Positions 1 to 64,000 of a stretch of DNA of 64,000 nucleotides are shown here, in pieces. The translations under genes were made by a program, and so were the position numbers. Within the stretch, counting starts at the first letter, position 1. Each line of letters starts with the position of its first letter. The notes below the pieces were generated by a model. The model saw nothing but the letters and a program-made list of their open reading frames with translations. It had not been told where the DNA came from and did no database searches. Location of the stretch: the NCBI RefSeq assembly GCF_963921235.1, contig NC_086097.1:42038001-42102000 (forward strand). The letters run 5' to 3'. The stretch comes from Mobula hypostoma (taxonomy: Eukaryota).

Positions 1-656
1 AGGTGAGGGGGGTCCCCAGTGGAAGTCCCTTTACAAGGGAGTCCTCCCCATGCACCTTGGGGATCTCGGCTGGAGGGTGCTGCATAAAGCGGTGCCCTGC
101 AATAAGTTCTTTAGTCTGTACACGGATCTCCCAGCCGCGTGTCACTTCTGCGGGCTGGAGGAGACCGTGTACCACATGTACGTGGAGTGTGTGAGGCTGC
201 AGCCCCTTTTCGCGTTTTTGCGTGGGCTGCTTCTCGCCTTCTGGTTGCATTTCAGTCCCACCCTATTTATATATGGTCATCCAGTAAGGAGGGGGGCACA
301 GAGGGATGAGGATGTCCTTGTCAACTTGCTCCTGGGGCTGGCGAAAATTGCCATCCGTGGCTCCTGGAAAAGGGTGGCAGGAGGTTCTCCCCGGGCGGAC
401 TGCCTGGCTATGTTTAGGGGGTATGTTCGTGCCCGGGTGAACATTGAAAAGGAATACGCACAGTCCACGGCGACCGTAGAGGTGTTCCGGGACCGTTGGG
501 CTCCGCGGGGTGTAAATGCCATCATTGATGAGGATGGCAATATATTGGTTTAAGATGTATTGTCTGTATGTAGTGTAGTAAATATGTTAGTCAGTGGGTT
601 TGTAAATATTGTATAGCACCGACATTTGTAATAAAGAATTTTGTAAAAAAAAAAAA
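1..656 (+). mobile_element. 3' end of Tx1-clade (L1 group) non-LTR retrotransposon: ORF2 C-terminus, 3' UTR, poly(A)
   Basis: ORF 50..553 has a zf-RVT-type motif CHFCGLEETVYHMYVEC and a Tx1-like C-terminus (NLLLGLAKIAI...FRDRW). AATAAA at 630-635, A12 at 645-656, then an abrupt join to Gypsy integrase sequence. The 5' part lies outside the window. Confidence 0.85.
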
Positions 657-659
657 TAA

Positions 660-2775
660 TACATGTTTTGGCCCATTCACTGACCTGTTTACGAAGTCCA
701 TGCCACACGAACCTGTTGGAGACCAGCCGGACAGTTGTCCTGATGGAGGGGTGCGCTAAGTTGTGAATGGACTCGAAAACCCGCCGGCGCCAGGCTGCTG
801 GGACGACGGGGCGGGGTTGGCCGGTAGCGACGTCACATAGTAGAGTCCTCTCACCTGGGCCTACGGGGAGGTCTTGGAGCTGCAAACCGGAGACTGCAGT
901 CCTGTAACTGGGGATCTCAGTGTCTGCCTGCTGTGCCTCTGCCAGCGCTGCATAGTCCACCCCCTGGGACAGGGCCTGTATGGTAGGTCTGGAAAGTGCG
1001 TCCGCCACGACGTTGTCCTTTCCCAGGACATGCCGGATGTCCGTCGTGTATTCGGAGATGTAGGACAGATGTCGCTGCTGGCGGGACGACCAGGGGTCGG
1101 ACACCTTAGTGAACGCAAAGGTAAGCGGTTTGTGGTCTGTGAACGCGGTGAAGGGCCTACCTTTTAAGAAGTACCTGAAATGCCGGATTGCCAGGTATAG
1201 TGCCAATAGCTCCCGGTCGAAAGCACTGTATTTGAGTTCGGGTGGTCGTAGGTGTTTGCTGAAGAACGCCAGGGGTTGCCAGCGACCCTCGATGAGTTGT
1301 TCCAGCACTCCACCGACCGCTGTGTTGGATGTGTCCACCGTGAGGGCAGTAGGAATGTCCGTTCTGGGGTGCACTAGCATCGCGGCATTTGCCAAGGCTT
1401 CTTTAGTTTTAACGAAAGCGGTTGCGGCCTCTTCGTCCTAGGTAATGTCCTTGCCCTTACCCGACATTAGAGTGAACAGGGGTTGCATGGTTCGGGCTGC
1501 TGAGGGGAGGAAACGGTGGTAGAAATTCACCATACCCACAAATTCCTGCAGGCCTTTGATTGTGTTGGGTCGGGGGAAGTTGCAGACCGCGTCTACCTTG
1601 GCGGGCAGCGGGGTTGCCCCGTCTTTAGTAATCCTGTGGCCCAGGAAGTCAATGGTGTCGAGTCCGAACTGGCATTTGGCTGGGCTTGTAAGGCCGAATT
1701 CGCTCAGGCAGGAGTAGAGCTGGCGGAGGTGGGACAGATGCTCCTGCCGACTACTGCTGGCTATGAGGATATCGTCCAAATAGATGAATGCAAAGTCCAG
1801 GTTGCGTCCCACCGCATCCATTAGCCGCTGGAAAGTCTGTACGGCATTCTTTAAACCAAACGGCATTCGGAGGAATTCGAAAAGTCCGAACGGGGTGATA
1901 AGTGCTGTTTTGGGGATGTCGTCCGGATGTACAGGGATTTGATAGTATCCCCGGACGAGGTCTACCTTGGAAAAGATTCTTGCGCCATGTAGGTTTGTTG
2001 CGAAGTCTTGAATGTGCGGCACAGGGTAGCGGTCTGGCGTTGTAGCCTCGTTCAGTCTGTGGTAGTCACCGCATGGTTGCCAGCCCCCCGTTGCCTTGGG
2101 CACCATGTGAAGGGGGGAGGCCCATGGGCTGTCGGACCATCGTATGATCCCCAATTCCTCCATCTTCTTGAACTCCTCCTTCGCCAGTCGGAGCTTGTCC
2201 GGGGGAAGCCTTCGAGCACGGGCGTGGAGGGGTGGTCCCTGGGTCGGGATGTGGTGCTGTATTCCGTGTCTGGGCATGGCTGCCGTGAACTGCGGTGTCA
2301 GTACTGATGGGAAATCTGCCAGGACCCTGGTGAATTCGTCGTCGGACAGCGTGATGGAGTCCAGGTGTGGGGCTGGCAACTGTGCTTCACCCAGGGAGAA
2401 CGTTTGAGAAGTCTTGGCGTGGACTAATCGCTTCCCTTGCAGGTCGACCAGCAGGCTGTGGGCTCGTAGAAAATCCACCCCCAGGAGTGGTTGGGCCACG
2501 GCGGCCAGTGTGAAGTCCCACGTGAACCAGCTGGAGCTGAACTGTAGCCGCACCGTGCGGGTGCCGTAGGTTCGTATTGTGCTGCCATTAGCGGCCCTCA
2601 GGGTGGGTCCCGGTTCTCTGTTGCGGGTGTCGTAATTCGTTGGAGGTAAGACGCTGATCTCCGCTCCGGTGTCGACCAAAAAGTGGCGTCCCGACTGCTT
2701 GTCCCAGACATACAGGAGGCTGTCCTGATGGCCAGCCGCCGTAGCCATCAGCGGCGGCTGGCCCTGGCGTTTCCC
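660..2775 (-). pseudogene. pol: Gypsy pol (protease, RT, RNase H, N-terminal integrase) with an in-frame stop at 1438-1440
   Basis: Protease [37 protein letters not shown]; RNase H LTVDTS, YSAFDRELLA, FTDHKPL, NVVADALSR; integrase HNLAH...WAKTC cut off at about 660. TAG sits where Trp is expected (DIT*DEE). Confidence 0.92.
2730..2775 (-). promoter_or_regulatory. -1 ribosomal frameshift signal at the gag/pol overlap
   Basis: Slippery heptamer G GGA AAC in the gag frame (2775-2769), 5-nt spacer, then a perfect 12-bp stem GGCCAGCCGCCG/CGGCGGCTGGCC with a 10-nt loop. Confidence 0.85.
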
Positions 2776-3449
2776 GGGAATTTGCAGGGCGGTCTGCAGC
2801 GGTGGGCCTCTGTACCCCACCGCTGGTGGTAGAAACACCATTGTTCTTTGGGTTCCTCACTCCCGTCGTCGGGTTTTGTAGGCTCTGCTGCCGGGCCTGG
2901 TCTGGTCTGCCGTTGGGCACGCGGCTTGGTGATCTGTGCGATGGACGCCCCTCTCTCTTTCCTGGCATTCCACAGCACATCTGCCCGGGCCGCCACCTCC
3001 CAGGGGTTGCTGAAATCTGCGTCGGACAGGCATATGTCCTCGGGCAGTTGCTCTAGGAACGCCTGCTCAAACATGAGGCGGGGTTTGTGTCCTTCAGCCA
3101 GGGCCAGCATCTCGTTCATTAATGCTGACGGCGGCCTGTCTCCCAAACCATCCAGGTGCATTAAGCGGCGTGCTCGTTCGCGCCGTGAGAGTCCGAAAGT
3201 CCTTATGAGCAGGGCCTTGAATGCTGTGTATTTGCCGTCCTCCGGGGGCGACTGTATAAACTCCTCAACTTGTGCAGCTGTCTGCTGGTCGAGGGAGCTC
3301 AGCACGTAGTAGTAGCGAGTGGACTCCGAGGTTATCTGCCGAATGTGGAATTGAGCTTCTGCTTGTTCGAACCATAAATGGGGTCGCAGTGTCCAGAAGC
3401 TTGGCAGTTTTAACGAAACTGTGTGAACAGATGCAGCGTCGGTCATCTC
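2748..3449 (-). CDS. gag: Gypsy gag-like protein (start codon uncertain)
   Basis: ORF 2748..3506(-): VSLKLPSFW...[13 protein letters not shown]-terminus and a C-terminal [14 protein letters not shown] Cys/His motif. The upstream part of the tracked ORF overlaps the PBS/LTR, so the real start is downstream. Confidence 0.85.
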
Positions 3450-3472
3450 TGGTCCAAATATCGTTTGGGCCA

Positions 3473-3484
3473 TCGGGGTCACCA
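3473..3484 (-). promoter_or_regulatory. Primer binding site complementary to the tRNA-Trp 3' end
   Basis: Minus strand TGGTGACCCCGA matches the first 12 nt of the tRNA-Trp PBS known from avian leukosis/sarcoma viruses (TGGTGACCCCGACGTGAT). Confidence 0.85.
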
Positions 3485-3486
3485 AT

Positions 3487-3772
3487 TGTATCGGTGTGCT
3501 ACACACAGCGCTAGAATAACCACACGGAGTCGGTGAGTTAGAGTTGCGATGAAAGAGACTTATTCAAACTTCGCGGCCTGCTTTAAAGCCTTCCCGTTCC
3601 CGCCCTCCCTGGGGCGGGACTACTGTGGGGAATGCATATTCCCAGACCCTTTCTGCGCGCGGGATTTTCCCCCTGCTGGTGAAGATGGCCTGGCGCCCTT
3701 TCTGGGGCCGGCCCTCTGCCTGCGCGCGCTGTTGTGAGCCGGTTCGTGTGCGCCAGAAAGTGGGTCGCCACA
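3487..3772 (-). repeat. 5' LTR (286 bp) of the Gypsy element
   Basis: The minus strand starts TGTGGCGACC (3772) and ends CCGATACA (3487), followed 2 nt later by the PBS. Confidence 0.85.
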
Positions 3773-4790
3773 GCATTACAATGAAATACATGGTAAATAA
3801 ATATAGAGAAAATAAAGTTACACTAAGTATTTGTACATATGTCAATTAACTAGTTAAGTTAAAGGAAGTAGTGCAAGGCAGCAGAAATAAAAAAGTAGTG
3901 AGGTCGTGTTCGTGGGTTCAATGTCCATTTAGGAATCAGATGGCAGAGGGGAAGAAGCTGTTCCTGAATTGTGGAGTGTGTGCCTTCAGGCTTCTATATC
4001 TTCTTCCAATGGTAACAGTGAGAAATGGGCATGTCCCAGGTGGGGGAGATCCTTATTGATGGATGTAGCCTTTCTAAGGCACCACTCCTTGAAGATGTTT
4101 TGGATACTATGGAGGCTGGTACCCATGATAGAGCTGACTAATCTTGCAAGCTCCTGCAACTTATTCCCATCTTCTGCAGCCAGTCAGAATGCTCTCCACG
4201 GTACGTTTGTAGAGGTTTTTGAGTGTTTTAGTTGACAAACCAAATCTCTTCAAACGCATAATGAAATATAGCTGCTGTCTTACCTTCTTCATAGCTGCAT
4301 CGATATGTCGTGTCCCGGTTAGGTCCTCCCAGATATTGACACCTAGAAACCTGAAATGCTCACTCTCTCCACTGCTGATCCTTCTATGAGGATTGGTTAG
4401 TGTTCTCTTGTCTTACCCTTGCCGAAGTCCACCATCAGCTCCTGGGTCTCGTTGAAGCTGAGTGCAAGCTTGTTGCTGTGACACCACTCAACTAACCGGT
4501 ATATCTTGCTCCTGTATGCCCTTTCATTACTAAATGAAACTCTGCCAGTTTCCTGAAGTCAACAATCAATTCCTTGTTCACTTTGAGTGTGAGAGTGTTG
4601 CTACCACACCATTCAACCTATATATCTCACTACTGCATGCCTCCCTGTTGCCATCTGAGATTTTAAACAACAACTATGTCATCTGCAAGTTTATAAATGG
4701 TGTTTGAGCTGTGCTTAGGCAAATAATCACAACCATAAAGAATGTAGAGCAGGGGGCTAAGATCTAACCCTTGAGGTGTGTCTGCGTTGG
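3773..4790 (-). mobile_element. Decayed Rex1/Babar-type LINE 3' fragments (host of the Gypsy insertion)
   Basis: Visibly similar to the Rex1-type copy at 59961-61305, e.g. shared TTCAATGTCC.TTTAGGAATCAGATGGCAGAGGGGAAGAAGCTGTT. Confidence 0.75.
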
Positions 4791-4870
4791 TTACTAATGA
4801 ATATTGTCAGGAAGACTTTAGGGTGGACTTTGTAAAACTTTACATCCCAAATGGGACTGGGAAGCAGTCC

Positions 4871-6032
4871 ACACAAAATGCTGGAGGAACTCAGCAGGCC
4901 AGGCAGCATCTATGGAAAAATGTACAGCTGACATTTTGGATCGAAACCCTTTGGCAGGACTGGAGAAAAAAAACAGAAGAGTAGATTTAAAAGGTGGGGG
5001 AGAGGGGAGAGAGAAACACAAGGTGAAGGGTGAAACCTGAAAGGGGAGGGAGGAAGTAAAGAGCTGGGAAGTTGATTGGTGAAAGAGGCTAAAGGCCATG
5101 GAAGAAAGAAAAAGGGGGGAGGAGCACCAGAGGGAGACGATGGACGAGCAAGGAGATGTGAGAGAGGGAAAAAGGATGAGAAATGGTGAAGGGGTTGGGG
5201 GGGGTGTTTATTACTGGAAGTTTGAGAAATCGATGTTCATGCCATCAGGTTGGAGTCTACTCAAACAGAATATAAAGTGTTGTTCCTCCAACCAGAGTTG
5301 CTTCATCACGACAGTGGAGGAGGCCATGGGTGGACATATTGGAATGGGAATGGGAAGTGGAATTAAAATGGGTGGCCACTGGGAGATCCTGCTTGTTCTT
5401 GCAGACGGAGTTAGATGCTCGGCGAAGCTGTCTCCCAATCTACGTCAGGTCTCACCGATACTCAGGAGGCCGCACCAGGAGCACCAAACACAGTAAATGA
5501 CCCCATCAGACTCATAGGCGAACTATTGCCTCACCTGAAAGGACTGTTTAGAGCACCAAATGGTAGTGAAGGAGGAGGTGTAGGGGCAGGTGTAGCACTT
5601 GTTCCGCTTGCAATGATAAGTGCCAGGAGGGAGATCAGTGGGGATGGGTGAATGGACGGGGGGTCTCATAGGGAGCGATCCTTGCGTAAAGCAGAAAGGG
5701 GGGAGGGAGGGAAAGATGTGCTTGGTGGTGGGATCCCGTTGAAGGTGGCAGAAGATTCAGAGAATTATGTGCTGGACGCAGAGGCTGGTGGAGTGGTGGG
5801 TGAGGACAAGAGGAATCCTATCCCTGGTAGGGTAGCAGGAGGATGAGGCAAGAGCAGAAGTGGGTGAAATGGAAGAGATGCAGTTGAGGGCAGCGTTAAT
5901 GGTGGAAGGAGGGAAGCCCCTTTCTTTGAAAAAGGAGGACATCTCCTTCATTCTAGAATGAAAAGCCTGAGTCCCGCCAGCATTTTGTGTGTGTTGCTCA
6001 GATTTCCAGCAAATGCAGGTTTTCTCTTCATT
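4871..6032 (-). mobile_element. Decayed Penelope-like element with a short inverted terminal repeat at the right end
   Basis: GIY-YIG C-terminal remnant (LQPDGMNIDFSNF, ORF 5211..5438). pLTR at left, inverted pLTR tail at about 5975-6032. Degenerate TSD CTGGGAAGCAGTCC (4857-4870) / CTGAAAAGCAATCC (6033-6046). Confidence 0.8.
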
Positions 6033-6754
6033 CTGAAAAGCAATCCTATTTGATTATAAAAATAGATAATATTATCTAAGCATCCTGAAAATGAACTATG
6101 CTATATTAGGAATATGATCTAAATTTCAAGTGCATTCATTTTACAGTAAAGTTTGCTGTTTATCGTTAATCTTGTTTACAAATGGAAAGTCAGTTAATTG
6201 CACAGAAGATAAAATATGATTACTAGAATTTAGACCATAAAGCGTCAGATTTCTGCAAAGCAATTTCAATATAAACTACATGTATTTGGAAGCTGTGCAG
6301 TGTCTATGATTTTTCTTTCAGCCTTCATGGGCCATTCACGAAGAAGTAGATTTTGCATTGCTTTTGAAGCCAGCTTCACAATGATGAATAGACGATTTGT
6401 CCGATCACTCCCAAACCAACACTTCACGCCATCTGCTTCAAAATAGCTATTTCCTTGCTCTTCTTTAAGTGAAACCCCTAACCCGAACAGTAGCTTCATG
6501 GATAAAAGTGAAATGGAGTGTTATGGGCTATGTAGGAGGGAAGACTTAGATTGGGCATGGAGTAGGTTAAAAGGTTGGCACATCATGGGCTGAGGACCCA
6601 TACTTTTTACAGTTTATGAACTTTACCCACTGAGCTTATACAACTGGATATTCCTCATTTACCACCACTACCTACCGTTACTACCCCTCGCATCAGCAAG
6701 CCTGAGCCCACCGACTACCAAGATCCTGGTGATCAAGCTTACCTATTGATTGCG

Positions 6755-7360
6755 GTGGCTGCTCGTCAAGTTCGACGATGACAGAAGACCTGTGCGGGAG
6801 AGATTTTAAAAGTGGAAAAGACATTGCTCTGGGGCAGTTCCTCTCTGTCAACTTCAGAAGACCAGGACCAGTGGTATGAAGAAGCGTCACGAACTGAGGT
6901 CGTCCTTGGTTGCAGTGCATGGCCGTGTTGTCTTCTATGCCTCGTCATGCCCTTTGCTCTCTCTATGGAACATTGCAGTACTGCCTTCCTAGCTGTTGGA
7001 TCTCAGTGTGGATTTCATCTGCCCAGTCCGTCCAAGCTGACTTTGCACGTTGGGACCAGCACGTCCCTATCTCACCAGGGTATGAGGCCACTGGCTACCC
7101 TTTGCATGTTAGGACCAGCATGTCCCTATCTCACCAGGGTTCGAGGCCACTGGCTACCCTTTGCATGTTAGGACCAGCATGTCCCTATCTCACCAGGGTT
7201 CGAGGCCACTGGCTACTCTTTGGCTTCGCCCACCTGTCGAAGCGCTGTCCTGGGGTGGGGCTGCTGTAGCTTGCAAACAGTATCAAGTGGGGACCAAAGG
7301 AGAGTGAGATGCCCCAGAACGGACACAGCAAGCCCCTTCACCAGAGGTGGTAACTCTCCC
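6755..7360 (-). mobile_element. Non-autonomous RTE-derived element (RTE-like 5' head joined to RTE-like 3' tail)
   Basis: Minus-strand head CCACCTCTGGTGAAGGGGCTTGC resembles the BovB/Rex3 5' motif. Tail GTCATCGTCGAACTTGACGAGCAGCC resembles the RTE 3' end at 49842-49868. No RT ORF. Confidence 0.55.
7041..7222. repeat. Tandem repeat, 59-bp unit, about 3 copies
   Basis: Units start at 7041, 7100 and 7159; copies 2 and 3 are nearly identical. Confidence 0.95.
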
Positions 7361-7859
7361 TGGACACTCCATACACCCTGGTTATTGATCATCAGTTTAT
7401 TATTGTCAGATGTACCAACGTATAGTGGAAAGCTTTGTTTTGCATGCCAATTCAGACAGATCACGCCATACATCAAGGTAGCATGAAAGGAAAACATGAT
7501 CAACCAGCCTGTGATACATCACAACCCTGCCTAAGATCCCAGTACGTCCATGCAGCCCTGGCCATGTCTAATTATCAACACTTCACTGCCCTCAGTCCGT
7601 AACCTAACTGATTCTCTCTGCAATGGCTGGATGCATGGAAGAAATGTCTGGAGCATGCAAATCCACTCAGTAGCAAATAAAGCTTTGGTCCTCAGGCACT
7701 GCTGGACCTCCCAATGCCAGGCCCACAATTAAAACATTCATTAGCCTAGACTGAACCATCTCATCAACAGGCCTCAAGAGATGCTGACCCTGGATCTGGA
7801 CTCATGATTGAACAATCCCTTATCTCAAACAACATAGCTTTAAAATATAATGAAATGCT

Positions 7860-8305
7860 TGATGCAAAGCCCTCTACACCATTGGGCACGTCTAGAAGAA
7901 AGCAGCAGGCACCATCAAGGACTATCTAGGCCATGCTCACTTCTCACTGCTGCCATTGGGAAGGAGGTTCAGGAGCCTTAGGTCCTACATGACCAGGTTC
8001 AGCAACAATTATTACCTTTCAACCATCAGGCTCCTGAACCAGCATGGATAACTTCACTCACCTCAACCCTGAACTGATTCCACAACCGATGGACTCACGT
8101 ACAAGAACTCCGTCACTCACGTTCTCAGTATTTATTTATTTTGCCTTCTTTCACACATTGCTTGTTTGTCTGTCTTTGTGGGTATTTTTTCACTGATACT
8201 ATTGTATTTCTCTGTTTTACTATGAAAGCCTGCAAGAAAGTAAACCTCGAGGCAATATATGGTAACATCTAAATACTTCAACAATAAACTTACTTTGAAC
8301 TTTAA
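7860..8305 (+). mobile_element. Rex1/Babar-type LINE 3' remnant
   Basis: HAxFSLLP.GRR.RSL-like coding remnant, followed by a 3' UTR ending AATAAACTTACTTTGAACTTT. Confidence 0.65.
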
Positions 8306-8944
8306 AGTGCCTCGGCCCAAATTGCCGACTGTTTATTCCCATCCGTAGATGCTGTCTGACTTGCTGAGTTCTTCCAGCAGTTTTGAGTGTGCAGAATCTT
8401 GTGTCAACCTTCAAGATGCTCAGATATCTTTTTATGCTGCGCCTCTCAAGAAGTTGCTGTGATGATTAACAGGGCTCAGTCTAGACGGACACTGCTGTGT
8501 AAAAAAAAAGAAAAGGAAATGTGTGTGGTTTCCAGGCAACACCAGGAGTAGCCAGTGGTTGTTTCCATAATGCTGCATACACTTCACTATAAATCCCAGG
8601 ACTCCTGGTGTGAGCCTTCGTCTTGGGAACGCACAGTAAAATTGTCTGCTTTGACAGGATATTTACCGATGGCATAAAATTTACATCTGATTTATCGCAG
8701 AATAAAATGTATGCAAATAAGATTACAATAACTTATAAATCTAAATTTGTCAGCTGTTTCTTAAGTTTTGGAGAACAAATCCGAAATATACATTTTACAA
8801 AGCAGTAAACATTTTTAAACATCTTTAAATAAGTTAAATATCATTGCATAAAAATGATTACATTCCCAAAGGAGAGCAGCTTAGTCCTTAAATTTAAACT
8901 GCATAATAAGCAAATTTTGAACACTTCAACACAATTATGAATCA

Positions 8945-9750
8945 TCACACACAAATTGCTGGAGGAATTCAATAGGTTAGGCGGCATCTATGGAGGGAAA
9001 TGTTTTGTGCCCAGATCCCTCATCAGGACTGGAGACAAAGAGGGCAGAAGTCAGAATAGAAGGTTGGGGGCCAGGGAAAGTGGAAAAGGATACAAACTGG
9101 GATGTGATAGGTCAGAGAGGCAAAGGGCTGAAGAAGATGGAATCTGATAGGAGAGGACAGTAATCTATGGATTAGCAAGAAGGGTGTAGAGAAGCAGTTA
9201 AAGGGCCTGAAATAGGAGAAAATGGGCCGGGGGGGGGGGGGATAGTAGAGGAGAGTATTCCTGAAAATTAGCAAAATCGACATTGATCCCATCAGTCTGA
9301 CACTATCGAGGAGGAATACAAGGAGTTGTTCCTGTAATATGTGTCTAGAGTCAACGTGGCAATAGAGGACCTTGTGGACAGACATGTCAGTGTGGGAATG
9401 GGAAATGGAATTAAAATGGCTGACCAGCGGAAGATCAAAGTGATGGTGCTTGACGAAGCAATATCCAATCTGCATCACGTCTCATTGATATAGAGGAGAC
9501 CAGACCAGGAGCATTGGGTGCAATAAATGACTAAAGGATTCATGTGTGAAATACTGCTTCACCTGGAGACTCATGTTACCCCCTTGTCAGCTGTCCTACC
9601 TTTGCCTTTTCACCTGGATTCGCCCATCACCCACCAGATTCTGCTCTTCCCCCTCCCTCCCCACCCTTTGATTTTAGTTTTTGCCCTCCTTCAGTCCAGT
9701 CTTGAGGAAGGGTCTTGGCCAAAACATTGACCGACCATTTCCCTCCAAAC
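8945..9750 (-). mobile_element. Old Penelope-like remnant with an inverted pLTR piece (about 9575-9750, + strand)
   Basis: Similar to the PLE copies at 4871 and 52229; degenerate hammerhead region at about 9695-9732. Confidence 0.65.
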
Positions 9751-11252
9751 TAAACTCATAACATGCTGGTCACTAAGTCTGGTAGAATTTTGCACTATTT
9801 TCACTCTAGAACATAAGAAAATTTGCTCTTGCCTCATACAAACTCAAGTTATTTGTGAGCAAAAAAATGTAAGTCATCTCTTCCAGTAACAGAAAATAAT
9901 ACCCTCCCCATGAAAATACATCATTAATTGCAAAATATTATATCTAATCTGTCAAACAAAACCTATCCTACTCTACAATACAGAAGTTTTCTTCATACAT
10001 TGAAAAGCAAAGCTAAAAGGCTTTCATTTAGCATCAAAAGCACGACATTGCTGTAGTTTTCACTCTTCAGATGCCTGACCCAGTTCTGATTGTAATTTTG
10101 CATCCTTCTGTAGAACAGTATCCAAAAGGGCTCAGCATGATTCCATATTAAACAGAACCCCTGCTGAAACCAAAATATAACAAAAATCAACATTAAATAA
10201 ACAGAAAAAAATGCCTGTTGAGAATGAATAATAAGCTGTGCTATGTATTTAACTGTGAACGTACAGCAGATTGCCACTGTTGTTATCAAGTACTTTCTGT
10301 TTTTTTACCTGATGGGTGTAAACTGAGTGTGGATGTCATTAGTATCTAAACATTAATCAACAATCTGATACCCAGGGTCTGTTTTGGCTTCCGATAGAGC
10401 AGAATCATCCTCATCAGATCTACTGCTGGGAAGTCTGAAACATCTGTTATCAATCAAATGAGTCCTGGGTTAATTGGAATTGGAATTGGTTGATTATTGT
10501 CACATTTACTGAGATGCAGTGAGAAGCTTGTTCAGCCAGATCAAATTATTACACAGTGCTTGAGGAAGATCAAGGTAAATCTATAACAGAATGAAGAATA
10601 AACTATAACAGCTACACAGAATGGGCAGTGCAGGTAAACAATAATGTGCAAGAGTTTAGCTTTTACACCCACCCCACCTCTCACTGTCCATGTTGCCAGT
10701 TGATAGCAAAGCTCTTCAACTGAATATATCCAATACTCCACAGCTCTCTATATCTTCCAACAGTCCCAGTCCCTTCCACCAAGCATCTCCTAATCGACCC
10801 TTTTTGAACACCTTACCAACCCACTCTCCATTCATCAGTCCTCTCTACCCTCCGATCTTCTTCGCACTCCTCCCATGCAACCCGCCGGGCAACTCACTTT
10901 TTTTTCCCTGAATGTCAGCTGCACCAATGGAGTGAAAAATGAAGTTAATATAAATGAAGTCAAAACTTTTCAGAACTGGAAAGTAATTTTCCTCCCAAGC
11001 AAGCCATTTTAACACAGCTTTTAGGCATCATATTTGTATTAAACTGTAACAGGATCATTTTTCTGGTGGCTTTGACAGTGTACAATAAGAGTAGACATCA
11101 AAGCAATGTGATGTGGCATCCAAGGCAGTGCTCCAAAGGAGTGGTCTATGGGGAATTAGGTCATCCCATGCCTGTGTTAAACAGCTACAATTCATAATTA
11201 GAAATGGGCCAGCTAAACTTCTGGAACTGTATATTCCAACCTAGAAATCAAG

Positions 11253-11370
11253 GGCGACACGGTAGTGTGGTGGTTAGCGCACCTTACAGTGCAGTGACCC
11301 AGGTTCAATGCCCACCACTGCTTGTAAGGAGCGTGCACATTCTCGCCATGATGGCATGGGGTTCCTCCGC
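11253..11370 (+). mobile_element. tRNA-derived SINE 5' part (HE1/V-SINE-like), truncated by a PLE terminal repeat
   Basis: A-box-like TAGTGTGGTGG, B-box-like GGTTCAATGCC, and a V-domain-like TGTAAGGAG...TTCTC...GGTTCCTCCG. Confidence 0.65.
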
Positions 11371-11503
11371 AAACAAGAGAAAAGCCACAGGTGCTGGGAA
11401 TCCAAGCAACACACACACAAAATGCTGGAGGAACTCAGCAGGCCAGGCAGCATCTACGGAAAAGAGTACAGTCGATGTTTCAGGCTAAGACACTTCAGTC
11501 AAG
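11370..11503 (-). mobile_element. Solo PLE terminal repeat (hammerhead region plus tail)
   Basis: CAACACACACACAAAATGCTGGAGGAACTCAGCAGGCCAGGCAGCATC family sequence. Confidence 0.8.
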
Positions 11504-11947
11504 TATTTAAGGGGTAACTTCTTCACTCAGAGGGTGGTGAGTGTGTGGATTGTGTTTGCAGTGGAAGTGGTGAATGTGGGTTCGATTTCAAAACGTAAGA
11601 GAAGTTTGGACAGGTACAAGGATGGGAGGGGTATGGTCCAGGTGCAGGTCAGTGGTCTTAGGCAGAGTAATGGTTTGGCACAGACTAGATGTACCGTAGT
11701 GTTTTATGACTCTAAGAATTTATGTTGAATGTTAACAGATTTTTTTTAAACTTCCATGTCAACTGATAGCAATTTTACTGCTATTCAGAAAATTAAGCTG
11801 TTTTATGTATTCGTATTTATATTTGTATTATTGTGTTCTTTATCTTATTCTGTTTCTTTTTGTGATGCAGCAGATCCACCATAACAATTACTTCATTCTC
11901 CGTTACACTTGTGTACTAGAAATGACATCAAATATCAAACATGACGT

Positions 11948-14276
11948 CGATCTTGTAGTCAGGGATCCTCTTGGAAAGAGTGATTATAGTATGATTGAAT
12001 TTCACATTCGGATGGAGGATGAAATAGTTAGATCTAAAACTGATATATTATGCTTGAACAAGGGAGACTACAACGGGATGAGGGAGGTTGGCTGATGTGG
12101 ATTGGGAGCACAGGCTATTTGGTAGGACAGTTGAGGAACAGTGGAATACTTTCAAAGAGATTTTTCACAGTGCTCAACAGAAGTATATTCCAGTCAAAAG
12201 TAAGGACAGTAAGTGTGGGGAGAGCCAGCCTTGGATAACTAAGGAAATAAAAGATAGTATCAAATTAAAAGCTCGTGTGTACAAAGTCGCAAAGAGTAGT
12301 GGGAGACTGGAGAATTGGGCAAACTTTAAAAAGCAACAGGGAACAACTAAACAAGAAATAAGGAAAGAGAAGATAAGAGTACGAAAGTAAATTAGTACAA
12401 AATATAAAAACAGATAGCAAAAGTTTTTATAAATATATAAAGTGGAAGAGAGTGGCTGAAGTCAATGTAGGTCCCTTGGAAGACAAGAAGGGGAAATTGA
12501 TATTGGGCGATAAGGAAATGGCTGAGGCATTGAACAACTATTTTGTGTCAGTCTTCACAGTGGAGGACACGTCTAATATGCCAAAGAAGGATGTTATGGA
12601 CGAAATGGGAGGTGAGGACCTTGATGAAATCACTGTCACTAAAGAGATAGTGAAGAGCAAACTAGAGGGCCTGAAGGTAGATAAGTCCCCTGGTCCTGAT
12701 GGGATGCATCCCAGAGTGCTAAAGGAATTGGCGGAGGTTATAGTAGACACGTTGGTAATCATTTATCAAAACTCTCTCGACTCTGGGCAGGTCCTGGCGG
12801 ATTGGAAGACAGCAAATGTCACGCCACTTTTTAAAAAGGGATGTAGGCAAAAGACGGGCAACTATAGCCCAGTTAGCTTAACATCTGTAGTTGGGAAAAT
12901 GCTTGAAGCTGTCATTAAGGAAGAAATAGCAAAACATTTAGAAAGGAGTGGTTCTATTAGACAGACACAGCATGGATTCAGAAAGGGCAGGTCCTGTTTG
13001 ACAAAGTTACTGGAGTTCTTTGAGGACATAATGAGTGCAGTGGATAGAGGGGAACAGGTGGATGTCGTTTACTTGGATTTCTAGGAGGCGTTCGATAAGA
13101 TGCTGCACTAGAGACTTATAAATAAGATACAGATGCATGGAGTCAGAGGAAGTGTATTGGCATGGATAGTGAATTGGTTAACTGACAGACGGCAGAGAGT
13201 TGGTATAAGTGGGTGTTTCTCCGGTTGACGGTCAGTGGTGAGTGGGGTGCCACAGGGGTCGGTGCTGAGCCCGCAGCTGTTTACCATTTACATTGATGAT
13301 TTGGAAGAGGGGACTGAGTGTATCATAGCAAAATTTGCTGACGATACTAAACTGAGTGGAAAAGCAAATTGTACAGAGGATGTGGAGAGTCTGCAGAGGG
13401 ATATAAATAAGTTAAGTGAGAGTGCCAAAGTCTGGCAGATGGAATACAACGTTGGTAAATGCAAGATCATCCACTTTGTAAGGAATAATAGAAGAGTAGA
13501 TTATTAATTAAATGGTGAAAGATTGCAGCATGCTGTTGTGCAGAGGGACTTGGGAGTGCTTGTTCATGAATTGCAAAAAGTTGGCTTGCAGGTACAAGAA
13601 GTTATTAAGAAGGCACACGGAATGTTGGCCTTCATTGCTAGAGGGATTGAATTCAAGAGCAGGCAGGTCATGCTGCAACGATACAGGGCACTGGTGAGGC
13701 CGCAGCTGGAGTACTGTGTGCAGTTCTGGTCTCCATACTTGAGGAAGGACATACTGGCTTTGGAGGCAGTGCAGAGGAGGTTCACCAGGTTGATTCCAGA
13801 GATGAAGGGGTTAACTTATGAGGAGAGATTGAGTCACCTGGGACTATACTCTCTGGAGTTCAGAAGAATGAGAGGGGATCTTATAGAAACATACAAAATT
13901 TTGAAAGGGATGGATAAGATAGAAGTAGGAAAGTTGTTTCCATTGGTAGGTGAGACTAGAACTAGGGTACATTGCCTCAAGATTGAGGGGAGAAGATTTA
14001 GGACGGAGATGAGGAGAAACTGTTTTTCCCAGAGTATGGTGAATCTGTGGAATTCTCTGCCCAGGGAAGCAGTCAAGGCTTCCTCACTAAATATATTTAA
14101 GAAACAGTTAGATAGGTTTTTACATAGTAAGGGAATTAAGGGTTATGGGAAAAAGGCAGGTGGATGGAGCTGAGTTTACGGACAGATCAGCCATGATCTT
14201 ATTGAATGGTAGGGCAGGCTCAATGGGCCAGATGGCCTACTCCTACTCCTGCTCCTATTTCTTATGTTCTTATGTT
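11948..14276 (+). mobile_element. 5'-truncated CR1 LINE (ORF2 pseudogene plus 3' UTR)
   Basis: KSPGPDGMHPRVLKE, QHGFRKGRSC, GVPQGSVL, KFADDTKL, YCVQFWSP; several stops; tail (CTTATGTT)2. Confidence 0.95.
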
Positions 14277-16299
14277 CAAATGATCTTGAATCCTTAAACC
14301 AACAGCTTAGAATTCTAAATGAACATTTTCAAACAATCAAATAACAACTGGCCTTCACTCTTTGCTTTTTAAGGAAGGAAAACACCCCTTTAAACTACAC
14401 CCCCACTCCCTTGTGTCAATTACATTACTCAGTTGAAAAGGATTTTGATTTGTCAGTGAATGGTTTTCACCTGATGAGAATTTAGGTCAGCACTTACTCG
14501 CCTTAACAACTGATTGACAGTGACCTCATCATTCATCACCTGCGATATCAACAGAAGTAATTTCTCTGCAACATCAAGAGTATAGTGACCCTTTTTACAA
14601 ACTATAAAGCACTAATGAATTGATGGAGCTGCATATTGAAAGGCAAAGACAACTGATATCCGATCATCAGATCTTCACTGCAAATCAATACAGAAGACCA
14701 AAGAGACTGCTGGAACCTGGAAGAAGAAAAAATATCAAAATTCTGGAAGAGCTCGGTAGGACAAGCAGATACAAGTCACTGTTTCAGCATGATACTCTGT
14801 ATCACAGCTAAGGGAAGATTGCTAGTATACAGCAGATGGGGGGAAAGAGACTTATGAATGATATATGAAAAATGATGGATGGACAGAACATAATATTCTT
14901 CTCCCTTTGTTCTCCTTTCCCATCCTCCTCCTCTACCTAGTTCCATCTGCCAGTGATTCTCTCCCCACCTAGTTCCACCTATCATCAACGAGCTTCTATC
15001 TCCACTCTCCCCTACACTCCCAGAAGGTGTACACTGACAAGCTTTCCTCTTTCCTTTCATTCCTGATGCAGTGTCACAAACAAAATATAGGCTTACACCT
15101 TTTCCCTCTACAAATGTTGCCAGTTTGTTTTATATTAAAAAAAGATTTTTTAAAATTTATTATCCTAAAATATAAGATAAATGATTAAAGATGCAAAGGT
15201 TATGCTTGTAGCACTGCACAACTTTGACCTGTTCATATTTGCAAGCTTTCAAAATGGTCATTGTTGGTTAGTCTTGCACATATCTAGTTTTGCCTCAGGA
15301 ACGTTGTAACATCTGAACTTCTAAATAGACACCATTAAAGACTGACCCAATCCTGAAATCAGACCTCCTTCTGGATTCTATTGCACATGTTTCCTATCCA
15401 CACCCACCAACCCCCCACCCCCACCCCGCCCCGGCCCTGTCCAGATCAGGAAACTCAACCTAGAACGTTTCCCTCCAAAGTTCCTCCAGAGAACTTTGTG
15501 TTCCTCCATATTTCCATCATCTACCTCCTCATCCACCCCACTCTGCCTCTTCTCAAACTCTTGTTGATCACACGTTTTCTTGAATGAATTCTCACAAAAA
15601 CTATAACCATATGAGATGTTCACGATCTTCCAATATCTTCCAAGACATTGTGTTTCACCATCATGGGGCTGACTAGTCCTCCAACAATCAACAAACCTGG
15701 CCACTTCATAAAAGCTTTCAGAGGCAGTAGAATTTAAGGAAGGAGTTTATTTAAAATAATTAGTGGGGACTGAAGGCAGGTACCAATAGTATTTGCCAAG
15801 AATGTCAAGCAGCAATTTCAAGAAAGCAACTTGAAGCCTCAGCGTCACTGAGAAGGAAAAGTTATGACAACATTGGGAAGTTAAAACACTGGCCTTTTTA
15901 ACAGAGTAGATCACTTTTCAAAACTCTTCATTGATAATGACTAAACAAAAACAAAAACCAGAGCCAGCTACATTTCCAATATGGCAGAATTTTATATGTT
16001 GCATTATGTTCATTCCAGCATCATTCATACATTGCACAGCATTTAGTTTATGTAGGGTAGTGCTCCCATAAATAATTCATGATATCATTCATCTAGAAAT
16101 TATTGCATTTTATGCATTTGCATAATAATCATTTATTGTTACTACATTTATTGCAGTTTCTTCCTGATAACCTCAAGCAATCAAATAACCTTTCGGTATC
16201 ATGATGTAACTTTTATTCTTGTTAACCAGAAAGGGTTGATTTGAATTGATGATAAAATACTGGTCATAAGAAAGACTTTAGCCCCATGTTTTATTGAAA

Positions 16300-16590
16300 G
16301 GGCAGAGCTGGCAGAAGAGCTGCTTCACAGCTCCAGTGATCAGTCTGGTGCTGTCTGTGACAATGGTTTCCCCCACCCCCGCATGCTAGGGATTCCACCC
16401 ACCCCTCAGAAATATGCGAGTTGGTAGGATAATTGTTCACTGTAAATTGCCTTTAGTGTGTAGGTGAGTGTTAGATGCTAGGTCACTTGGTGAAAACATA
16501 GGGTGAATTAAATGGATAAACGTAAATGGTGGTGGGTGTGGACTCAATGGGTTAAAGAACCTGCTTCCTTGCTGCAGCATTTTATAGACA
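16300..16590 (+). mobile_element. Decayed tRNA/V-SINE-like element
   Basis: Contains the HE1-type 3' segment CACTGTAAATTGCCTTTAGTGTGTAGG. Confidence 0.5.
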
Positions 16591-16644
16591 TTCTCTCCTT
16601 CTGACTCCCTCGTTTATTAATAGAAATCAGGAAAATGTATTCCT

Positions 16645-18451
16645 GTCCAATTAGACCCATTGCCTCAGCTTGCTCCTGCCCCACTGAGCTCATTTCTGCA
16701 TACCTCGACACTTTTTTTCCCCCCACCTATGTTCGTTACGCTTCTCAGGATCTGAATTTTTTCCAATAATTTTAAGTTCCCTGGCCCCCACCACTTTATT
16801 TTCACTATGGATGTCCAGTCCCTATATACCTCCATCCCCCACCAGGATGGTCTCAAAGCTCTCCACTTCCTTTTGGATTCCAGACCTAACCAGTTCCCCT
16901 CTACCACCACTCTCCTCCGTCTAGTGCTATTAGTCCTTACTCTTAATAATTTCTCCTTTGGCTCCTCCCACTTCCTCCAAACTAAAGGTATAGCCATGGG
17001 CACCCGTATGGGTCCCAGCTATGCCTGCCTTTTCGTTGGCTTTGTGGAACAATCCATGTTCCAAACCTATACTGGTATCCGTCCCCCACTTTTCCTTCAC
17101 TACATCAACGACTGCATTGGCACTGCTTCCCACACACATGCTGAGCTTGTTGACTTTGTTAACTTTGCCTCCAACTTTCACCCTGCCCTCAAATTTTCCT
17201 GGTCTATCTCTCTATCTCTTGCAAAAATGCCATCCCCTTCTCGCAATTCCTCCGTCTCCGCCGCATTTGCTCTCAGGATGAGGCTTTTCATTCCAGGACG
17301 AGGGAGATATCCTCCTTTTTTAAAGAAAGGGGCTTCCCTTCCTCCACCATCAACTCTGCTCTCAAACGCATCTCTACAATTTCACGCACATCTGCCCTCA
17401 CCCCATCCTCCCGCCACCCCACTAGGAATAGGGTTCCCCTTGTCCTCACCTACCACCCCACCAGCCTCCGGGTCCAACATGTACTCCTCCGTAACTTCCC
17501 CCACCTCCAACAGTATCTCACCACCAAGCACATCTTTCACTCCCCGCCCCCCCAACTTTCTGCTTTCCACAGGGATCACTCCTTATGCGACTCCCTTGTC
17601 CATTCCTCCCATCCCTCCCCACTGATCTCCCTCCTGGCACTTATCCTTGTAAGTGGAGCAAGTGCTACATATGCCCTTACACTTCCTCCCTTACCACCAT
17701 TCAGGGCCCCAGACAGTCCTTCCAGGTGAGGCGACACTTCACCTGTGAGTCGGCTGGGGTGATATACTGCGTCTGGTGCTCCCGATGTGGCCTTCTATAT
17801 ATTGGCGAGACCCGACGCAGACTGGGAGACCATTTCACTGAACACTTATGCTCTGTCCGCCAGAGAAAGCAGGATCTCCCAGTGGCCACACATTTTAATT
17901 CCACATCCCATTCCCATTCTGATATGTCTATCCACGGCCTCCTCTACTGTAAAGATGAAGCCACACTCAGGTTGGAGGAACAACACCTTATATTCCGTCT
18001 GGGTAGCCTCCAACCTGATGGCATGAACATTGACTTCTCTAACTTCCGCTAATGCCCCACCTCCCCCTCGTACCCCATCCTTTATTTATTTATTTATTTT
18101 TCCCCCTTTCTTTCTCTTTTTTCTCCCTTTGTCCCTCTCACTATATCTTCCCCTGGTGCTCCCCTCCCCCTTTCTTTCCCCCCTAGGCCTCCCGTCCCAT
18201 GATCCTCTCCCTTCTCCAGCCTTGTATCCCTTTTGCCAATCAATTTTCCAGCTCTTGGTTCCATCCCTCCTCCTCCTCCTGTCTTCTCCTATCATCTCGG
18301 ATCTCCCCCTCCCCCTCCCACTTTCAAATCTCTGACTACCTCTTCTTTCAGTTAGCACTGACGAAGGGTCTCGGCCCAAAACGTCAACTGTGCTTCTTCC
18401 TTTCGATGCTTCCTGGCCTGCTGCATTCCACCAGTATTTTGTGTGTGTTGG
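16645..18451 (+). mobile_element. 5'-truncated Penelope-like element: RT, GIY-YIG endonuclease, 3' pLTR
   Basis: RT MDVQSLYTSIPH, GIAMGTRMGPSYACLF, LHYINDCI (YIDD site mutated). Endonuclease GVIYCVWCSRCGLLYIGETRRRLGDHFTEH...GMN. Internal deletion/frameshift near 17210-17220. Hammerhead motif at about 18354-18390 with GAAA changed to AAAA. Confidence 0.95.
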
Positions 18452-20809
18452 TTAAATGTACTTCTTTATCTTCCGTGTTGCTGGGGTGAAGTGAAGCTGT
18501 CATAGTTCTGGATTCAACCAAATTGTTATTAATATTAATTTATCATTAAACAAAATGTTTTCAGCTATTAAGATCATGCTTCGCGTAGGTATTAAGGTCA
18601 AATTGACAGCATTTTAGACCATAGGAGAAGAATTAGACCATTTGGCCCATTGAGTCTGCTCTGCTATTGCTTCATGGCTGACTTAACCCAATCCCGATCC
18701 CACTCAACCCTACTCTCATGCCTTCTCCCTGTAACCTTCAACGCCCTGACTAATTATGAACCCTATCAACCTCCGCTTTAAATATACCCAGTGACTTGGC
18801 CTCCACAGTAATGAGTTAGACTGATTCACCACGTATATCGATTATACCTGTACTCAGATGTTGTATCTTAGTTCCTTTCGTTGCTAATAATTTTGAAATT
18901 ATCATCAGTGGTTGATTATGGACCATGTTACCAAGCTGAGTGTTATTTTCACCCATGAATAAGTTATGTGTTTTGCAGCAATCTGGATTAGCTATGTGGT
19001 CAATGAATAATAATCAGTCACTGAAAAGTGTGTGCCCCTTGTATTCTTATTTGCAAAATGGTACAAAAATAACAGAAACAACAAAATTGCATGTTTAAAC
19101 ACAAATTACCCACCATTAGTAAAGAAGTTGTTCGGTTAAAAACTCAATTATCAACAACTTCAGGGAGACAGCATACTATATATCCATATGTGTAGTATAA
19201 TGGTATGAACTGATGTTTCTCTCTCTCCTGGTTGATTACCTCCTGTGATTCGTTCATATTAAGGGGAAACAGCAGCACTTTAAATGTAGTTGCTGATTAT
19301 TCTCTGTCTTACTGTCAAAAATGTTGAGATTTCCCCTCAAATACAGAAATTCTGACACTTTGGTGAACCATTTTATTTCCACAGATCTGTTCCTCAAGTC
19401 CAGCAAGGGAATCCAAAACTGCAGCAATTCCACGTAACTGTTACTGTGGATCTGCACAAGCACTTGGTAGAGAAATGGCTTCATTTATTTCAATGGATGG
19501 AATTTGATGTGAAGTTCTAAGATAGTTCCATTTACATTTTTTGAAAAGATTTTTTGAATATTTTTTATGGCTTGAGCCGTTGTGGTTTAGAAGATGCTGT
19601 CAAAAAGTCTTAAAGTGCTACAGTGCATTTTGTAGTCTGATACATGGTGCAGCCGTAGTCCACAAACTATACAAGGAGCGCATGATAGATGAAGAGTCAA
19701 TCAAACAGGCTGCTTTGCATTAGGTAGGGTTAATTTTTAATGTTTTTGGAGCTGCACTCATCCACACAATTTGAGAGTATTCCACACTTTTGACTTAGGC
19801 TTTGGAGAGTCAAGAGGTAAGAAGGTGTGAGTCTTGTTATCTCAAATTAACAAGGCTCAGAACTTCTTGTGTAGTTACAGAATTTACATGTTCTGATCAT
19901 CAGTGACTCCAAGGATATTGAGCTGGAGGCAGCAGAGATGGCAATGTCATTCAATCTCAGAGAAAGTCTGTTAGGCTCTCTCTTTACAAAGATGGTCATT
20001 CACACGTGACACAACATTATTTGATGCTTATCATCCTATGCTTGATCACTATCCCGTTTTACTGCATGTAGCATGAACCTCTTAGTTTGCAAAGGAATTG
20101 TGAATAGAATTGAAAATAGTGCAATCATCAGCCAAGAAACCCATTTCTGAACTCATGAAGAAGAGGACAGAGATCAGTACAGTGTCAATCCTTTAACCTA
20201 ATCAAAGATCAATCTAACCCTTCTCTCCCACATGGCCCTCCATTTTTAAGATGTTATCTTAGATGCGAATCTGTGTCATTCCTACCTCCCTGAGGTACAC
20301 CGACAGAAATGTCCTGGGGTTGTGGCAGCATATCTGAATTGGCCACAGCTTTTTGTGACATAGTGATAAAAGGCATAATCTTTGCTTGTCACAATGCTGA
20401 AGTTGAACTTGTAGGACCTTGCAGTGTGAGTGGTTTAAAAAAAGATAGGAGCAGCAGGATATCATCAAGACAACACGAATGTGAACTTTTAATTAACAAA
20501 TCCTTCACAATGTCCAAGTAATTATAAACTGTCCTATATGCTGCTGTTTTCAGATTGCACTGAGTTGTACTTGTCTGTTTTAAGCTTTCATTCATTCGTT
20601 CAGTTGTCTCTCCATCCCACTTCCTATTCTGTTTTATAAACAACTCCGTTGATATCCTCGCCTCACCTGTTCAGTGCTTTCCTTTAGCTTGGTAGGTGGG
20701 GTGTTCTAGAAAGTGCTGAGGCTCCTTTTTATTGAATTATAGAATGGTAGAAGGCCATTTGCCCAGCATGTGGGCGACAGTCAAAGAGGAACTGTCCACT
20801 CTTGTTATT

Positions 20810-21340
20810 CTCATCTCTTGGGTGATCCCTCGAGAATGAGGATGACTTCTTTCCACTACAGTTTTATAGGTCCTGAAGCTAATGTGGGACCCAAGCTCTT
20901 CCCACAGGTGGGGTGGAAGGTGTTTGTAGGAGGTGGGCAAAGAGGATGTTTGGAAAGAGTTGTGCTACTTCCACCAATTACACTAGGCCTCTATTTTCTC
21001 CCAGCATATCCCTACTTTTTCTCCTCTTTGATCAGTCGAGGACCAGGTTTTCCACATGGTAGTGGAGATGCTGCTTTTATTCAAAGATGTTTTGATAATA
21101 TATTTGAATTTTTTTCCTCTGTCCACCTGACGAAGACTTGGTATCACCATGTAAATGATGTGACCTGCCAGCTGGCTGAAATTAGGGCCATAGTGCTGGG
21201 GATGTTAGCCTGGGAACATTTGTTTCCCACCTTGCCTAAGATGCAAAACCTAACCAAACAAGATACCTGGACAATGTGCAGTTAGATACTTTAGGGTCGA
21301 TCATACTTTCATATGAGCATGAGGAAACATCACCTCATCA
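20810..21340 (-). mobile_element. Old RTE-clade LINE 3' remnant
   Basis: The minus-strand end GTCATCCTCATTCTCGAGGGATCACC resembles RTE 3' termini; highly decayed. Confidence 0.45.
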
Positions 21341-21363
21341 TAGGCTCCCTAAATTAAAGTACC

Positions 21364-21785
21364 AGATTATTAGATTAGATTAGATTAGATTCAACTGTAT
21401 TGTCATTGTGCCGAGTACAGGTACAAAGCCAATGAAATGCATTTAGCATCTGACCAGAAATGCAAAGAATAGTGTTATTTACAAAATAACTGCGCATAAA
21501 AAAGTGCTACAGCACACAAATATAAAAGTACTGAGACAGTACAATATGGATGCAATACTGCTTAGTGCTGTGATGTGAGGTTCAGCAGTGTCACAGCCTC
21601 AGGGAAGAAGCTCTTCCTGTGCCAGCTAGTGCAGGAGCGGAGGCTCCTGTAGCGCCTACCAGATGGGAGGAGAGTAAAAAGTCCATGGTTAGGGTGAGAT
21701 GTATCCCTGATAATGCTTTTTGTCCTGCCCAGGCAGCGTTTATGGTAGATGTTCTCAATGGTGGGCAATTGGATACCAATAATCC
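21364..21785 (-). mobile_element. Rex1/Babar LINE 3' fragment with (TCTAA)n tail
   Basis: ORF 21562..21768 (SHPNHGLFTLLPSGRRYRSL...SFFPEAVTLLN); (TTAGA)n at 21364-21390. Confidence 0.85.
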
Positions 21786-21952
21786 TGCTGATTAAAACCT
21801 GCCAGTTTAATTGGAGCTCAGTAATTAGTGTGAAGAATTCTCAAAACATTATTAACATTTCTTGTAAAAATTCATATGAACGAAGCAATTGAGGGTTGAT
21901 ATACAAGACTTTGGCATTAAAATACTTCCCCAGGTTCTGGTAACAATTAAAG

Positions 21953-22720
21953 ATTTCAAAGTACTTTTATTATCAAAATAAATATACAGTATACAAACCT
22001 GAGATTCATTTTCTTGCAGACAGCCGCAAATGAAACACCATAGAACCCAGAAAAACACAATACAAGACCATTAGATGTGCGAAAAAAAGAACAAATCGTG
22101 CAAACAGCAAAAGGTGAAACTACACACAAAACATTAAATATCAAACTGTAGAATCCCCAAAAGTGAGTCCATAGCCACAAGCCATCAAGATGAGTAAAGC
22201 CAGACCAGGAGGCCATGGCTGCAGCTATCGCCATCAGGTCAGCTCAGCGCAGTGTTGATGGCTGCAGACCACAGCAGCAGATCCCATTCCTCGCTGAAGC
22301 GCCTCGATCAAATCACACAAATAGGAAAACATGTTTATTGCTGAGAACAATAAACAGCAATTCAGTCAAAAGTGAGTCCATAGCTACGGCAATTGAACCT
22401 TCTAGTGTGGAACCTAAGATTCCTGCACCTTCTGCTGGCTGCAGCAAGAAAGAGACAGGTCGATCTCCGGCAGATGGCACTGAACACCCGTTCATTTTCC
22501 ACTCATACTCAGTTTTAATATTGCTCAGCCCTTTAACTGGCACAGAGTAATGGAGCCAACGACAAGTTCATATTCCGCCATTAGTGATCGAGACAGTGTA
22601 CACCCCCAGCAACAGCCATAGCAGCAATCTACGCCGAATTCCCAGGTCATTCAGTCGGCCCAAAATTTAAAGTTTTCTTAACACCTAAAAATGTTCATTG
22701 TTCTCAAGACAGAGTCATAA
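21953..22720 (-). mobile_element. ORF-less repeat with a Rex1-like 3' tail (related copy at 26765-27570)
   Basis: Both loci begin TTCAAAGTAC.TT...GAGATTC.T.TT....CAGACAGCC.CAAA and contain GAGTCCA motifs; no RT ORF. Confidence 0.55.
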
Positions 22721-23520
22721 ACACTTTTACCCCTGTGGTTGAGAGTTGGGAATTGGATTACTGTAGAACAGTAAATGTAGAAAGGAAACTTAATTCATGA
22801 CTTTGAGCAGAAAATCACTCTCTGAATATGGACATGATTGGCAAGGTCTGGTTCTATTGCTCTTTACACCAATCTCTCCATTGTTTCATGTAGCACATCA
22901 TCCTCCTCCTCAGTGAGTGCCTACTACAGCCCCACAGATCCTGTCAACAATTGCTCGGGTTTCTGGTAAAAGCCCAATCACACGTCGTGAAACAGGGTAA
23001 AACGATTTTCAGATTTTGTAACAATCAAAGTAATTTGTAAACTTACCATTGCTGACGTCTGTGGGTTACTTTGGTGCAGGCGACAACACATAGTGAAGGA
23101 CTAGGGAATCACTCATAGCAGTTGCTTTATTTCCATGTTTTACAACTCATGTGGACACACCAGAAACTGCTATCATTCCAATTCCAATTGAACGGAGAAT
23201 TCTGAATGTTCACAGTTATTCTCATTGCAAGATCTGGTGATAATGCTCATACCAGCAGCTGACAAAAAGGTGGTGGTGGCGTCTCTTTTAGCCCACTGCA
23301 GTGTGTGTGATATAGGACCTCCACAATGTGTGCGATCAGTATGAAGCCAAAATACCTACATCAAGATAGCATGCGAGCTGGAGGGAGGGAGGGGGCAGAG
23401 GGAAGGGGTGGAGGGGTGCATTAGTTTTCTCACACAGTGCAGATAATATCCGGAGCTACAAAATGGACATTTCACAACTCTATAGCATGCACATTATTTA
23501 TAGATGTGAATAGATCTTCG

Positions 23521-24345
23521 TGTAACCCCCTCACCAGGGCTTGTACACCAGCTCGGCTCGTTAGCGAACTCTGCTAACAGCCACGTTACTCAGCGGTGAG
23601 AAGGACACCTTTCATAAACAATATACGTCTAGTGTCAGTATGATTAGGGGTTCAACCTGTGACGGGGTCCTGAATTACCCCTATGAACTGTGCTCGTTTA
23701 CCCCTATTAACTGTGCTTTTGAATAAGAGAGAGAGAGAGTTATTTAACACCGACATGTGCTTTTGAAAAGAGAGAGAGAGAGAGACGAAGACTAACTGTT
23801 GGACTGTCACTTTAAGGCATGAGAAAGAACTGGCTAACTTTTGGATTTCTGCTGAGTTGGAGATGGCACTGAGCAGCTCATAAGTTGCTATGGTGACCGA
23901 AGGCGGCGTTATTTAATGGACAATTAATGTTATGATTTTCCGGCAGCGTGTTTATACTTCTCAAGGACATTCGCCTGCTTGTGCATCTCTTACACAGAGA
24001 GAGGAAGGAGAAGTTATTGGAATGACAGCTGGTATCCAGTACGGTGAATAAGTAGGAGGTCAGATGATATAGACCTCGGGCACATGTTTTGGACACTGAA
24101 TGAGCTTTGTTGTGCCCTCAGAAAAGTGGGTTTTTGGAGGATCGATCAGGCAGATCGATCAGTGGCTCTTGCAGTGAAAAGAAAAGACTCCCCAGTGGGG
24201 AGTTGTCCATGTGTCCACCCTTGCCTGGGTGATAGCTCCACCACAGAAAACTGATCCCCTTTGTTGTGGTCACAGTCGGTGACTTGTAAAGGATTTCGGA
24301 GGACAACGAGAAGATCGACGGCATCAGCTCACCTGAAGACTCAAA

Positions 24346-24383
<38 letters not shown>

Positions 24384-25377
24384 ACTACTCAACTCAATAC
24401 CACAAACTGAACCGAACTGAACTTTACTCATCATCGTAAGACTGTATCTTTTTACCCCTAGACTTAAAGAAGCTTGGTTTTTCGCATATATTTCCACACT
24501 TACTGATTTACTTACTTATATATAATCATTACTAACCTGTTTGATTTATTTACATTTATATTACTGTATTGCATAGTTACTAATAAATATTATTAGTTAA
24601 TAGCAATATTGGACTCCAAAGTGTTTCTATTTCTGCTGGTTCTTTATTCCTGTCACTGGGTATGTGACAAACCAAAAACGAACGTTGTGATGGTCAGATA
24701 AAAAGAACCTCGATTTGAGTAAATGTTGTGTAAATGCTGCCCATACACAATTGTTGGTCAGCAAGAAATAACAAATCGTACATCACATAAAGTTATAAAG
24801 AAAGTACGTTTACCAAATTTGCGACTTTAACAGAGAAAAAGAAAAGGAAAATGAAAGGGCCCATTACAGTTAAATGAGTCCAATGTGCACACAAACATTG
24901 GAGCTCATATTGGAATAGTTGGGGGGTGTATAATTTTATTCATGCACTGGACCCACATTCTGCATGAAAGCACCCATCACGTTCTGAACTTCCCTCTGAG
25001 CCCATCTCGAACAAACTGGTTCTCTCTCAGGAGTGTTGGCCCTTCCTCCTTGGAGCCATTCATCTGCACACCGGACTTCTTGTAACAAGGACTCTCCTAA
25101 CGGCATTCTGCGGCGTCTTCCCTTGTGCCCCGCTCCGCAGCTCCCGCCAAAAGAGCCCAAACCAGATAACAGTCCTTCAGGAAGCTCTTCGCCTCAGCTC
25201 TCTCGCACATCCCACAACCCTGACTGGCTGACACACATTACCAAGTTGGACAACATGGGAATATCTTTAGCCAGAGCCAAAACCCTCTTTCCAGCAGGTC
25301 ACACTGCTTTTTCAGAAAACTGCTAAAATGCAATACCTCACGGCAATAACAGTAGAAACCTTAACCAGGGCATTACA
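23521..25377 (-). mobile_element. Outer solo LTR (about 840 bp excluding the insert)
   Basis: Termini TGTAAC (23521) ... ATTACA (25377); ACCAGGGC near both ends; minus-strand AATAAA near 24935. The TSD is poor (TTCG/TGCA). Confidence 0.6.
23658..24669 (+). mobile_element. Inner solo LTR (1012 bp) with a 4-bp TSD AACC
   Basis: TGTGAC...GTGACA termini; AACC at 23654-23657 and 24670-24673; AATAAA at 24582-24587; internal (GA)n and (CT)n tracts. Strand is inferred from the AATAAA only. Confidence 0.8.
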
Positions 25378-25514
25378 TGCATATACCCAATTAATCTGGA
25401 ACTAATTTAGTTTGGTTGGTTAATTTGGAAGTTGAGCCATGATCACTGCATGCTGCTGTATTGTTTTCTGTATGCTGTTGATATTATTTTCTGGGTAATG
25501 TGAAGATTAAAGGT

Positions 25515-25803
25515 AAAGTTGAAGATTAGCTTTATTTGTCACATGTAGAGTACGTCCAAGCGTACAGTGAAATGGACCATTTGCGTCTAACTGAGGATGT
25601 GCCTGAGGCAGCCACCAAGACAGCCTGCTGACCCTTACTAATCTCCGCATCTTTGGAACGTGGGAGGAAACTGGAGCACATGTAGGAAACTTGCATGGTC
25701 ACGGGGAGAACGTAGAAACTCCTTACAGACAGTGGCAGGAACTGAGCCCCAATCACTGCAGCTGTAAAGCATTGTGCTAGCCACTACACTACCACTGCCG
25801 CCC
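25515..25803 (-). mobile_element. tRNA-derived V-SINE/HE1-like element
   Basis: Minus strand: GTAGTGTAGTGGCTAGCAC A-box, TGTAAGGAGTTT...GTTCTCCCCGTG...TTTCCTCCCAC V-like domain, and a 3' GTGACAAATAAAG tail. Confidence 0.75.
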
Positions 25804-26019
25804 CCATGCATGGAAGAGGAATAAAGAGTACCGCTGTATAGTGTTTTAATTTCTTAAAGAAAACTATCTGAAAAGACAATCTACCAAAAGACTACCGAGC
25901 AACACACTTCCTGAAAGTACCATGAGAATGCTGGATGAGGAAATAGTTGATTAAAGGCAGCCCAAAATGTCTTCATATCCCTGACAACAAGATCTACATA
26001 TTCCAGGTCAAGACAGGAT

Positions 26020-26290
26020 AACCATATAACAATTACAGCACGGAAACAGGCCATCTCGGCCCTTCTAGTCCATGCCGAACTCTTACTCTCTCTGCACTCA
26101 GCTCATAACCCTCCATTCCTTTCCTGTCCGTATAGCTGTCCCATTTAACTTTAAACGACAACATCGAACCTGCCTCAGCCACTTCTGCTGGAAGCTCGTT
26201 CCACACAGCTACCACTCTCTGAGTAAAGAAGTTGCCCCTCATGTTACCCCTAAACTTTTGCCCTTTAACTCTCAGCTCATGTCCTCTTGA
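26020..26290 (-). mobile_element. CR1 LINE short 3' fragment
   Basis: ORF 26033..26242: RGNFFTQRVVAVWNELP. Confidence 0.85.
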
Positions 26291-26764
26291 TATCTGGAGA
26301 CGTAGGTTGTAACAATAGAAAACATTTGATGGATAATCTTACTGCCTCCAGTAGTAATGGAATTACTGTCATGATGAGAAATTGTTTGCATTTTGCATCC
26401 AGAGTACTTAGATGTGACTATTAATACTACATAATGGTACATAATTGCTTAACCTTTTTGTATGTCATTTTTGTATAGTTGGAAGAAGCAAGTGAAATTA
26501 AATGTTATCAACATCTATAGACGGTACAAAAGTGTGATGCTGAACCGTACGGGCTGGACTTTGCGGACATTGATAAGATGACGGCACTTGAAACCAGCAA
26601 ATACCAGGGAGATTCTACAATACAAATTTCTCCCTTCCCAGAGACAGCTTCCAACAGGCTTCAGCTTTTGGGGATCTCTAGTGACAGCAATGATGATAAG
26701 CATGAAAAGCAGATAATCACATGAAAGAATTCATGGGGAAGGGAGAACAGAAAGTTCTGCACTT

Positions 26765-27570
26765 AAATTCAAAGGATTCAAAGTACATTTATGAGCAAAG
26801 TATGCATGCAGCATACCACCGAGATTCGTCTTTCCCACAGACAGCCACAAACAAATAACCATGGAGCCTGTTCAAAGAGAAAGCATCAACCCCACCTCCC
26901 CGCACAAAAAAAATCATGCAAACGACGACAAAAAAAAGCAAAAAACATAGAATATGAAACACAAAATCAAAAGACGTTTCAGTTCACCTCAGACATGAGG
27001 AAAACTGCAGATGCTAGAAATTCAAGCAACACACACAAAATGCTGGTGGAACGCAGCAGGCCAGGCAGCATCTATAGCAAGAAGTACAGTCAACGTTTCA
27101 GGCTGAGACCCTTCGTCAGGACGTCTGCGGGCAACAGATAAGAGAAAAGCAGTGAATATAAAAACTAGAAACACACCATAACGTGAATTAGAGTCCACAA
27201 TCCACACTCTCAGCGTCGATTAAACCTTGCTCCTTGGGAGCAGCGAGCAAGAAGGACAGAGAGACCGTCACGCACAGACACCTTTCTCCTGCAGCAGTGA
27301 GCAAGAGGCTGGTAGATGGCGCAGAACATTCACTCGCCCTCCGCACCTGCTCCATCACCAAGCTTTACTCACAGCCTCATAAAACCCTCTCGGAAACAGC
27401 AAAGCGCCAGATCAGTCAGTCGATCTGAAAAAGCACTACCAGACTGTAGATCACAGGCTCCAATGGTAGCAGAACCACATTTGAAATAAAAGGAAGATGC
27501 AAAAGAAATGAAAGGAGAAGCTTTGAGAATGTCGCCCTTACTGGTGTTGTTTGTTGGCACCTTCAGAACT
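26765..27570 (-). mobile_element. ORF-less Rex1-tailed repeat interrupted by a PLE terminal repeat
   Basis: Similar to 21953-22720. Confidence 0.5.
26990..27122 (-). mobile_element. Solo PLE terminal repeat starting at the hammerhead motif
   Basis: Minus strand GTC-CTGACGA-AGGGTCTCAGCCT-GAAA-CGTT-GACTG, then the pLTR tail. Confidence 0.85.
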
Positions 27571-27641
27571 TTAATGTTTGAGATGAGAAAGGTAGGAACT
27601 ACAACATGATAACAGCTTTAAAGATGCAAATTGGGCAGTAA

Positions 27642-28093
27642 AGCCCAACTTATACTTCTGCATCAAATGTACGATGTAGGTACCATGTACCCTACGAAGT
27701 AGGGTGACGTGCACCTCCCCAAAAAAGTAACTCATGCAACATGGTGACGCAGACCGCAACAACTGTGATTGGTCCGCTTGGTAGCATCGCATTTCCTTCT
27801 ACGCATTTCTGCTTGCTTGTACACTGAAGCGAAATAAATGGTTGGAGACGATGAACCAAACCGTCAAATCTACCTGCTGACATCCGAAAATATTTCAAAT
27901 GCATTTCCTCGACCATGTCTCTCACGAAGAAACTCAACACAGTGGCATAGAAACCCCACCACCAACTAGCGTTTTGGCAGTGAATTGCAGAGTGATGCAG
28001 ACACAACTACGCATGCTCGCTACGGCATAGAGGTACGCAAAAGTATAAATCAGGCCTACGGCGTAGCCCATATGCATAAGTATGAATCAGGCT
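27642..28093 (-). mobile_element. Internally deleted PIF/Harbinger DNA transposon
   Basis: Imperfect TIRs AGCCCAACTTATACTTCTGCAT vs AGCCTGATTCATACTTATGCAT (reverse complement of the right end), flanked by TAA/TTA. Transposase N-terminal remnant HLKYFRMSAGRFDGLVHRLQPFI. Confidence 0.75.
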
Positions 28094-29959
28094 TTATTGT
28101 TGATTCAAGTAACTGCTACAACAAGGAAGGCTGTAACCCTAGAGTCAGCAGCAGCTCTTTAGGAGTGCAATCTTATTAGACCCATGCTCTATCTCTTTCT
28201 CAGCTAGGCATTATTTTCTTCCAAGAGTTTTGGCCCAATTCCCTCTTGTAAACCACAACTGAATACTTCCAGCATCTTTTTAGGCAGTGAATTCCAAATC
28301 ATGGCACAATACTGATTTCCTTCGTGCTATTCCTGATTGTTATGCCAGTCCTCTTAAATCAATATACTCTGGCTCTAGATCCCTTTTATCAACAAAATCA
28401 GTTTCACTTTGATGATTTTGGATGCTTCTATCAAGTCTCTCTTTAGCCAGTTTTACACTGAGGAGAACAACTAGATCATTCAGCAAGCTGGAGCCCTTCA
28501 TCTCAATCCCTTCTGCATCTTTTCTGAAGCCCAAGTTCCATGAAACCATCACTGGGTTCCAGCAAACTAGCAACAGAGGAGCTGAGGGCAGTGTGGACAG
28601 GGTCAACGAACTTAACCTGTTCTTTAACAGATTTGACATTGTGGCCCCTGCCCATACCCCACATGAGTCATCTGTTGTTGGCCCCCAACAAACACATATT
28701 CCACTCTCCCTTCCCACCCAACCTCACAGTCCCCCGCCCTGCTCTCATGACTACACCCCCCCCCCACATGAAACCACCACACTGGGCTTCACAGCTCTAC
28801 AGGTGAGAGGACAGTTGAAACGTCTCCACCCAAGCAAGGCTGCAGGACCGGATGGTGTCAGCACCAGGGTGCTCAAAGCCTGTGCCCCTCAGCTATGTGG
28901 AGTGCTTCACCATATCTTCAACCTGAGCCTGAGTCTCCAGATGGTTACTGTGCTGTGGAAGACGTCCTGCCTTGTCCCTGTGCCGAAGATGCCGCGCCCC
29001 AGCGGCCTCAATGACTACAGACCGGTGGCATTGACCTCCCACATCATGAAGACCCTGGAGAGATTTGTTCTGGAGCTGCTCCGGCCTATGGTTAGGCCAC
29101 AATTAGATCCCCTCCAGTTCGCCTACCAGCCCCGACTAGGAGTTGAGGCTGCCATCGTCTACCTGCTGAACCGTGTCTACGCCCAGCTGGACAAGCCAGC
29201 GAACACTGTGAGGGTCATGTTTTTTGACTTCTCCAGTGCGTTCAACACCATTTGCCCTGCTCTGCTGGGGGAGAAGCTGACAGCGATGCAGGTGGATGCT
29301 TCCCTGGTATCATGGATTCTTGATTACCTGACTGGCAGACCACAGTACGTGTGCTTGCAACACTGTGTGTCCGACAGAGTGAGCAGCAGCACTGGGGCTC
29401 CACAGGGGACTGTCTTGCCTCCCTTTCTCTTCACCATCTACACCTCGGACTTCAACTACTGCACAGAGTCTTGTCATCTTCAGAAGTTTTCTGATGACTC
29501 TGCCATAGTTAGATGCATCAGCAAGGGAGATGAGGCTGAGTACAGGGCTATGGTGGGAAACTTTGTCACATGGTGTGAGCAGAATTATCTGCAGCTTAAT
29601 GTGAAAAAGACTAAGGAGCTGGTGGTAGACCTGAGGAGAGCTAAGGCACCGGTGACCCCTGTTTCCATCCAGGGGGTCAGTGTGGACATGGTGGAGGATT
29701 ACAAATACCTGGGGATACGAATTGACAATAAACTGGACTGGTCAAAGAACACTGAGGCTGTCTACAAGAAGGGTCAGAGCCGCCTCTATTTCCTGAGGAG
29801 ACTGAGGTCCTTTAACATCTGTCAGACGATGCTGACGATGTTCTACGAGTCTGTGGTGGCCAGTGCTATCATGTTTGCTGTTGTGTGCTGGGGCAACAGG
29901 CTGAGGGTAGCAGACACCAACAGAGGGTAGCAGACACCAACAGTCAACAAACTCATTCG

Positions 29960-31938
29960 AGGGGGGGCGTCACGTGATGACGTGGGACTGAGACGTGTGA
30001 ATCCAGCTCTCCTGTAAAAAATCAGCAAAGTACCGTTTAAAAAAAGCAAAGTTAATAAATACTTTCCGAAAACTACTCATAAACTTCGTAAGACTACTCT
30101 ACGATATGCCTCATAAACCACAACAGAAGAAGTCTGTTGTTGTGAAGTCGCCATGAGATGGGAAGAAAAAAGGGCCTACTGCAGCGATAGAGCCTCGGAT
30201 TCAGGTTGGATCTCCTTCAGAGGAGACGCATTTTATCTCTGGCGTAGAAGAACGGGGAGCAATGGCAGCGGTAGCGGTCTCTCGGAAATTGATGCCGGAA
30301 TTGCACATGCGTAAAGTAGTACGCATGCGCAAATCGACACAACTTAAACTACAAGAACCGACGGCCACTGCAACTGTAAGTGACTCAGAGTCAGAATTGG
30401 ATATAGCAGAGAATACAGATGAAGAGGAGGAGGAAGAACTGGAAGAGACTGGAAGTAAAGGAGACGACGGAGACATAAGAGAGGCTTTATTGCAATTAAC
30501 GGCTGAATTGAGAAAATTAAGAACAGAGTTTAGAGACGTGAAGATGTGCTATGATAAAGCTATGAAAAGACAGGATAAAATGGATAAGAAACTTCAGAAG
30601 ATGGAAAGAACAATGGAGCATATTAACGATAGAGTGGAAAAAACAGAAACTGATGTACTTGTCTGGAACACGGAAAGAAATCGACTCTTGGAGAAAGTGG
30701 ACGTGTTGGAAAATTTTAGTAGACGTAATAACATCAAAATTATCAGTCTTAAGGAAGGTATAGAGGGAGATAATCCACTAGAATTTTTTCAAAGATGGAT
30801 CCCGAAAACTTTGCAAATGAAAGAGGAAGACCGATCAATTGAAATTGAATGGGTACATAGAGCTCTAAGACCAAAACCACAAGATGACCAATATCCACGA
30901 TCAATTTTAATAAAATCCTTAAGATTTCAAGACAAGGAAAGGATCCTACAGGTGGCTGCCCAAGCTGCCAAGAAGAGAAAAGGGCCACTGATGATAGAAG
31001 GGAAGAAAATTTTTTTCTACCCTGACATAAGTTATGAACTTCTGAAGAGAAGGAAGAAATTTAATCCAGTGAAAAAAGCCCTATGGGATCACGGTTATCA
31101 ATTTATATTGCATAATCCTGCAACCTTGAAGATTTTTTTGCCTGGTGGAGAAAAAAATATTCACCAAATACAAGAACAAACCTAGGGGAGCGAGATGGAT
31201 TGAAGATGAAGACTGGATTAAAGATTAGGCCTGTTGGATTTTTAGGCGGATGAATATATAAATATATTATTAATTATATGAGGGAAGGGAAGAAAGGTTA
31301 AAATTTGAGGAATATTAGCTGGGAATAATGACATTATTTTTTTATATATATATACAATTTTTTGTTACGGGGGAGCTGGAAGAAACACTGACCAATCACT
31401 ACATTACTCGTGTGCAACCATGGCAATAGCCACGACCCGCACAATGGAGGGGGTAGTGTTGTGTATCTTTTCATTCACAACAGTAGTCGGGGGGGGGGTC
31501 TTTTGTTTTTCTCTTTTTGTATCTTATCTATCTTTTTTTTCTTTTTGCCTGGATGATTGGGAGGGAAACACATAGCAACATGGTGAGGTTCAAAGAGATT
31601 CCCCAGGGAACTATGAGAGTTGAGAAGCTAAGTAATGTTTTAGATTTTAAGAGATAAATATGAAACATTTTTGAATATTTGGAGCCCTTATTTATAGCTC
31701 CGATGATGAAGATCTTGGTTCCTTGGGGGGGGAAGTAACAAATATATATTAAATTTATTTTTATCCCATGGAGTATGTGCAAACCTTCCAATAGTCAGGT
31801 GGTTCTTTTTTTTTCTTTCTTTTCTCTTTAGGTAGGAGTATATACCGGGGGGGGAGGGTTAAGAAGAGGGGGGAGGGTGGATATTATTTTCTCATGTATT
31901 ACTTTGAAAACTTAATAAAAATTATATAAATAAAAAAA
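29960..31938 (+). mobile_element. L1-clade element with ORF1 only (ORF2 almost entirely missing), 11-bp TSD
   Basis: 5' G-run at 29961-29967, ORF1, AATAAA and poly(A) at 31914-31940. TSD AAACTCATTCG at 29949-29959 and 31939-31949. Confidence 0.9.
30106..31185 (+). pseudogene. L1 ORF1p (coiled coil, RRM, CTD); probable start 30106 with TGA at 30154-30156; open 30262..31185
   Basis: LENFSRRNNIKI, IEWVHRAL, PRSILIK, IFFYPD, PATLKI motifs. ATG 30106 is in frame with the tracked ORF. Confidence 0.85.
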
Positions 31939-34900
31939 AAACTCATTCGTAAGGCCAGCGATGTTGTGGGGATGGAACTGGACTCTCTCACGGTGGTGTC
32001 TGAAAAGAGGATGCTGTCTAAGTTGCATGCCATCTTGGTCAATGTCTCCCATCCACTACATAATGTACTGGTTGGGCACAGGAGTACATTCAGCCAGAGA
32101 CTCATTCCACCAAGATGCAACACAGAGCGTCATAGGAAGTCATTCCTGCCTGTGGCCATCAAACCTTACAACTCCTCCCTTGGAAGGTCAGACACCCTGA
32201 GCCAATAGGCTGGTCCTGGACTTACTTCCATCTGGCATAATTTGCATATTATTATTTAATTATTTATGGGTTTTATATTGCTATATTTATACGCTATTCT
32301 TGGTTGGTGCAGCTGCAACGAAACCCAATTTCCCTCGGGATCAATAAAGTATGTCTATCTATCTATCTATCTTTTCCCTCTCTATCAGCAGTGACCAGAA
32401 ACACTATCAGTAACTGACTCATTGTTTTATAATGTGAGAGGTGGCCTGAACAGATAGAAACATATTTTGAATGTAGAAACCTACATTTAAAGGATTCTGA
32501 TGTGCTTCAGTCTTTAAATGTCATTTCTGTAATGGAACAGTGTTATAAAGATTGTTAGAGCAAATACAACACATATAAACTCTATTAAAATGATGCAAGG
32601 TCAAGGATCATTTAAGTCAAAAATAATGAGAACTACAAAGAATTTGCTGAAGCAGAATTATGTTAAAACCTGCGAGATGTGGAAGACCAGGCACTAATTG
32701 AGACTAGTGTTTTGCTTGAAACTGTTCGACAGGACAGAATGATTTCATGAAATTTACAGAGACCCTGCCAACGATGTATGTTACTTAATGCAAGTAGAAT
32801 TACAACACTGTAATAAGAAAGAGGGGAAAGGAGGAGGTGAGGGTTGGGTCGATGTTACTAAAACAAGTGACATATGTGACAGACTGCTAGACGACTGATA
32901 TTAGGGTACCATTCAAGGAAAAGCTCACTCTGTGAGAAAGCAAGCACAGCTGATAAGCTCAATCTACGGAAGAGATGGGGCTATTAATAAACGGAACATA
33001 AAATTGACTTCTGAAAGGAACAGAAGTAAGATAACTGAAAATTGGTAAGTAGCTGATATGATCAAAGAGGAAAATCATGTAGGAATGGATAAAGAGAGAA
33101 TGAGAGAGGGGGGGCAAGGGGAAGAGGAGGAGAGAGGGAGAAAAAAAATGCATAAAAAAGGAAGAGAACCTCTGGAGTATGGAGAGGGAGTGCTTGGTAA
33201 ATCTTGTGTCTGTGTGCTGAATGCAACTCGCTCAATAAATTTGTTGAGCTTATATCCAATGTAATTCTATGCCAATCATGGTTTGCTGCAGCCACAGGCT
33301 GAGTTAGGCCAAATTAATTATGAATTGACATACCTGCCACTATTTACAAAGCCCGGTATTCTTTTTTTTAATATTTACTTTCTCAATCTGTCGAGCCATC
33401 CATAAAAAATTGTGTGCATCAATAGTCTCTGCCCCCTCAGCTGCCTCAGAATGCCTCCTTTCATATCTTATTGTTTTTGCTTAATATTCCCAAAGTTTAT
33501 CACTTCAGGTTTCCCTCCCTTAAACTCCACTTGCCTCATGCTCTTTCCACCAATCTCTCCACATCATCTTCTAGCACATCACCATCCTCATCCGTGCCTA
33601 CCTGTATTCCCACAGTTTGTGTCAACAATGGCTCAGGTTTCTGCTAAAAGCTCAGTTGCACATCATAGCAACAAAGCATATGATTTTCAGATTTTGTTAC
33701 AGTCAAAATAATTTGCAAATTATTGTAATTTGCTGATGGCTGTGTAATTTGGTGAAGGCAACAACACAGAATGAAGAATGAAGGAATCACTCACCGCAGT
33801 TTCTTTATCCCCATGTTTTGCTGCACATGTGGACGCGCCAGAAACTGCTGTCATATTGTCTCCAGTTGAAAAGAGAATGCTGGAAGCTCATTGTTATTCT
33901 CATCGCAAATTCCAAACCATTGTGAGTAATACATACAACACCAATTGCAAAGTTATTATATTGTCAACTGTGTAAAACACTTTCTTTAATTGCATCTGAT
34001 CTGTGTGCTTACTGGTTTATTAAACATATGTATTCTTTTCATCACTCTATTACACTAGTCATAGCTTTAATTCTTAAAACATTTGTAAAATGTCAAAAAC
34101 CATCTTAAATCACAATGTTAACTGTATGAGAATGTTAGCGGTGAGTTGGGAGTCACACAGAACATGCGAATTGTTATGGTTAGATATTTTCATAACTTAT
34201 GATGAATATGTACTGGCAATCACCAGGCATTTCATAGCAAAGGGCATTAAATGAAGATATCCAGCTGTTTTGTTGGATGTTCCCACTGCATTCATTAAGT
34301 TGTAATTCATGCAAATATGTAGCACAGAAGTGGGGCCTTTGGCCTAGTATATCAAGGCCTTTTGGCCCAGCCACATGAATCCCATTTGCATATTTTAAGT
34401 CTGCATCTCTCTCTGCCTTGCCTTTCTAAGTGCCCGTTTAAACGTCTCTCAAACACTATTATCTTAACTGATTCTACCACCTGAGTGACTTTCAAATTTC
34501 AAGCACTGTGTGAATAAACATTCCCTTCAAATTCCTTGGAAAACGCCTTCCCCTCAAAGTTAACTTATACCCTCTTGTTTTTGGATGACACTGCCATGGG
34601 AAAATTATTCTGACTATCTACTCTATCTATGCCTCTCATAATTTTATCCACCCCTCAGCCTTCTTCATTCTCGGAAAACAAGCCCAGTCTAGCTGATCTC
34701 TCCCCATAACTAAAGTCCTCCAGCCCAGGCAACATCCCATTGAATCCTCTTGGCACAGTCTCCAGTGTAATCATACCCCTTCAATAGTGTGGTGACCAAA
34801 ACTGCACACAATTAGTGCTTAAATTATATATGAAGAAAGATAGAATTTTCTTTAATTACTTACAATGCAATAAATCTGTTAAGTTTCTAAATGGCATCAC

Positions 34901-36730
34901 TGTAATTATTAAAACTGTGTTTTAGTAATACATATCTGTTTAGAAAAACAAACAATACAATCACTGACCGTTGCACAATCAACAACAATAGATTTGAAAT
35001 GTCCCCAAAATCTCCATTAATTTCTCTTTAGATCTCTAGGTTGACATGATGTTACTTATAAATTTAAAAAAAAACAAGCTTTCACTCAGCCATTTTGGGA
35101 ACTCTAGGCATTGACATTTTCTCCAGCTTTTACTGCCCAACCGATGTTTACAGAGTAAAGGAAGGAATAAAAACAGTTTGAAACCTGGATCGTTGCTTTT
35201 CATTATTGCTTCCTATAACTGGATTTTTGCCAGTTTTTTTCCTGTCAAAACTAAATGCCCACTGGACTGATAAGCTTTGCTGTATGAACATCAAAAAGGC
35301 CATCTTCCTTGCCGTCGAGGATGTGTATACTGGTGCACCGTAATAAATACCTGAAGTCTGCTGACAGACAGTATCATTTACCGGTTATATGATTTCTGTG
35401 CAGATTACTTGATTTTGTAAAATGAAATTACTTAGACACTCTTGTCTAAACAGCTCTTTTTGTGTGCTGGTGTACAGAGTTTTATCAAGGTTATGACTGG
35501 GTACTTTGTACTTCGGTAATAAATTTAGGGATTTTCAACATGACAAATGAATGAACTTCAAAAGTAATGCTGGTCTTAACTAGATGTCTTAACATTTCTT
35601 GAGTTGCTGCCTTGAGAGTTTGACATACTCCATCTGAGCACCTTCTTTAATTTTGCATTGTCTGTAATGGATCGAGTAAAATGACCTTGACTGTCGTCAG
35701 GTTCCTCGTGCATTCATTTCCTCCATGATCTCCCCTTTCTCTAACAGCAGGAGATTAAGACCTTTGTCCTTGTGAGTGGTGATTGGAGGAAAGTATAGGG
35801 GGCATTGGAGGTAGTGGTGGTGGGTGTGTAGAATACACTGCCAGGAGTAGTGGTTGAGGCAGATACATTAGGGGCATTTAGATAGGTACACGGATGATAG
35901 AAAAATGGAGAGCTATATAGGAGGGAAGGATTAGATTGATCTTTGAGTAAGTTTAAAGTTCGGCTCAACATCGTGGAATGAATGTCCTATATTCTATGTT
36001 CAATGTTCTGTGTTCTAATGATAGAATATTTCATCAATCCTTTCAGGAGTGCTTTCTTTCAGCAGGTCAAAACAAAAAGTTCCTGCTAGCTAATTTGGCC
36101 CTCAAACCATAATGTGGGGCCCTTTGTCTGTAGTCTTCATTTATTAAAAAAAACAACAGCAGAGATAGGGTAGCAGGTAACTAGTTACCCTTCCTATCAC
36201 ACACTTGACATAATTCCCATTTCCCAAGGCACATATCCTAACCAGATCTGTTGCCACTACAGAATATGAAGTAAATCACTGCAGAATGCACTGCTGGGCA
36301 AAGTGCTTACAACTACTTTACTTGGAATGTGCATCAGGCAATTGATGGTATCAAGAATTCTACTGGTTCACACTAGTGGAAAGCAGGTAGCATAATTCTG
36401 TACACAGAATAAAATGCATGCAGGTCACAAAAACGAGGAATATGTAAGATCCAGTAATTCTAAAGGAGTTCTACTGGTCTCATGAGCTAGACTGATAAAG
36501 TTTCCCCTGGGGCTGCTACTATTTAGGTAACATTACTTCAAACAGTAGAAAGAGAAATACTCAGTAGGGTGAAGCTTTCACGTTGTGTGTTAAATCTAAA
36601 AGATTTAAAAGGCATAGTACTGAAGTTCAGAGTTTACAGAACTCTAAGCATTTGGTAAATCATTATCAGGACTGGTTAACACTAGGATAAATTTATTAAC
36701 GAAACCATCATAATGGTTGAACAACTTTAC

Positions 36731-37180
36731 GTCTAAACGTCGACTGTACCTTTTCCTATAGATGCTGCCTGGCCTGCTGCGTTCACCAGCAACTTTGATG
36801 TGTGTTGCTTGAATTTCCAGCATCTGCAGAATTCCTGTTGTTTGCGTTTTAAAATTCACTACTGCGAAGCCTCTTCCGGTGATGCCTACACCGAAGAAGA
36901 TTAGATCCTCTCTTCGACTGGAGTTCAGTGAAACCATCTCTCACTGCTCCCCATCTGTAAATTCTTTGGCTCTTCAACTTCTTGGCCATATTTTGACTCA
37001 GACTCGCTATCACAGACTCGCTATCTTTTTGGATCTTTCCCTCCCCCTCCCACTTTCAAATCTCTTACTCTTCCTTCAGTTAGTCCTGACGAAGGGTCTC
37101 GGCCTGAAACGTCGACTGTACCTCTTCCTAGAGATGCTGCCTGGCCTGCTGCGTTCACCAGCAACTTTGATGTGTGTTGC
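36731..37180 (+). mobile_element. Mini-PLE: partial pLTR, ORF start, deletion, second pLTR in direct orientation; 14-bp TSD
   Basis: TSD TTGAACAACTTTAC at 36717-36730 and 37181-37194. Direct repeat 36735-36813 vs 37107-37185. Confidence 0.9.
37081..37118 (+). ncRNA. Minimal type I hammerhead ribozyme motif (intact core)
   Basis: Helix I AGUC/GACU; CUGACGA at 37086-37092; short helix II; GAAA at 37106-37109; palindromic ACGU in place of helix III; GUC cleavage triplet ending at 37113. Confidence 0.85.
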
Positions 37181-37867
37181 TTGAACAACTTTACAGCCAT
37201 TTTGGAAGCCAACCTGAATTCAGAGTGCTGAAAGTCACCCACTCGTATAGGGGAAGACAACTGATTCAGAAAACAACCCATTTTCCAGCCATAGGTATTG
37301 TGGACCTGGCCCTCTATATTTGATGAGTAACTCATTCCACACCAAAGCAGTAAGGATATGGCTGCAGCCCCTTCTGCCAAAATTGATGTTAAATAAAATT
37401 TAAAAATGTTGGTTACAAATAATAAAATCACAATTTTTTGTAGTTCATTATAGCTACAATTTTTTTGTATGGCTCAACTTTGAATAATTTTGTCAAAAGA
37501 AAGTATAAGTATGTGAGAAGATGCAACCCCACCTTTATTAATGGAAAAGAATGGATTTTTGCTACTTATGCAGAATATCAATAAAGCAATTCAGATTCGT
37601 GGAGAAATTTACACTGACAAAGTTGTAATTGCTTTCTGTATTTGCATTTGTTTTATCTCTAGCTGTGAAATGACTGCTGAATACAATATTTAAGCTACTA
37701 GCTCGGGGGAACAATTATGCAGGCACTTTCAGTTGAGCAAAGGGAGTTAATTGGATATGGAAAGTTACTATTGCATTGCTTCCTTTTCCTCCATCCACTT
37801 AACTAAAAGAGAAGTACAATAATTCAGCTAATAGTTAAAATAAAAAAGCACTTGCATTTACCTGGAG

Positions 37868-38060
37868 CAAAGCACACAAAATACCAGAGGAACTCAGCAG
37901 GTCTGGGAGCATCTGTGGAGAGGAATAAAGAGCTGAAGTTTCAGGCCAAGACCCTTCATCAGGACTGGAAAGGAAAGATGAAGAAGCCAAAATAAGGTGG
38001 TGAGTGGTGCAAAGAGTACAATCTGTTGGGTGATTAGTGAATCCAGGAGAGGGGAAAGTT
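37868..38060 (-). mobile_element. Older PLE terminal repeat with hammerhead core
   Basis: Minus strand CAGTC-CTGATGA-AGGGTCTTGGCCT-GAAA-CTTC. Confidence 0.75.
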
Positions 38061-38429
38061 CTCTAGTGTTACTCTAGTTCTCTAGCATTGTTAAAATCTC
38101 ATGTGTTTATGATGCGTATTTACCTTACATCCTTTCTGACAGACAGTTGGTTATAGAGTCAATGAAATATTTTTGAAATATATTGAATGAAAGAAATATG
38201 TTGGTCAATTTGCATACAGCAAACTCCTATAAAATTTTGTTTTTGGTAATGGTAGAGGGATGATTAAGGAAAGTGAATTTAAGTTGAGTGCAGAGAAGTT
38301 TAGGGGAGATGACAGAGGTTTTTTTATTCACAACGATTGGTCTATACCTGGAACACAATGCTTGGGGGGTGGTGGTAGAGACTGATTCAACAGGGACATT
38401 TTAGAGATTCTTAGACAGGAACATTTATA

Positions 38430-38733
38430 TAGGCATCCGTTACTCTCGTGAGACCATGGATTTGCACCTTGGAAGGTTTCCAGGGCATAGGCTTGGGCAA
38501 GGTTGTATGGAAGACCGGCAGTTGCCCATGCTGCAAGTCTCCCCTCTCCACGCCACCAATGTTGTCTAAGGGAAGGGCACTAGGGCCAATACAGCTTGGC
38601 ACTGGTGTCGTCGCAGAGCAATGTGTGGTTAAGTGCCTTGCTCAAGGACACAACACGCTGCCTCATTCAAGGCTCGAACTAGCAACCTTCAAATCACTAG
38701 ACGAACGTCTTAACCACTTGGCCATGCGACCAC
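38430..38733 (-). mobile_element. tRNA-derived SINE, apparently full length, inserted in a CR1 3' remnant
   Basis: Minus strand A box TGGCCAAGTGG, B box GTTCGAGCC, CORE-like TGTGTCCTTGAGCAAGGCACTTAAC, then a distinct 3' tail. Confidence 0.8.
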
Positions 38734-39894
38734 GCACCGACACGCACATTAATTAAGAAAAATTGAGGGTTATAGGCTGTGTAGGAGAAGAGGATTAGAT
38801 TGAACGTGGAGTCGGTTTATTCAGGTCAAAACAAAATCATAGGTTGTATTGCTCTGCGTCCTATGTTCTATATTGGGCCAAGATTGAACTGGTCCTAACC
38901 CACCACTTCAGTGTGTAACTGCTGCCCTCTCATAGTTGGCCCCAGAGCCACATTGGCATTCCACAACCACCCGATTCGCAATGAACTGAACGCCTCAGCT
39001 CTGTAGCAGATGTGTGGGAGTCGAAATCCAGATTGTAGGAAATCATAGATCTAAGGAAGGACAAAGAATGGTTAAAATATTGGCTGACGAAATAACTCAG
39101 TGGTATACACCTGCTTACATTTCTTTCAGAACACTAAAATGATAGAACGATATCACTACTAGAGTAGAAAGAACCACCAGCTTTGAGAAGCAAGAAGAGA
39201 AAACATGTCGTAGTATGAGACACACCAATTTGTCTATCTGTACAAGAAATAGTCAATATGAATGGCAACAATAACTGGCCAAGTTTCTGCATCCCTGTCA
39301 CTAAGAATATGGGGAGAATATGAAATGGTGCTGGGGGAAATTTGTGCTAGAGGGTCAACACAGACTCAGTGAGCCAAAGGATCTGTTTCTGTACTGTATC
39401 TCTCTATGACAACGTCGAAGTTTATACCCATCAGCACAGTGCAACTACAACAGTGCTGCCAATGACCAGGCTAGAGATTTGATAATACTCTTTCCTCCAT
39501 TATGAACCGGGAACCAGCCTAACATTAAGTCTGTTGTGTCTATCAGCCTATTATCAACTCAGCCACAACCTATTAGCTGAGGGGAAGTAGTAGAGAAGCT
39601 CAGAAAGACCTCCTGTAGCACGGAGATATGGGTGAAAATGCTTTGTTAATGTAGGAGGTCAGAGAAGAATGGCCAGACTGGTTCAAGCCTACAGAAAGGC
39701 GACAGTAACTCAAATAGCCATGCATTACAACAGTGGTATACAGAAGAGCATATCTGAACACACAAAATATTGAACCTTCAAGTTGATGGACTACAGCAGC
39801 AAAAGACCATGAACATGGACTGAATGGCCAGTTTATTAGGTAACTCCTGTACTCCTGTATAGTGGTATTTGCACTCAACACTGGGAGAGGAAGG

Positions 39895-41955
39895 ATAGAC
39901 CATAAGACAAAGGAGCAGAAGTCGGCCATTCAGCCCATCGCATCTGCTCCACCATTTTATCATGAGCTGATCCATTCTCCCATTTAGTCCCACTCCCCTG
40001 CCTTCTCACCATAACCTTTGATGCCCTGGCTACTCAGATACCTATCAATCTCTGCCTTAAATACACCCAATGACTTGGCTTCCACTGCCGCCTGTGGCAA
40101 AAAATTCCACAGAATCACCATCCTCTGGCTAAAAAAATTTCTTCACATCTCTGTTCTGAATGGGCGCCCTTCAATCCTTAAGTCACGCCCTCTCATACTA
40201 GACTCCCCCACCATGGGAAACAACTTTGCCACATCCACTCTGTCCATGCCTTTCAACATTCGAAATGTTTCTATGAGGTCCCCCCTCATTCTTCTAAACT
40301 CCAAGGAGTACAGTCTAAAAACAGTCAAACATTCCTCATATGTTAACCCTCTCATTCCCGGAATCATTCTAGTGAATCTTCTCTGAACCCTCTCCAATGT
40401 CAGCACATTCTTTCTTAAATAAGGAGCCCAAAACTGCCCACAGTACTCCAAGTGAGGTCTCACCAGCGCCTATAGAGCCTCAACATCACATCCCTGCTCC
40501 TATACTCTATTCCTCTAGAAATGAATGCCAACATTGCATTTGCTTTCCTCACCACTGACTCAAACTGAAGATTAACCTTAAGAGTATCCTGCATGAGGAC
40601 TCCCAAGTCCCGTTGCATCTTAGAACTTTGAATTCTCTCCTCATTTAAATAATAGTCTGCCCATTTATTTCTTCTACCAAAGTGCATAACCATACACTTT
40701 CCAACATTGTACTTCATTTGCCACTTCTTTGCCCATTCTCCCAATCTATCCAAGTCTCTCTGCAGACTTTCTGTTTCCTCAGCACTACCGGCCCCTCCGC
40801 CTATCTTTGTATCATCAGCAAACTTAGCCACAAAGCCATATTTTCCATAATCCAAATCATTGATGTCCAACGTAAAAAGAAGCGGCCCCAACACACACCC
40901 CTGTGGAACACCACTGGTAACTGGAAGACAACAGAATAGGATCCATTTATTCCCACTCTCTGTTTCCTGCCGATCAGCCAACGCTCTATTCATGTATGTA
41001 ACTTTCCCATAATTCCATGGGCTCTTATCTTGTTAAGTAGCCTCATGTGAGGCACCTTGTCAAAGGCCTTCTGAAAATCTAAATATACAACATCCACTGC
41101 ATCTCCCTTGTCTAGCCTACTTGTAATTTCCTCAAAAAATTGCAATAGGTTTGTCAGGCAGGATTTTCCTTTAAGGAAACCATGCTGAGTTCTGCCTATC
41201 TTGTCATATGCCTCTAGGTACACCATAACCTCATCCTTGACAATCGACTCCAACAACTTCCCAACCACCGATGGCAAGCTAACAGGTCTATAATTTCCTT
41301 TTTGCTTTCTTGCCCCCTTCTTAAAAAGCGGAGTGACATTTACAATCTTCCAGTCCTCCGGAACCATGCCAGAATCTATTGACCTTTGAAAGATCATTGC
41401 TAATGCCTCCGCAATCTCCACAGTTACTTCCTTCAGAACACGAAGGTTCATTCCATCTGGTCTGGGTGATTTATCTACCCTTAGACTATTCAGCTTCCTG
41501 AGTATTTTCTCTGTCATAATTGTGACTGTGCACACTTCTCTTCCCTGCCACCCTTGAGTGTCCGATATACTGCTGATGTCTTCCTCAGTGAAGACTGATG
41601 CAAAATACTCACTCAGTTCCTCTGCCGTCTCCTTATCTCCCATTACAATTTCTCCAGCATCATTTTTTATCAGTCCTATATCTACTCTCACCTGCCTTTT
41701 ACTTTTTATATACTTGAAAAGGCTTTTAGTATCCTCTTTGATATTATTTGCTAGCTTCCTTTCATAGTTCATCTTTTCCCTCTTAATGACCTTCTTGGTT
41801 TCCTTTTGTAAGGTTTTAAGACCTTCCCAATCCTCTGTCTTCCCACTAATTTTTGCTTCCTTGTATGCCCTCTCCTTAGCTTTAACTTTGGATGTGACTT
41901 CTCTTGTCAACCACGGTTGCAACCTTTTCCCATTTGAAAATTTCCTCATTTTTGG
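39895..41955 (-). mobile_element. 5'-truncated CR1 LINE
   Basis: ORFs 40990..41949, 40460..40993 and 40143..40463: NYRPVSL, LDFQKAFDKV, GVPQG, KFADDTKI; frameshifted. Confidence 0.95.
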
Positions 41956-42878
41956 TTAGCTTAAGTCCCTTAAGTAAAACCACAGAATCGTCTATAGTGA
42001 ATGAAGGCTTTCCTTCAGGTTAATAATGTAATAGCATTGGAGGAAACAAGGGGGAACACCTAGAATTTGAACTGCAATGGCTAGGAAGTTTAAAAAAAAT
42101 GCTTTTCTTTGAGAAAGGTCCAGAAGCAAATCAAATGATACTCCACTCCCATTCTATTTACATAACTTTACTCAGGCCTTACTGGTAAAATTAACATTTA
42201 TTCTCCATCTGTAATCCCGCCTGTACTGCACTCGATCAGCTTAGGCGTCTGTGCTCAGCCCTTGAAGTTACATAATGTGCATGGTTGATAAATTGCACTA
42301 ATGCCAAAATCAGAGTGCTACCAACTACACCACAGCTGACCAGGAGAAACATGGGTTTTATAAGCAAATTTCAAACGGCAATGTGCACCAATCACATCAA
42401 TGCTTCTGGTAAAAATGAACTTGCAATTATTTATAGATGCAAGACATTCTGCAAATGACAGCAAGTGCCGGGTCCTTTCATGCAACTGGGAGGATTATCC
42501 CTGGAAATAATGGTTCCTGTTATTTATACTGGGAGAAATCAAACTTGGATCATATAGCTCTGTATAAAAAATCAGCATTACACTATTCAATTTCTAGGTA
42601 AACATGTTTTAACTAGTAGTTGAAGCATAAATAGATGTTATATATAAATTTATAATCAGCATTGTATCTGTACTGGTGAGAATATCATTGGTCAGGACAC
42701 TAAGAGAATTCTTCTATCATAATTTTATCATGGAGATTTGGAGCAGAGCAGGTTCTCATTTGCGAAGTAATCTTACTAAGAGTCCTCAAGGCTCTATGTG
42801 AGGCCGGAGTCCTCCAGAAACCAAAATGCTGCCACTGATTTAACTAAACAAAACCAAAGTAGATTATCTTCAATAATT

Positions 42879-43082
42879 TAAATGCAAACAACAGGAATTC
42901 TGCAGATGCTGGAAATTCAAGCAACACACATCAAAGTTGCTGGTGAACGCAGCAGGCCAGGCAGCATCTGTAGGAAGAGGTGCAGTCGACGAAGGGTCTC
43001 GGCCTGAAACGTCGACTGCACCTCTTCCTACAGATGCTGCCTGACCTGCTGCGTTCACCAGCAGCTTTGATGTGTGTTGTTG
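42879..43082. mobile_element. 204-bp fold-back PLE insertion with a 14-bp TSD
   Basis: 70-bp inverted arms at 42922-42991 and 43010-43079 (2 mismatches), 18-nt loop. TSD TATCTTCAATAATT at 42865-42878 and 43083-43096. Confidence 0.92.
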
Positions 43083-43206
43083 TATCTTCAATAATTGTAC
43101 ATATTATTCACAGAACTCACACTGTCATTACATATGCATTTGACGCTTGCCTTAATTCAACATATGATTGTATACTTGCCCCACAAAGAGTTTCAGACCT
43201 GAAACA

Positions 43207-44650
43207 TTAGACCGTAAGACCGTAAAACATAGGAACAGAATTAGGCCATTCAGCCCATCGAGTCTGCTCCACCATTGCATCATGGCTGACCCCGGATCCC
43301 ACTCAACCCCATACACCTTCCTTCTCCCCATATTCTTTGATGCCTCGACCAATCAGGAAACGATCAACTTCCGCCTTAAATATAGGCACAGATTTGGCCT
43401 CCACTACAGTCTGTGGCAGAGCATTCTACAGATTCACCACTCTCTGGCTAAGACAATTCCTCCTGACCTCTGCTCTAAAGGGTCGCTCCTCAATTTTGAG
43501 ACTGTGCCCTCCAGTTCTTGATGCCACACCAGAGGAAACATCCTCTCCACAACCATCCTATTTAGTCCTTTCAACATTCAGTAGGTTTCAATGAAATCCC
43601 TCTGCATTCTTCTAAGTTCCAGTAAGTACAAGCCCAAAGCTGCCAAACACTCCTCATATGTTAACCCCTTTATTCCCAGAATCATCCTCACGAACCTCTC
43701 CTGGACTCTCTTCGATGGCAACACACCTAGGGCCCAAAACTGTTGACAATACATTCAGTCTGGCCTGACTAGAGTCTTATAAAGGCTTAGCATTATCTCC
43801 TTATTTTTATATTCTATTCCCCTTGAAATGAATGGCAACATTGCATTTACCTTCTTTACCACAGACTCAGCCTGTGAATTAACATTCTGAGAGTCTTACA
43901 CAAGGACTCAGCAGCTCTGATATTTGAACCTTCTCCCCATTTAGAAAGTAGTCTGCACTTTTGTTCCTTTTACCGAAATGAATTATCATACATTTCCCAA
44001 CACTGTATTCCGTCTGCCACTTTTTGCCCAATCTTCCAATTTGTCTAAGTCCTGCAATCCCATTGCTTTCTCAGCACTACCTACCCCTCCACCTATCTTT
44101 GTATCATCCACAAACTTTGCCACAAAGCCAACAATTCCATTATCTAAATCATTGACAAACAATGTGAAAAGTATTGGTCCCATACTGACCCGTGAGGAAC
44201 ACCACTAGTCACCAGCAGCCAACCAAAAAAGGCCCTTTTCATTCCCACCTGCTATCTCCTACCTGTCAGCCAATCTGCTATTCATGCCAGTATCTTTCCA
44301 GTAACGCCATAGGATTTTATCTTGTTAAGCAGCCTCATGTGTGGCACCTTATCAAATGCCTTCTGAAAATCCAATTTAAATGACATCCACAGCCTGTCCT
44401 TTGTCCACTCTGTTTGTTACTTCCCCTAAGAACTCTAACAGATTTGTCAGGCAAGATTTCCCCTTTACAGAAACCATACTGACTTTGACTTACTTTGTCA
44501 TCAGTCTCCAATTGAAACCTCTTCCTCAATAATAGACTCCAACATTTTCCCAGCCGCTGAGGTTGGGCTAACTGGCCTATAACTTCTATTCCTTTGTCTT
44601 CCTCTGTTCTTAAAGAGTGGAGTGACATTTTCAATCCTCCAGTCCTCCAT
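43207..44650 (-). mobile_element. Decayed CR1 LINE 3' part
   Basis: GPILFTLFVNDLD...KFVDDTKIGG; CR1 3' UTR at the left end. Confidence 0.9.
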
Positions 44651-45399
44651 TAATCATGTTTCGCTCTGCACAATTCTGCTGAGCTGCTGAGTGTTTCCAG
44701 TATTTTCTGTTTCTATCATTTTGTCTTTCCCCATTTGCCTCACCTAGCTTTAGAAAGCCAAGCAGCTACATTGATTTTTGGTGCGACAAGGTGAAGATTA
44801 TACTGCAGCTCAATGCTGTATGTTACTGCAAAATCCTGATAATGCAAAACATCAAACTACATGTCAAAGAAAATACTCCTGTTACTATATGCACTGTTCT
44901 GTTACCAATAGAGATTTGATCTGTATGAGATTTTAAAAGACTTTTTTGCATGCCAATTCTTGAATAATATGGCTGCACAGCATCATTTCTGTGAAGATTT
45001 ATCTGAAGCAGTCAGCTGTAATGATAAAGGGTTGTTTACTCAAAATTAATCCTGTGAATTCAGTTAAAAGGAATGCTATCCAGACACATTGATCTGAAAG
45101 AATATAACCACATTTTAATGAAAATTGAGGACATTGAATGTCCTTCATTGAAGGAGTCATGTTCAAGGGGAGCATTCAGAATGGAAGGGAAAGAAGTAAG
45201 GAAAACATCAGAAAAGTTCCTTTAATCGATTAATATTCTCAATTCTGACCGGTGATTTCAGGATGCAAATGAGGGAGCTCTGGAATGAATTACCATGAGT
45301 TTTCAGGGGGTTGATGTCTGCCAGATATTACATTAGCAATAAGCCCTCCAATAATCTCAGAGAGGGGTTTCAAGTAAAGAAATTACAGTCAAATTTGGG

Positions 45400-45710
45400 A
45401 AGTTACTGCTCCTGCTAGAATGCCTTTATGAAACACTTATTTTTAGTTTTCCTAGCAAGAAGAAGAGAGCTGATATCATCAGTCTGGAAATGGCAGAAGG
45501 AACTTCTGGTATTGAGGAGTGAGAAACTCAAATATCTGACAGTGATAGGAAAAATTGACAGAAGACAGCACTTGACATTCATGAGTTACATCAAGGGATG
45601 GATAGGCAAAAGTTTTGAACAGCTTATTAGAACTTCTCAAATTGAAAATGGATGGAAGGCCATGATCTCCCACGTCATTTGACATGGCACATATAGATCA
45701 TGATGATGAC
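45400..45710 (+). mobile_element. Old RTE/BovB-like 3' remnant
   Basis: ORF 45428..45682 ends GKIDRRQ...WKAMISHV, followed by a (GAT)n-like tail. Confidence 0.5.
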
Positions 45711-46218
45711 CAATGGTGCTCAGGGGTTTACTGAGGGTGTTAGAGTGGATTGGATCAATGCCAATGCCAATCATTATTGAATAATTTCTGAATAGGATTC
45801 CTCAATAAAGGTAAGGTTGCAAATTTACACATTTAAGTGATATCATTTCAATTAATAGCAATCAGTGAGAGTATTTTCCCAGGCTGTGTCAAACACCTCT
45901 GCAGATTGGACAAAGCATGTCCCATTTTTGAATTACTGTATTTCAATTGTGTTTTCCAGCTCAGAAATTAGCTCTAGTCTGGATTATCTACTGATTAAAT
46001 GTCTTAATTTTGTTCTTAAACTAATTCCTGAATGATGCTCAAACTTGGCCTTAAGGGAGATGTTGAGGGCACAACTCTGAACTCTGCAGATGACCTGAAA
46101 GTTAGAAGTATAGTAACCAGTGCAGCGGGTGTAAACTTAAGAAAGACATACTGTATACTTGTTGGGAGAATGGCCAGAAGCAAGGCAGAGAAGTATCATG
46201 GCAGAAACATGAGATGAG

Positions 46219-46222
<4 letters not shown>

Positions 46223-46268
<46 letters not shown>
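46223..46268. repeat. (TG)23 microsatellite
   Basis: Read directly from the sequence. Confidence 0.98.
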
Positions 46269-46269
<1 letters not shown>

Positions 46270-46272
<3 letters not shown>

Positions 46273-49200
46273 CCCCCATGTCGGCTACCCCACAGAGTGT
46301 TATACGGCCAGCTACATCATGGTCGATGCTCAGCTGCAGGGCCGAAGAAGCGCTATAAGGATCAGATGAAGAATGCTTTAAGGAAGTGCAAGATCAGACC
46401 CGAGGACTTGGAGGATGTTGCTGCTGACTGTACCACTTGGCGACAGCTATGTAGGGACAGGGACCAATATCCTGGCGGGGAGATTTGTGAGGGCTACTGA
46501 GGTGACTTTAAACTAGAATGGTTGGGGGGTGGGAATCAAAGTAAAGAGACTAAGAGAGAGGAGGCTAGTTCACAACAGGGGGACGGGAACAAGTGCAGAG
46601 AGACAGAGGGGTGTAAAATGAGGGTAGAAGCAAAAAGTAGTGAGGTGAAAAGTAAAAGTGGCAGGCTGGCAAATCCAGGGCAAAGATCAAAGAGGGCCAC
46701 TTTTCAACATAATTGTATAAGGGCTAAGAGTGTTGTAAAAGTGAGCCTGAAGGCTTTGTGTGTCAATGCAAGGAGCATTCATTACAAGGTGGATGAATTA
46801 AAAGTGCAGATCGTTATTAATGAATATGATATAGTTGGGATCACAGAGACATGGCTTCAGGGTGACCAAGGATGGGAGCTCAACATTCAGGGATATTCAA
46901 TATTCAGGAGAGATAGACATGAAAGAAAAGGAGGTGGGGTAGCATTGCTGGTTAGAGAGGAGATTAACACAATAGAAAGGAAGGACATTAGCCGGGAGGA
47001 TGTGGAATAGATATGGGTAGAGCTGCATTACACTAAGGGGCAGAAAGCGCTGGTGGGAGTTGTCTACAGGCCACCTAACAGTAGTAGTGAGGTTGGGGAT
47101 GGTATTAAACAGGAAATTAGAAATGCGTGCAATAAAGGAACAGCAGTTATAATGGGTGACTTCAATCTACATATAGATTGGGTGAACCAAATTGGTAAGG
47201 GTGCTGAGGAAGAGGATTTCTTGGACTGTATGCGGGATGGTTTTTTGAACCAACATGTCGAGGAACCAACTAGAGAGCTATTCTAGACTGGGTATTGAGC
47301 AATGAGAAAGGGTTAATTAGCAATCTTTTTGTGAGAGGCCCCTTGGGTAAGAGTGACCATAATATGGTGGAATTCTTCATTAAGATGGAGAGTGACATAA
47401 TTAATTCAGAAACAAAGGTTCTGAACTTAAAGAAGGGTAACTTTGAAGGTATGAGACGTGAATTAGCTAAGATAGACTGACAAATGACACTTAAAGGGTT
47501 GACAGTGGATATGCAATGGCAAGCACTTAAAGATTGCATGGATGAACTACAACAATTGTTCATCCCAGTTTGGCAAAAGAATAAATCAGGGAAGGTAGTG
47601 CACCCGTGGCTGACAAGGGAAATTAGGGATAGTATCAATTCCAAAGGAGAAGCATACATATTAGCCAGAAAAAGTGGCTCCCCTGAGGACTGGGAGAAAT
47701 TCAGAGTCCAGCAGAGGAGGACAAAGGGCTTAATAAGGAAAGGGAAAAAAGATTATGAGAGAAAACTGGCAGGGAACATAAAAACTGACTGTAAAAGCTT
47801 TTATAGATATGTGAAAAGAAAAAGATTGGTCAAGACAAATGTAGGTGCCCTACAGACAGAAACAGGTGAATTGATTATGGGGAGCAAGGACATGGCAGAC
47901 CAATTGAATAACTACTTTGATTCTGTCTTCACTAAGGAGGACATAAATAATCTTTTGGAAATAGTAGAGGACAGAGGGTCCAGTGAGATGGAGGAACTGA
48001 GGGAAATACATATTAGTAGGGAAGTGGTGTTAGGTAAATTGAAGGGATTAAAGGCAGATAAATCCCCGGGGCCAGATGGTCTGCATTCCATTGTGCTTAA
48101 GGAAGTAGCCCAAGAAATAGTGGATGCATTAGTGATAATTTTTCAAAACTCTTTAGATTCTGGACTAGTTCCTGAGGATTGGAGGGTGGCTAATGTAACC
48201 CCACTTTTTTAAAAAGGAGGGAGAGAGAAACCGGGGAATTATAGATCGGTTAGCCTAACATCGGTGGTGGGGAAAATGCTAGAGTCAGTTATCAAAGATG
48301 TGATAACAGCACATTTGGAAAGCGGTGAAATCATCGGACAAAGTCAGCATGGATTTGTGAAAGGAAAATCATGTCTGACGAATCTCATAGAATTTTTTGA
48401 GCATGTAACTAGTAGAGTGGATAGGGGAGAACCAGTGGATGTGGTATATTTGGATTTTCAAAAGGCTTTTGACTAGGTCCCACACAGGAGATTAGTGTGC
48501 AAACTTAAAGCACACAGTATTGGGGGTAAGGTATTGATGTGGATAGAAAATTGGTTGGCAGACAGGAAGCAAAGAGTGGGAATAAACGGGACCTTTTCAG
48601 AATGGCAGGCAGTGTCTAGTGGGGTACCGCAAGGCTCAGTGCTGGGACCTCAGTTGTTTACAATATATATTAATGACTTAGATGAGGGAATTAAATGCAG
48701 CATCTCCAAGTTTGCGGATGACACGAAGCTGGGCGGCAGTGTTAGCTGTGAGGAGGATGCTAAGAGGATACAGAGTGACTTGGATAGGTTAGGTGAGTGG
48801 GCAAATTCATGGCAGATGCAATTTAATGTGGATAAATGTGAGGTTATCCACTTTGGTGGCAAAAACAGGAAAACAGATTATTATTTGAATGGTGGCCGAT
48901 TAGGAAAAGGGGAGGTGCAATGAGACCTGGGTGTCATTATACACCAGTCATTGAAAGTGGGCATGCAGGTACAGCAGGCGGTGAAAAGGGCGAATGGTAT
49001 GCTGGCATTCATAGCAAGAGGATTCAAGTACAGGAGCAGGGAGGTACTACTGCAGTTGTACAAGGCCTTGGTGAGACCACACCTAGAGTATTGTGTGCAG
49101 TTTTGGTCCCCTAATCTGAGGAAAGACATCCTTGCCACAGAGGGAGTACAAAGAAGGTTTACCAGATTGATTCCTGGGTTGGCAGGGCTTTCATATGATG

Positions 49201-49876
49201 AAAGACTGGATCGAATAGGCTTAGACTCGTTAGAATTTAGAAGATTGAGGGGGGATCTTATTGAAACGTATAAAATCCTAAAGGGATTGGACAGGCTAGA
49301 TGCAGGAAGATTGTTCCCGATGTTGGGGAAGTCCAGAACGAGGGCTCACAGTTTGAGGATAAAGGGGAAGTCTTTTAGGACTGAGATTAGGAAAACTTCT
49401 TCACACAGAGAGTGGTGAATCTGTGGAGTTCTCTGCCACAGGAAACAGTTGAGGCCAGTTCATTGGCTATATTTAAGAGGGAGTTAGATATGGCCCTTGT
49501 GGCTAAAGGGATCAGTGGGTATGGAGGGAAGGCTGGTACAGGGTTCTGAGTTGGATGATCACCATGATCATACTGAATGGCGGTGCAGGCTCGAAGGGCT
49601 GAATGGCCTACTCCTGCACCTATTTTCTATGTTTCTATGTTTCTAAAGATTACAGGGTCACCAGATGCTGCAATGATTCTAGAGATGGAAAGAACAACCA
49701 GAAGACAGCAGAAGAGAGCCAGGAGAAATGCAGCCATGGTTGCCACCACTATCACATATACATGTCCCACCTGTAATAGAGCTTGTGGGTCCAGGATAGG
49801 ACTGTATAGTCATCAAAGATCTCACCGTTAAAGGAGTGGAAGTCGTCATCGGATTTTGATGGACAACCGAAGAAAG

Positions 49877-49879
<3 letters not shown>
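46270..49879 (+). mobile_element. RTE-clade LINE 3' fragment (46270-46460 and 49676-49879) split by a CR1
   Basis: RLPHRVLYGQL...KRYKD...WRQLC on the left. On the right CPTCNRACGSRIGLYSHQRSHR* (stop 49829-49831) and a short 3' UTR. Confidence 0.88.
46457..49645 (+). mobile_element. CR1 LINE with end of ORF1, full-length disrupted ORF2 (APE + RT) and 3' UTR
   Basis: ORF1 end TNILAGRF; APE NARSI, GITETWL, VYRPP, MGDFN, SDH; RT FADD; multiple stops; tail (TTTCTATG)n. Confidence 0.95.

Positions 49880-49909
<30 letters not shown>
49880..49909. repeat. (TG)15 microsatellite
   Basis: Read directly from the sequence. Confidence 0.98.
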
Positions 49910-49916
<7 letters not shown>

Positions 49917-50894
49917 TTTGTGAGGGAGCTGGCCGGGGCAGGCAGAAGATATATGAACACAAAGATGGGGTGTTTATGATTGGCTCTGAAGGTGACAACC
50001 AAGCAAATAAATTGGTTAATGAGCCCATGAGATTCTGGACATTGTAAATGGCCACACTAAATTCATTGAGTGCATGAGCTGAGAGGTTAGACTGCACATT
50101 TACTAATCACTAATTATCCTTTGGCAGAAGTTTGTGTCCATTTCTTTAGAAAGGATATCATGGCTTCAGAGAGGATGCAGAGGAGATTTCCTGGAATAAA
50201 TTTCCAGGACCTTTATGTGGATAAATGAGAAGAAATAGGATTATTCTTCTTGAAACAAAAATTTGAGCTGGTGTTTAAAATTCAGAACAGTTTCAATAGT
50301 TTAATTAAAGAAAATGTTCATTTGGCTTACAGTCAATAGCAAATTGGAAGCGATTGGCAAAAGAACCAAAGGTGACAAGAGCGTATGTCACAGAGCAAGT
50401 ATTTATGCTCAGCCTGACAGGGTGATGGAAATAATGAAATATCATCTTCAAAAAGGAATTACATAATGACAAGAAGGAGGAAAATGTTCACAGTGATGGG
50501 AGGAAAAATAGGCTCACGTGTCTTTGATGGACTGATGATCATCATTCAGAAATGATCCTTTGAATAATTTATACTCTCCACAGATGCTGTCTGACCTGCT
50601 CAGTACTTCCGGTGTTCTCTGTGGTTAGCTGTCAGTGAATTATTAGCATTGTCTGATATTTATATCAATCTTTCCAATGAGATACACATAGGTGTACATA
50701 ACAGAAATTCCAGAAGACAAAATTGGGAACCATTCATTCAGCCCCTCTGTCTGCTCCACTATCGAATTAGATCATGGCTTACCTACTACTGATGTAACAG
50801 GGTGATGGAAATAACTTGAAATGTTATCTTCAAACAGGGATTACATAATGAGAAGAAGGAGGAAAATTTTCACAGTGATGCGAAAGCTGCTTCA

Positions 50895-51345
50895 AATTTC
50901 AAGATTCAGGGTTGTTTAATGTCATTTCCAGGTGACAAGTGTAAACAAAAATGAAATAATTGCTATTCCAAATCCAATGCAGCACAAAAAAAATCCACAA
51001 AAGATAAAGAACATAATAGAAAACACAATACATATAAATACATAAGATAGCTTACACATATACAGTAGATTGTGCATAAAGTGATGTTAGGCACAGGAGT
51101 GTCTATACATAAGGTGACTGACAGGAAATGATAAAGCAGTGGTGGTTGGGGATTGGGTGGGTTACTAGGTGGAAGTGTTAATCTGCCTTACTGATTGAGG
51201 AAAGTAACTGTATTTCAGTCTGATGATCCTGGTGTGGATGCTACATCACCTCCTCTCTGACAGGAGTGGGACGAACAGTCCATGAGCAGGGTAGTTTGGA
51301 TCATTCATGATATTGCTAGCCTTTTTTCAGGATCTTTCTGTATAA
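50895..51345 (-). mobile_element. Rex1/Babar-type 3' remnant
   Basis: Similar to other Rex1 3' ends in the window; AAGATTCA-like tail at the left. Confidence 0.55.
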
Positions 51346-52228
51346 TTGCAGAAATATAACATATTTCACAACATGTGCCAGTGATTAAATCTGATTCTGA
51401 TTCTGAAATGCTTCAAAATGTAATTCCTCAAATTATGTCTTTGAGTCTGTGCTTTTAAAATTTATCTTCCATGTGTGAGACATTTAATTGTTCTGGTCTT
51501 GGTTTCGGAATCATTTATGCTTCAATTAAAACGTTTACCCTAATTTTCATCTCATTATCTTTCATCTTACATTAATTTAAGATAGGAAAATGATGCAGGT
51601 GTGCTGATAAAACTCAGCACTAAAATCTTCCAGGAGTGACTCTGCCAAGTTTAGACCAACCCGTATCCCTCTGACTTAAGTCAAAATATTGTTGGAATAT
51701 TTACTGCAAAGTGAAATGACCATGTGAACCTGTTCATTATAATCCATATACTTTACACACATGTTGGCAAAGGCATCAAGATAAATGAATCAAAGGCAGG
51801 TAAATGACACGAGGCTATAGACCAATCATGATCTAATCAAGTTTTGAAGCAGCCTAAAGCAGTTTTACTAATACCATGTTTATCATTCTTCAAAACTGTT
51901 CTAAAATTACTTTTATCAAAAATAACAATTTTTTCTTTCTTTTGTTAAACTGTTCTCCATTAGTACCCCTGTAGCATCTTCACATATCCTTTCTGCATGT
52001 CTTTTTGCATTATTTCAACAGTTTGCAAAGGTTTCTTTCACAATTATTCATTGCTTCAAAATACACTAAATACCAAGATTTTATTCTGCTGTTCCTCAGA
52101 GAAAAATAGCAATTTTAACAATTCAAACTATAACTGTATTTCAATTTGAAGCCTATTGCCCATCCTCACTGGACTTATCTCATGTAGATAGTTTCATTTC
52201 CATTACAACCTAGGTGCATGAATACTCA

Positions 52229-53629
52229 AACAACACACATAAAAATTGCCGGTGAACGCAGCAGGCCAGGTAGCATCTCTAGGAAGAGGCACAGTTGACG
52301 TTTCAGGCCGAGACCCTTCGTCAGGATTAACTGAAAGAAGAGATAGTAAGAAATTTGAAAGTGGGAGGGGGAGGGGAGATCCAAAATGATAGGAGAAGAC
52401 AGGAGGGGGAAGGGATGGAGCTAAGAGCTGGAAAGTTGATTGGCAAAAGGGATATGAGAGGATCATGGGACGGGAGGCCTAGGGGGAAAGAAAGGGGGAG
52501 GGGGGAAGCCCAGAGGATGGGCAAGGAGTATAGTGAGAGGGACAGAAGGAGAAAAAGGAGAGAGAGAAAAAAAATTAATAATAAATAAATAAACAAATAA
52601 ATAAATAACAGATGGGGTACGAAGGGGAGGTGGGGCCTTAACGGAAGTTAGAGAAGTCAATGTTCATCCCATCAGGTTGGAGGCTACCCAGACAGAATAC
52701 AAGGTGTTGTTCCTCCAACCTGAGTGTGGCTTCATCTTTACAGCAGAGGAGGCCGTGGATAGACATGTCAGAGTGGGAATGGGATGTGGAATTAAAATGA
52801 GTGACCACTGGGAGATCCTGCTTTCTCTGGCGGACAGAGCGTAGGTGTTCAGTGAAATGGTCTCCCAGTCTGCGTCTGGTCTCGCCAATATATAGAAGGA
52901 CTCGTTGGGAGCACCGGACGCAGTACATCACCCCAGCCGACTCACAGGTAAAGTGTCGCCTCACCTGGAAGGACTGTCTGGGGCCCTGAACGGTGGTGAG
53001 GGAGGAAGTGTAAGGGCATTTGTAGCACTTGTTTTGCTTACAAGGATAAGTGCCAGGAGGGAGATCGGTGGGGAGGGATGGGGGATACGAATGGACAAGG
53101 GAGTCACGTAGGGAGCGATCCCTGTGGAAAGCAGAGAGAGGTGGGGAGGGAAAGATGTGCTTGGTGGTGGGATCCCGTTAGAGGTGGCAGAAGTTACGGA
53201 GAATAATATGCTGGATCTGGAGGCTGGTGGGGTGGTAGGTGAAGACAAGGAGAACCCTATTCCTAGTGGGGTGGCGGGAGGATGGGGTGAGAGCGGATGT
53301 GTGTGAAATGGGAGAGATGCACCTCCCGCCACCCCACTAGGAATAGGGTCCCATGATCCTCTCATATCCCTTTTGCCAATCAACTTTCCAGCTCTTAGCT
53401 CCGTCCCTTCCCCCTCCTGTCTTCTCCTATCATTTCGGATCTCCCCCTCTCCCTCCCCCTCCCACTTTCAAATCACTTACTATCTCTTCTTTCAGTTAGT
53501 CCTGATGTAAGGTCTCGGCCTGAAACGTCGACTGTACCTCTTCCTATAGATGCTGCCTGGCCTGCTGCATTCACCAGCAATTTTTATGTGTGTTGCTTGA
53601 AATTCCAGCATCTGCAGATTTCCTCGTGT
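52229..53629 (-). mobile_element. Penelope-like element (GIY-YIG + pLTR) with an inverted pLTR at 53345-53629; 15-bp TSD
   Basis: ORF 52638..52964: GVMYC...LYIGETRRRLGDHFTEH. TSD GTGCATGAATACTCA at 52214-52228 and 53630-53644. Long inverted terminal repeats. Confidence 0.95.
52292..52333 (-). ncRNA. Minimal hammerhead motif (core intact, helix I imperfect)
   Basis: Minus strand CTGACGA-AGGGTCTCGGCCT-GAAA-CGTC-AACTG. Confidence 0.7.
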
Positions 53630-55137
53630 GTGCATGAATACTCATTGCCTAGTTGATTGTCCTTTCCTGAAACACAAAACTGACTTGTTACAAAAAGGAT
53701 AAAAAGAACTTTGAAGTTTGTCTTTTATTTCCTTTCTGCTAGGGAAATGAACTTACCCTTTGTTGAGCCAAGATGCAAACATCACTTATGTTTCACACTC
53801 TATTTTGCAACTAGCACATGGAATATACCTGCTGAGGGTCGAATAGGAACTCAAGTCTACATTGATTTTCCTAACTGGAATTTGTAAGGAATTGTGAATT
53901 GAATTCAAACCTATTAAGCACTATTTCAGAAATTCTGGATTACACAAATATAATTTTCAGAAATTAGTTGCAAAAAATGAGGTTTTAACAACTCATGCCT
54001 TCAGCTTTCTTGTTACTAATGACTCTGACAGAATTTACAATTCTATTATTAAGTTCTTGATTTATGAACAACACAGTGGAAGATAGAATGCAAACGATGA
54101 AGGGCGAGGTGGGAGAGTTCATACAAAAACTAAAAAAAATCTTTAAAATGAAACAAACCTAATGATTTTTTGTTGGGCATTAATAATCATTAGTGATCAA
54201 ACCAAGCAGCAGAGTGGGATGTTCACAAATGTATTAATGTAACTATCTGTGCTTCATGTATAAAGCTACAAGCAAATTAAATTTTATTAGTTGTCACGTA
54301 AACACAGCTATAGTGGCATAGGATTATGTTTTCCATGTTGAAGGTTCTACAATTAAATGTTGATTAACTGCAGATCATTAAAGTAGCAGTTATGATTAAT
54401 CATTCTGAAAAACTTGTAATAACTGGTTTTGAAATAAAAACACATGGACCTAAATAAATCCATGATCATAATAACCAATATACAAACATGTTGTGGCTGA
54501 ATTATGAACAGTAATGCTGGTTACATAAGCATGGGAATGTACTGTATAAGCAAAGGTAATGAGCCTTGAATAAAACACAACATACTGGATTTTCTCAGCA
54601 CGTCAGGCAGTATCTTTGACAAAAGAAAGAGAATTAATATTTCAGATTTAAAGTTGCAGTTATTTTCATTGTAGTAAATGAAAATGTAAATTCTTTGAGC
54701 CCATGTTATGATCATTATGAGTATTCATCAACAATTTAAGGGGAAGTAGTTATTTCTATTCATCAACGATTTAAGGGGAAGTACACTGTTTTTGCTTTGC
54801 ACTTTTGCCTAATGAATCTTCAGGCTTGGGACATGGATTATATTCTTAATTCCTCCATGTCCTCACACTTTCCCATCCTCCAATCATTAATTTGATAGGC
54901 CTAATGCCATGCACTTGACTCCGATTTGTGCACCCCCACCCCCTTCAACCAGTATTGATGTTAAGTTCTTGTTCTTGCATTTTGTTTGCTTTAAAGCACC
55001 TCTTATAACCGTTTTGTTGACTTGACCTTGAACATCCATTTTGTTATGATTTGTTGCCCACTTGAATCATAAAGTCAACCTTTGACATTCTAGAATCGCA
55101 AGCATGCACCAGTAGGCTCAAGGATAGCTTTAATCCT

Positions 55138-55440
55138 AAACACTAGAAATTCTGCAGATGCTGGAATTCTGCAGCAAAAAATACAAAATGCTGGAGAAAC
55201 TCAGCAGGTTGGCCAGCAGCGCTGAGAGAATCACCAGTTAACGTCTCAGGCGAAGACACTTCATCAAGATGGGAAAGAAAGGAGGAGAATGCCAGAATAA
55301 AAAGGTAGGGGAGGAGAAGGAGGACAAGCTACAAAGTGATAGGAGGAGCCAAATGGGTGGGACAGGTATAGGGCTGGAGAAGATGGAATCTGATAGGAGA
55401 GGAGAGTAGACCATGGGAGAAAGGAAAGAAGGAGGGAGCC
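55138..55440 (-). mobile_element. Older PLE terminal repeat
   Basis: CTGCAGATGCTGGAA...CAAAATGCTGGAGAAACTCAGCAGG family sequence. Confidence 0.75.
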
Positions 55441-55539
55441 TCTGTATCTAACACATCATTCCCAGAATCATTCTAGTATTCACAGAGAATATACAACCAC
55501 TTCTGTGATACCAGAGACACAAGATGCATGTGGCAAGGA

Positions 55540-56110
55540 ATTCAGAGGATTAAAGACTACAAGTCAGTGAGCAGGACACTTCACTCCCTGACAGGCTGAA
55601 TGTCTTTTACGCCCGGTTTGATGCACAGAACAAAATGCTGGTGAGGAAGGCACCCCTCCCCCCAGGTGAGCAGACACTCTGTCTGGCTGAAGCTGAGATG
55701 ACGTAGACCCTGCCAGGTCAACCCACGCAAAGCTGCAGGGCCCAATATACCAAACTTTTACAGGACGGGTTGTAAAAGATGTGCAAACCAACTAACCTGA
55801 GGTGCTGAGAGATATTTTCAACATCTCTCTGAAAAAGTCCATTGTCCCCTCAGAACGTGGAGAAGACCAAAGAAACGATTGCGGACTTTTGGAAGGTGCA
55901 GATGAACCATCCCTGTCTGTGCAAACATAGATCCACCATAGAGGGAGTTAAGTGCACCAAGTTCCAAGGATCACTTCATCCGTGATTCCCTTGTCCCTCT
56001 CCACTAATCTCCCTCCTGGCGCATATCCCTGCAGGAGAGGGTAATGCCACACCTGCCCATTCATTTCCTCCCTCACCTCAATTCAGGGCTTCAAACAGTC
56101 CTTCCAGATG
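55540..56110 (+). mobile_element. Decayed Rex1-type RT fragment followed by a PLE fragment
   Basis: Similar to 62820-63060 (reverse complement) and to 17575-17727. Confidence 0.55.
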
Positions 56111-56733
56111 ACTGATTGCAAGATGCATTACTCTGGATAGATTTGATCTGGAAACAGCAACTGAAGTAGTGTAGGTAATTCCCCCAAATATCTGGGACAA
56201 TGTTCTTCACTCAACCAATATGGTTCAAAGCCATTGCACCTTTTTCAGCATGTACGTGTATAAAAGTAGCATCTCAAACCAATCTGTTGTAAATGAAGCC
56301 ATCGTAATATATTTGTGTAGAATTAGTAGTGCACAATACTATTGTGAGGTTTTGTTTTCAGCTGGACATCCAACCTAATTCTACCTTTCCAGAGATACTA
56401 ACGAAGCTCTACACTCTACAAATGATAGCCAGTGAGCATGCAGGTGACCAATTGATGGAATGCCAGAAATGGTGACCAAGACCAGGCTAATAGATTCACT
56501 TCTATACGTGGAAATTGAAAAGGAGTCTTCATTTCCTGCCAAAACACAAAATAGAAAGCTTGTTGGTATGGTATAAACAGTCTTTAATTCAAGACACGTA
56601 AGGTTTCTGCCAAATTTCAGCTAATGTTCTGAAGGAGATGTCTGTGGAAGAGTTCCTCCAGAATCTCTAATGGATTGTTGATATATACTGTGTATCAGTG
56701 AAATTCTGAAGAATTACAACTAAATACTGAGCA

Positions 56734-57717
56734 ATACACACAAAATGCTGGAGGAACTCAGCAGGCCAGGCAGCACCTATGGAAAAGAGTGCCCCTCGGC
56801 AGGTTTTGGCCCGAAACATCGACTGCACTGTTTTCCATAGATGCTGCCTGGCCTGCTGAGTTCCTCCAGCGTTTTAGACCTTAAGACAAAGGAGCAGAAG
56901 TCGGCCATTCGGCCCATCGAGTCTGCTCCGCCATTTTATCATGAGCTGATCCATTCTCCCATTTAGTCCCACTCGCCCACCTTTTCACCATAACCTTTGA
57001 TGCCCTGGCTACTCAGATACCTATCAATCTCTGCCTTAAATACACACAATGACTTGGCCTGTACTGCCGCCCGTGGCAACAAATTCCATAGTTTCACCAC
57101 CGTCTGGCTAAAAAAATTTCTTCGCATCTCTGTTCTGAATGGGCGCCCTTCAATCCTTAAGTCATGCCCTCTCGTACTAGACTCCCCCATCATGGGAAAC
57201 AACCTTGCCACATCCACTCTGTCCAGCCTTTCAACATTCGAAATGTTTCTATGAGGTGCCCCACATTCTTCTAAGCTCCAAGGAATACAGTCCAAGAGCG
57301 GACAAACGTTCCTCATATGTTAACCCTCTCATTCCCGGAATCATTCTAGTGAATCTCCTCTGTACCCTCTCCAACATAAGCACATCCTTTCTTAAATAAG
57401 GAGACCAAAACTGCCCACAGTACTCCAAGTGAGGTCTCACCAGCGACTTATAGAGCCTCAACATCACATCCCTGCTCCTATACTCTATTCCTCTAGAAAT
57501 GAATGCCAACATTGCATTCGCCTTCTTCACCACCGACTCAACCTGGAGGTTAACCTTAAGGGTGTCCTGCATGAGGACTCCCAAGTCTCATTGCATCTCA
57601 GAACTTTGAATTCTCTCCCCATTTAAATAATAGTCTGCCCGTTTATTTCTTCTGCCAAAGTGCATTTTGTGTGTGTTGCTTGGATTTTCAGTATCTGCAG
57701 ATTCTCTCATGTTTGTG
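56734..57717. mobile_element. Fold-back PLE insertion (about 190 bp without the insert), 15-bp TSD, interrupted by CR1
   Basis: TSD ACTAAATACTGAGCA at 56719-56733 and 57718-57732. Inverted arms 56734-56792 vs 56825-56870 + 57662-57675. Confidence 0.88.
56876..57661 (-). mobile_element. CR1 LINE 3' fragment, same subfamily as 39895-41955
   Basis: ORFs 57249..57584 and 56963..57316; very similar to 39897-40685. Candidate TSD GCGTTTT/GCATTTT. Confidence 0.92.
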
Positions 57718-59394
57718 ACTAAATACTGAGCACTGAATTCCTATCAGCAGATCAATCCGGACATTGAAATCTCCGCACTTGATGGCAACACGAATGAGAA
57801 CGAGCATTGCGTGCTCACGTCACCCACATACGATGTCAGTGTCCGAGGATCCAATCAGTTGCACAGGTTCATAAATTGCTCCATTTTCATCAAAGGAGAA
57901 TGGTGAATGCTTTACAAATCATACGTATAGGATGGCCAGGAAAAGACCCATGCATCCAGTCAGTATAACGCATGAAACAGTTTTTGGCTGACAGGGTCAG
58001 ACTTGTTCCCTGTTGGTCTGCTGCTGCTGCTCTAGTCACAGAACCTCAGAACGATAGGAATGTTACAACACAAGAGGCTGTCGTGGAAACACCCAGAGTG
58101 ACTTAGAGTTTCATTTTAAGAGTTTATCATGGAGAGCCTGTAGCAGTCTCCACCATCACCAGGGCTCTGATTTTTAGGTTATACTGAACTCATATTTATA
58201 CAGCAAGACAAACAACTTCAACATAACTTTGTTTGGCATCCCATAGGTCACTACATAATCAATCGCTTAAAAAACATGTCAATTATCTCTCAGTGCGGGT
58301 CTAACAGCTCTTCCTGCTTTCTGTTATCAGGACTCATAATTTACCCCCAGAGGCACCCTCCCTCCTGGTTCCAGGGGCCTAGTCTCTTGTTTATTGGAGT
58401 TCCTGGTACTGCGCTTATCATCCAAGGTTATCCTCGACATGCATCAGCAGTCTTGAGCCCAGCAGCTCCAGAATGGTCAAGTATCCCATCATACACCAGT
58501 TTTAACCATTTCTACCACAGAGGCCATTGTGCCTAGTTCTAGAAGAGCTATCCGACATGATCCCACCTTCGACACTAGATCTGTTATTCTGTAGGTTAGG
58601 GTCCGCCAAGTGTTGTTTAAATGTAAAGGGCATTTATGTCTCTACCACTCTTTCAGGTAGTTGTGATCCATACTGCCATCACATTCTGGTGTAAAGGATT
58701 TTTCCTTATTCTACGCTCTAATCCTTTTGATAACTCCTGTGAATGTATGGTCCCCAATTTTTGACCCCTCTGCTGGTCTTCATAATTTTGTATAGCTCAG
58801 TTCAATTATCTCATCCTCCTCTGTCCCAATAAAACCTCAGTTTTCCTCATAGTTACAACTTTCCAGCCCTGGCAACGTCCTAATTGATCCCATTTACACC
58901 CTCTCTAGTGCAAGCACAAATTTCTTGTAATATTGTACCTGTAACCTAATTCAGCTACAAACTCTGAGCTAACTAGTGTTTTGTACATTTCTGGCATGAT
59001 CTCCCTGCACTTGTATGTAATGCCTCCATTTTCCTTTTTAACCATCATGTCGAGCTACATGCCTCACTATCAGTAAAAGTCAGCTCACATTCACTCTGTG
59101 TGTTCCACAGCACGACTCTATTTCCTCCCATTTGCAGTGCTTTAGAGTTAGGGTGTTATACAGCATGGAAACAAGCCATTCAGCCCATCATATCCACACT
59201 GACCACCCACCAACTTTAATCCCATCCTCCAGCACCTACAGGCTTCTGAACAGTAGCCAGGATCTGCAGGGTACAAATTACAATGGGAGATAGTAAATAC
59301 ATGTAAAAAGAAAAATGTTACGATAGTCATGATGGATTTCAAAATGCAGGTAGATTGGAAAAATGAGGATGCTAGGTGGAAGATCACAATAGAG

Positions 59395-59962
59395 TACCTG
59401 GTAAGGCTCTGAAAACTTGTGCCAACCAACTGGCAGCAGTATTCAAAGACATTTTCAACCTCTCACTGCTATGTGCTTCAAAAAGTCGCCAATTATACCA
59501 CTGCCTATGAAGAATAATGTGGGCTGCCTTAATGAATATCGCCCGATAGCACTCACATCTACAGGGGTGTGTGCTTAGCCTACTGCTCTACTCTCTCTAC
59601 ACCCATGACTGTGTGGCTAGGTATAGCTCAAATACCATCTATAAATATGCTGACGATACAACCATTGTTGGTAGAAACTCAGATGGAGAGTGTACGGGAG
59701 TGAGATATGCCAACTAGTGGAGTGGTGTCAGAGCAACAACCTTGCACTTAATGTCAGTAAGACAAAAGAGCTGATTGTGGACTTCAGGAAGGGTAAGACG
59801 AAGGAACACACACCAATCCTCATAGAGGGATCAGAAGTGGAGAGAGTGAGCAGTTTCAGGTTCCTGGGTGTCAAGATCCCTGAGGATCTAACCTGGTCCC
59901 AACATATCGATGTAGTTATAAAGAAGGCGAGACAGCGGCTGTACTTCATTAGGAATTTGAAG
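59395..59962 (+). mobile_element. Internally deleted Rex1/Babar fragment (outer element A)
   Basis: KYADDTTIVG; ORF 59690..60007 NVSKTKELIVDFRK...KKARQRLYFIR, which runs into the tail of element B. Confidence 0.85.
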
Positions 59963-61305
59963 AATCAGAATCAGAATCAGGGTTATTGTCACCGGCATGT
60001 GATATGAAATTTGTTAACTCAGCAGCAGCAGTTCAAGGCAATACATAATCTAGCAGAGAAAAATAATAATAAATAAAATAAAAAATTAATAATAATAAGT
60101 AAACAAGTAAATCAATTACATATATTGAATAGATTTTTTAAAAACCTGCAAAAACAGAAATACTGTATATTAAAAAAAAGAGTGAGGTAGTGTCCAAAGA
60201 TTCAATGTCCGTTTAGGAATCAGATGGCAGAGGGGAAGAAGCTGTTACTGAATCGCTGAGGGTGAGCCTTCAGTCTTCTGTAACTCCTACCTGATGGTAA
60301 CCGTGAGAAAAGGGCATGCCCTGGGTGCTGGAGGTCCTTAATAATGGACGCTGCCTTTCTGAGACACCGCTCCCTAAAGTTGTCCTGGGTACATTGTAGG
60401 CTAATACGCAAGATAGAGCTGACTAGATTTACAACCTTCTACAGCTTCTTTCATTCCTGTGTAATAGCCCCTCCCTACCAGACAGTGATGCAGCCTGTCA
60501 GAATGCTCTGCACGGTACAAATGTAGAAGTTTTTGAGTGTATTTTTTCACATTCCAAATCTCTTCAAACTCCTAGTAAAGTATAGCCACTGTCTTGCCTT
60601 CTTTATAACTACATCGATATGTTGGGACCAGGTTAGATCCTCAGAGATCTTGACACCCAAGAACTTGAAGCTGCTCACTCTCTCCACTTCTGATCCCTCT
60701 ATGAGGATTGGTATGTGTTCCTTCATCTTACCCTTCCTGAAGTCCACAATCAGCTCTTTCATCTTACTGACGTCGAGTGCCAGGTTGTTGCTGCAGCACC
60801 ACTCCACTAGTTGGCATATCTCACTCCTGTACACCCTCTCGTCACCGCCTGAGATTCTACCAACAATGGTTGTATCATCAGCAAATTTATAGATGGTATT
60901 TGAGCTATGCCTATCCACACAGTCATGCGTATACAGAGAATAGAGCAGTGGGCTAAGCACACAACACTGAGGTGCACCAGTGTTGATCGTCAGTGAGGAG
61001 GCTATGTTATCACCAACCCACACAGATTGTGGTCTTCTGGCAATAAGTTCAGGATCCAATTGCAGAGGGAGGTACAGAGGCTCAGGTTCTGCAACTTCTC
61101 AATCAGGATTGGGGGAATGATGGTATTAAATGCTGAGCTATAGTCGATGAACAGCATCCTGACATAGGTGTATGTGTTGTCCAGGTGGTCTAAAGCCCTG
61201 TGGAGAGCCATTAAGATTGCATCTGCCATTGACCTATTGTGGCGAGAGGAAAATTGCAATGGGTCCAGGTCCTTGCTGAGGCATGAGTTCAGTCTAATCA
61301 TGACC
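59961..61305 (-). mobile_element. Rex1/Babar LINE 3' half (element B) with (GATTCT)n tail
   Basis: [34 protein letters not shown]; (AGAATC)3 at 59961-59978. Confidence 0.93.
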
Positions 61306-64000
61306 AAAGTCAAGTAGTCACTTTTTATTGTCATTTCGACCATAACTGCTGCTACAGTACACAGTAAAAATGAGACAACATTTTTCAGGACCATGGTGCT
61401 ACATGAAACAATAGAAAAACTACACTGAACTACGTAAAACAACACAAAAACTACACTAGACTACAGACCTACCCAGGACTGCATAAAGTGCACAAAACAG
61501 TGCAGGCATTACAATAAATAATAAACAAGACAATAGAGGGCAGTAGGTTGGTGTCAATCCAGGCTCTGGGTATTGAGGAGTCTAATGGCTTGGGGGAAGA
61601 AACTGTTATATAGTCTGGTCGTGAGAGCCCGAATGCTTCGGTGCCTTTTGCCAGATGGCAGGAGGGAAAAGAGTTTGTATGAGGAGTGTGTGGGGTCCTT
61701 CATAATGCTGTTTGCTTTATGAATGCAGCGTGTGGTATAAATGTGTGTAATGGCGGGAAGAGAAACGCCAATGATCTTCTCAGCTGACCTCACTATCTGC
61801 TGCAGGGTCTTGTGATCTGAGATGGTGCAATTTCCGAACCAGGCAGTGATGCAGCTGCTCAGGATGCTCTCAATACAACCTCTGTAGAATGTGGTGAGGA
61901 TGGGGGTTGGGAGATGGACTTTTCTCAGCTTTTGCAGAAAGTAGAGATGCTGCTGGGCTTTCTTTGGTGTGGAGCTGGTGTTGAGGGACCAGGTGAGATT
62001 CTCCACCAGGTGAACACCAAGAAATTTGGTGCCCTTAACGATCTCTACGGAGGAGTTGTCGATGTTCAGTGGAGGGTGGTTGCTCTGTGTCTTCCTGAAG
62101 TCAACAACCATCTCTTTTATTTTGTTCACATTCAGAGACAGGTTGTTGGCTCTGCACCAGTCCGTTAGCCGCTGTACCTCCTCTCTGTATGCTGACTCAT
62201 CATTCTTGCTGATGAGACCCACCATGATCATGTCATCGGCGAACTTGATGATCTGGTTCGAGCTGTATGTCACAGCAGTCATGGGTCAGCAGAGTGAACA
62301 GCAGTGGACTGAGCACACAGCCCTGGTGGGCCCCTGTGCTCAGTGTGATGGTGTTGGAGATGCTGCTTCCAATCTGGACTGACTAAGGTCTCCCAGTCAG
62401 GAAGTCTAGGATCCAGTTGCAGAGGAAGGTGTTCAAGCCCAGTAGGCTCAGCTTTCCATTCAGTTTCTGAGGAATGATTGTGTTGAATGCTGAACTCAAG
62501 TCTATGAACAGCATTCGAATATACATGTCTTTTTTGTCCAGGGTGGGTTAGGGCCAGGTGGAGGGTGATGGCAATGGCATCGTCTGTTGAACGGTTGGGA
62601 CGGTATGCAAACTGCAGGAGTTCCAGTGAGGTGGGCAGCAGGGTCTTGATGTGCCTCATGATGAGCCTCTCGAAACACTTCATGATGATGGATGTGAGTG
62701 CGACGGGACGGTAGTCATTGAGGCAGGACACTGAAGACTTCTTCGGCATGGGGACGATGGTGGCGGCCTTGAAGCACGTAGGAACGACGGCACTGCTCAG
62801 GGAGATGTTGAAGGTGTCAGTGAGAATCTCAGCTAGCTGGTCTGCACATCCTCTAAGCACTCTGCCAGTAATATTGTCTGGTCCAGCAGTCTTCCGTGGG
62901 TTGACCCTGCACAGGGTTCTCCTCACATTGGTCACGGTAAGACACAGCACCTGGTCGTTTGGAGGAGGGATGGTCTTCCTTGCTGCCACGTCATTTTCCA
63001 CCTCAAAACGAGCGTAGAAGTTATTCAACACGTCTGGGAGGGAGGCATCACCAGCACAGGCAGGTGGTGTTGTCTTGTAGTTGACGATGTCCTGAATGCC
63101 CTTCCACATGCGCAGCATGTCGCTGCTGTCCTGGAAGTGGCTGTGGATTCACTGGGCGTGTGCACACTTTGCCTCTCTGATGGGCCGGGACAGTTTGGCC
63201 CTCGCTGTTGTTAGGGCTGCCTTGTCACCTGCTCTAAAGGTGGAGTCTCGGGTCCTCAGCAGCGCACGCACCTCCGCAGTCATCCATGGCTTTAGGTTAG
63301 CGCATGTAGTGATAGTCCTGGCTACAGTGACGTCATCGATGTACTTGCTGATGTAACTAGTCACTGATGCCGTGTACTTCTCTAAGTTGGTAGAGTCGCC
63401 ATCGGTTGCAGCCTCCCTGAACATGTGCCAGTCAGAGTGCTCAAAGCAGTCTTGAAGAGCAGAGATGGCTCCTGCTGGCCAGGTTTTCACCTGCTTCTGA
63501 ACTGATCTGGAGCGCCTGACGAGCGGTCTGTATGCTGGGATTAGCATAACAGAGATGTGGTCTGAGTAGCCGAGGTGGGGGGCAGGGATCTGCCTGGTAC
63601 GTGTCAGGAATATTTGTGTAAACAAGGTCCAACGCATTCTCCCCTCTTGTTGCAAAGTCCCCATTCTGATGGAATCTGGGGAGCACTGATTTAAGGTTCG
63701 CATGGTTAAAATCTCCGGCGACAATAAACAGTCCATCAGGGTATACATTCTGCAGTTCATTAATAGCCCCATACAGTTCACAGAGCACCTCCTTAGCATT
63801 AGCACTGGGGGGAATGTAGACACTGACTATAAGAGCAGTGGTGAATTCCCGTGGCAGATAAAATGGTCTGCATCTAACAGTCACAAACTCCACTAGCGAT
63901 GAGCAGTATCTGGAAACCAGCACAGATTTCTTGCACCATTCCGTATTGATGTAAACACACAAGCCACCACCATGAGTCTTACCAGAAAGAGCTGCATCTC
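61306..64000 (-). mobile_element. Rex1/Babar LINE (element C), APE + RT, frameshifted, runs off the window
   Basis: [39 protein letters not shown]; 3' tail (TGACT)-like at 61306-61321. Confidence 0.95.

What the first reader, a model, noticed from the sequence alone, without database searches (positions are those of the whole stretch)
29949..31949. ORF1-only L1 ('half-L1'/HAL1-like) with intact 5' end, poly(A) and TSD
Seen: a 2-kb insertion with a 5' G-run, ORF1p, spacer, 3' UTR, AATAAA, poly(A) and an exact 11-bp TSD. ORF2 appears reduced to its last ~16 codons (LRDKYETFLNIWSPYL*, about 31647-31697). Known: HAL1 elements encoding ORF1p without ORF2p are described from mammals. Inference: if many copies share this junction, it is an independently evolved non-autonomous ORF1-only L1 family in a fish-like genome. 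Otherwise it is a one-off deletion. This copy has a TGA at codon 17, possibly CGA decay.
Basis: partly seen in the sequence, partly recalled or inferred. Interest (0 to 1): 0.7.

Follow-up and report, generated by a model that had tools for sequence, protein, structure and literature searches.

The report
ORF1-only L1 family in rays
This is a dead copy of a 2-kb jumping gene that kept the first LINE-1 gene but lost the one for its copying enzyme; other copies in related animals have the same cut, so it looks like a family that borrows the enzyme from full LINE-1s, a way of life known from mammals, here in a ray.

Summary
Window 29960-31938 is an L1-derived insertion between exact 11-bp duplications, sitting inside an older LINE. 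It has a G-run 5' end, L1 ORF1, a 443-nt spacer, 16 codons of ORF2, a 3' UTR and a short A-tail. Its nearest proteins are from Mobula, Hemitrygon and Hypanus rays. Contigs of public runs place the junction at 31646. Relatives continue there into an ORF2-type C-terminal frame on one side and towards a candidate ORF2 start on the other; the overlap is 1 nt, not GT-AG. Contigs of two of three organisms bridge the same junction without this copy's own alleles, one at family-level depth, so it is not a one-off deletion. Best reading (0.78): a self-propagating, non-autonomous, HAL1-like family mobilised by ORF2p in trans. This copy is dead: stop at codon 17 (CGA decay confirmed), 51-nt loss, second stop. 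Not shown: other copies' TSDs, selection on ORF1, the whole parent. New member of a known kind; ten paper searches listed no HAL1 outside mammals. The scan noted ORF1-only elements before in two other genomes. Side lead: a TRIM-ORF1p fusion shared by two stingray genera.

The parts
29949..29959 (+). Left target-site duplication (AAACTCATTCG)
   Evidence: chance 1 of 3000; empty site seen in host-LINE contigs of three runs
29960..30105 (+). 5' UTR, 146 nt, starting A + G7 + CGTCACGTG; intact 5' end, presumed internal Pol II promoter
   Evidence: fish L1 5' UTR 165 +/- 42 nt (PMC5381506 table 2); frog L1 5' consensus GGGGGCGTGGCC; CpG o/e 1.3; promoter function inferred
30106..31185 (+). L1 ORF1 (disordered N-end, coiled coil, RRM, CTD); dead in this copy: TGA at 30154-30156, 51-nt loss at 31156, TAG at 31183-31185 (relatives read on to about 31203)
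31204..31646 (+). Retained ORF1-ORF2 intergenic region (443 nt, T-rich and G-rich runs); about 21 nt of its end lost with ORF2
   Evidence: fish IGR 536 +/- 132 nt; X1 loose end behind 31646
31646..31646 (+). Deletion junction; one shared T; removes almost all of ORF2 (about 3.7 kb, inferred from fish ORF2 length)
   Evidence: loose ends before 31646 in X1, X3, X9 and behind 31646 in X1; bridging records 16 and 24
31647..31697 (+). ORF2 C-terminal remnant, 16 codons and TAG, no start codon in frame
   Evidence: in relatives the frame continues upstream as ...PLEKITYN (hand-read from loose ends)
31698..31931 (+). 3' UTR with poly-T and poly-G tracts; AATAAA at 31914-31919 and 31929-31934
   Evidence: PMC5381506 section 13; no folding signal, z = 0.54
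31932..31938 (+). Short A-tail (7 A)
31939..31949 (+). Right target-site duplication
28416..29948 (+). Host LINE, RT-bearing part upstream of the insertion (RVT_1 + ALKBH8_N; Rex1/Babar type by recall), with its own 20-bp tandem duplication at 29903-29943
   Evidence: joint 29924>31939
31950..32208 (+). Host LINE, continuation of its ORF downstream of the insertion

Best explanation
A full-length ray L1 lost about 3.7 kb in one event, from about 21 nt before its ORF2 start to about 20 codons before its ORF2 stop, with only 1 nt of overlap (end joining at DNA level or a jump of the reverse transcriptase; not splicing). The 2-kb product kept what a LINE RNA needs in cis: 5' promoter, ORF1, spacer, 3' UTR and poly(A) signal. 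It was transcribed, probably coated by its own ORF1p, and copied by target-primed reverse transcription using ORF2p from full-length L1s. It became a family of tens to hundreds of copies in several related rays. The window holds one full-length daughter, inserted at a loose L1-endonuclease site (bottom strand GTTT/GT) in an older LINE, that has since drifted 2-4% and lost ORF1 function. Shown: anatomy, breakpoints, junction shared with other copies in other organisms, decay of this copy. Inferred: size of the deletion, identity of the ORF2 start, independent retrotransposition of the other copies, trans use of ORF2p, and a cis role of ORF1p (about 0.65 given the family).
For: ORF1 is L1 ORF1p: profile A1 hits human ORF1p 2ykp at E 1e-15; the model hits 2yko at E 4e-9. 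Sizes of 5' UTR, IGR and 3' UTR match fish L1. Undeleted relatives exist: loose ends at 31646 in 4 (X1), 6 (X3) and 1 (X9) contigs on the ORF2 side and 5 (X1) on the spacer side. The junction is shared: of 24 listed records, the 2 that reach 31646 both bridge it. X9 record 24 (31576-31682, depth 31.4, 1 other letter, the family's allele at 31587) compares with depth 37 and 47.4 for the two other near-identical records and 2.3-5.7 for the five divergent ones. X3 record 16 (31453-31693) differs by 17 letters and 9 gaps in 242, as expected of two copies each about 3.5% from a common master. Internal control: at the ORF1 loss (31156) there are loose ends but none of the 24 records bridges. Depth is about level from 5' UTR to junction, with no 3' excess. 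Exact TSD and A-tail show that this copy was inserted by TPRT with both ends. ORF1-only L1 derivatives are known to spread (rat RNHAL1, about 7500 copies, PMC2241872 passage), and Pol II transcripts need ORF1p besides ORF2p (PMC2666806 abstract).
Against: Flanks of other copies were not seen, so no second TSD is shown. Only 24 of 11,993 laid records and 18 of 409 loose ends are listed. None of the 8 listed X1 records reaches the junction, and X1 has as many loose ends at 31646 (5 and 4) as at the ORF1 loss (5). The tool warns that contig depth is no copy number; X9's library is not on record. No run holds more than 34% of the element's words, so the window's own individual is probably not among them. 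ORF1 changes of this copy show no significant excess of silent sites (9 of 22, 6.0 expected, P = 0.11), so nothing here shows selection on ORF1. The parent's ORF2 was seen only as 17-30 letter ends; that these are L1 ORF2 rests on position and on recalled motifs.
Confidence: 0.78

Rival explanations
1. The family is real, but ORF1 is a passenger: the RNA is mobilised like a long SINE or processed pseudogene, with both proteins supplied in trans. This overlaps with the best explanation and differs only in the role of ORF1p.
For: No test here shows selection on ORF1. This copy's ORF1 has three lesions. Bipartite non-autonomous LINEs without any ORF exist (PMC5786205 passages).
Against: The majority of relatives lack the codon-17 stop and the 51-nt loss. 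The deletion spares ORF1 wholly and removes ORF2 almost exactly. Guinea-pig HAL1 kept ORF1 coding for 29-44 Myr (PMC3627910 passage).
Confidence: 0.25
2. One old deletion copy was multiplied passively, by segmental duplication or as a passenger in another repeat, and never retrotransposed as a unit again.
For: No flank of another copy was seen. This copy lies inside a very abundant LINE (flank depth 10-100 times the element's).
Against: Host-LINE contigs cross the empty site (joint 29924>31939 in 10, 5 and 4 contigs) and no listed joint or piece links host LINE to the L1 ends. X3 record 16 is 7% away from this copy. This copy's TSD is exact while its body has drifted 2-4%.
Confidence: 0.08
3. 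Full-length L1 masters repeatedly give ORF2-less daughters with the same junction, by splicing (SpIRE-like) or a preferred reverse-transcriptase jump; the daughters are dead ends.
For: Spliced L1 RNAs do retrotranspose in humans and give many copies with one junction (PMC5860796 abstract). The junction follows a TTTTAG.
Against: By the loose ends the removed part begins (T)GG and ends ATAA(T): no GT-AG, GC-AG or AT-AC on either strand, and 1 nt of overlap. The TTTTAG is retained, not removed. In X9 the junction path is about as deep as the ORF1 path, unlikely for by-products.
Confidence: 0.07
4. A one-off deletion private to this locus.
For: This copy has other apparently private deletions (31156, perhaps 31694). 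No listed X1 record bridges the junction.
Against: Bridging contigs in two organisms carry the family's alleles at 31483 and 31587, not the window's.
Confidence: 0.03

Closest known systems
Rat RNHAL1 / mammalian HAL1 ('half-L1'; Smit 1999; Bao and Jurka 2010, known to me only through passages of PMC5753468, PMC2241872, PMC3627910, PMC5786205)
   Same: L1 5' end and ORF1 kept, ORF2 deleted, poly(A) end, close to a co-existing L1; presumed trans use of ORF2p.
   Different: Cartilaginous fish, independent origin from a ray L1 lineage (ORF1p about 20% identical to human). Only 2 kb; keeps a long IGR, an ORF2 tail and the parent's own 3' UTR. Copy number of order 100 rather than thousands. ORF1 selection untested.
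ORF1-present bipartite non-autonomous LINEs of other clades: HeT-A (Jockey), Ag-Sponge (CR1) (PMC5786205 passage)
   Same: Internal deletion leaves 5' part, ORF1 and 3' part; depends on an autonomous partner.
   Different: Other LINE clades and hosts; HeT-A is telomere-specific (recalled), this element is dispersed as far as seen.
Fish and frog L1 (PMC5381506, passages and sections 9 and 13)
   Same: Short 5' UTR starting with a G-run, long IGR, T-rich 3' UTR, AATAAA and A-tail.
   Different: Lacks the 3.5-3.8-kb ORF2; that paper sampled no cartilaginous fish and does not mention HAL1 (0 hits for 'shark', 'HAL1').
SpIREs, spliced L1 copies (PMC5860796, abstract)
   Same: Many copies share one exact internal deletion.
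   Different: SpIREs lose 5' UTR or 5' UTR/ORF1 at splice sites and are dead ends; here ORF2 is lost at a non-splice junction and the 5' UTR is whole.

Membership tests
L1 clade (parent) | ORF1p with coiled coil, RRM and CTD | tested here: met
   Pfam alone misses this copy but hits 3 of 12 alignment members with Tnp_22_dsRBD and 2 of 12 with Transposase_22
L1 clade (parent) | Short G-run 5' UTR, long IGR, AATAAA, A-tail, variable TSD as in fish and frog L1 | tested here: met
   the A-tail is short
L1 clade (parent) | ORF2p with APE endonuclease and an RT that groups with L1 | not testable with these tools
   only 17-30 letters beyond each breakpoint were seen; searches found no parent locus or fused protein
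HAL1-type (ORF1-only L1 derivative) | Encodes ORF1p, no ORF2p | tested here: met
   only 16 ORF2 codons without a start
HAL1-type (ORF1-only L1 derivative) | Derived from a co-existing L1 by loss of ORF2 | tested here: met
   loose ends on both sides of 31646
HAL1-type (ORF1-only L1 derivative) | Multi-copy family sharing the junction | tested here: met
   bridging records in 2 of the 3 runs that hold the element, one at family depth; shown in related organisms, not in the window's own genome
HAL1-type (ORF1-only L1 derivative) | Copies inserted independently, each with its own TSD | not testable with these tools
   no genome held; contigs do not reach flanks
HAL1-type (ORF1-only L1 derivative) | ORF1 kept open under purifying selection in the ORF2-less lineage | tested here: inconclusive
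   majority alleles lack the codon-17 stop, but cannot be phased with the junction; this copy's changes fit neutral decay
SpIRE | Junction at splice donor and acceptor | tested here: not met
   ends of the removed part are not GT-AG
SpIRE | Loss within 5' UTR or 5' UTR/ORF1 | tested here: not met
   5' UTR and ORF1 start are whole

The most novel reading that the evidence does not exclude
The first HAL1-type family outside mammals: a 2-kb parasite of L1 that arose in rays by near-exact removal of ORF2, predates the split of at least two species, is now the main form of its L1 subfamily in at least one of them, keeps ORF1p under selection in cis, and has spawned a shorter sub-lineage that also dropped the ORF2 remnant. 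This would make ORF1-only parasitism a vertebrate-wide outcome of L1 biology and give a young parent-derivative pair for testing why ORF1p is needed in cis.
Probability: 0.4. Interest if true: 0.6.

Novelty: new member of a known kind. Interest (0 to 1): 0.45.

Why it matters
HAL1 elements are the natural evidence that ORF1p acts in cis on its own RNA while ORF2p can be borrowed. The papers I could read place them in mammals only. An independent case in rays, with the parent still close (differences of a few percent) and a clean junction, widens this to cartilaginous fish, whose lineage split from ours over 400 million years ago (recalled), and allows a direct dN/dS test. It also matters for repeat annotation: such copies would be counted as broken L1s. 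The single locus itself is a dead copy and of little interest.

Tried and rejected
Whole-genome count: no genome held. Parent locus: none in viral contigs (12 pattern matches, 0 confirmed) or metagenome contigs (477 matches, 0 confirmed); no longer ORF1-ORF2 fused protein among 3950 candidates (weak evidence). No L1 ORF2 elsewhere in the window: motif scan and Pfam on 57 of 134 ORFs of 85 aa or more. No RNA holder listed. Selection on ORF1 from this copy's differences: a first count (9 silent of 21 codons against a site ratio of 3.85) looked suggestive but vanished once transitions were weighted (P = 0.11); it used only the 22 ORF1 rows among the 40 of 161 rows shown. RNA structure: none in the 3' UTR (z 0.54) or IGR (z +2.2). 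Bin-level depth cannot tell a shared from a private junction (similar at 31156 and 31646). Earlier notes of this scan by sequence or relatives: nothing. Splicing rejected as origin (see rivals). PMC5872511 and PMC5203782 passages held nothing on ORF1-only L1.
Full report
1. Observation. The stretch is as described. AAACTCATTCG occurs twice in the window, at 29949-29959 and 31939-31949. Of 3000 random placements with the same spacing, 1 gave a direct repeat of 11 nt or more. Between them lie 1979 nt: A plus seven G, a 146-nt 5' UTR, ORF1 from ATG 30106, a 443-nt spacer, 16 codons LRDKYETFLNIWSPYL and TAG (31647-31697), a 3' UTR with T- and G-tracts, two AATAAA and 7 A. The insertion splits the RT frame of an older LINE (Pfam RVT_1 E 1e-22 and ALKBH8_N; 'Rex1/Babar' is my recalled label). 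Contigs of that LINE cross the empty site in three runs: joint 29924>31939 in 10, 5 and 4 contigs; the offset comes from a private 20-bp tandem duplication at 29903-29943. No second copy of the element lies in the window.

2. ORF1. Twelve proteins of 2415 candidates match. The closest are Mobula hypostoma models (89% over 64% of the query; 71% over all), then Hemitrygon and Hypanus, so the host is a ray, probably close to Mobula (inference). Pfam misses this copy, but a profile of 12 sequences hits human L1 ORF1p at E 1e-15. The AlphaFold model (mean pLDDT 67; residues 1-102 disordered; helix 105-189; RRM; CTD) has human ORF1p structures as its first 11 matches. This copy cannot make ORF1p. 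Codon 17 is TGA, where 98-100% of depth in three runs has C at 30154 and P0002 has R. Seventeen codons are missing at 31156 (loose ends). A TAG at 31183 stands where P0001 reads on; the family's letter there is not among the rows shown.

3. The junction. No genome is held, so I used public runs. Twenty of 24 listed runs, from 7 studies and 4 coded organisms, hold part of the element, none more than 34% of its words. I laid 4 of the 24 at 85% likeness: X1 (organism A, 5818 contigs), X3 (B, 5709), X9 (C, 392) and X21 (E, 2 reads, uninformative). At 31646, contigs that match the downstream side arrive from other sequence in all three runs (4, 6 and 1 contigs). Read by hand, that sequence is in frame with the remnant and gives ...PLEKITYN-LRDKY, a motif I recall as the end of fish L1 ORF2; no tool tested this. 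Five X1 contigs that match the spacer leave at the same base and reach an ATG 22 letters on, which I take as the ORF2 start (inferred). The two sides share one T. The removed part begins (T)GG and ends ATAA(T), which fits no splice rule. With fish ORF2 at 3773 +/- 71 nt (PMC5381506 table 2, passage), about 3.7 kb are gone, and the parent would be about 5.7 kb, the usual size for fish.

4. Is the junction shared? The output lists 24 of 11,993 records. Two reach 31646 and both bridge it with more than 31 letters on each side. X9 record 24 (31576-31682) has one other letter; at 31587 all X9 depth shows A where the window has G, so it is not this locus's sequence. Its depth, 31.4, is close to that of the two other near-identical X9 records (37, 47.4) and far above the five divergent ones (2.3-5.7). 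That gives at least five copies. If X9 is a shallow whole-genome run of a 2.5-4 Gb genome, a Poisson guess gives about 95-123; the library is not on record and the tool warns that depth is no copy number. X3 record 16 (31453-31693, depth 72.4, like other single X3 records) differs by 17 letters and 9 gaps in 242 and lacks the window's allele at 31483. Seven percent is what two copies would show if each were about 3.5% from a common master, the distance implied by the word share. As a control, none of the 24 records bridges the ORF1 loss at 31156, where loose ends appear in X1 and X9. Against this reading: none of the 8 listed X1 records reaches the junction; X1 has as many loose ends at 31646 as at 31156; only 18 of 409 loose ends are shown; and no flank of another copy was seen. 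Of the 40 differences shown (of 161), 37 are carried by 85% or more of depth in both X1 and X3, so they are mostly this copy's own; 8 of the 37 are CpG decay.

5. Two further variants. One X1 contig (depth 146.6, shorter side 26 letters, below the tool's comfort limit of 30) joins 31645 to 31703 and so lacks the ORF2 remnant. One X9 contig leaves at 31694 and reads seven more codons to a stop. The window's TAG at 31695 may therefore come from a second small loss; whether it is private is open.

6. Mechanism. Most likely one internal deletion left an RNA with promoter, ORF1, spacer, 3' UTR and poly(A) signal. Such an RNA can be transcribed by Pol II, bound by its own ORF1p, and copied by ORF2p from full-length L1. 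The exact TSD, both ends and the A-tail show TPRT for this copy; the site (bottom strand GTTT/GT) is a loose fit to the recalled TTTT/AA preference. Pol II transcripts need ORF1p besides ORF2p in culture (PMC2666806, abstract), and rat RNHAL1 reached about 7500 copies this way (PMC2241872, passage). A third of the length should also make full-length copies likelier (inference); depth shows no 3' excess. Whether ORF1p is needed in cis is not shown: 9 of 22 ORF1 changes are silent against 6.0 expected (P = 0.11), which fits neutral decay of a dead copy and says nothing about the masters. I put the self-propagating family at 0.78, passive amplification at 0.08, recurrent by-products of full-length masters at 0.07 and a one-off deletion at 0.03. 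A passenger ORF1 (0.25) overlaps with the first.

7. What is known. HAL1 is defined as a non-autonomous L1 derivative encoding only ORF1p that arose several times in mammals (PMC5753468, passage; PMC13756887, PMC8535693 and PMC4859970, passages). Kojima groups it with HeT-A and Ag-Sponge as ORF1-present bipartite LINEs (PMC5786205, passages). Bao and Jurka 2010 is not held; I saw it only as cited. The element works like a HAL1 and meets three of five defining tests; independent insertion could not be tested and ORF1 selection is inconclusive. It is not descended from mammalian HAL1. The listings of searches showed no paper on an ORF1-only L1 in cartilaginous fish or other non-mammals. PMC5381506 and PMC5203782 have 0 hits for 'shark'. 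The library lacks most subscription journals, Repbase and Dfam could not be searched, and I opened no supplements; a Repbase entry or a supplementary repeat library may already hold this family. The scan's own notes include two ORF1-only elements from other genomes, unchecked by me.

8. Verdict. Real, and most likely a dead member of a HAL1-like family in rays: a new member of a known kind in a lineage where I found no report of it. Interest 0.45; 0.6 if the bold reading (probability 0.4) holds. A side lead may be worth more than the finding: RefSeq models in Hemitrygon akajei and Hypanus sabinus join a TRIM RING and B-box to a whole, open L1 ORF1p at the same place, 161 of 168 and 345 of 364 residues identical in the two parts.

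Noticed in passing
Not in the window: P0004 (XP_072890665.1, Hemitrygon akajei), P0013 and P0014 (XP_059827035.1, XP_059827034.1, Hypanus sabinus): Gene models join a TRIM RING and B-box to a complete, open L1 ORF1p of this lineage, at the same join in two stingray genera; identity 161 of 168 in the TRIM part and 345 of 364 in the ORF1 part. Candidate domesticated TRIM-ORF1p fusion, by analogy with TRIMCyp and L1TD1 (recalled); it could co-assemble with L1 ORF1p and mark it for degradation. Automated models; literature not searched; no earlier scan note.
   Followed up: partly
window 31645-31703: One X1 contig (depth 146.6, shorter side 26 letters) joins 31645 to 31703: a possible sub-lineage with the same left breakpoint that lacks the ORF2 remnant.
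   Followed up: no
window 31580-31657: A 25-codon ORF at the end of the spacer; by hand reading of the X1 loose end, in the undeleted form its stop would overlap the candidate ORF2 start (ATGACTAA), as in stop-restart coupling. May be chance.
   Followed up: no
window 29961-29990: The 5' end holds GTCACGTGA and TGACGTGG right after the G-run (E-box and CRE-like words, recalled), candidates for the internal promoter.
   Followed up: no
window 29903-29943: Exact 20-bp tandem duplication in the host LINE, 5 nt before the left TSD; absent from the host family's contigs. It breaks the host frame and may or may not be linked to the insertion.
   Followed up: partly
Not in the window: P0001, P0005, P0006, P0012: Other ray gene models named after host genes (TADA1, ADAT1, STXBP6, Ig light chain) consist wholly or partly of this L1 ORF1: mis-annotation or exonised ORF1.
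   Followed up: no
window 550-3563 (- strand): LTR-retrotransposon-type gag-pol remains (DUF7041, aspartyl protease, RT, RNase H, integrase zinc finger), broken into several frames.
   Followed up: no
window 12280-14280, 39900-41950, 43200-44650, 46500-49640, 56870-57670; 16750-18450, 52200-53600; 59560-64000: The rest of the window is mostly decayed LINE pieces (RT and endonuclease hits; mutual matches), including CR1/L2-like, Penelope-like and further Rex1-like copies (class names recalled). No L1 ORF2 was found among them.
   Followed up: partly

What the first reader, a model, noticed from the sequence alone, without database searches (positions are those of the whole stretch)
36717..37194. 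450-bp retrozyme-like mini-Penelope: hammerhead-to-hammerhead unit with a 14-bp TSD
Seen: the insertion starts 11 nt before a hammerhead cleavage site (AAACGTC/GACTG at 36735-36746). It runs through the pLTR into an ORF start (MPTPKKIRSSLRLEFSETISHC..., probably the PLE N-terminus). It then jumps across a junction marked by a 13-bp duplication CAGACTCGCTATC into a second pLTR with an intact hammerhead. The two GUC sites (36741 and 37113) are 372 nt apart. Known: non-coding hammerhead-flanked retrozymes yield small linear/circular RNAs. Inference: a candidate non-autonomous unit, although the first core is incomplete here.
Basis: partly seen in the sequence, partly recalled or inferred. Interest (0 to 1): 0.7.

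Follow-up and report, generated by a model that had tools for sequence, protein, structure and literature searches.

The report
Gutted Penelope retrotransposon copy, not retrozyme
This 450-base insert is made of the two ends of a very abundant Penelope-type jumping gene, joined where the middle was likely lost in a single accident; because only one of its two ribozyme sites has a catalytic core, it is predicted not to cut itself out as a small circular RNA, so it is most likely an ordinary relic.

Summary
The anatomy is real: an exact 14-bp target-site duplication, 79-bp terminal repeats, two GUC sites 372 nt apart, the first 44 codons of a Penelope-like (PLE) ORF, and a 13-bp junction duplication. 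It is not hammerhead-to-hammerhead. The first site keeps only 7 nt upstream of the cut and no core, so the second site has no cis partner for this dimer-type ribozyme. Both ends are typical of this very abundant ray PLE family (Neptune-type linker): the 3' end sits at one of two family end-points, and the 5' end falls inside the ribozyme. About 2.8-2.9 kb (inferred) was lost at a junction that fits microhomology end joining with templated synthesis. Both insertion ends are present at the same locus in two organisms, so the insertion is old. Three alleles of this copy make up under 0.7% of family depth. The copy number of the junction itself could not be measured (no genome held), so a small non-autonomous family is not excluded. 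Internally deleted PLE copies and PLE-derived retrozymes are both already in print. The scan noted other deleted PLE copies of different sizes in this genome (unchecked notes). Verdict: ordinary; interest low.

The parts
36717..36730 (+). Left copy of the 14-bp target-site duplication (15 bp if organism B's A at 36731 is ancestral)
   Evidence: Exact match to 37181-37194; allele in run X5
36731..36734 (+). 3-4 nt at the 5' junction that do not align directly to the element (filler or a small skip)
   Evidence: Alignment A1
36735..36746 (+). 5'-truncated first hammerhead: helix III half, cut triplet ending at 36741, 3' strand of helix I; no catalytic core
   Evidence: no core motif in 36400-36741
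36735..36846 (+). Upstream pseudo-LTR, including the stretch between the two family 3' end-points (about +72 to +104 from the cut; the 'tail')
   Evidence: BLAST to other window copies
36882..37015 (+). First 44 codons of the PLE ORF (37014-37015 native by inference)
   Evidence: 57% identity to residues 1-44 of shark protein P0119; phmmer hits P0118-P0120; N-terminal profile, 0 of 2000 shuffles as high
36999..37025 (+). Deletion junction: 13-bp direct repeat, period 14; 3-nt primer-like repeat, 5 inserted nt (37016-37020), 5-nt microhomology (37021-37025) shared with the 3' untranslated region
   Evidence: loose end at 37021 in run X5 reads as ordinary 3' untranslated sequence
37021..37081 (+). 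Last 61 nt of the PLE 3' untranslated region
   Evidence: Matches copies at 18.3, 52.4 and 53.4 kb, which carry more upstream element sequence
37082..37118 (+). Minimal type I hammerhead: helix I 37082-85/37114-17, core 37086-92, extra A 37093, helix II 37094-97/37102-105 (G-U closing pair), palindromic helix III half with no loop, cut after 37113
   Evidence: Folding; matches the min-HHR description in PMC4209133; no Rfam hammerhead hit
37107..37185 (+). Downstream pseudo-LTR repeat ending at the first family 3' end-point (+67 to +72)
37181..37194 (+). Right copy of the target-site duplication; first 5 nt also match the element

Best explanation
This is a TSD-flanked insertion made of the 5' and 3' ends of a very abundant Penelope-like retrotransposon (Neptune-type linker), likely a single partial-tandem copy whose interior of about 2.8-2.9 kb was lost once, and it is predicted not to release a hammerhead-to-hammerhead RNA. 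Steps: (1) The element's endonuclease nicked an AT-rich target and reverse transcription started about 70 nt downstream of the ribozyme cut site, helped by 5 nt of microhomology (end-point shown; priming inferred from the anole PAc work). (2) cDNA ran through the downstream ribozyme, so the template was uncut or religated there (shown by continuity). It ended 7 nt past the upstream cut site, inside the ribozyme zone where most truncated family copies start (shown). (3) The interior was removed by a microhomology join with a short templated insertion of the loop-out type, during integration or later (signature shown; enzyme and timing inferred). I favour host end joining over a reverse-transcriptase jump at roughly 60:40. 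(4) The insertion became fixed before organisms A and B split and has since collected private mutations (both ends shown in both organisms; whether B shares the deletion was not seen). With one core, only the upstream site could be cut in cis, giving no unit-length RNA (inferred from the published dimer model).
For: Family identity: the RT fragment at 16756-17184 hits ray proteins at 84-87% identity and ~900-aa PLE ORFs; C-terminal GIY-YIG with a Cys-rich linker, the Neptune/Nematis feature in PMC8557442. Of 9 other 5'-truncated hits, 7 start between -31 and -3 (one 34-nt fragment left out). Loose ends pile up at the same places in public runs. Two other family insertions in the window have 14- and 15-bp TSDs. 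The junction meets all three SD-MMEJ criteria quoted in PMC5728401: 13-bp motif, at the join, 3-nt primer repeat, 5-nt microhomology. Microhomology-mediated internal deletions of PLE copies are described (PMC3846280; a 2.84-kb deletion in PMC8557442). Age: both insertion ends lie on single-copy-depth contigs in organism A (0 differences) and organism B (9 substitutions in 265 nt, 1 insertion in 243 nt). Not a source copy: its alleles at 36900, 36919 and 36961 are at most 0.11%, 0.46% and 0.69% of the depth in the two DNA runs. The two repeats differ at 2 positions, both matching alleles of other copies; one is a common family allele (T 5-13% of depth). No core upstream of site 1; the cis-cutting fold costs 17.4 kcal/mol; the 372-nt circle folds like shuffles (z -0.53, 28 of 100 as stable). 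PAc inserts from uncleaved RNA (PMC11167929).
Against: The junction's copy number was never measured: no genome is held, and none of the 32 pieces listed spans it (159,501 more not shown). Summed depth in the bins before and over the junction is 18,000-19,000 in X1 against 8-10 in the flanks, leaving room for tens to hundreds of copies; the tool warns that depth is no copy number. The private alleles may post-date insertion and then say nothing about a junction-sharing family. Two differences in 2 x 79 bp are also what 1-2% decay gives, so the two-template argument is modest (about 7% chance under one template). The unit keeps the RT start region and the ORF start, which in PAc are what the protein needs, so it is built like something that could be mobilised in trans. 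Folding energies ignore protein assistance, which the PAc ribozyme required.
Confidence: 0.73

Rival explanations
1. One member of a small amplified family of internally deleted, non-autonomous mini-PLEs, moved in trans as uncleaved linear RNA by the parent's enzyme.
For: A clean TSD flanks the whole unit. It retains the RT start region, leader and ORF start. Non-autonomous PLE derivatives with pLTRs exist (MRC1 and others, PMC8557442). Depth near the junction leaves room for some copies.
Against: Depth just before the junction is only about 5-10% of that over the ORF start and 0.03-0.11% of that over the ribozyme, so it cannot be a major family. No second copy of 36850-37025 in the window. 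Other deleted copies noted in this genome have different sizes (AI notes, unchecked). The 5' repeat lacks the upstream part of the pLTR.
Confidence: 0.17
2. A retrozyme: reverse transcription went 1.2 times round a 372-nt circular RNA made by hammerhead cleavage and ligation.
For: The insert is one unit plus 78-79 nt of terminal redundancy, as more-than-unit copying of a circle would give (proposed for PLEs in PMC4209133). 372 nt is in the range of animal retrozymes (150-450 bp, PMC7229834; mean 363 bp in one chondrichthyan).
Against: Every partial-tandem PLE insertion has this redundancy. The two repeats differ at family-variable sites. Only one core is present. The circle has no unusual structure. 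No tandem array of the unit in the window. In PAc no reads begin or end at the cut site, and 8 of 9 predicted Xenopus retrozymes did not cleave in vitro.
Confidence: 0.07
3. Two separate PLE pieces that landed together, or recombined, and only look like one element.
For: pLTR fragments are dense (17 hits in 64 kb), PLEs can target their own pLTR region, and the two repeats may come from different templates.
Against: One exact TSD brackets the whole unit and there is no inner TSD. The pieces lie in the natural order and strand of a partial tandem.
Confidence: 0.03

Closest known systems
Endonuclease-bearing Penelope-like elements, partial-tandem insertions with pLTRs, tail and TSD; internally deleted copies (PMC3846280, PMC8557442; passages read)
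   Same: Truncated upstream pLTR, ORF start, downstream pLTR, TSD, microhomology-marked internal deletion; inverted partners and tails in neighbouring copies.
   Different: Almost the whole ORF is gone; the TSD (14-15 bp) is longer than the 8-10 bp in the rotifer passages; I found no paper describing this ray family (listing only).
PAc (Poseidon of Anolis carolinensis), internal initiation of reverse transcription (PMC11167929; parts 1-2 of 4 read)
   Same: Two 3' end-points 30-40 nt apart downstream of the hammerhead; insertions run through the uncut ribozyme site; AT-rich target.
   Different: Neptune-type linker here; the ORF starts 140 nt downstream of the cut, not inside the ribozyme; 5 nt of target microhomology here, whereas PAc primes without homology.
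Minimal hammerheads (min-HHR) of metazoan PLEs (PMC4209133; parts 1-2 of 4 read)
   Same: Full core, unpaired base before helix II, short helix I, palindromic helix III half without loop; dimer-dependent and weak.
   Different: Helix II is 4 bp with a G-U closing pair here; the paper gives 7-8 bp for schistosome motifs and a conserved G10.1-C11.1.
Non-LTR retrozymes of animals (PMC7229834, passages; bioRxiv 10.64898/2026.07.22.740005, parts 1-3 of 5; supplements not seen)
   Same: Non-coding, 150-450 nt unit, GC under 50% (46.5%), type I hammerhead, PLE origin, long TSD.
   Different: Not a tandem array, one complete hammerhead only, no amplification shown, no circular RNA shown. It would count at best as a monomer derivative.
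[quoted passage not shown]
   Same: Direct-repeat motif made of primer repeat, insertion and microhomology at the join.
   Different: Defined at induced breaks in Drosophila; a reverse-transcriptase jump with re-priming could leave the same scar.

Membership tests
Endonuclease-bearing Penelope-like element (derived copy) | Sequence derived from an element with PLE RT and C-terminal GIY-YIG | tested here: met
   ORF start matches PLE N-termini; the 3' part matches window copies that follow RT/GIY-YIG frames. The Pfam hits themselves are below curated cut-offs.
Endonuclease-bearing Penelope-like element (derived copy) | pLTRs in partial tandem, 5' truncation, optional 30-40 bp tail | tested here: met
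   79-bp repeats; two family 3' end-points
Endonuclease-bearing Penelope-like element (derived copy) | Target-site duplication | tested here: met
   14 bp exact; 14 and 15 bp at two other family insertions
Neptune clade of PLEs | CX2-5CxxC zinc-finger-like linker between RT and EN (shared with Nematis) | tested here: met
   Motif upstream of GIY-YIG in frame 17495-18052; definition from PMC8557442
Neptune clade of PLEs | RT phylogeny groups with named Neptune references | not tested
   No reference set of named PLEs was at hand; the clade label rests on the linker
Minimal type I hammerhead (site 2) | Conserved core, helices I and II, palindromic helix III half | tested here: met
   No covariation support among 12 window copies; no Rfam hammerhead hit
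Minimal type I hammerhead (site 2) | G10.1-C11.1 pair | tested here: not met
   G-U at 37094/37105; C allele in 24-36% of family depth
Minimal type I hammerhead (site 2) | Self-cleavage | not testable with these tools
   Needs in vitro transcription
Non-LTR retrozyme | [quoted passage not shown] | tested here: not met
   Site 1 has no core; 1.2 units only
Non-LTR retrozyme | Non-coding unit of 150-450 nt, GC under 50% | tested here: met
   372 nt, GC 46.5%; no RT or EN coding sequence
Non-LTR retrozyme | Multi-copy family or tandem arrays of the same unit | tested here: inconclusive
   No second copy in the window; private alleles rare; junction copy number not obtainable
Non-LTR retrozyme | Unit-length linear and circular RNA in vivo | not testable with these tools
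   Only assembled contigs were available, which cannot show RNA ends or circles

The most novel reading that the evidence does not exclude
The unit is a caught-in-the-act PLE-derived retrozyme: a 372-nt RNA that keeps exactly the ribozyme, the RT start sites and the ORF-start binding region, is cut with help from the cell's abundant pLTR RNAs or the PLE protein, circularised, and copied 1.2 times round into new sites. It would be a direct record of how animal retrozymes are born from PLEs by one deletion.
Probability: 0.07. Interest if true: 0.55.

Novelty: new member of a known kind. Interest (0 to 1): 0.13.

Why it matters
As read here it matters little: one more decayed, internally deleted PLE copy. 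It does illustrate the raw material from which PLE-derived retrozymes are thought to arise, and it agrees with insertion from uncleaved RNA. If the junction proved amplified and circular RNA were found, it would give a testable single-step origin for animal retrozymes and evidence for the circular-template model of PLE copying, which is proposed but unproven.

Tried and rejected
No whole genome is held, so the genome-wide junction count was not run. Rfam: 0 hits at gathering score in the window; 4 weak, unrelated hits up to E 10 over the insert, none a hammerhead, taken as chance. Word-index protein searches with the 45-aa start and the 100-aa frame across the junction found nothing at E 0.01; both are weak searches. 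In one search, 3 of 6 hits (P0115-P0117) are repetitive proteins; the two I read (P0115, P0117) are unrelated to PLEs, and all three were set aside. DNA pattern scans: 3 metagenome loci, 0 viral, 22 prokaryotic loci; none of the 25 matches beyond about the pattern, so all are chance, and these collections are not expected to hold ray DNA. No RNA holder was listed. The two runs guessed to be RNA (X10, X14) do not cover most flank bins and show none of this copy's three private alleles; this is no evidence on expression. Run X1 may be the window's own sample and is not independent. Only 4 of 24 listed runs were laid, and the tool said some differences and joints went uncounted in X1 and X5. Covariation test of helices I and II on 12 window copies: no support beyond shuffles. 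The bacterial promoter scan is irrelevant to a vertebrate. Look-ups of earlier scan notes by sequence and near this place found nothing. Rejected: that the 5' end marks ribozyme cleavage (it lies 7 nt upstream of the cut, and family 5' ends cluster at -31 to -25); that the 101-codon frame across the junction is a gene (no homologue over its length).

Full report
Observation. The sequence features are as described, with corrections. An exact 14-bp repeat flanks 36731-37180 and is the only 14-mer repeated at 400-520 nt distance in the window. The 79-bp repeats are 372 nt apart and differ at two positions. The junction carries a 13-bp duplication with period 14. Only 7 of the 11 nt before the first GUC match the element, and there is no hammerhead core upstream of it. 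After the junction come 61 nt of normal 3' untranslated sequence before the complete ribozyme.

The family. The window holds 17 pLTR-like hits, two of them in this insert. An RT fragment at 16756-17184 matches ray proteins at 84-87% and many ~900-aa PLE ORFs, so the host is probably a ray (inference). The family's ORF ends in a Cys-rich linker and GIY-YIG domain (Pfam scores below cut-off), the Neptune/Nematis arrangement (PMC8557442, passages). The peptide from ATG 36882 aligns from residue 1 with three shark proteins at 57-59% and scores above all 2000 shuffles on a profile of PLE N-termini. So the unit is the first 274 nt after the cut site, 5 inserted nt, and the last 93 nt before the next cut site. 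With relatives' ORF lengths of about 890-930 aa and a stop-to-cut distance of 333-341 nt, about 2.8-2.9 kb is missing (inferred).

The ends are ordinary. Of 15 other pLTR hits, 6 end at +63 to +73 and 6 at +102 to +105 from the cut site. This mirrors the two internal RT start sites and tail of the anole element PAc, which inserts from uncleaved RNA (PMC11167929, parts 1-2 of 4). The insert ends at the first point, with 5 nt shared with the target. Of 9 other 5'-truncated hits, 7 start between -31 and -3 (one 34-nt fragment left out); this one starts at -6. Public runs show loose ends at the same places. Two more family insertions in the window have 14- and 15-bp TSDs; most other copies tested gave none.

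The junction. The left side reads ORF up to codon 44; shark relatives continue with Ser-His, which fits two more native bases (inferred). Ten nt are then re-copied from 14 nt upstream, and their last five equal the 3' untranslated sequence where the right side begins. This meets the three criteria for loop-out SD-MMEJ quoted in PMC5728401 (passages). A reverse-transcriptase jump followed by re-priming would leave the same scar, so enzyme and timing are open. Microhomology-mediated internal deletions are described for rotifer Penelope copies (PMC3846280, passages), and a 2.84-kb internal deletion for an algal PLE.

Age and amplification. Contigs at single-copy depth cross both insertion ends in organism A (0 differences; possibly the window's own sample) and in organism B (9 substitutions in 265 nt, 1 insertion in 243 nt). 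The insertion therefore predates their split; whether B shares the deletion was not shown. This copy's alleles at 36900, 36919 and 36961 are at most 0.11%, 0.46% and 0.69% of the depth in the two DNA runs, so it has no visible offspring. Against my reading: those alleles may be younger than the insertion, depth over the junction bins (about 19,000 against 8-10 in flanks in X1) leaves room for a small family, and no listed contig spans the junction. The decisive count could not be made.

Could it work as a retrozyme? The complete motif is a minimal hammerhead with a loopless palindromic helix III, which needs a partner and cleaves weakly (PMC4209133, parts 1-2 of 4). Its helix II closes with G-U. 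In cis, core 2 could in principle cut site 1, at a modelled cost of 17.4 kcal/mol (protein help ignored), but site 2 has no partner core, so no unit-length RNA is predicted. The 372-nt circle folds no better than shuffles (z -0.53; 28 of 100). One-and-a-bit rounds on a circle would give identical repeats. The two differences both match alleles in other copies, and one is a common family allele, about a 7% event under one template. This is modest evidence, as two differences also fit ordinary decay. The working definition of an active animal retrozyme, two consecutive complete hammerheads, is not met (bioRxiv 10.64898/2026.07.22.740005, parts 1-3 of 5). That preprint already derives retrozymes from PLE pLTRs and reports them in one cartilaginous fish; its closed supplements may list units like this one.

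Novelty. It works like, and is, a deleted PLE partial tandem; it resembles a retrozyme monomer in size only. Six literature searches listed no paper on this ray family. Earlier scan notes describe other deleted copies of different sizes in the same genome with the same verdict; these are unchecked, and my reading was recorded before I saw them. Verdict: new member of a known kind; interest 0.13; relic 0.73, small mobile mini-family 0.17, circle-derived retrozyme 0.07.

Noticed in passing
window 42865-43096: Palindromic mini-insertion of the same PLE family: inverted arm (-3 to about +104) joined head-to-head to a direct arm (-25 to +66), flanked by a 14-bp TSD; one arm ends at each family end-point.
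   Followed up: partly
window 52214-53644: 5'-truncated PLE copy on the minus strand with an inverted 3' end partner and a 15-bp TSD; a 28-bp inverted match near the inversion junction (53254-53281 / 53322-53349).
   Followed up: partly
window 36882-37184: The deletion leaves the ORF start in an open frame of 100 codons plus stop, running through the 3' untranslated region and ribozyme; no homologue over its length.
   Followed up: partly
table 5 (reference 36800-36846 to 37081-37086): Many low-depth contigs join a family 3' end-point to the 5' edge of the ribozyme, suggesting short head-to-tail pLTR-only tandems (about 100-135 nt units) at scattered junctions; these would be better retrozyme candidates than this locus.
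   Followed up: no
table 7 (reference 37082): Family 5' ends pile up at the 5' edge of helix I (-31), not at the cut site, in both DNA runs.
   Followed up: partly
window 550-3563, minus strand: Gag-, RT- and RNase H/integrase-like frames of an LTR retrotransposon with few stops (read from ORF list only; label from recall).
   Followed up: no
window 30157-31185: 342-aa open frame resembling a LINE-1-type ORF1 protein (label from recall, not searched).
   Followed up: no
window 7041-7222: Three tandem copies of a 59-bp unit, 95% matches.
   Followed up: no
proteins P0118-P0120: Shark gene models annotated as mucin-2-like or uncharacterized begin with a PLE ORF N-terminus; probably mis-annotated transposon sequence.
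   Followed up: partly

Follow-up and report, generated by a model that had tools for sequence, protein, structure and literature searches.

A hairpin insertion of a Penelope-like element in Mobula hypostoma, and where copies of its family end relative to a predicted hammerhead cut

The stretch of ray DNA analysed here (64,000 nucleotides, hereafter the window) contains a short fold-back insert that turns close to the predicted cleavage site of a hammerhead ribozyme. This raises the question of whether the turn is a footprint of ribozyme cleavage during the transposition of a Penelope-like element (PLE). Whether the PLE hammerhead cuts the transposition template, and where the inverted ends of these elements come from, are left open in the accessible parts of PMC8557442, PMC3846280 and PMC11167929. 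The ray genome offers a natural test with large numbers, and its outcome is negative for a cleavage footprint.

Anatomy of the insert and its element family

Element positions are counted from the predicted cut, +1 being the G after GTC (window 43014) and -1 the C before it. The features of the insert and of related insertions in the window are as follows.

42865..42878, plus strand: left copy of the TSD, 14 bp, TATCTTCAATAATT
42879..42991, minus strand: left arm, antisense 5'-truncated pLTR copy, from the long RT start to position -4
42988..42991, no strand: GACG microhomology common to both arms (core G5-G8 in the right arm, complement CGTC in the left arm)
42988..43082, plus strand: right arm, sense 5'-truncated pLTR copy, from position -26 to the short RT start
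42992..43009, plus strand: loop of 18 nt, with the extra A, helix II and GAAA of the minimal hammerhead
43013..43014, plus strand: predicted hammerhead cut GUC^G, through which the right arm reads (motif as defined in the accessible part of PMC4209133)
43083..43096, plus strand: right copy of the TSD, 14 bp, TATCTTCAATAATT
36717..37194, plus strand: related partial-tandem insertion with its 5' end at -7, flanked by a 14-bp duplication (by eye)
37080-37125, plus strand: intact minimal hammerhead (predicted) inside the partial-tandem insertion, preceded by a branch-point, pyrimidine-tract and CAG motif
52215..53644, no strand: related long head-to-head pair flanked by a 14-bp duplication (by eye), its arms having a short and a long start

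An earlier note on this DNA had described a 204-bp insert with a 14-bp TSD and near-perfect 70-bp arms, and this description is confirmed: the TSD is present at both ends, and the arms (42922-42991 against 43010-43079) match at 68 of 70 positions, with two mismatches, around the 18-nt loop. The loop consists of helix II plus GAAA and the joint lies at the GACG microhomology, also as described. The left arm matches the copy at 36738-36852 at 96% and carries a 37-nt tail (about 42879-42921) that the right arm lacks. The note had let the left arm run up to the cleavage position, 42987; the mirror of the cut does lie there, but complementarity continues to 42991, four nucleotides (GACG) past the cut. 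As the right arm starts at G5, within the hammerhead core, and lacks C3-U4, the insert encodes no complete hammerhead. The RNA fold of the insert has an energy of -156 kcal/mol (z -21, 200 shuffles), and the hairpin could form dsRNA, as had been proposed. It is a real structure of a known kind, and as a single insert it is ordinary.

The family is large, with 135,596 exact matches of a 16-base anchor in the 3.48-Gb assembly. RT motifs and a GIY-YIG-like domain in the longer copies mark it, by sequence, as an EN+ Penelope-like element, and the Cys linker of these copies assigns it, on that criterion, to the Neptune type. The RT motifs QTKGVAMG and RYIDD occur in two copies (L056 and L057), contiguous with the pLTR; a Pfam scan of these two gave no match, and RVT_1 matched a copy in the window with E 0.004, under the curated cut-off. 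GIY-YIG (PF01541) was found in three of the four endonuclease-end fragments scanned, with E values from 1.4e-4 to 3.5e-3, just under the cut-off, and the linker CKRNKCYTC in several copies. The minus-strand arm of the pair at 52215..53644 carries the endonuclease end of the ORF. In the part of PMC8557442 available, a Zn-finger-like Cys linker between RT and EN is the mark of Neptune, shared with Nematis, and the optional tail of EN+ elements measures 30-40 nt. The pLTR arrangement (partial tandem or inverted), the tail and the TSD are those of EN+ Penelope-like elements.

Intact copies, such as that at 37080-37125, contain CUGACGA, an extra A, a 4-bp helix II, GAAA, a palindromic ACGU, GUC and a helix I of 4-5 bp, that is, the parts of a minimal type I hammerhead predicted to cleave itself. 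An Rfam scan of the window at E<=1 returned no hammerhead, its sub-threshold microRNA, tRNA and lncRNA matches all lying elsewhere, and the variants in 48 cores include no compensatory changes in helix II. In the favoured fold of the RNA, AGUC and GACG pair with CGUCGACU. The branch-point, pyrimidine-tract and CAG motif ends at -35, adjoining helix I, and the pyrimidine tract and CAG are kept at the same place in older subfamilies. As far as the accessible text of PMC4209133 goes, the intron of D. virilis ends at the 5' end of helix I, and its intron-end motif abuts helix I as that of the ray family does. Splicing at the CAG acceptor motif may also occur in the ray; among the joints listed for sequencing runs guessed to be RNA none was spliced to this acceptor.

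The window holds other repeats. A 472-aa open frame at 1441-2856 on the minus strand has protease-like and RT-like motifs, and we take it to be an LTR retrotransposon pol. A 504-aa open frame at 28416-29927 on the plus strand, with RVT_1 (E 1e-22) followed by PF09004 (E 2e-14), is a non-LTR retrotransposon fragment. A long inverted pair of a different repeat lies at 59562-59963 and 60561-60969, its arms 88-91% complementary. Finally, at 53237-53365 a hairpin at the inner joint of the long head-to-head pair at 52215..53644 gives sub-threshold Rfam microRNA matches, which are probably due to chance.

Fold-backs as a class and how they may form

With the insert as query, all 40 scored matches were full-length fold-backs, and the 30 that were fetched have different flanks and each its own TSD. 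A gap pattern (61-121 bases between anchors) counts 8,729 short fold-backs genome-wide. The exact joint of the focal insert occurs 124 times, across all subfamily backgrounds; its share of 1.4% is only approximate because the joint pattern carried no anchor. We analysed the joints of 49 of the first 50 fold-backs listed, omitting one near-identical neighbour of L098; these and the other fold-back samples lie within the first 16 Mb of a single contig. The focal joint is found in none of the 49. Seventeen joints have inserted bases, five are blunt and 27 share at least one base, several of the latter sitting at palindromes and two, with overlaps of 13-14 bases, being ambiguous in alignment. Short templated repeats or skips can be read by eye at six joints (L065, L078, L107, L061, L067 and L098) and suggest that reverse transcription stopped near -32 and was re-primed within the hammerhead through matches of 2-5 bases.

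The starts of the arms are more regular than their joints. All 45 fold-backs with flanks combine one long and one short start, which lie 37 nt apart; 30 of the 45 had been picked by a query of that very shape, and the 15 chosen without reference to starts are likewise all long-plus-short. The TSD measures 13-15 bp in 37 of the 45 and ranges from 8 to 17 bp. A MITE, by definition, has fixed terminal inverted repeats and a fixed short TSD and is copied as a unit. Such an origin, or copying from a master hairpin, would suit the 124 loci with an identical joint; yet that joint is present in all subfamily backgrounds, the other joints are heterogeneous, the TSD varies and the two arms correspond to unequal parts of the end of a retroelement, so that we regard it as very improbable. 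The resemblance to a MITE noted earlier is thus one of appearance: the insert is a retro-insertion of the Penelope-like pLTR of the minimal-hammerhead family. Palindromes can also come from assembly, but the 14-bp TSD, the two mismatches between the arms, their unequal ends and the thousands of independent loci with their own TSDs make an artefact exceedingly improbable here.

The two arms of a fold-back tend to belong to the same subfamily. They agree at +18 in 62 of 66 cases (23.9 expected by random pairing), at +7 in 59/64 (33.2 expected), at +28 in 63/68 (46.2 expected), at +6 in 52/59 and at +56 in 68/73. Discordant arms were seen in six of 60 fold-backs at the +18/+28 pair, only L074 being discordant at both sites, and are compatible with later mutation or with two source RNAs, between which they do not discriminate. 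The variants TGCACC and CTACAG, which the earlier note had found in both arms and not in the copy at 37114, are real; they are, however, ordinary subfamily alleles, present also in L033, L035 and L047, which are not short fold-backs. Since arms agree far above random in general, variants common to both arms point to a common source and not to a special event.

These end products, on which the model rests, are probably explained by two cDNAs that were primed one on each strand of a staggered cut, had uncut RNA as template and were then joined head to head. The focal insert would have been left, dead on arrival, by an EN+ Penelope-like element, whose endonuclease would make a staggered cut of 13-15 nt. 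Each 3' end would prime a cDNA on element RNA, with the long start used for one cDNA and the short start for the other. Both cDNAs would grow toward the 5' end of the RNA across one and the same stretch, pass the hammerhead site, which is uncut, and end early; they would then be joined head to head, either where a short microhomology lets them anneal or with the insertion of a few bases. The hammerhead would offer many short matches for such joining, and its self-complementarity accounts for the GACG/CGTC joint of the focal insert. According to the portion of PMC11167929 at hand, a lizard PLE protein, modelled as a dimer, nicks and extends both strands in vitro from two internal RT starts whose spacing equals the genomic tail; uncut RNA is inserted, without need for hammerhead cleavage, and both start sites are used alike on both strands. 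The lizard mechanism fits all the features seen in the ray, whose enzyme may likewise be dimeric. Equal use of the two starts does not by itself predict the strict long-plus-short pairing.

Alternatively, a single cDNA might fold at a short palindrome and copy itself back. Self-priming of this kind accounts for matching arms and for palindromic joints (two of 49 at GTCGAC, others at ACGT or CG), and palindromes at inverted junctions are also described in the available part of PMC3846280. It cannot have made the focal insert from one cDNA, however, because the further-reaching, short-start arm lacks the 37-nt tail of the other arm. The same holds for seven of 15 fold-backs sampled without bias (L061-L075, by eye), in which the long arm reaches further in six, the short arm in seven and two are tied. 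We therefore consider self-priming unlikely. A version with a separate antisense RNA template, such as was invoked in what is accessible of PMC3846280, may remain compatible with the data.

Where copies end relative to the predicted cut

The earlier note had taken the focal joint to mean that reverse transcription reached a 5' end produced by the ribozyme at GUC^, after which the template was switched; the turn would then mark the cut. With all four GACG bases assigned to the right arm, the left arm can indeed be read as ending at 42987. A blunt join must then have landed on the sole position that gives a four-base match, and the right arm itself passes the cut. If GACG was used as microhomology, the left arm's template included -1 to -4 and hence was uncut; if that template was cut, the four-base match is a coincidence. 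As a microhomology joint it calls for an uncut template, and the turn is not supported as a footprint of cleavage.

To see where arms end in general, we sampled arms regardless of their ends: 100 were the listed matches, within the first 7.8 Mb of a single contig, of a 36-base pattern that lies downstream of the hammerhead, and two partner arms were added from a 30-base check. Short fetches censor this sample near -75 to -90, one end, in L133, is an internal deletion and was retained, and nine loci are also in the fold-back set. Only two of the 102 arms end at -4..+2, against 15 in 51 flanking positions (p=0.55), and 95 extend past position -4. By contrast, 28 end at -28..-39 (p=3e-11 against +30..-27), five of them at -32. 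The per-base end hazard is 0.0023 around the cut and 0.0275 at this pile-up, which lies at the 5' edge of helix I beside the CAG acceptor motif (37075-37086 in the intact copy). A further 13 ends form a weaker cluster at -40..-60, over the pyrimidine tract and the branch motif. Among 98 fold-back arms, 12 end at -4..+2 and 34 at -5..-23, that is, 2.0 against 1.8 per nt; 34 of the 49 fold-back loci have an arm ending at -24..-39, in a set that the gap window biases. One blunt joint at +1 does exist, in L069.

Genome-wide, ends were counted as arm matches up to a position, followed by A plus two further mismatches. The counts are 80 at +5, 150 at +1, 65 at -8, 373 at -13, 261 at -23 and 1,013 at -32. 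Ends at +1 are therefore about twice those at +5 and -8 (p<1e-5), as cleavage would suggest, but those at -13, -23 and -32, reachable only on uncut RNA, outnumber them. Part of the excess at +1 comes from local sequence: 33 of the 100 +1 matches listed share GTC with position -18 (by eye), and with these cases removed +1 falls to about 100, 1.25 times +5 and 1.5 times -8. A similar class makes up 58 of the 100 -13 matches listed (by eye), leaving about 157. The 6.8-fold excess of -32 over +1 is an upper figure, because the re-priming class inflates the -32 count; that class places A at -33 in three of 49 fold-backs. With a rough capture correction, ends at +1 come near 1% of arms, cut or not, and by this rough estimate cut RNA would contribute at most about 1%. 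Non-inverted copies that end at -32/-33 and have flanks show a TSD in 3/3 cases, and these are therefore true insertion ends. A small tandem was seen at G000:C55:76471788-76471963, where three matches 62 bases apart each end at +1, the unit boundary falling at the predicted cut.

The peak of junctions predicted at the GUC site did not appear. Junctions are instead scattered through the element according to local microhomologies and palindromes, which is the outcome named beforehand as speaking against cleavage. Ends at the cut are no commoner than at control positions within the hammerhead and much scarcer than at -32. From the accessible parts of two further sources, no RNA reads ended at the site and cleavage was not required (PMC11167929), and a single minimal motif showed no cleavage (PMC4209133). 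As a general rule the cleavage footprint is largely refuted, and as the origin of the focal joint we judge it quite improbable, slightly more so than self-priming.

What causes the pile-up at -32 is a separate matter. The chances are evenly balanced that reverse transcription stops or is released there after crossing the hairpin, or collides with factors on the acceptor. A transcription start at this point is a less likely, tentative explanation; the sequence at the hot spot resembles an initiator. Trimming of a cDNA hairpin by repair is unlikely, and so, to the same degree, is any other cause; the DNA fold of the cDNA has only -6.3 kcal/mol over 70 nt, which weakens the idea of a hairpin trimmed at its base. 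In the sequencing runs, -32 is the strongest upstream loose end among those listed (307 contigs in X1, 225 in X5 and 36 in X15), and none lies at +1 among those listed. We do not count this as support, because it holds for the listed ends only and the loose-end consensus at -32 is close to an older subfamily, whose sequence diverges upstream of this position.

None of the runs that contain the sequence is labelled as RNA; six were guessed to be RNA, and contigs of four runs were compared with the single-arm copy L047:1141-1580, not with the hairpin. A>G differences occur at 14 and 13 places in two RNA-guessed runs against 4 and 6 in DNA runs, reaching 7.8% and 9.3% at +17 (against 1.0%) and 6.8% and 10.7% at +19 (against 0.5%), whereas T>C shows no increase (10 and 10 against 12 and 12). 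Transcribed hairpins should show both changes. The A>G excess suggests editing of sense transcripts; it is family-wide, comes from contigs of other individuals and does not bear on the focal locus. In X15 and X18 the excess, on the sense strand only, reaches far upstream of the short fold-backs (23% and 11% against 0.1% at 1184), and CpG-decay alleles are rarer there than in DNA runs (1.4% and 1.2% against 7.4% at 1470).

A broader and rather doubtful reading is that the uncut hammerhead acts as a structural signal, not as a cutter, and that two RNAs feed a dimeric RT, one subunit per start. The RNAs might be paired through the palindromic ACGU that the minimal hammerhead needs to dimerise. 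Of the cDNAs arriving at the 5' edge of helix I, about a third would stop there, because the RNA begins at that point, refolds behind the RT or bears splicing factors on the acceptor. If this were true, the more than 135,000 arms would chart how PLE reverse transcription proceeds in vivo.

Comparison with known systems

In L1 twin priming, both target strands prime cDNA, the inversion is joined by microhomology and the TSD is kept, and the two pieces derive from separate parts of a single RNA; in the ray, by contrast, the pieces overlap and begin at two fixed start sites. The layout of the focal insert, an inverted 5'-truncated copy with a one-sided tail and a TSD, is already described as typical of PLEs. 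Published EN+ Penelope-like insertions, in the accessible parts of PMC8557442, PMC3846280 and PMC2377424, have the same head-to-head inverted copy, one-sided 30-40 nt tail and TSD, with palindromes or microhomology at the joint as here. The difference is that both copies here are about 100 nt, so that the whole insert is a hairpin, and the size of the class, in the thousands, permits junction statistics beyond those in these sources as far as available. In literature searches that covered few subscription papers, we found no report of a truncation hot spot at the PLE hammerhead or of the strict pairing.

As for the ribozyme, the metazoan PLE minimal type I hammerheads in the available text of PMC4209133 have the same CUGANGA core, extra base before helix II, palindromic ACGU in place of helix III and helix I of 4-5 bp, but a helix II of 7-8 bp where the ray has 4 bp, and the fold-back itself lacks C3-U4. 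The non-LTR retrozyme consists of tandem units, each with a complete type I hammerhead (bioRxiv 10.64898/2026.07.22.740005, accessible part); the focal insert is inverted and single, and its core is incomplete. The R2 HDV-like ribozyme is, in what is available of PMC3774820, a known case in which cleavage shapes genomic 5' junctions, whereas in the ray there is no such peak at the cut and ends accumulate about 32 nt upstream of it.

Finally, the closest functional comparison is with Poseidon PAc of the green anole, studied in vitro (PMC11167929, accessible part). There too, two starts define the tail and both strands are nicked and extended, and hammerhead cleavage is dispensable, the RNA substrate being uncut, with which the negative result in the ray agrees. 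The ray family differs in its Neptune-type Cys linker and in pairing the starts strictly one each, a strand difference that PAc does not show in vitro. This strict long-plus-short pairing, together with the pile-up of ends at the 5' edge of the hammerhead, is a modest addition to what is described for these elements.
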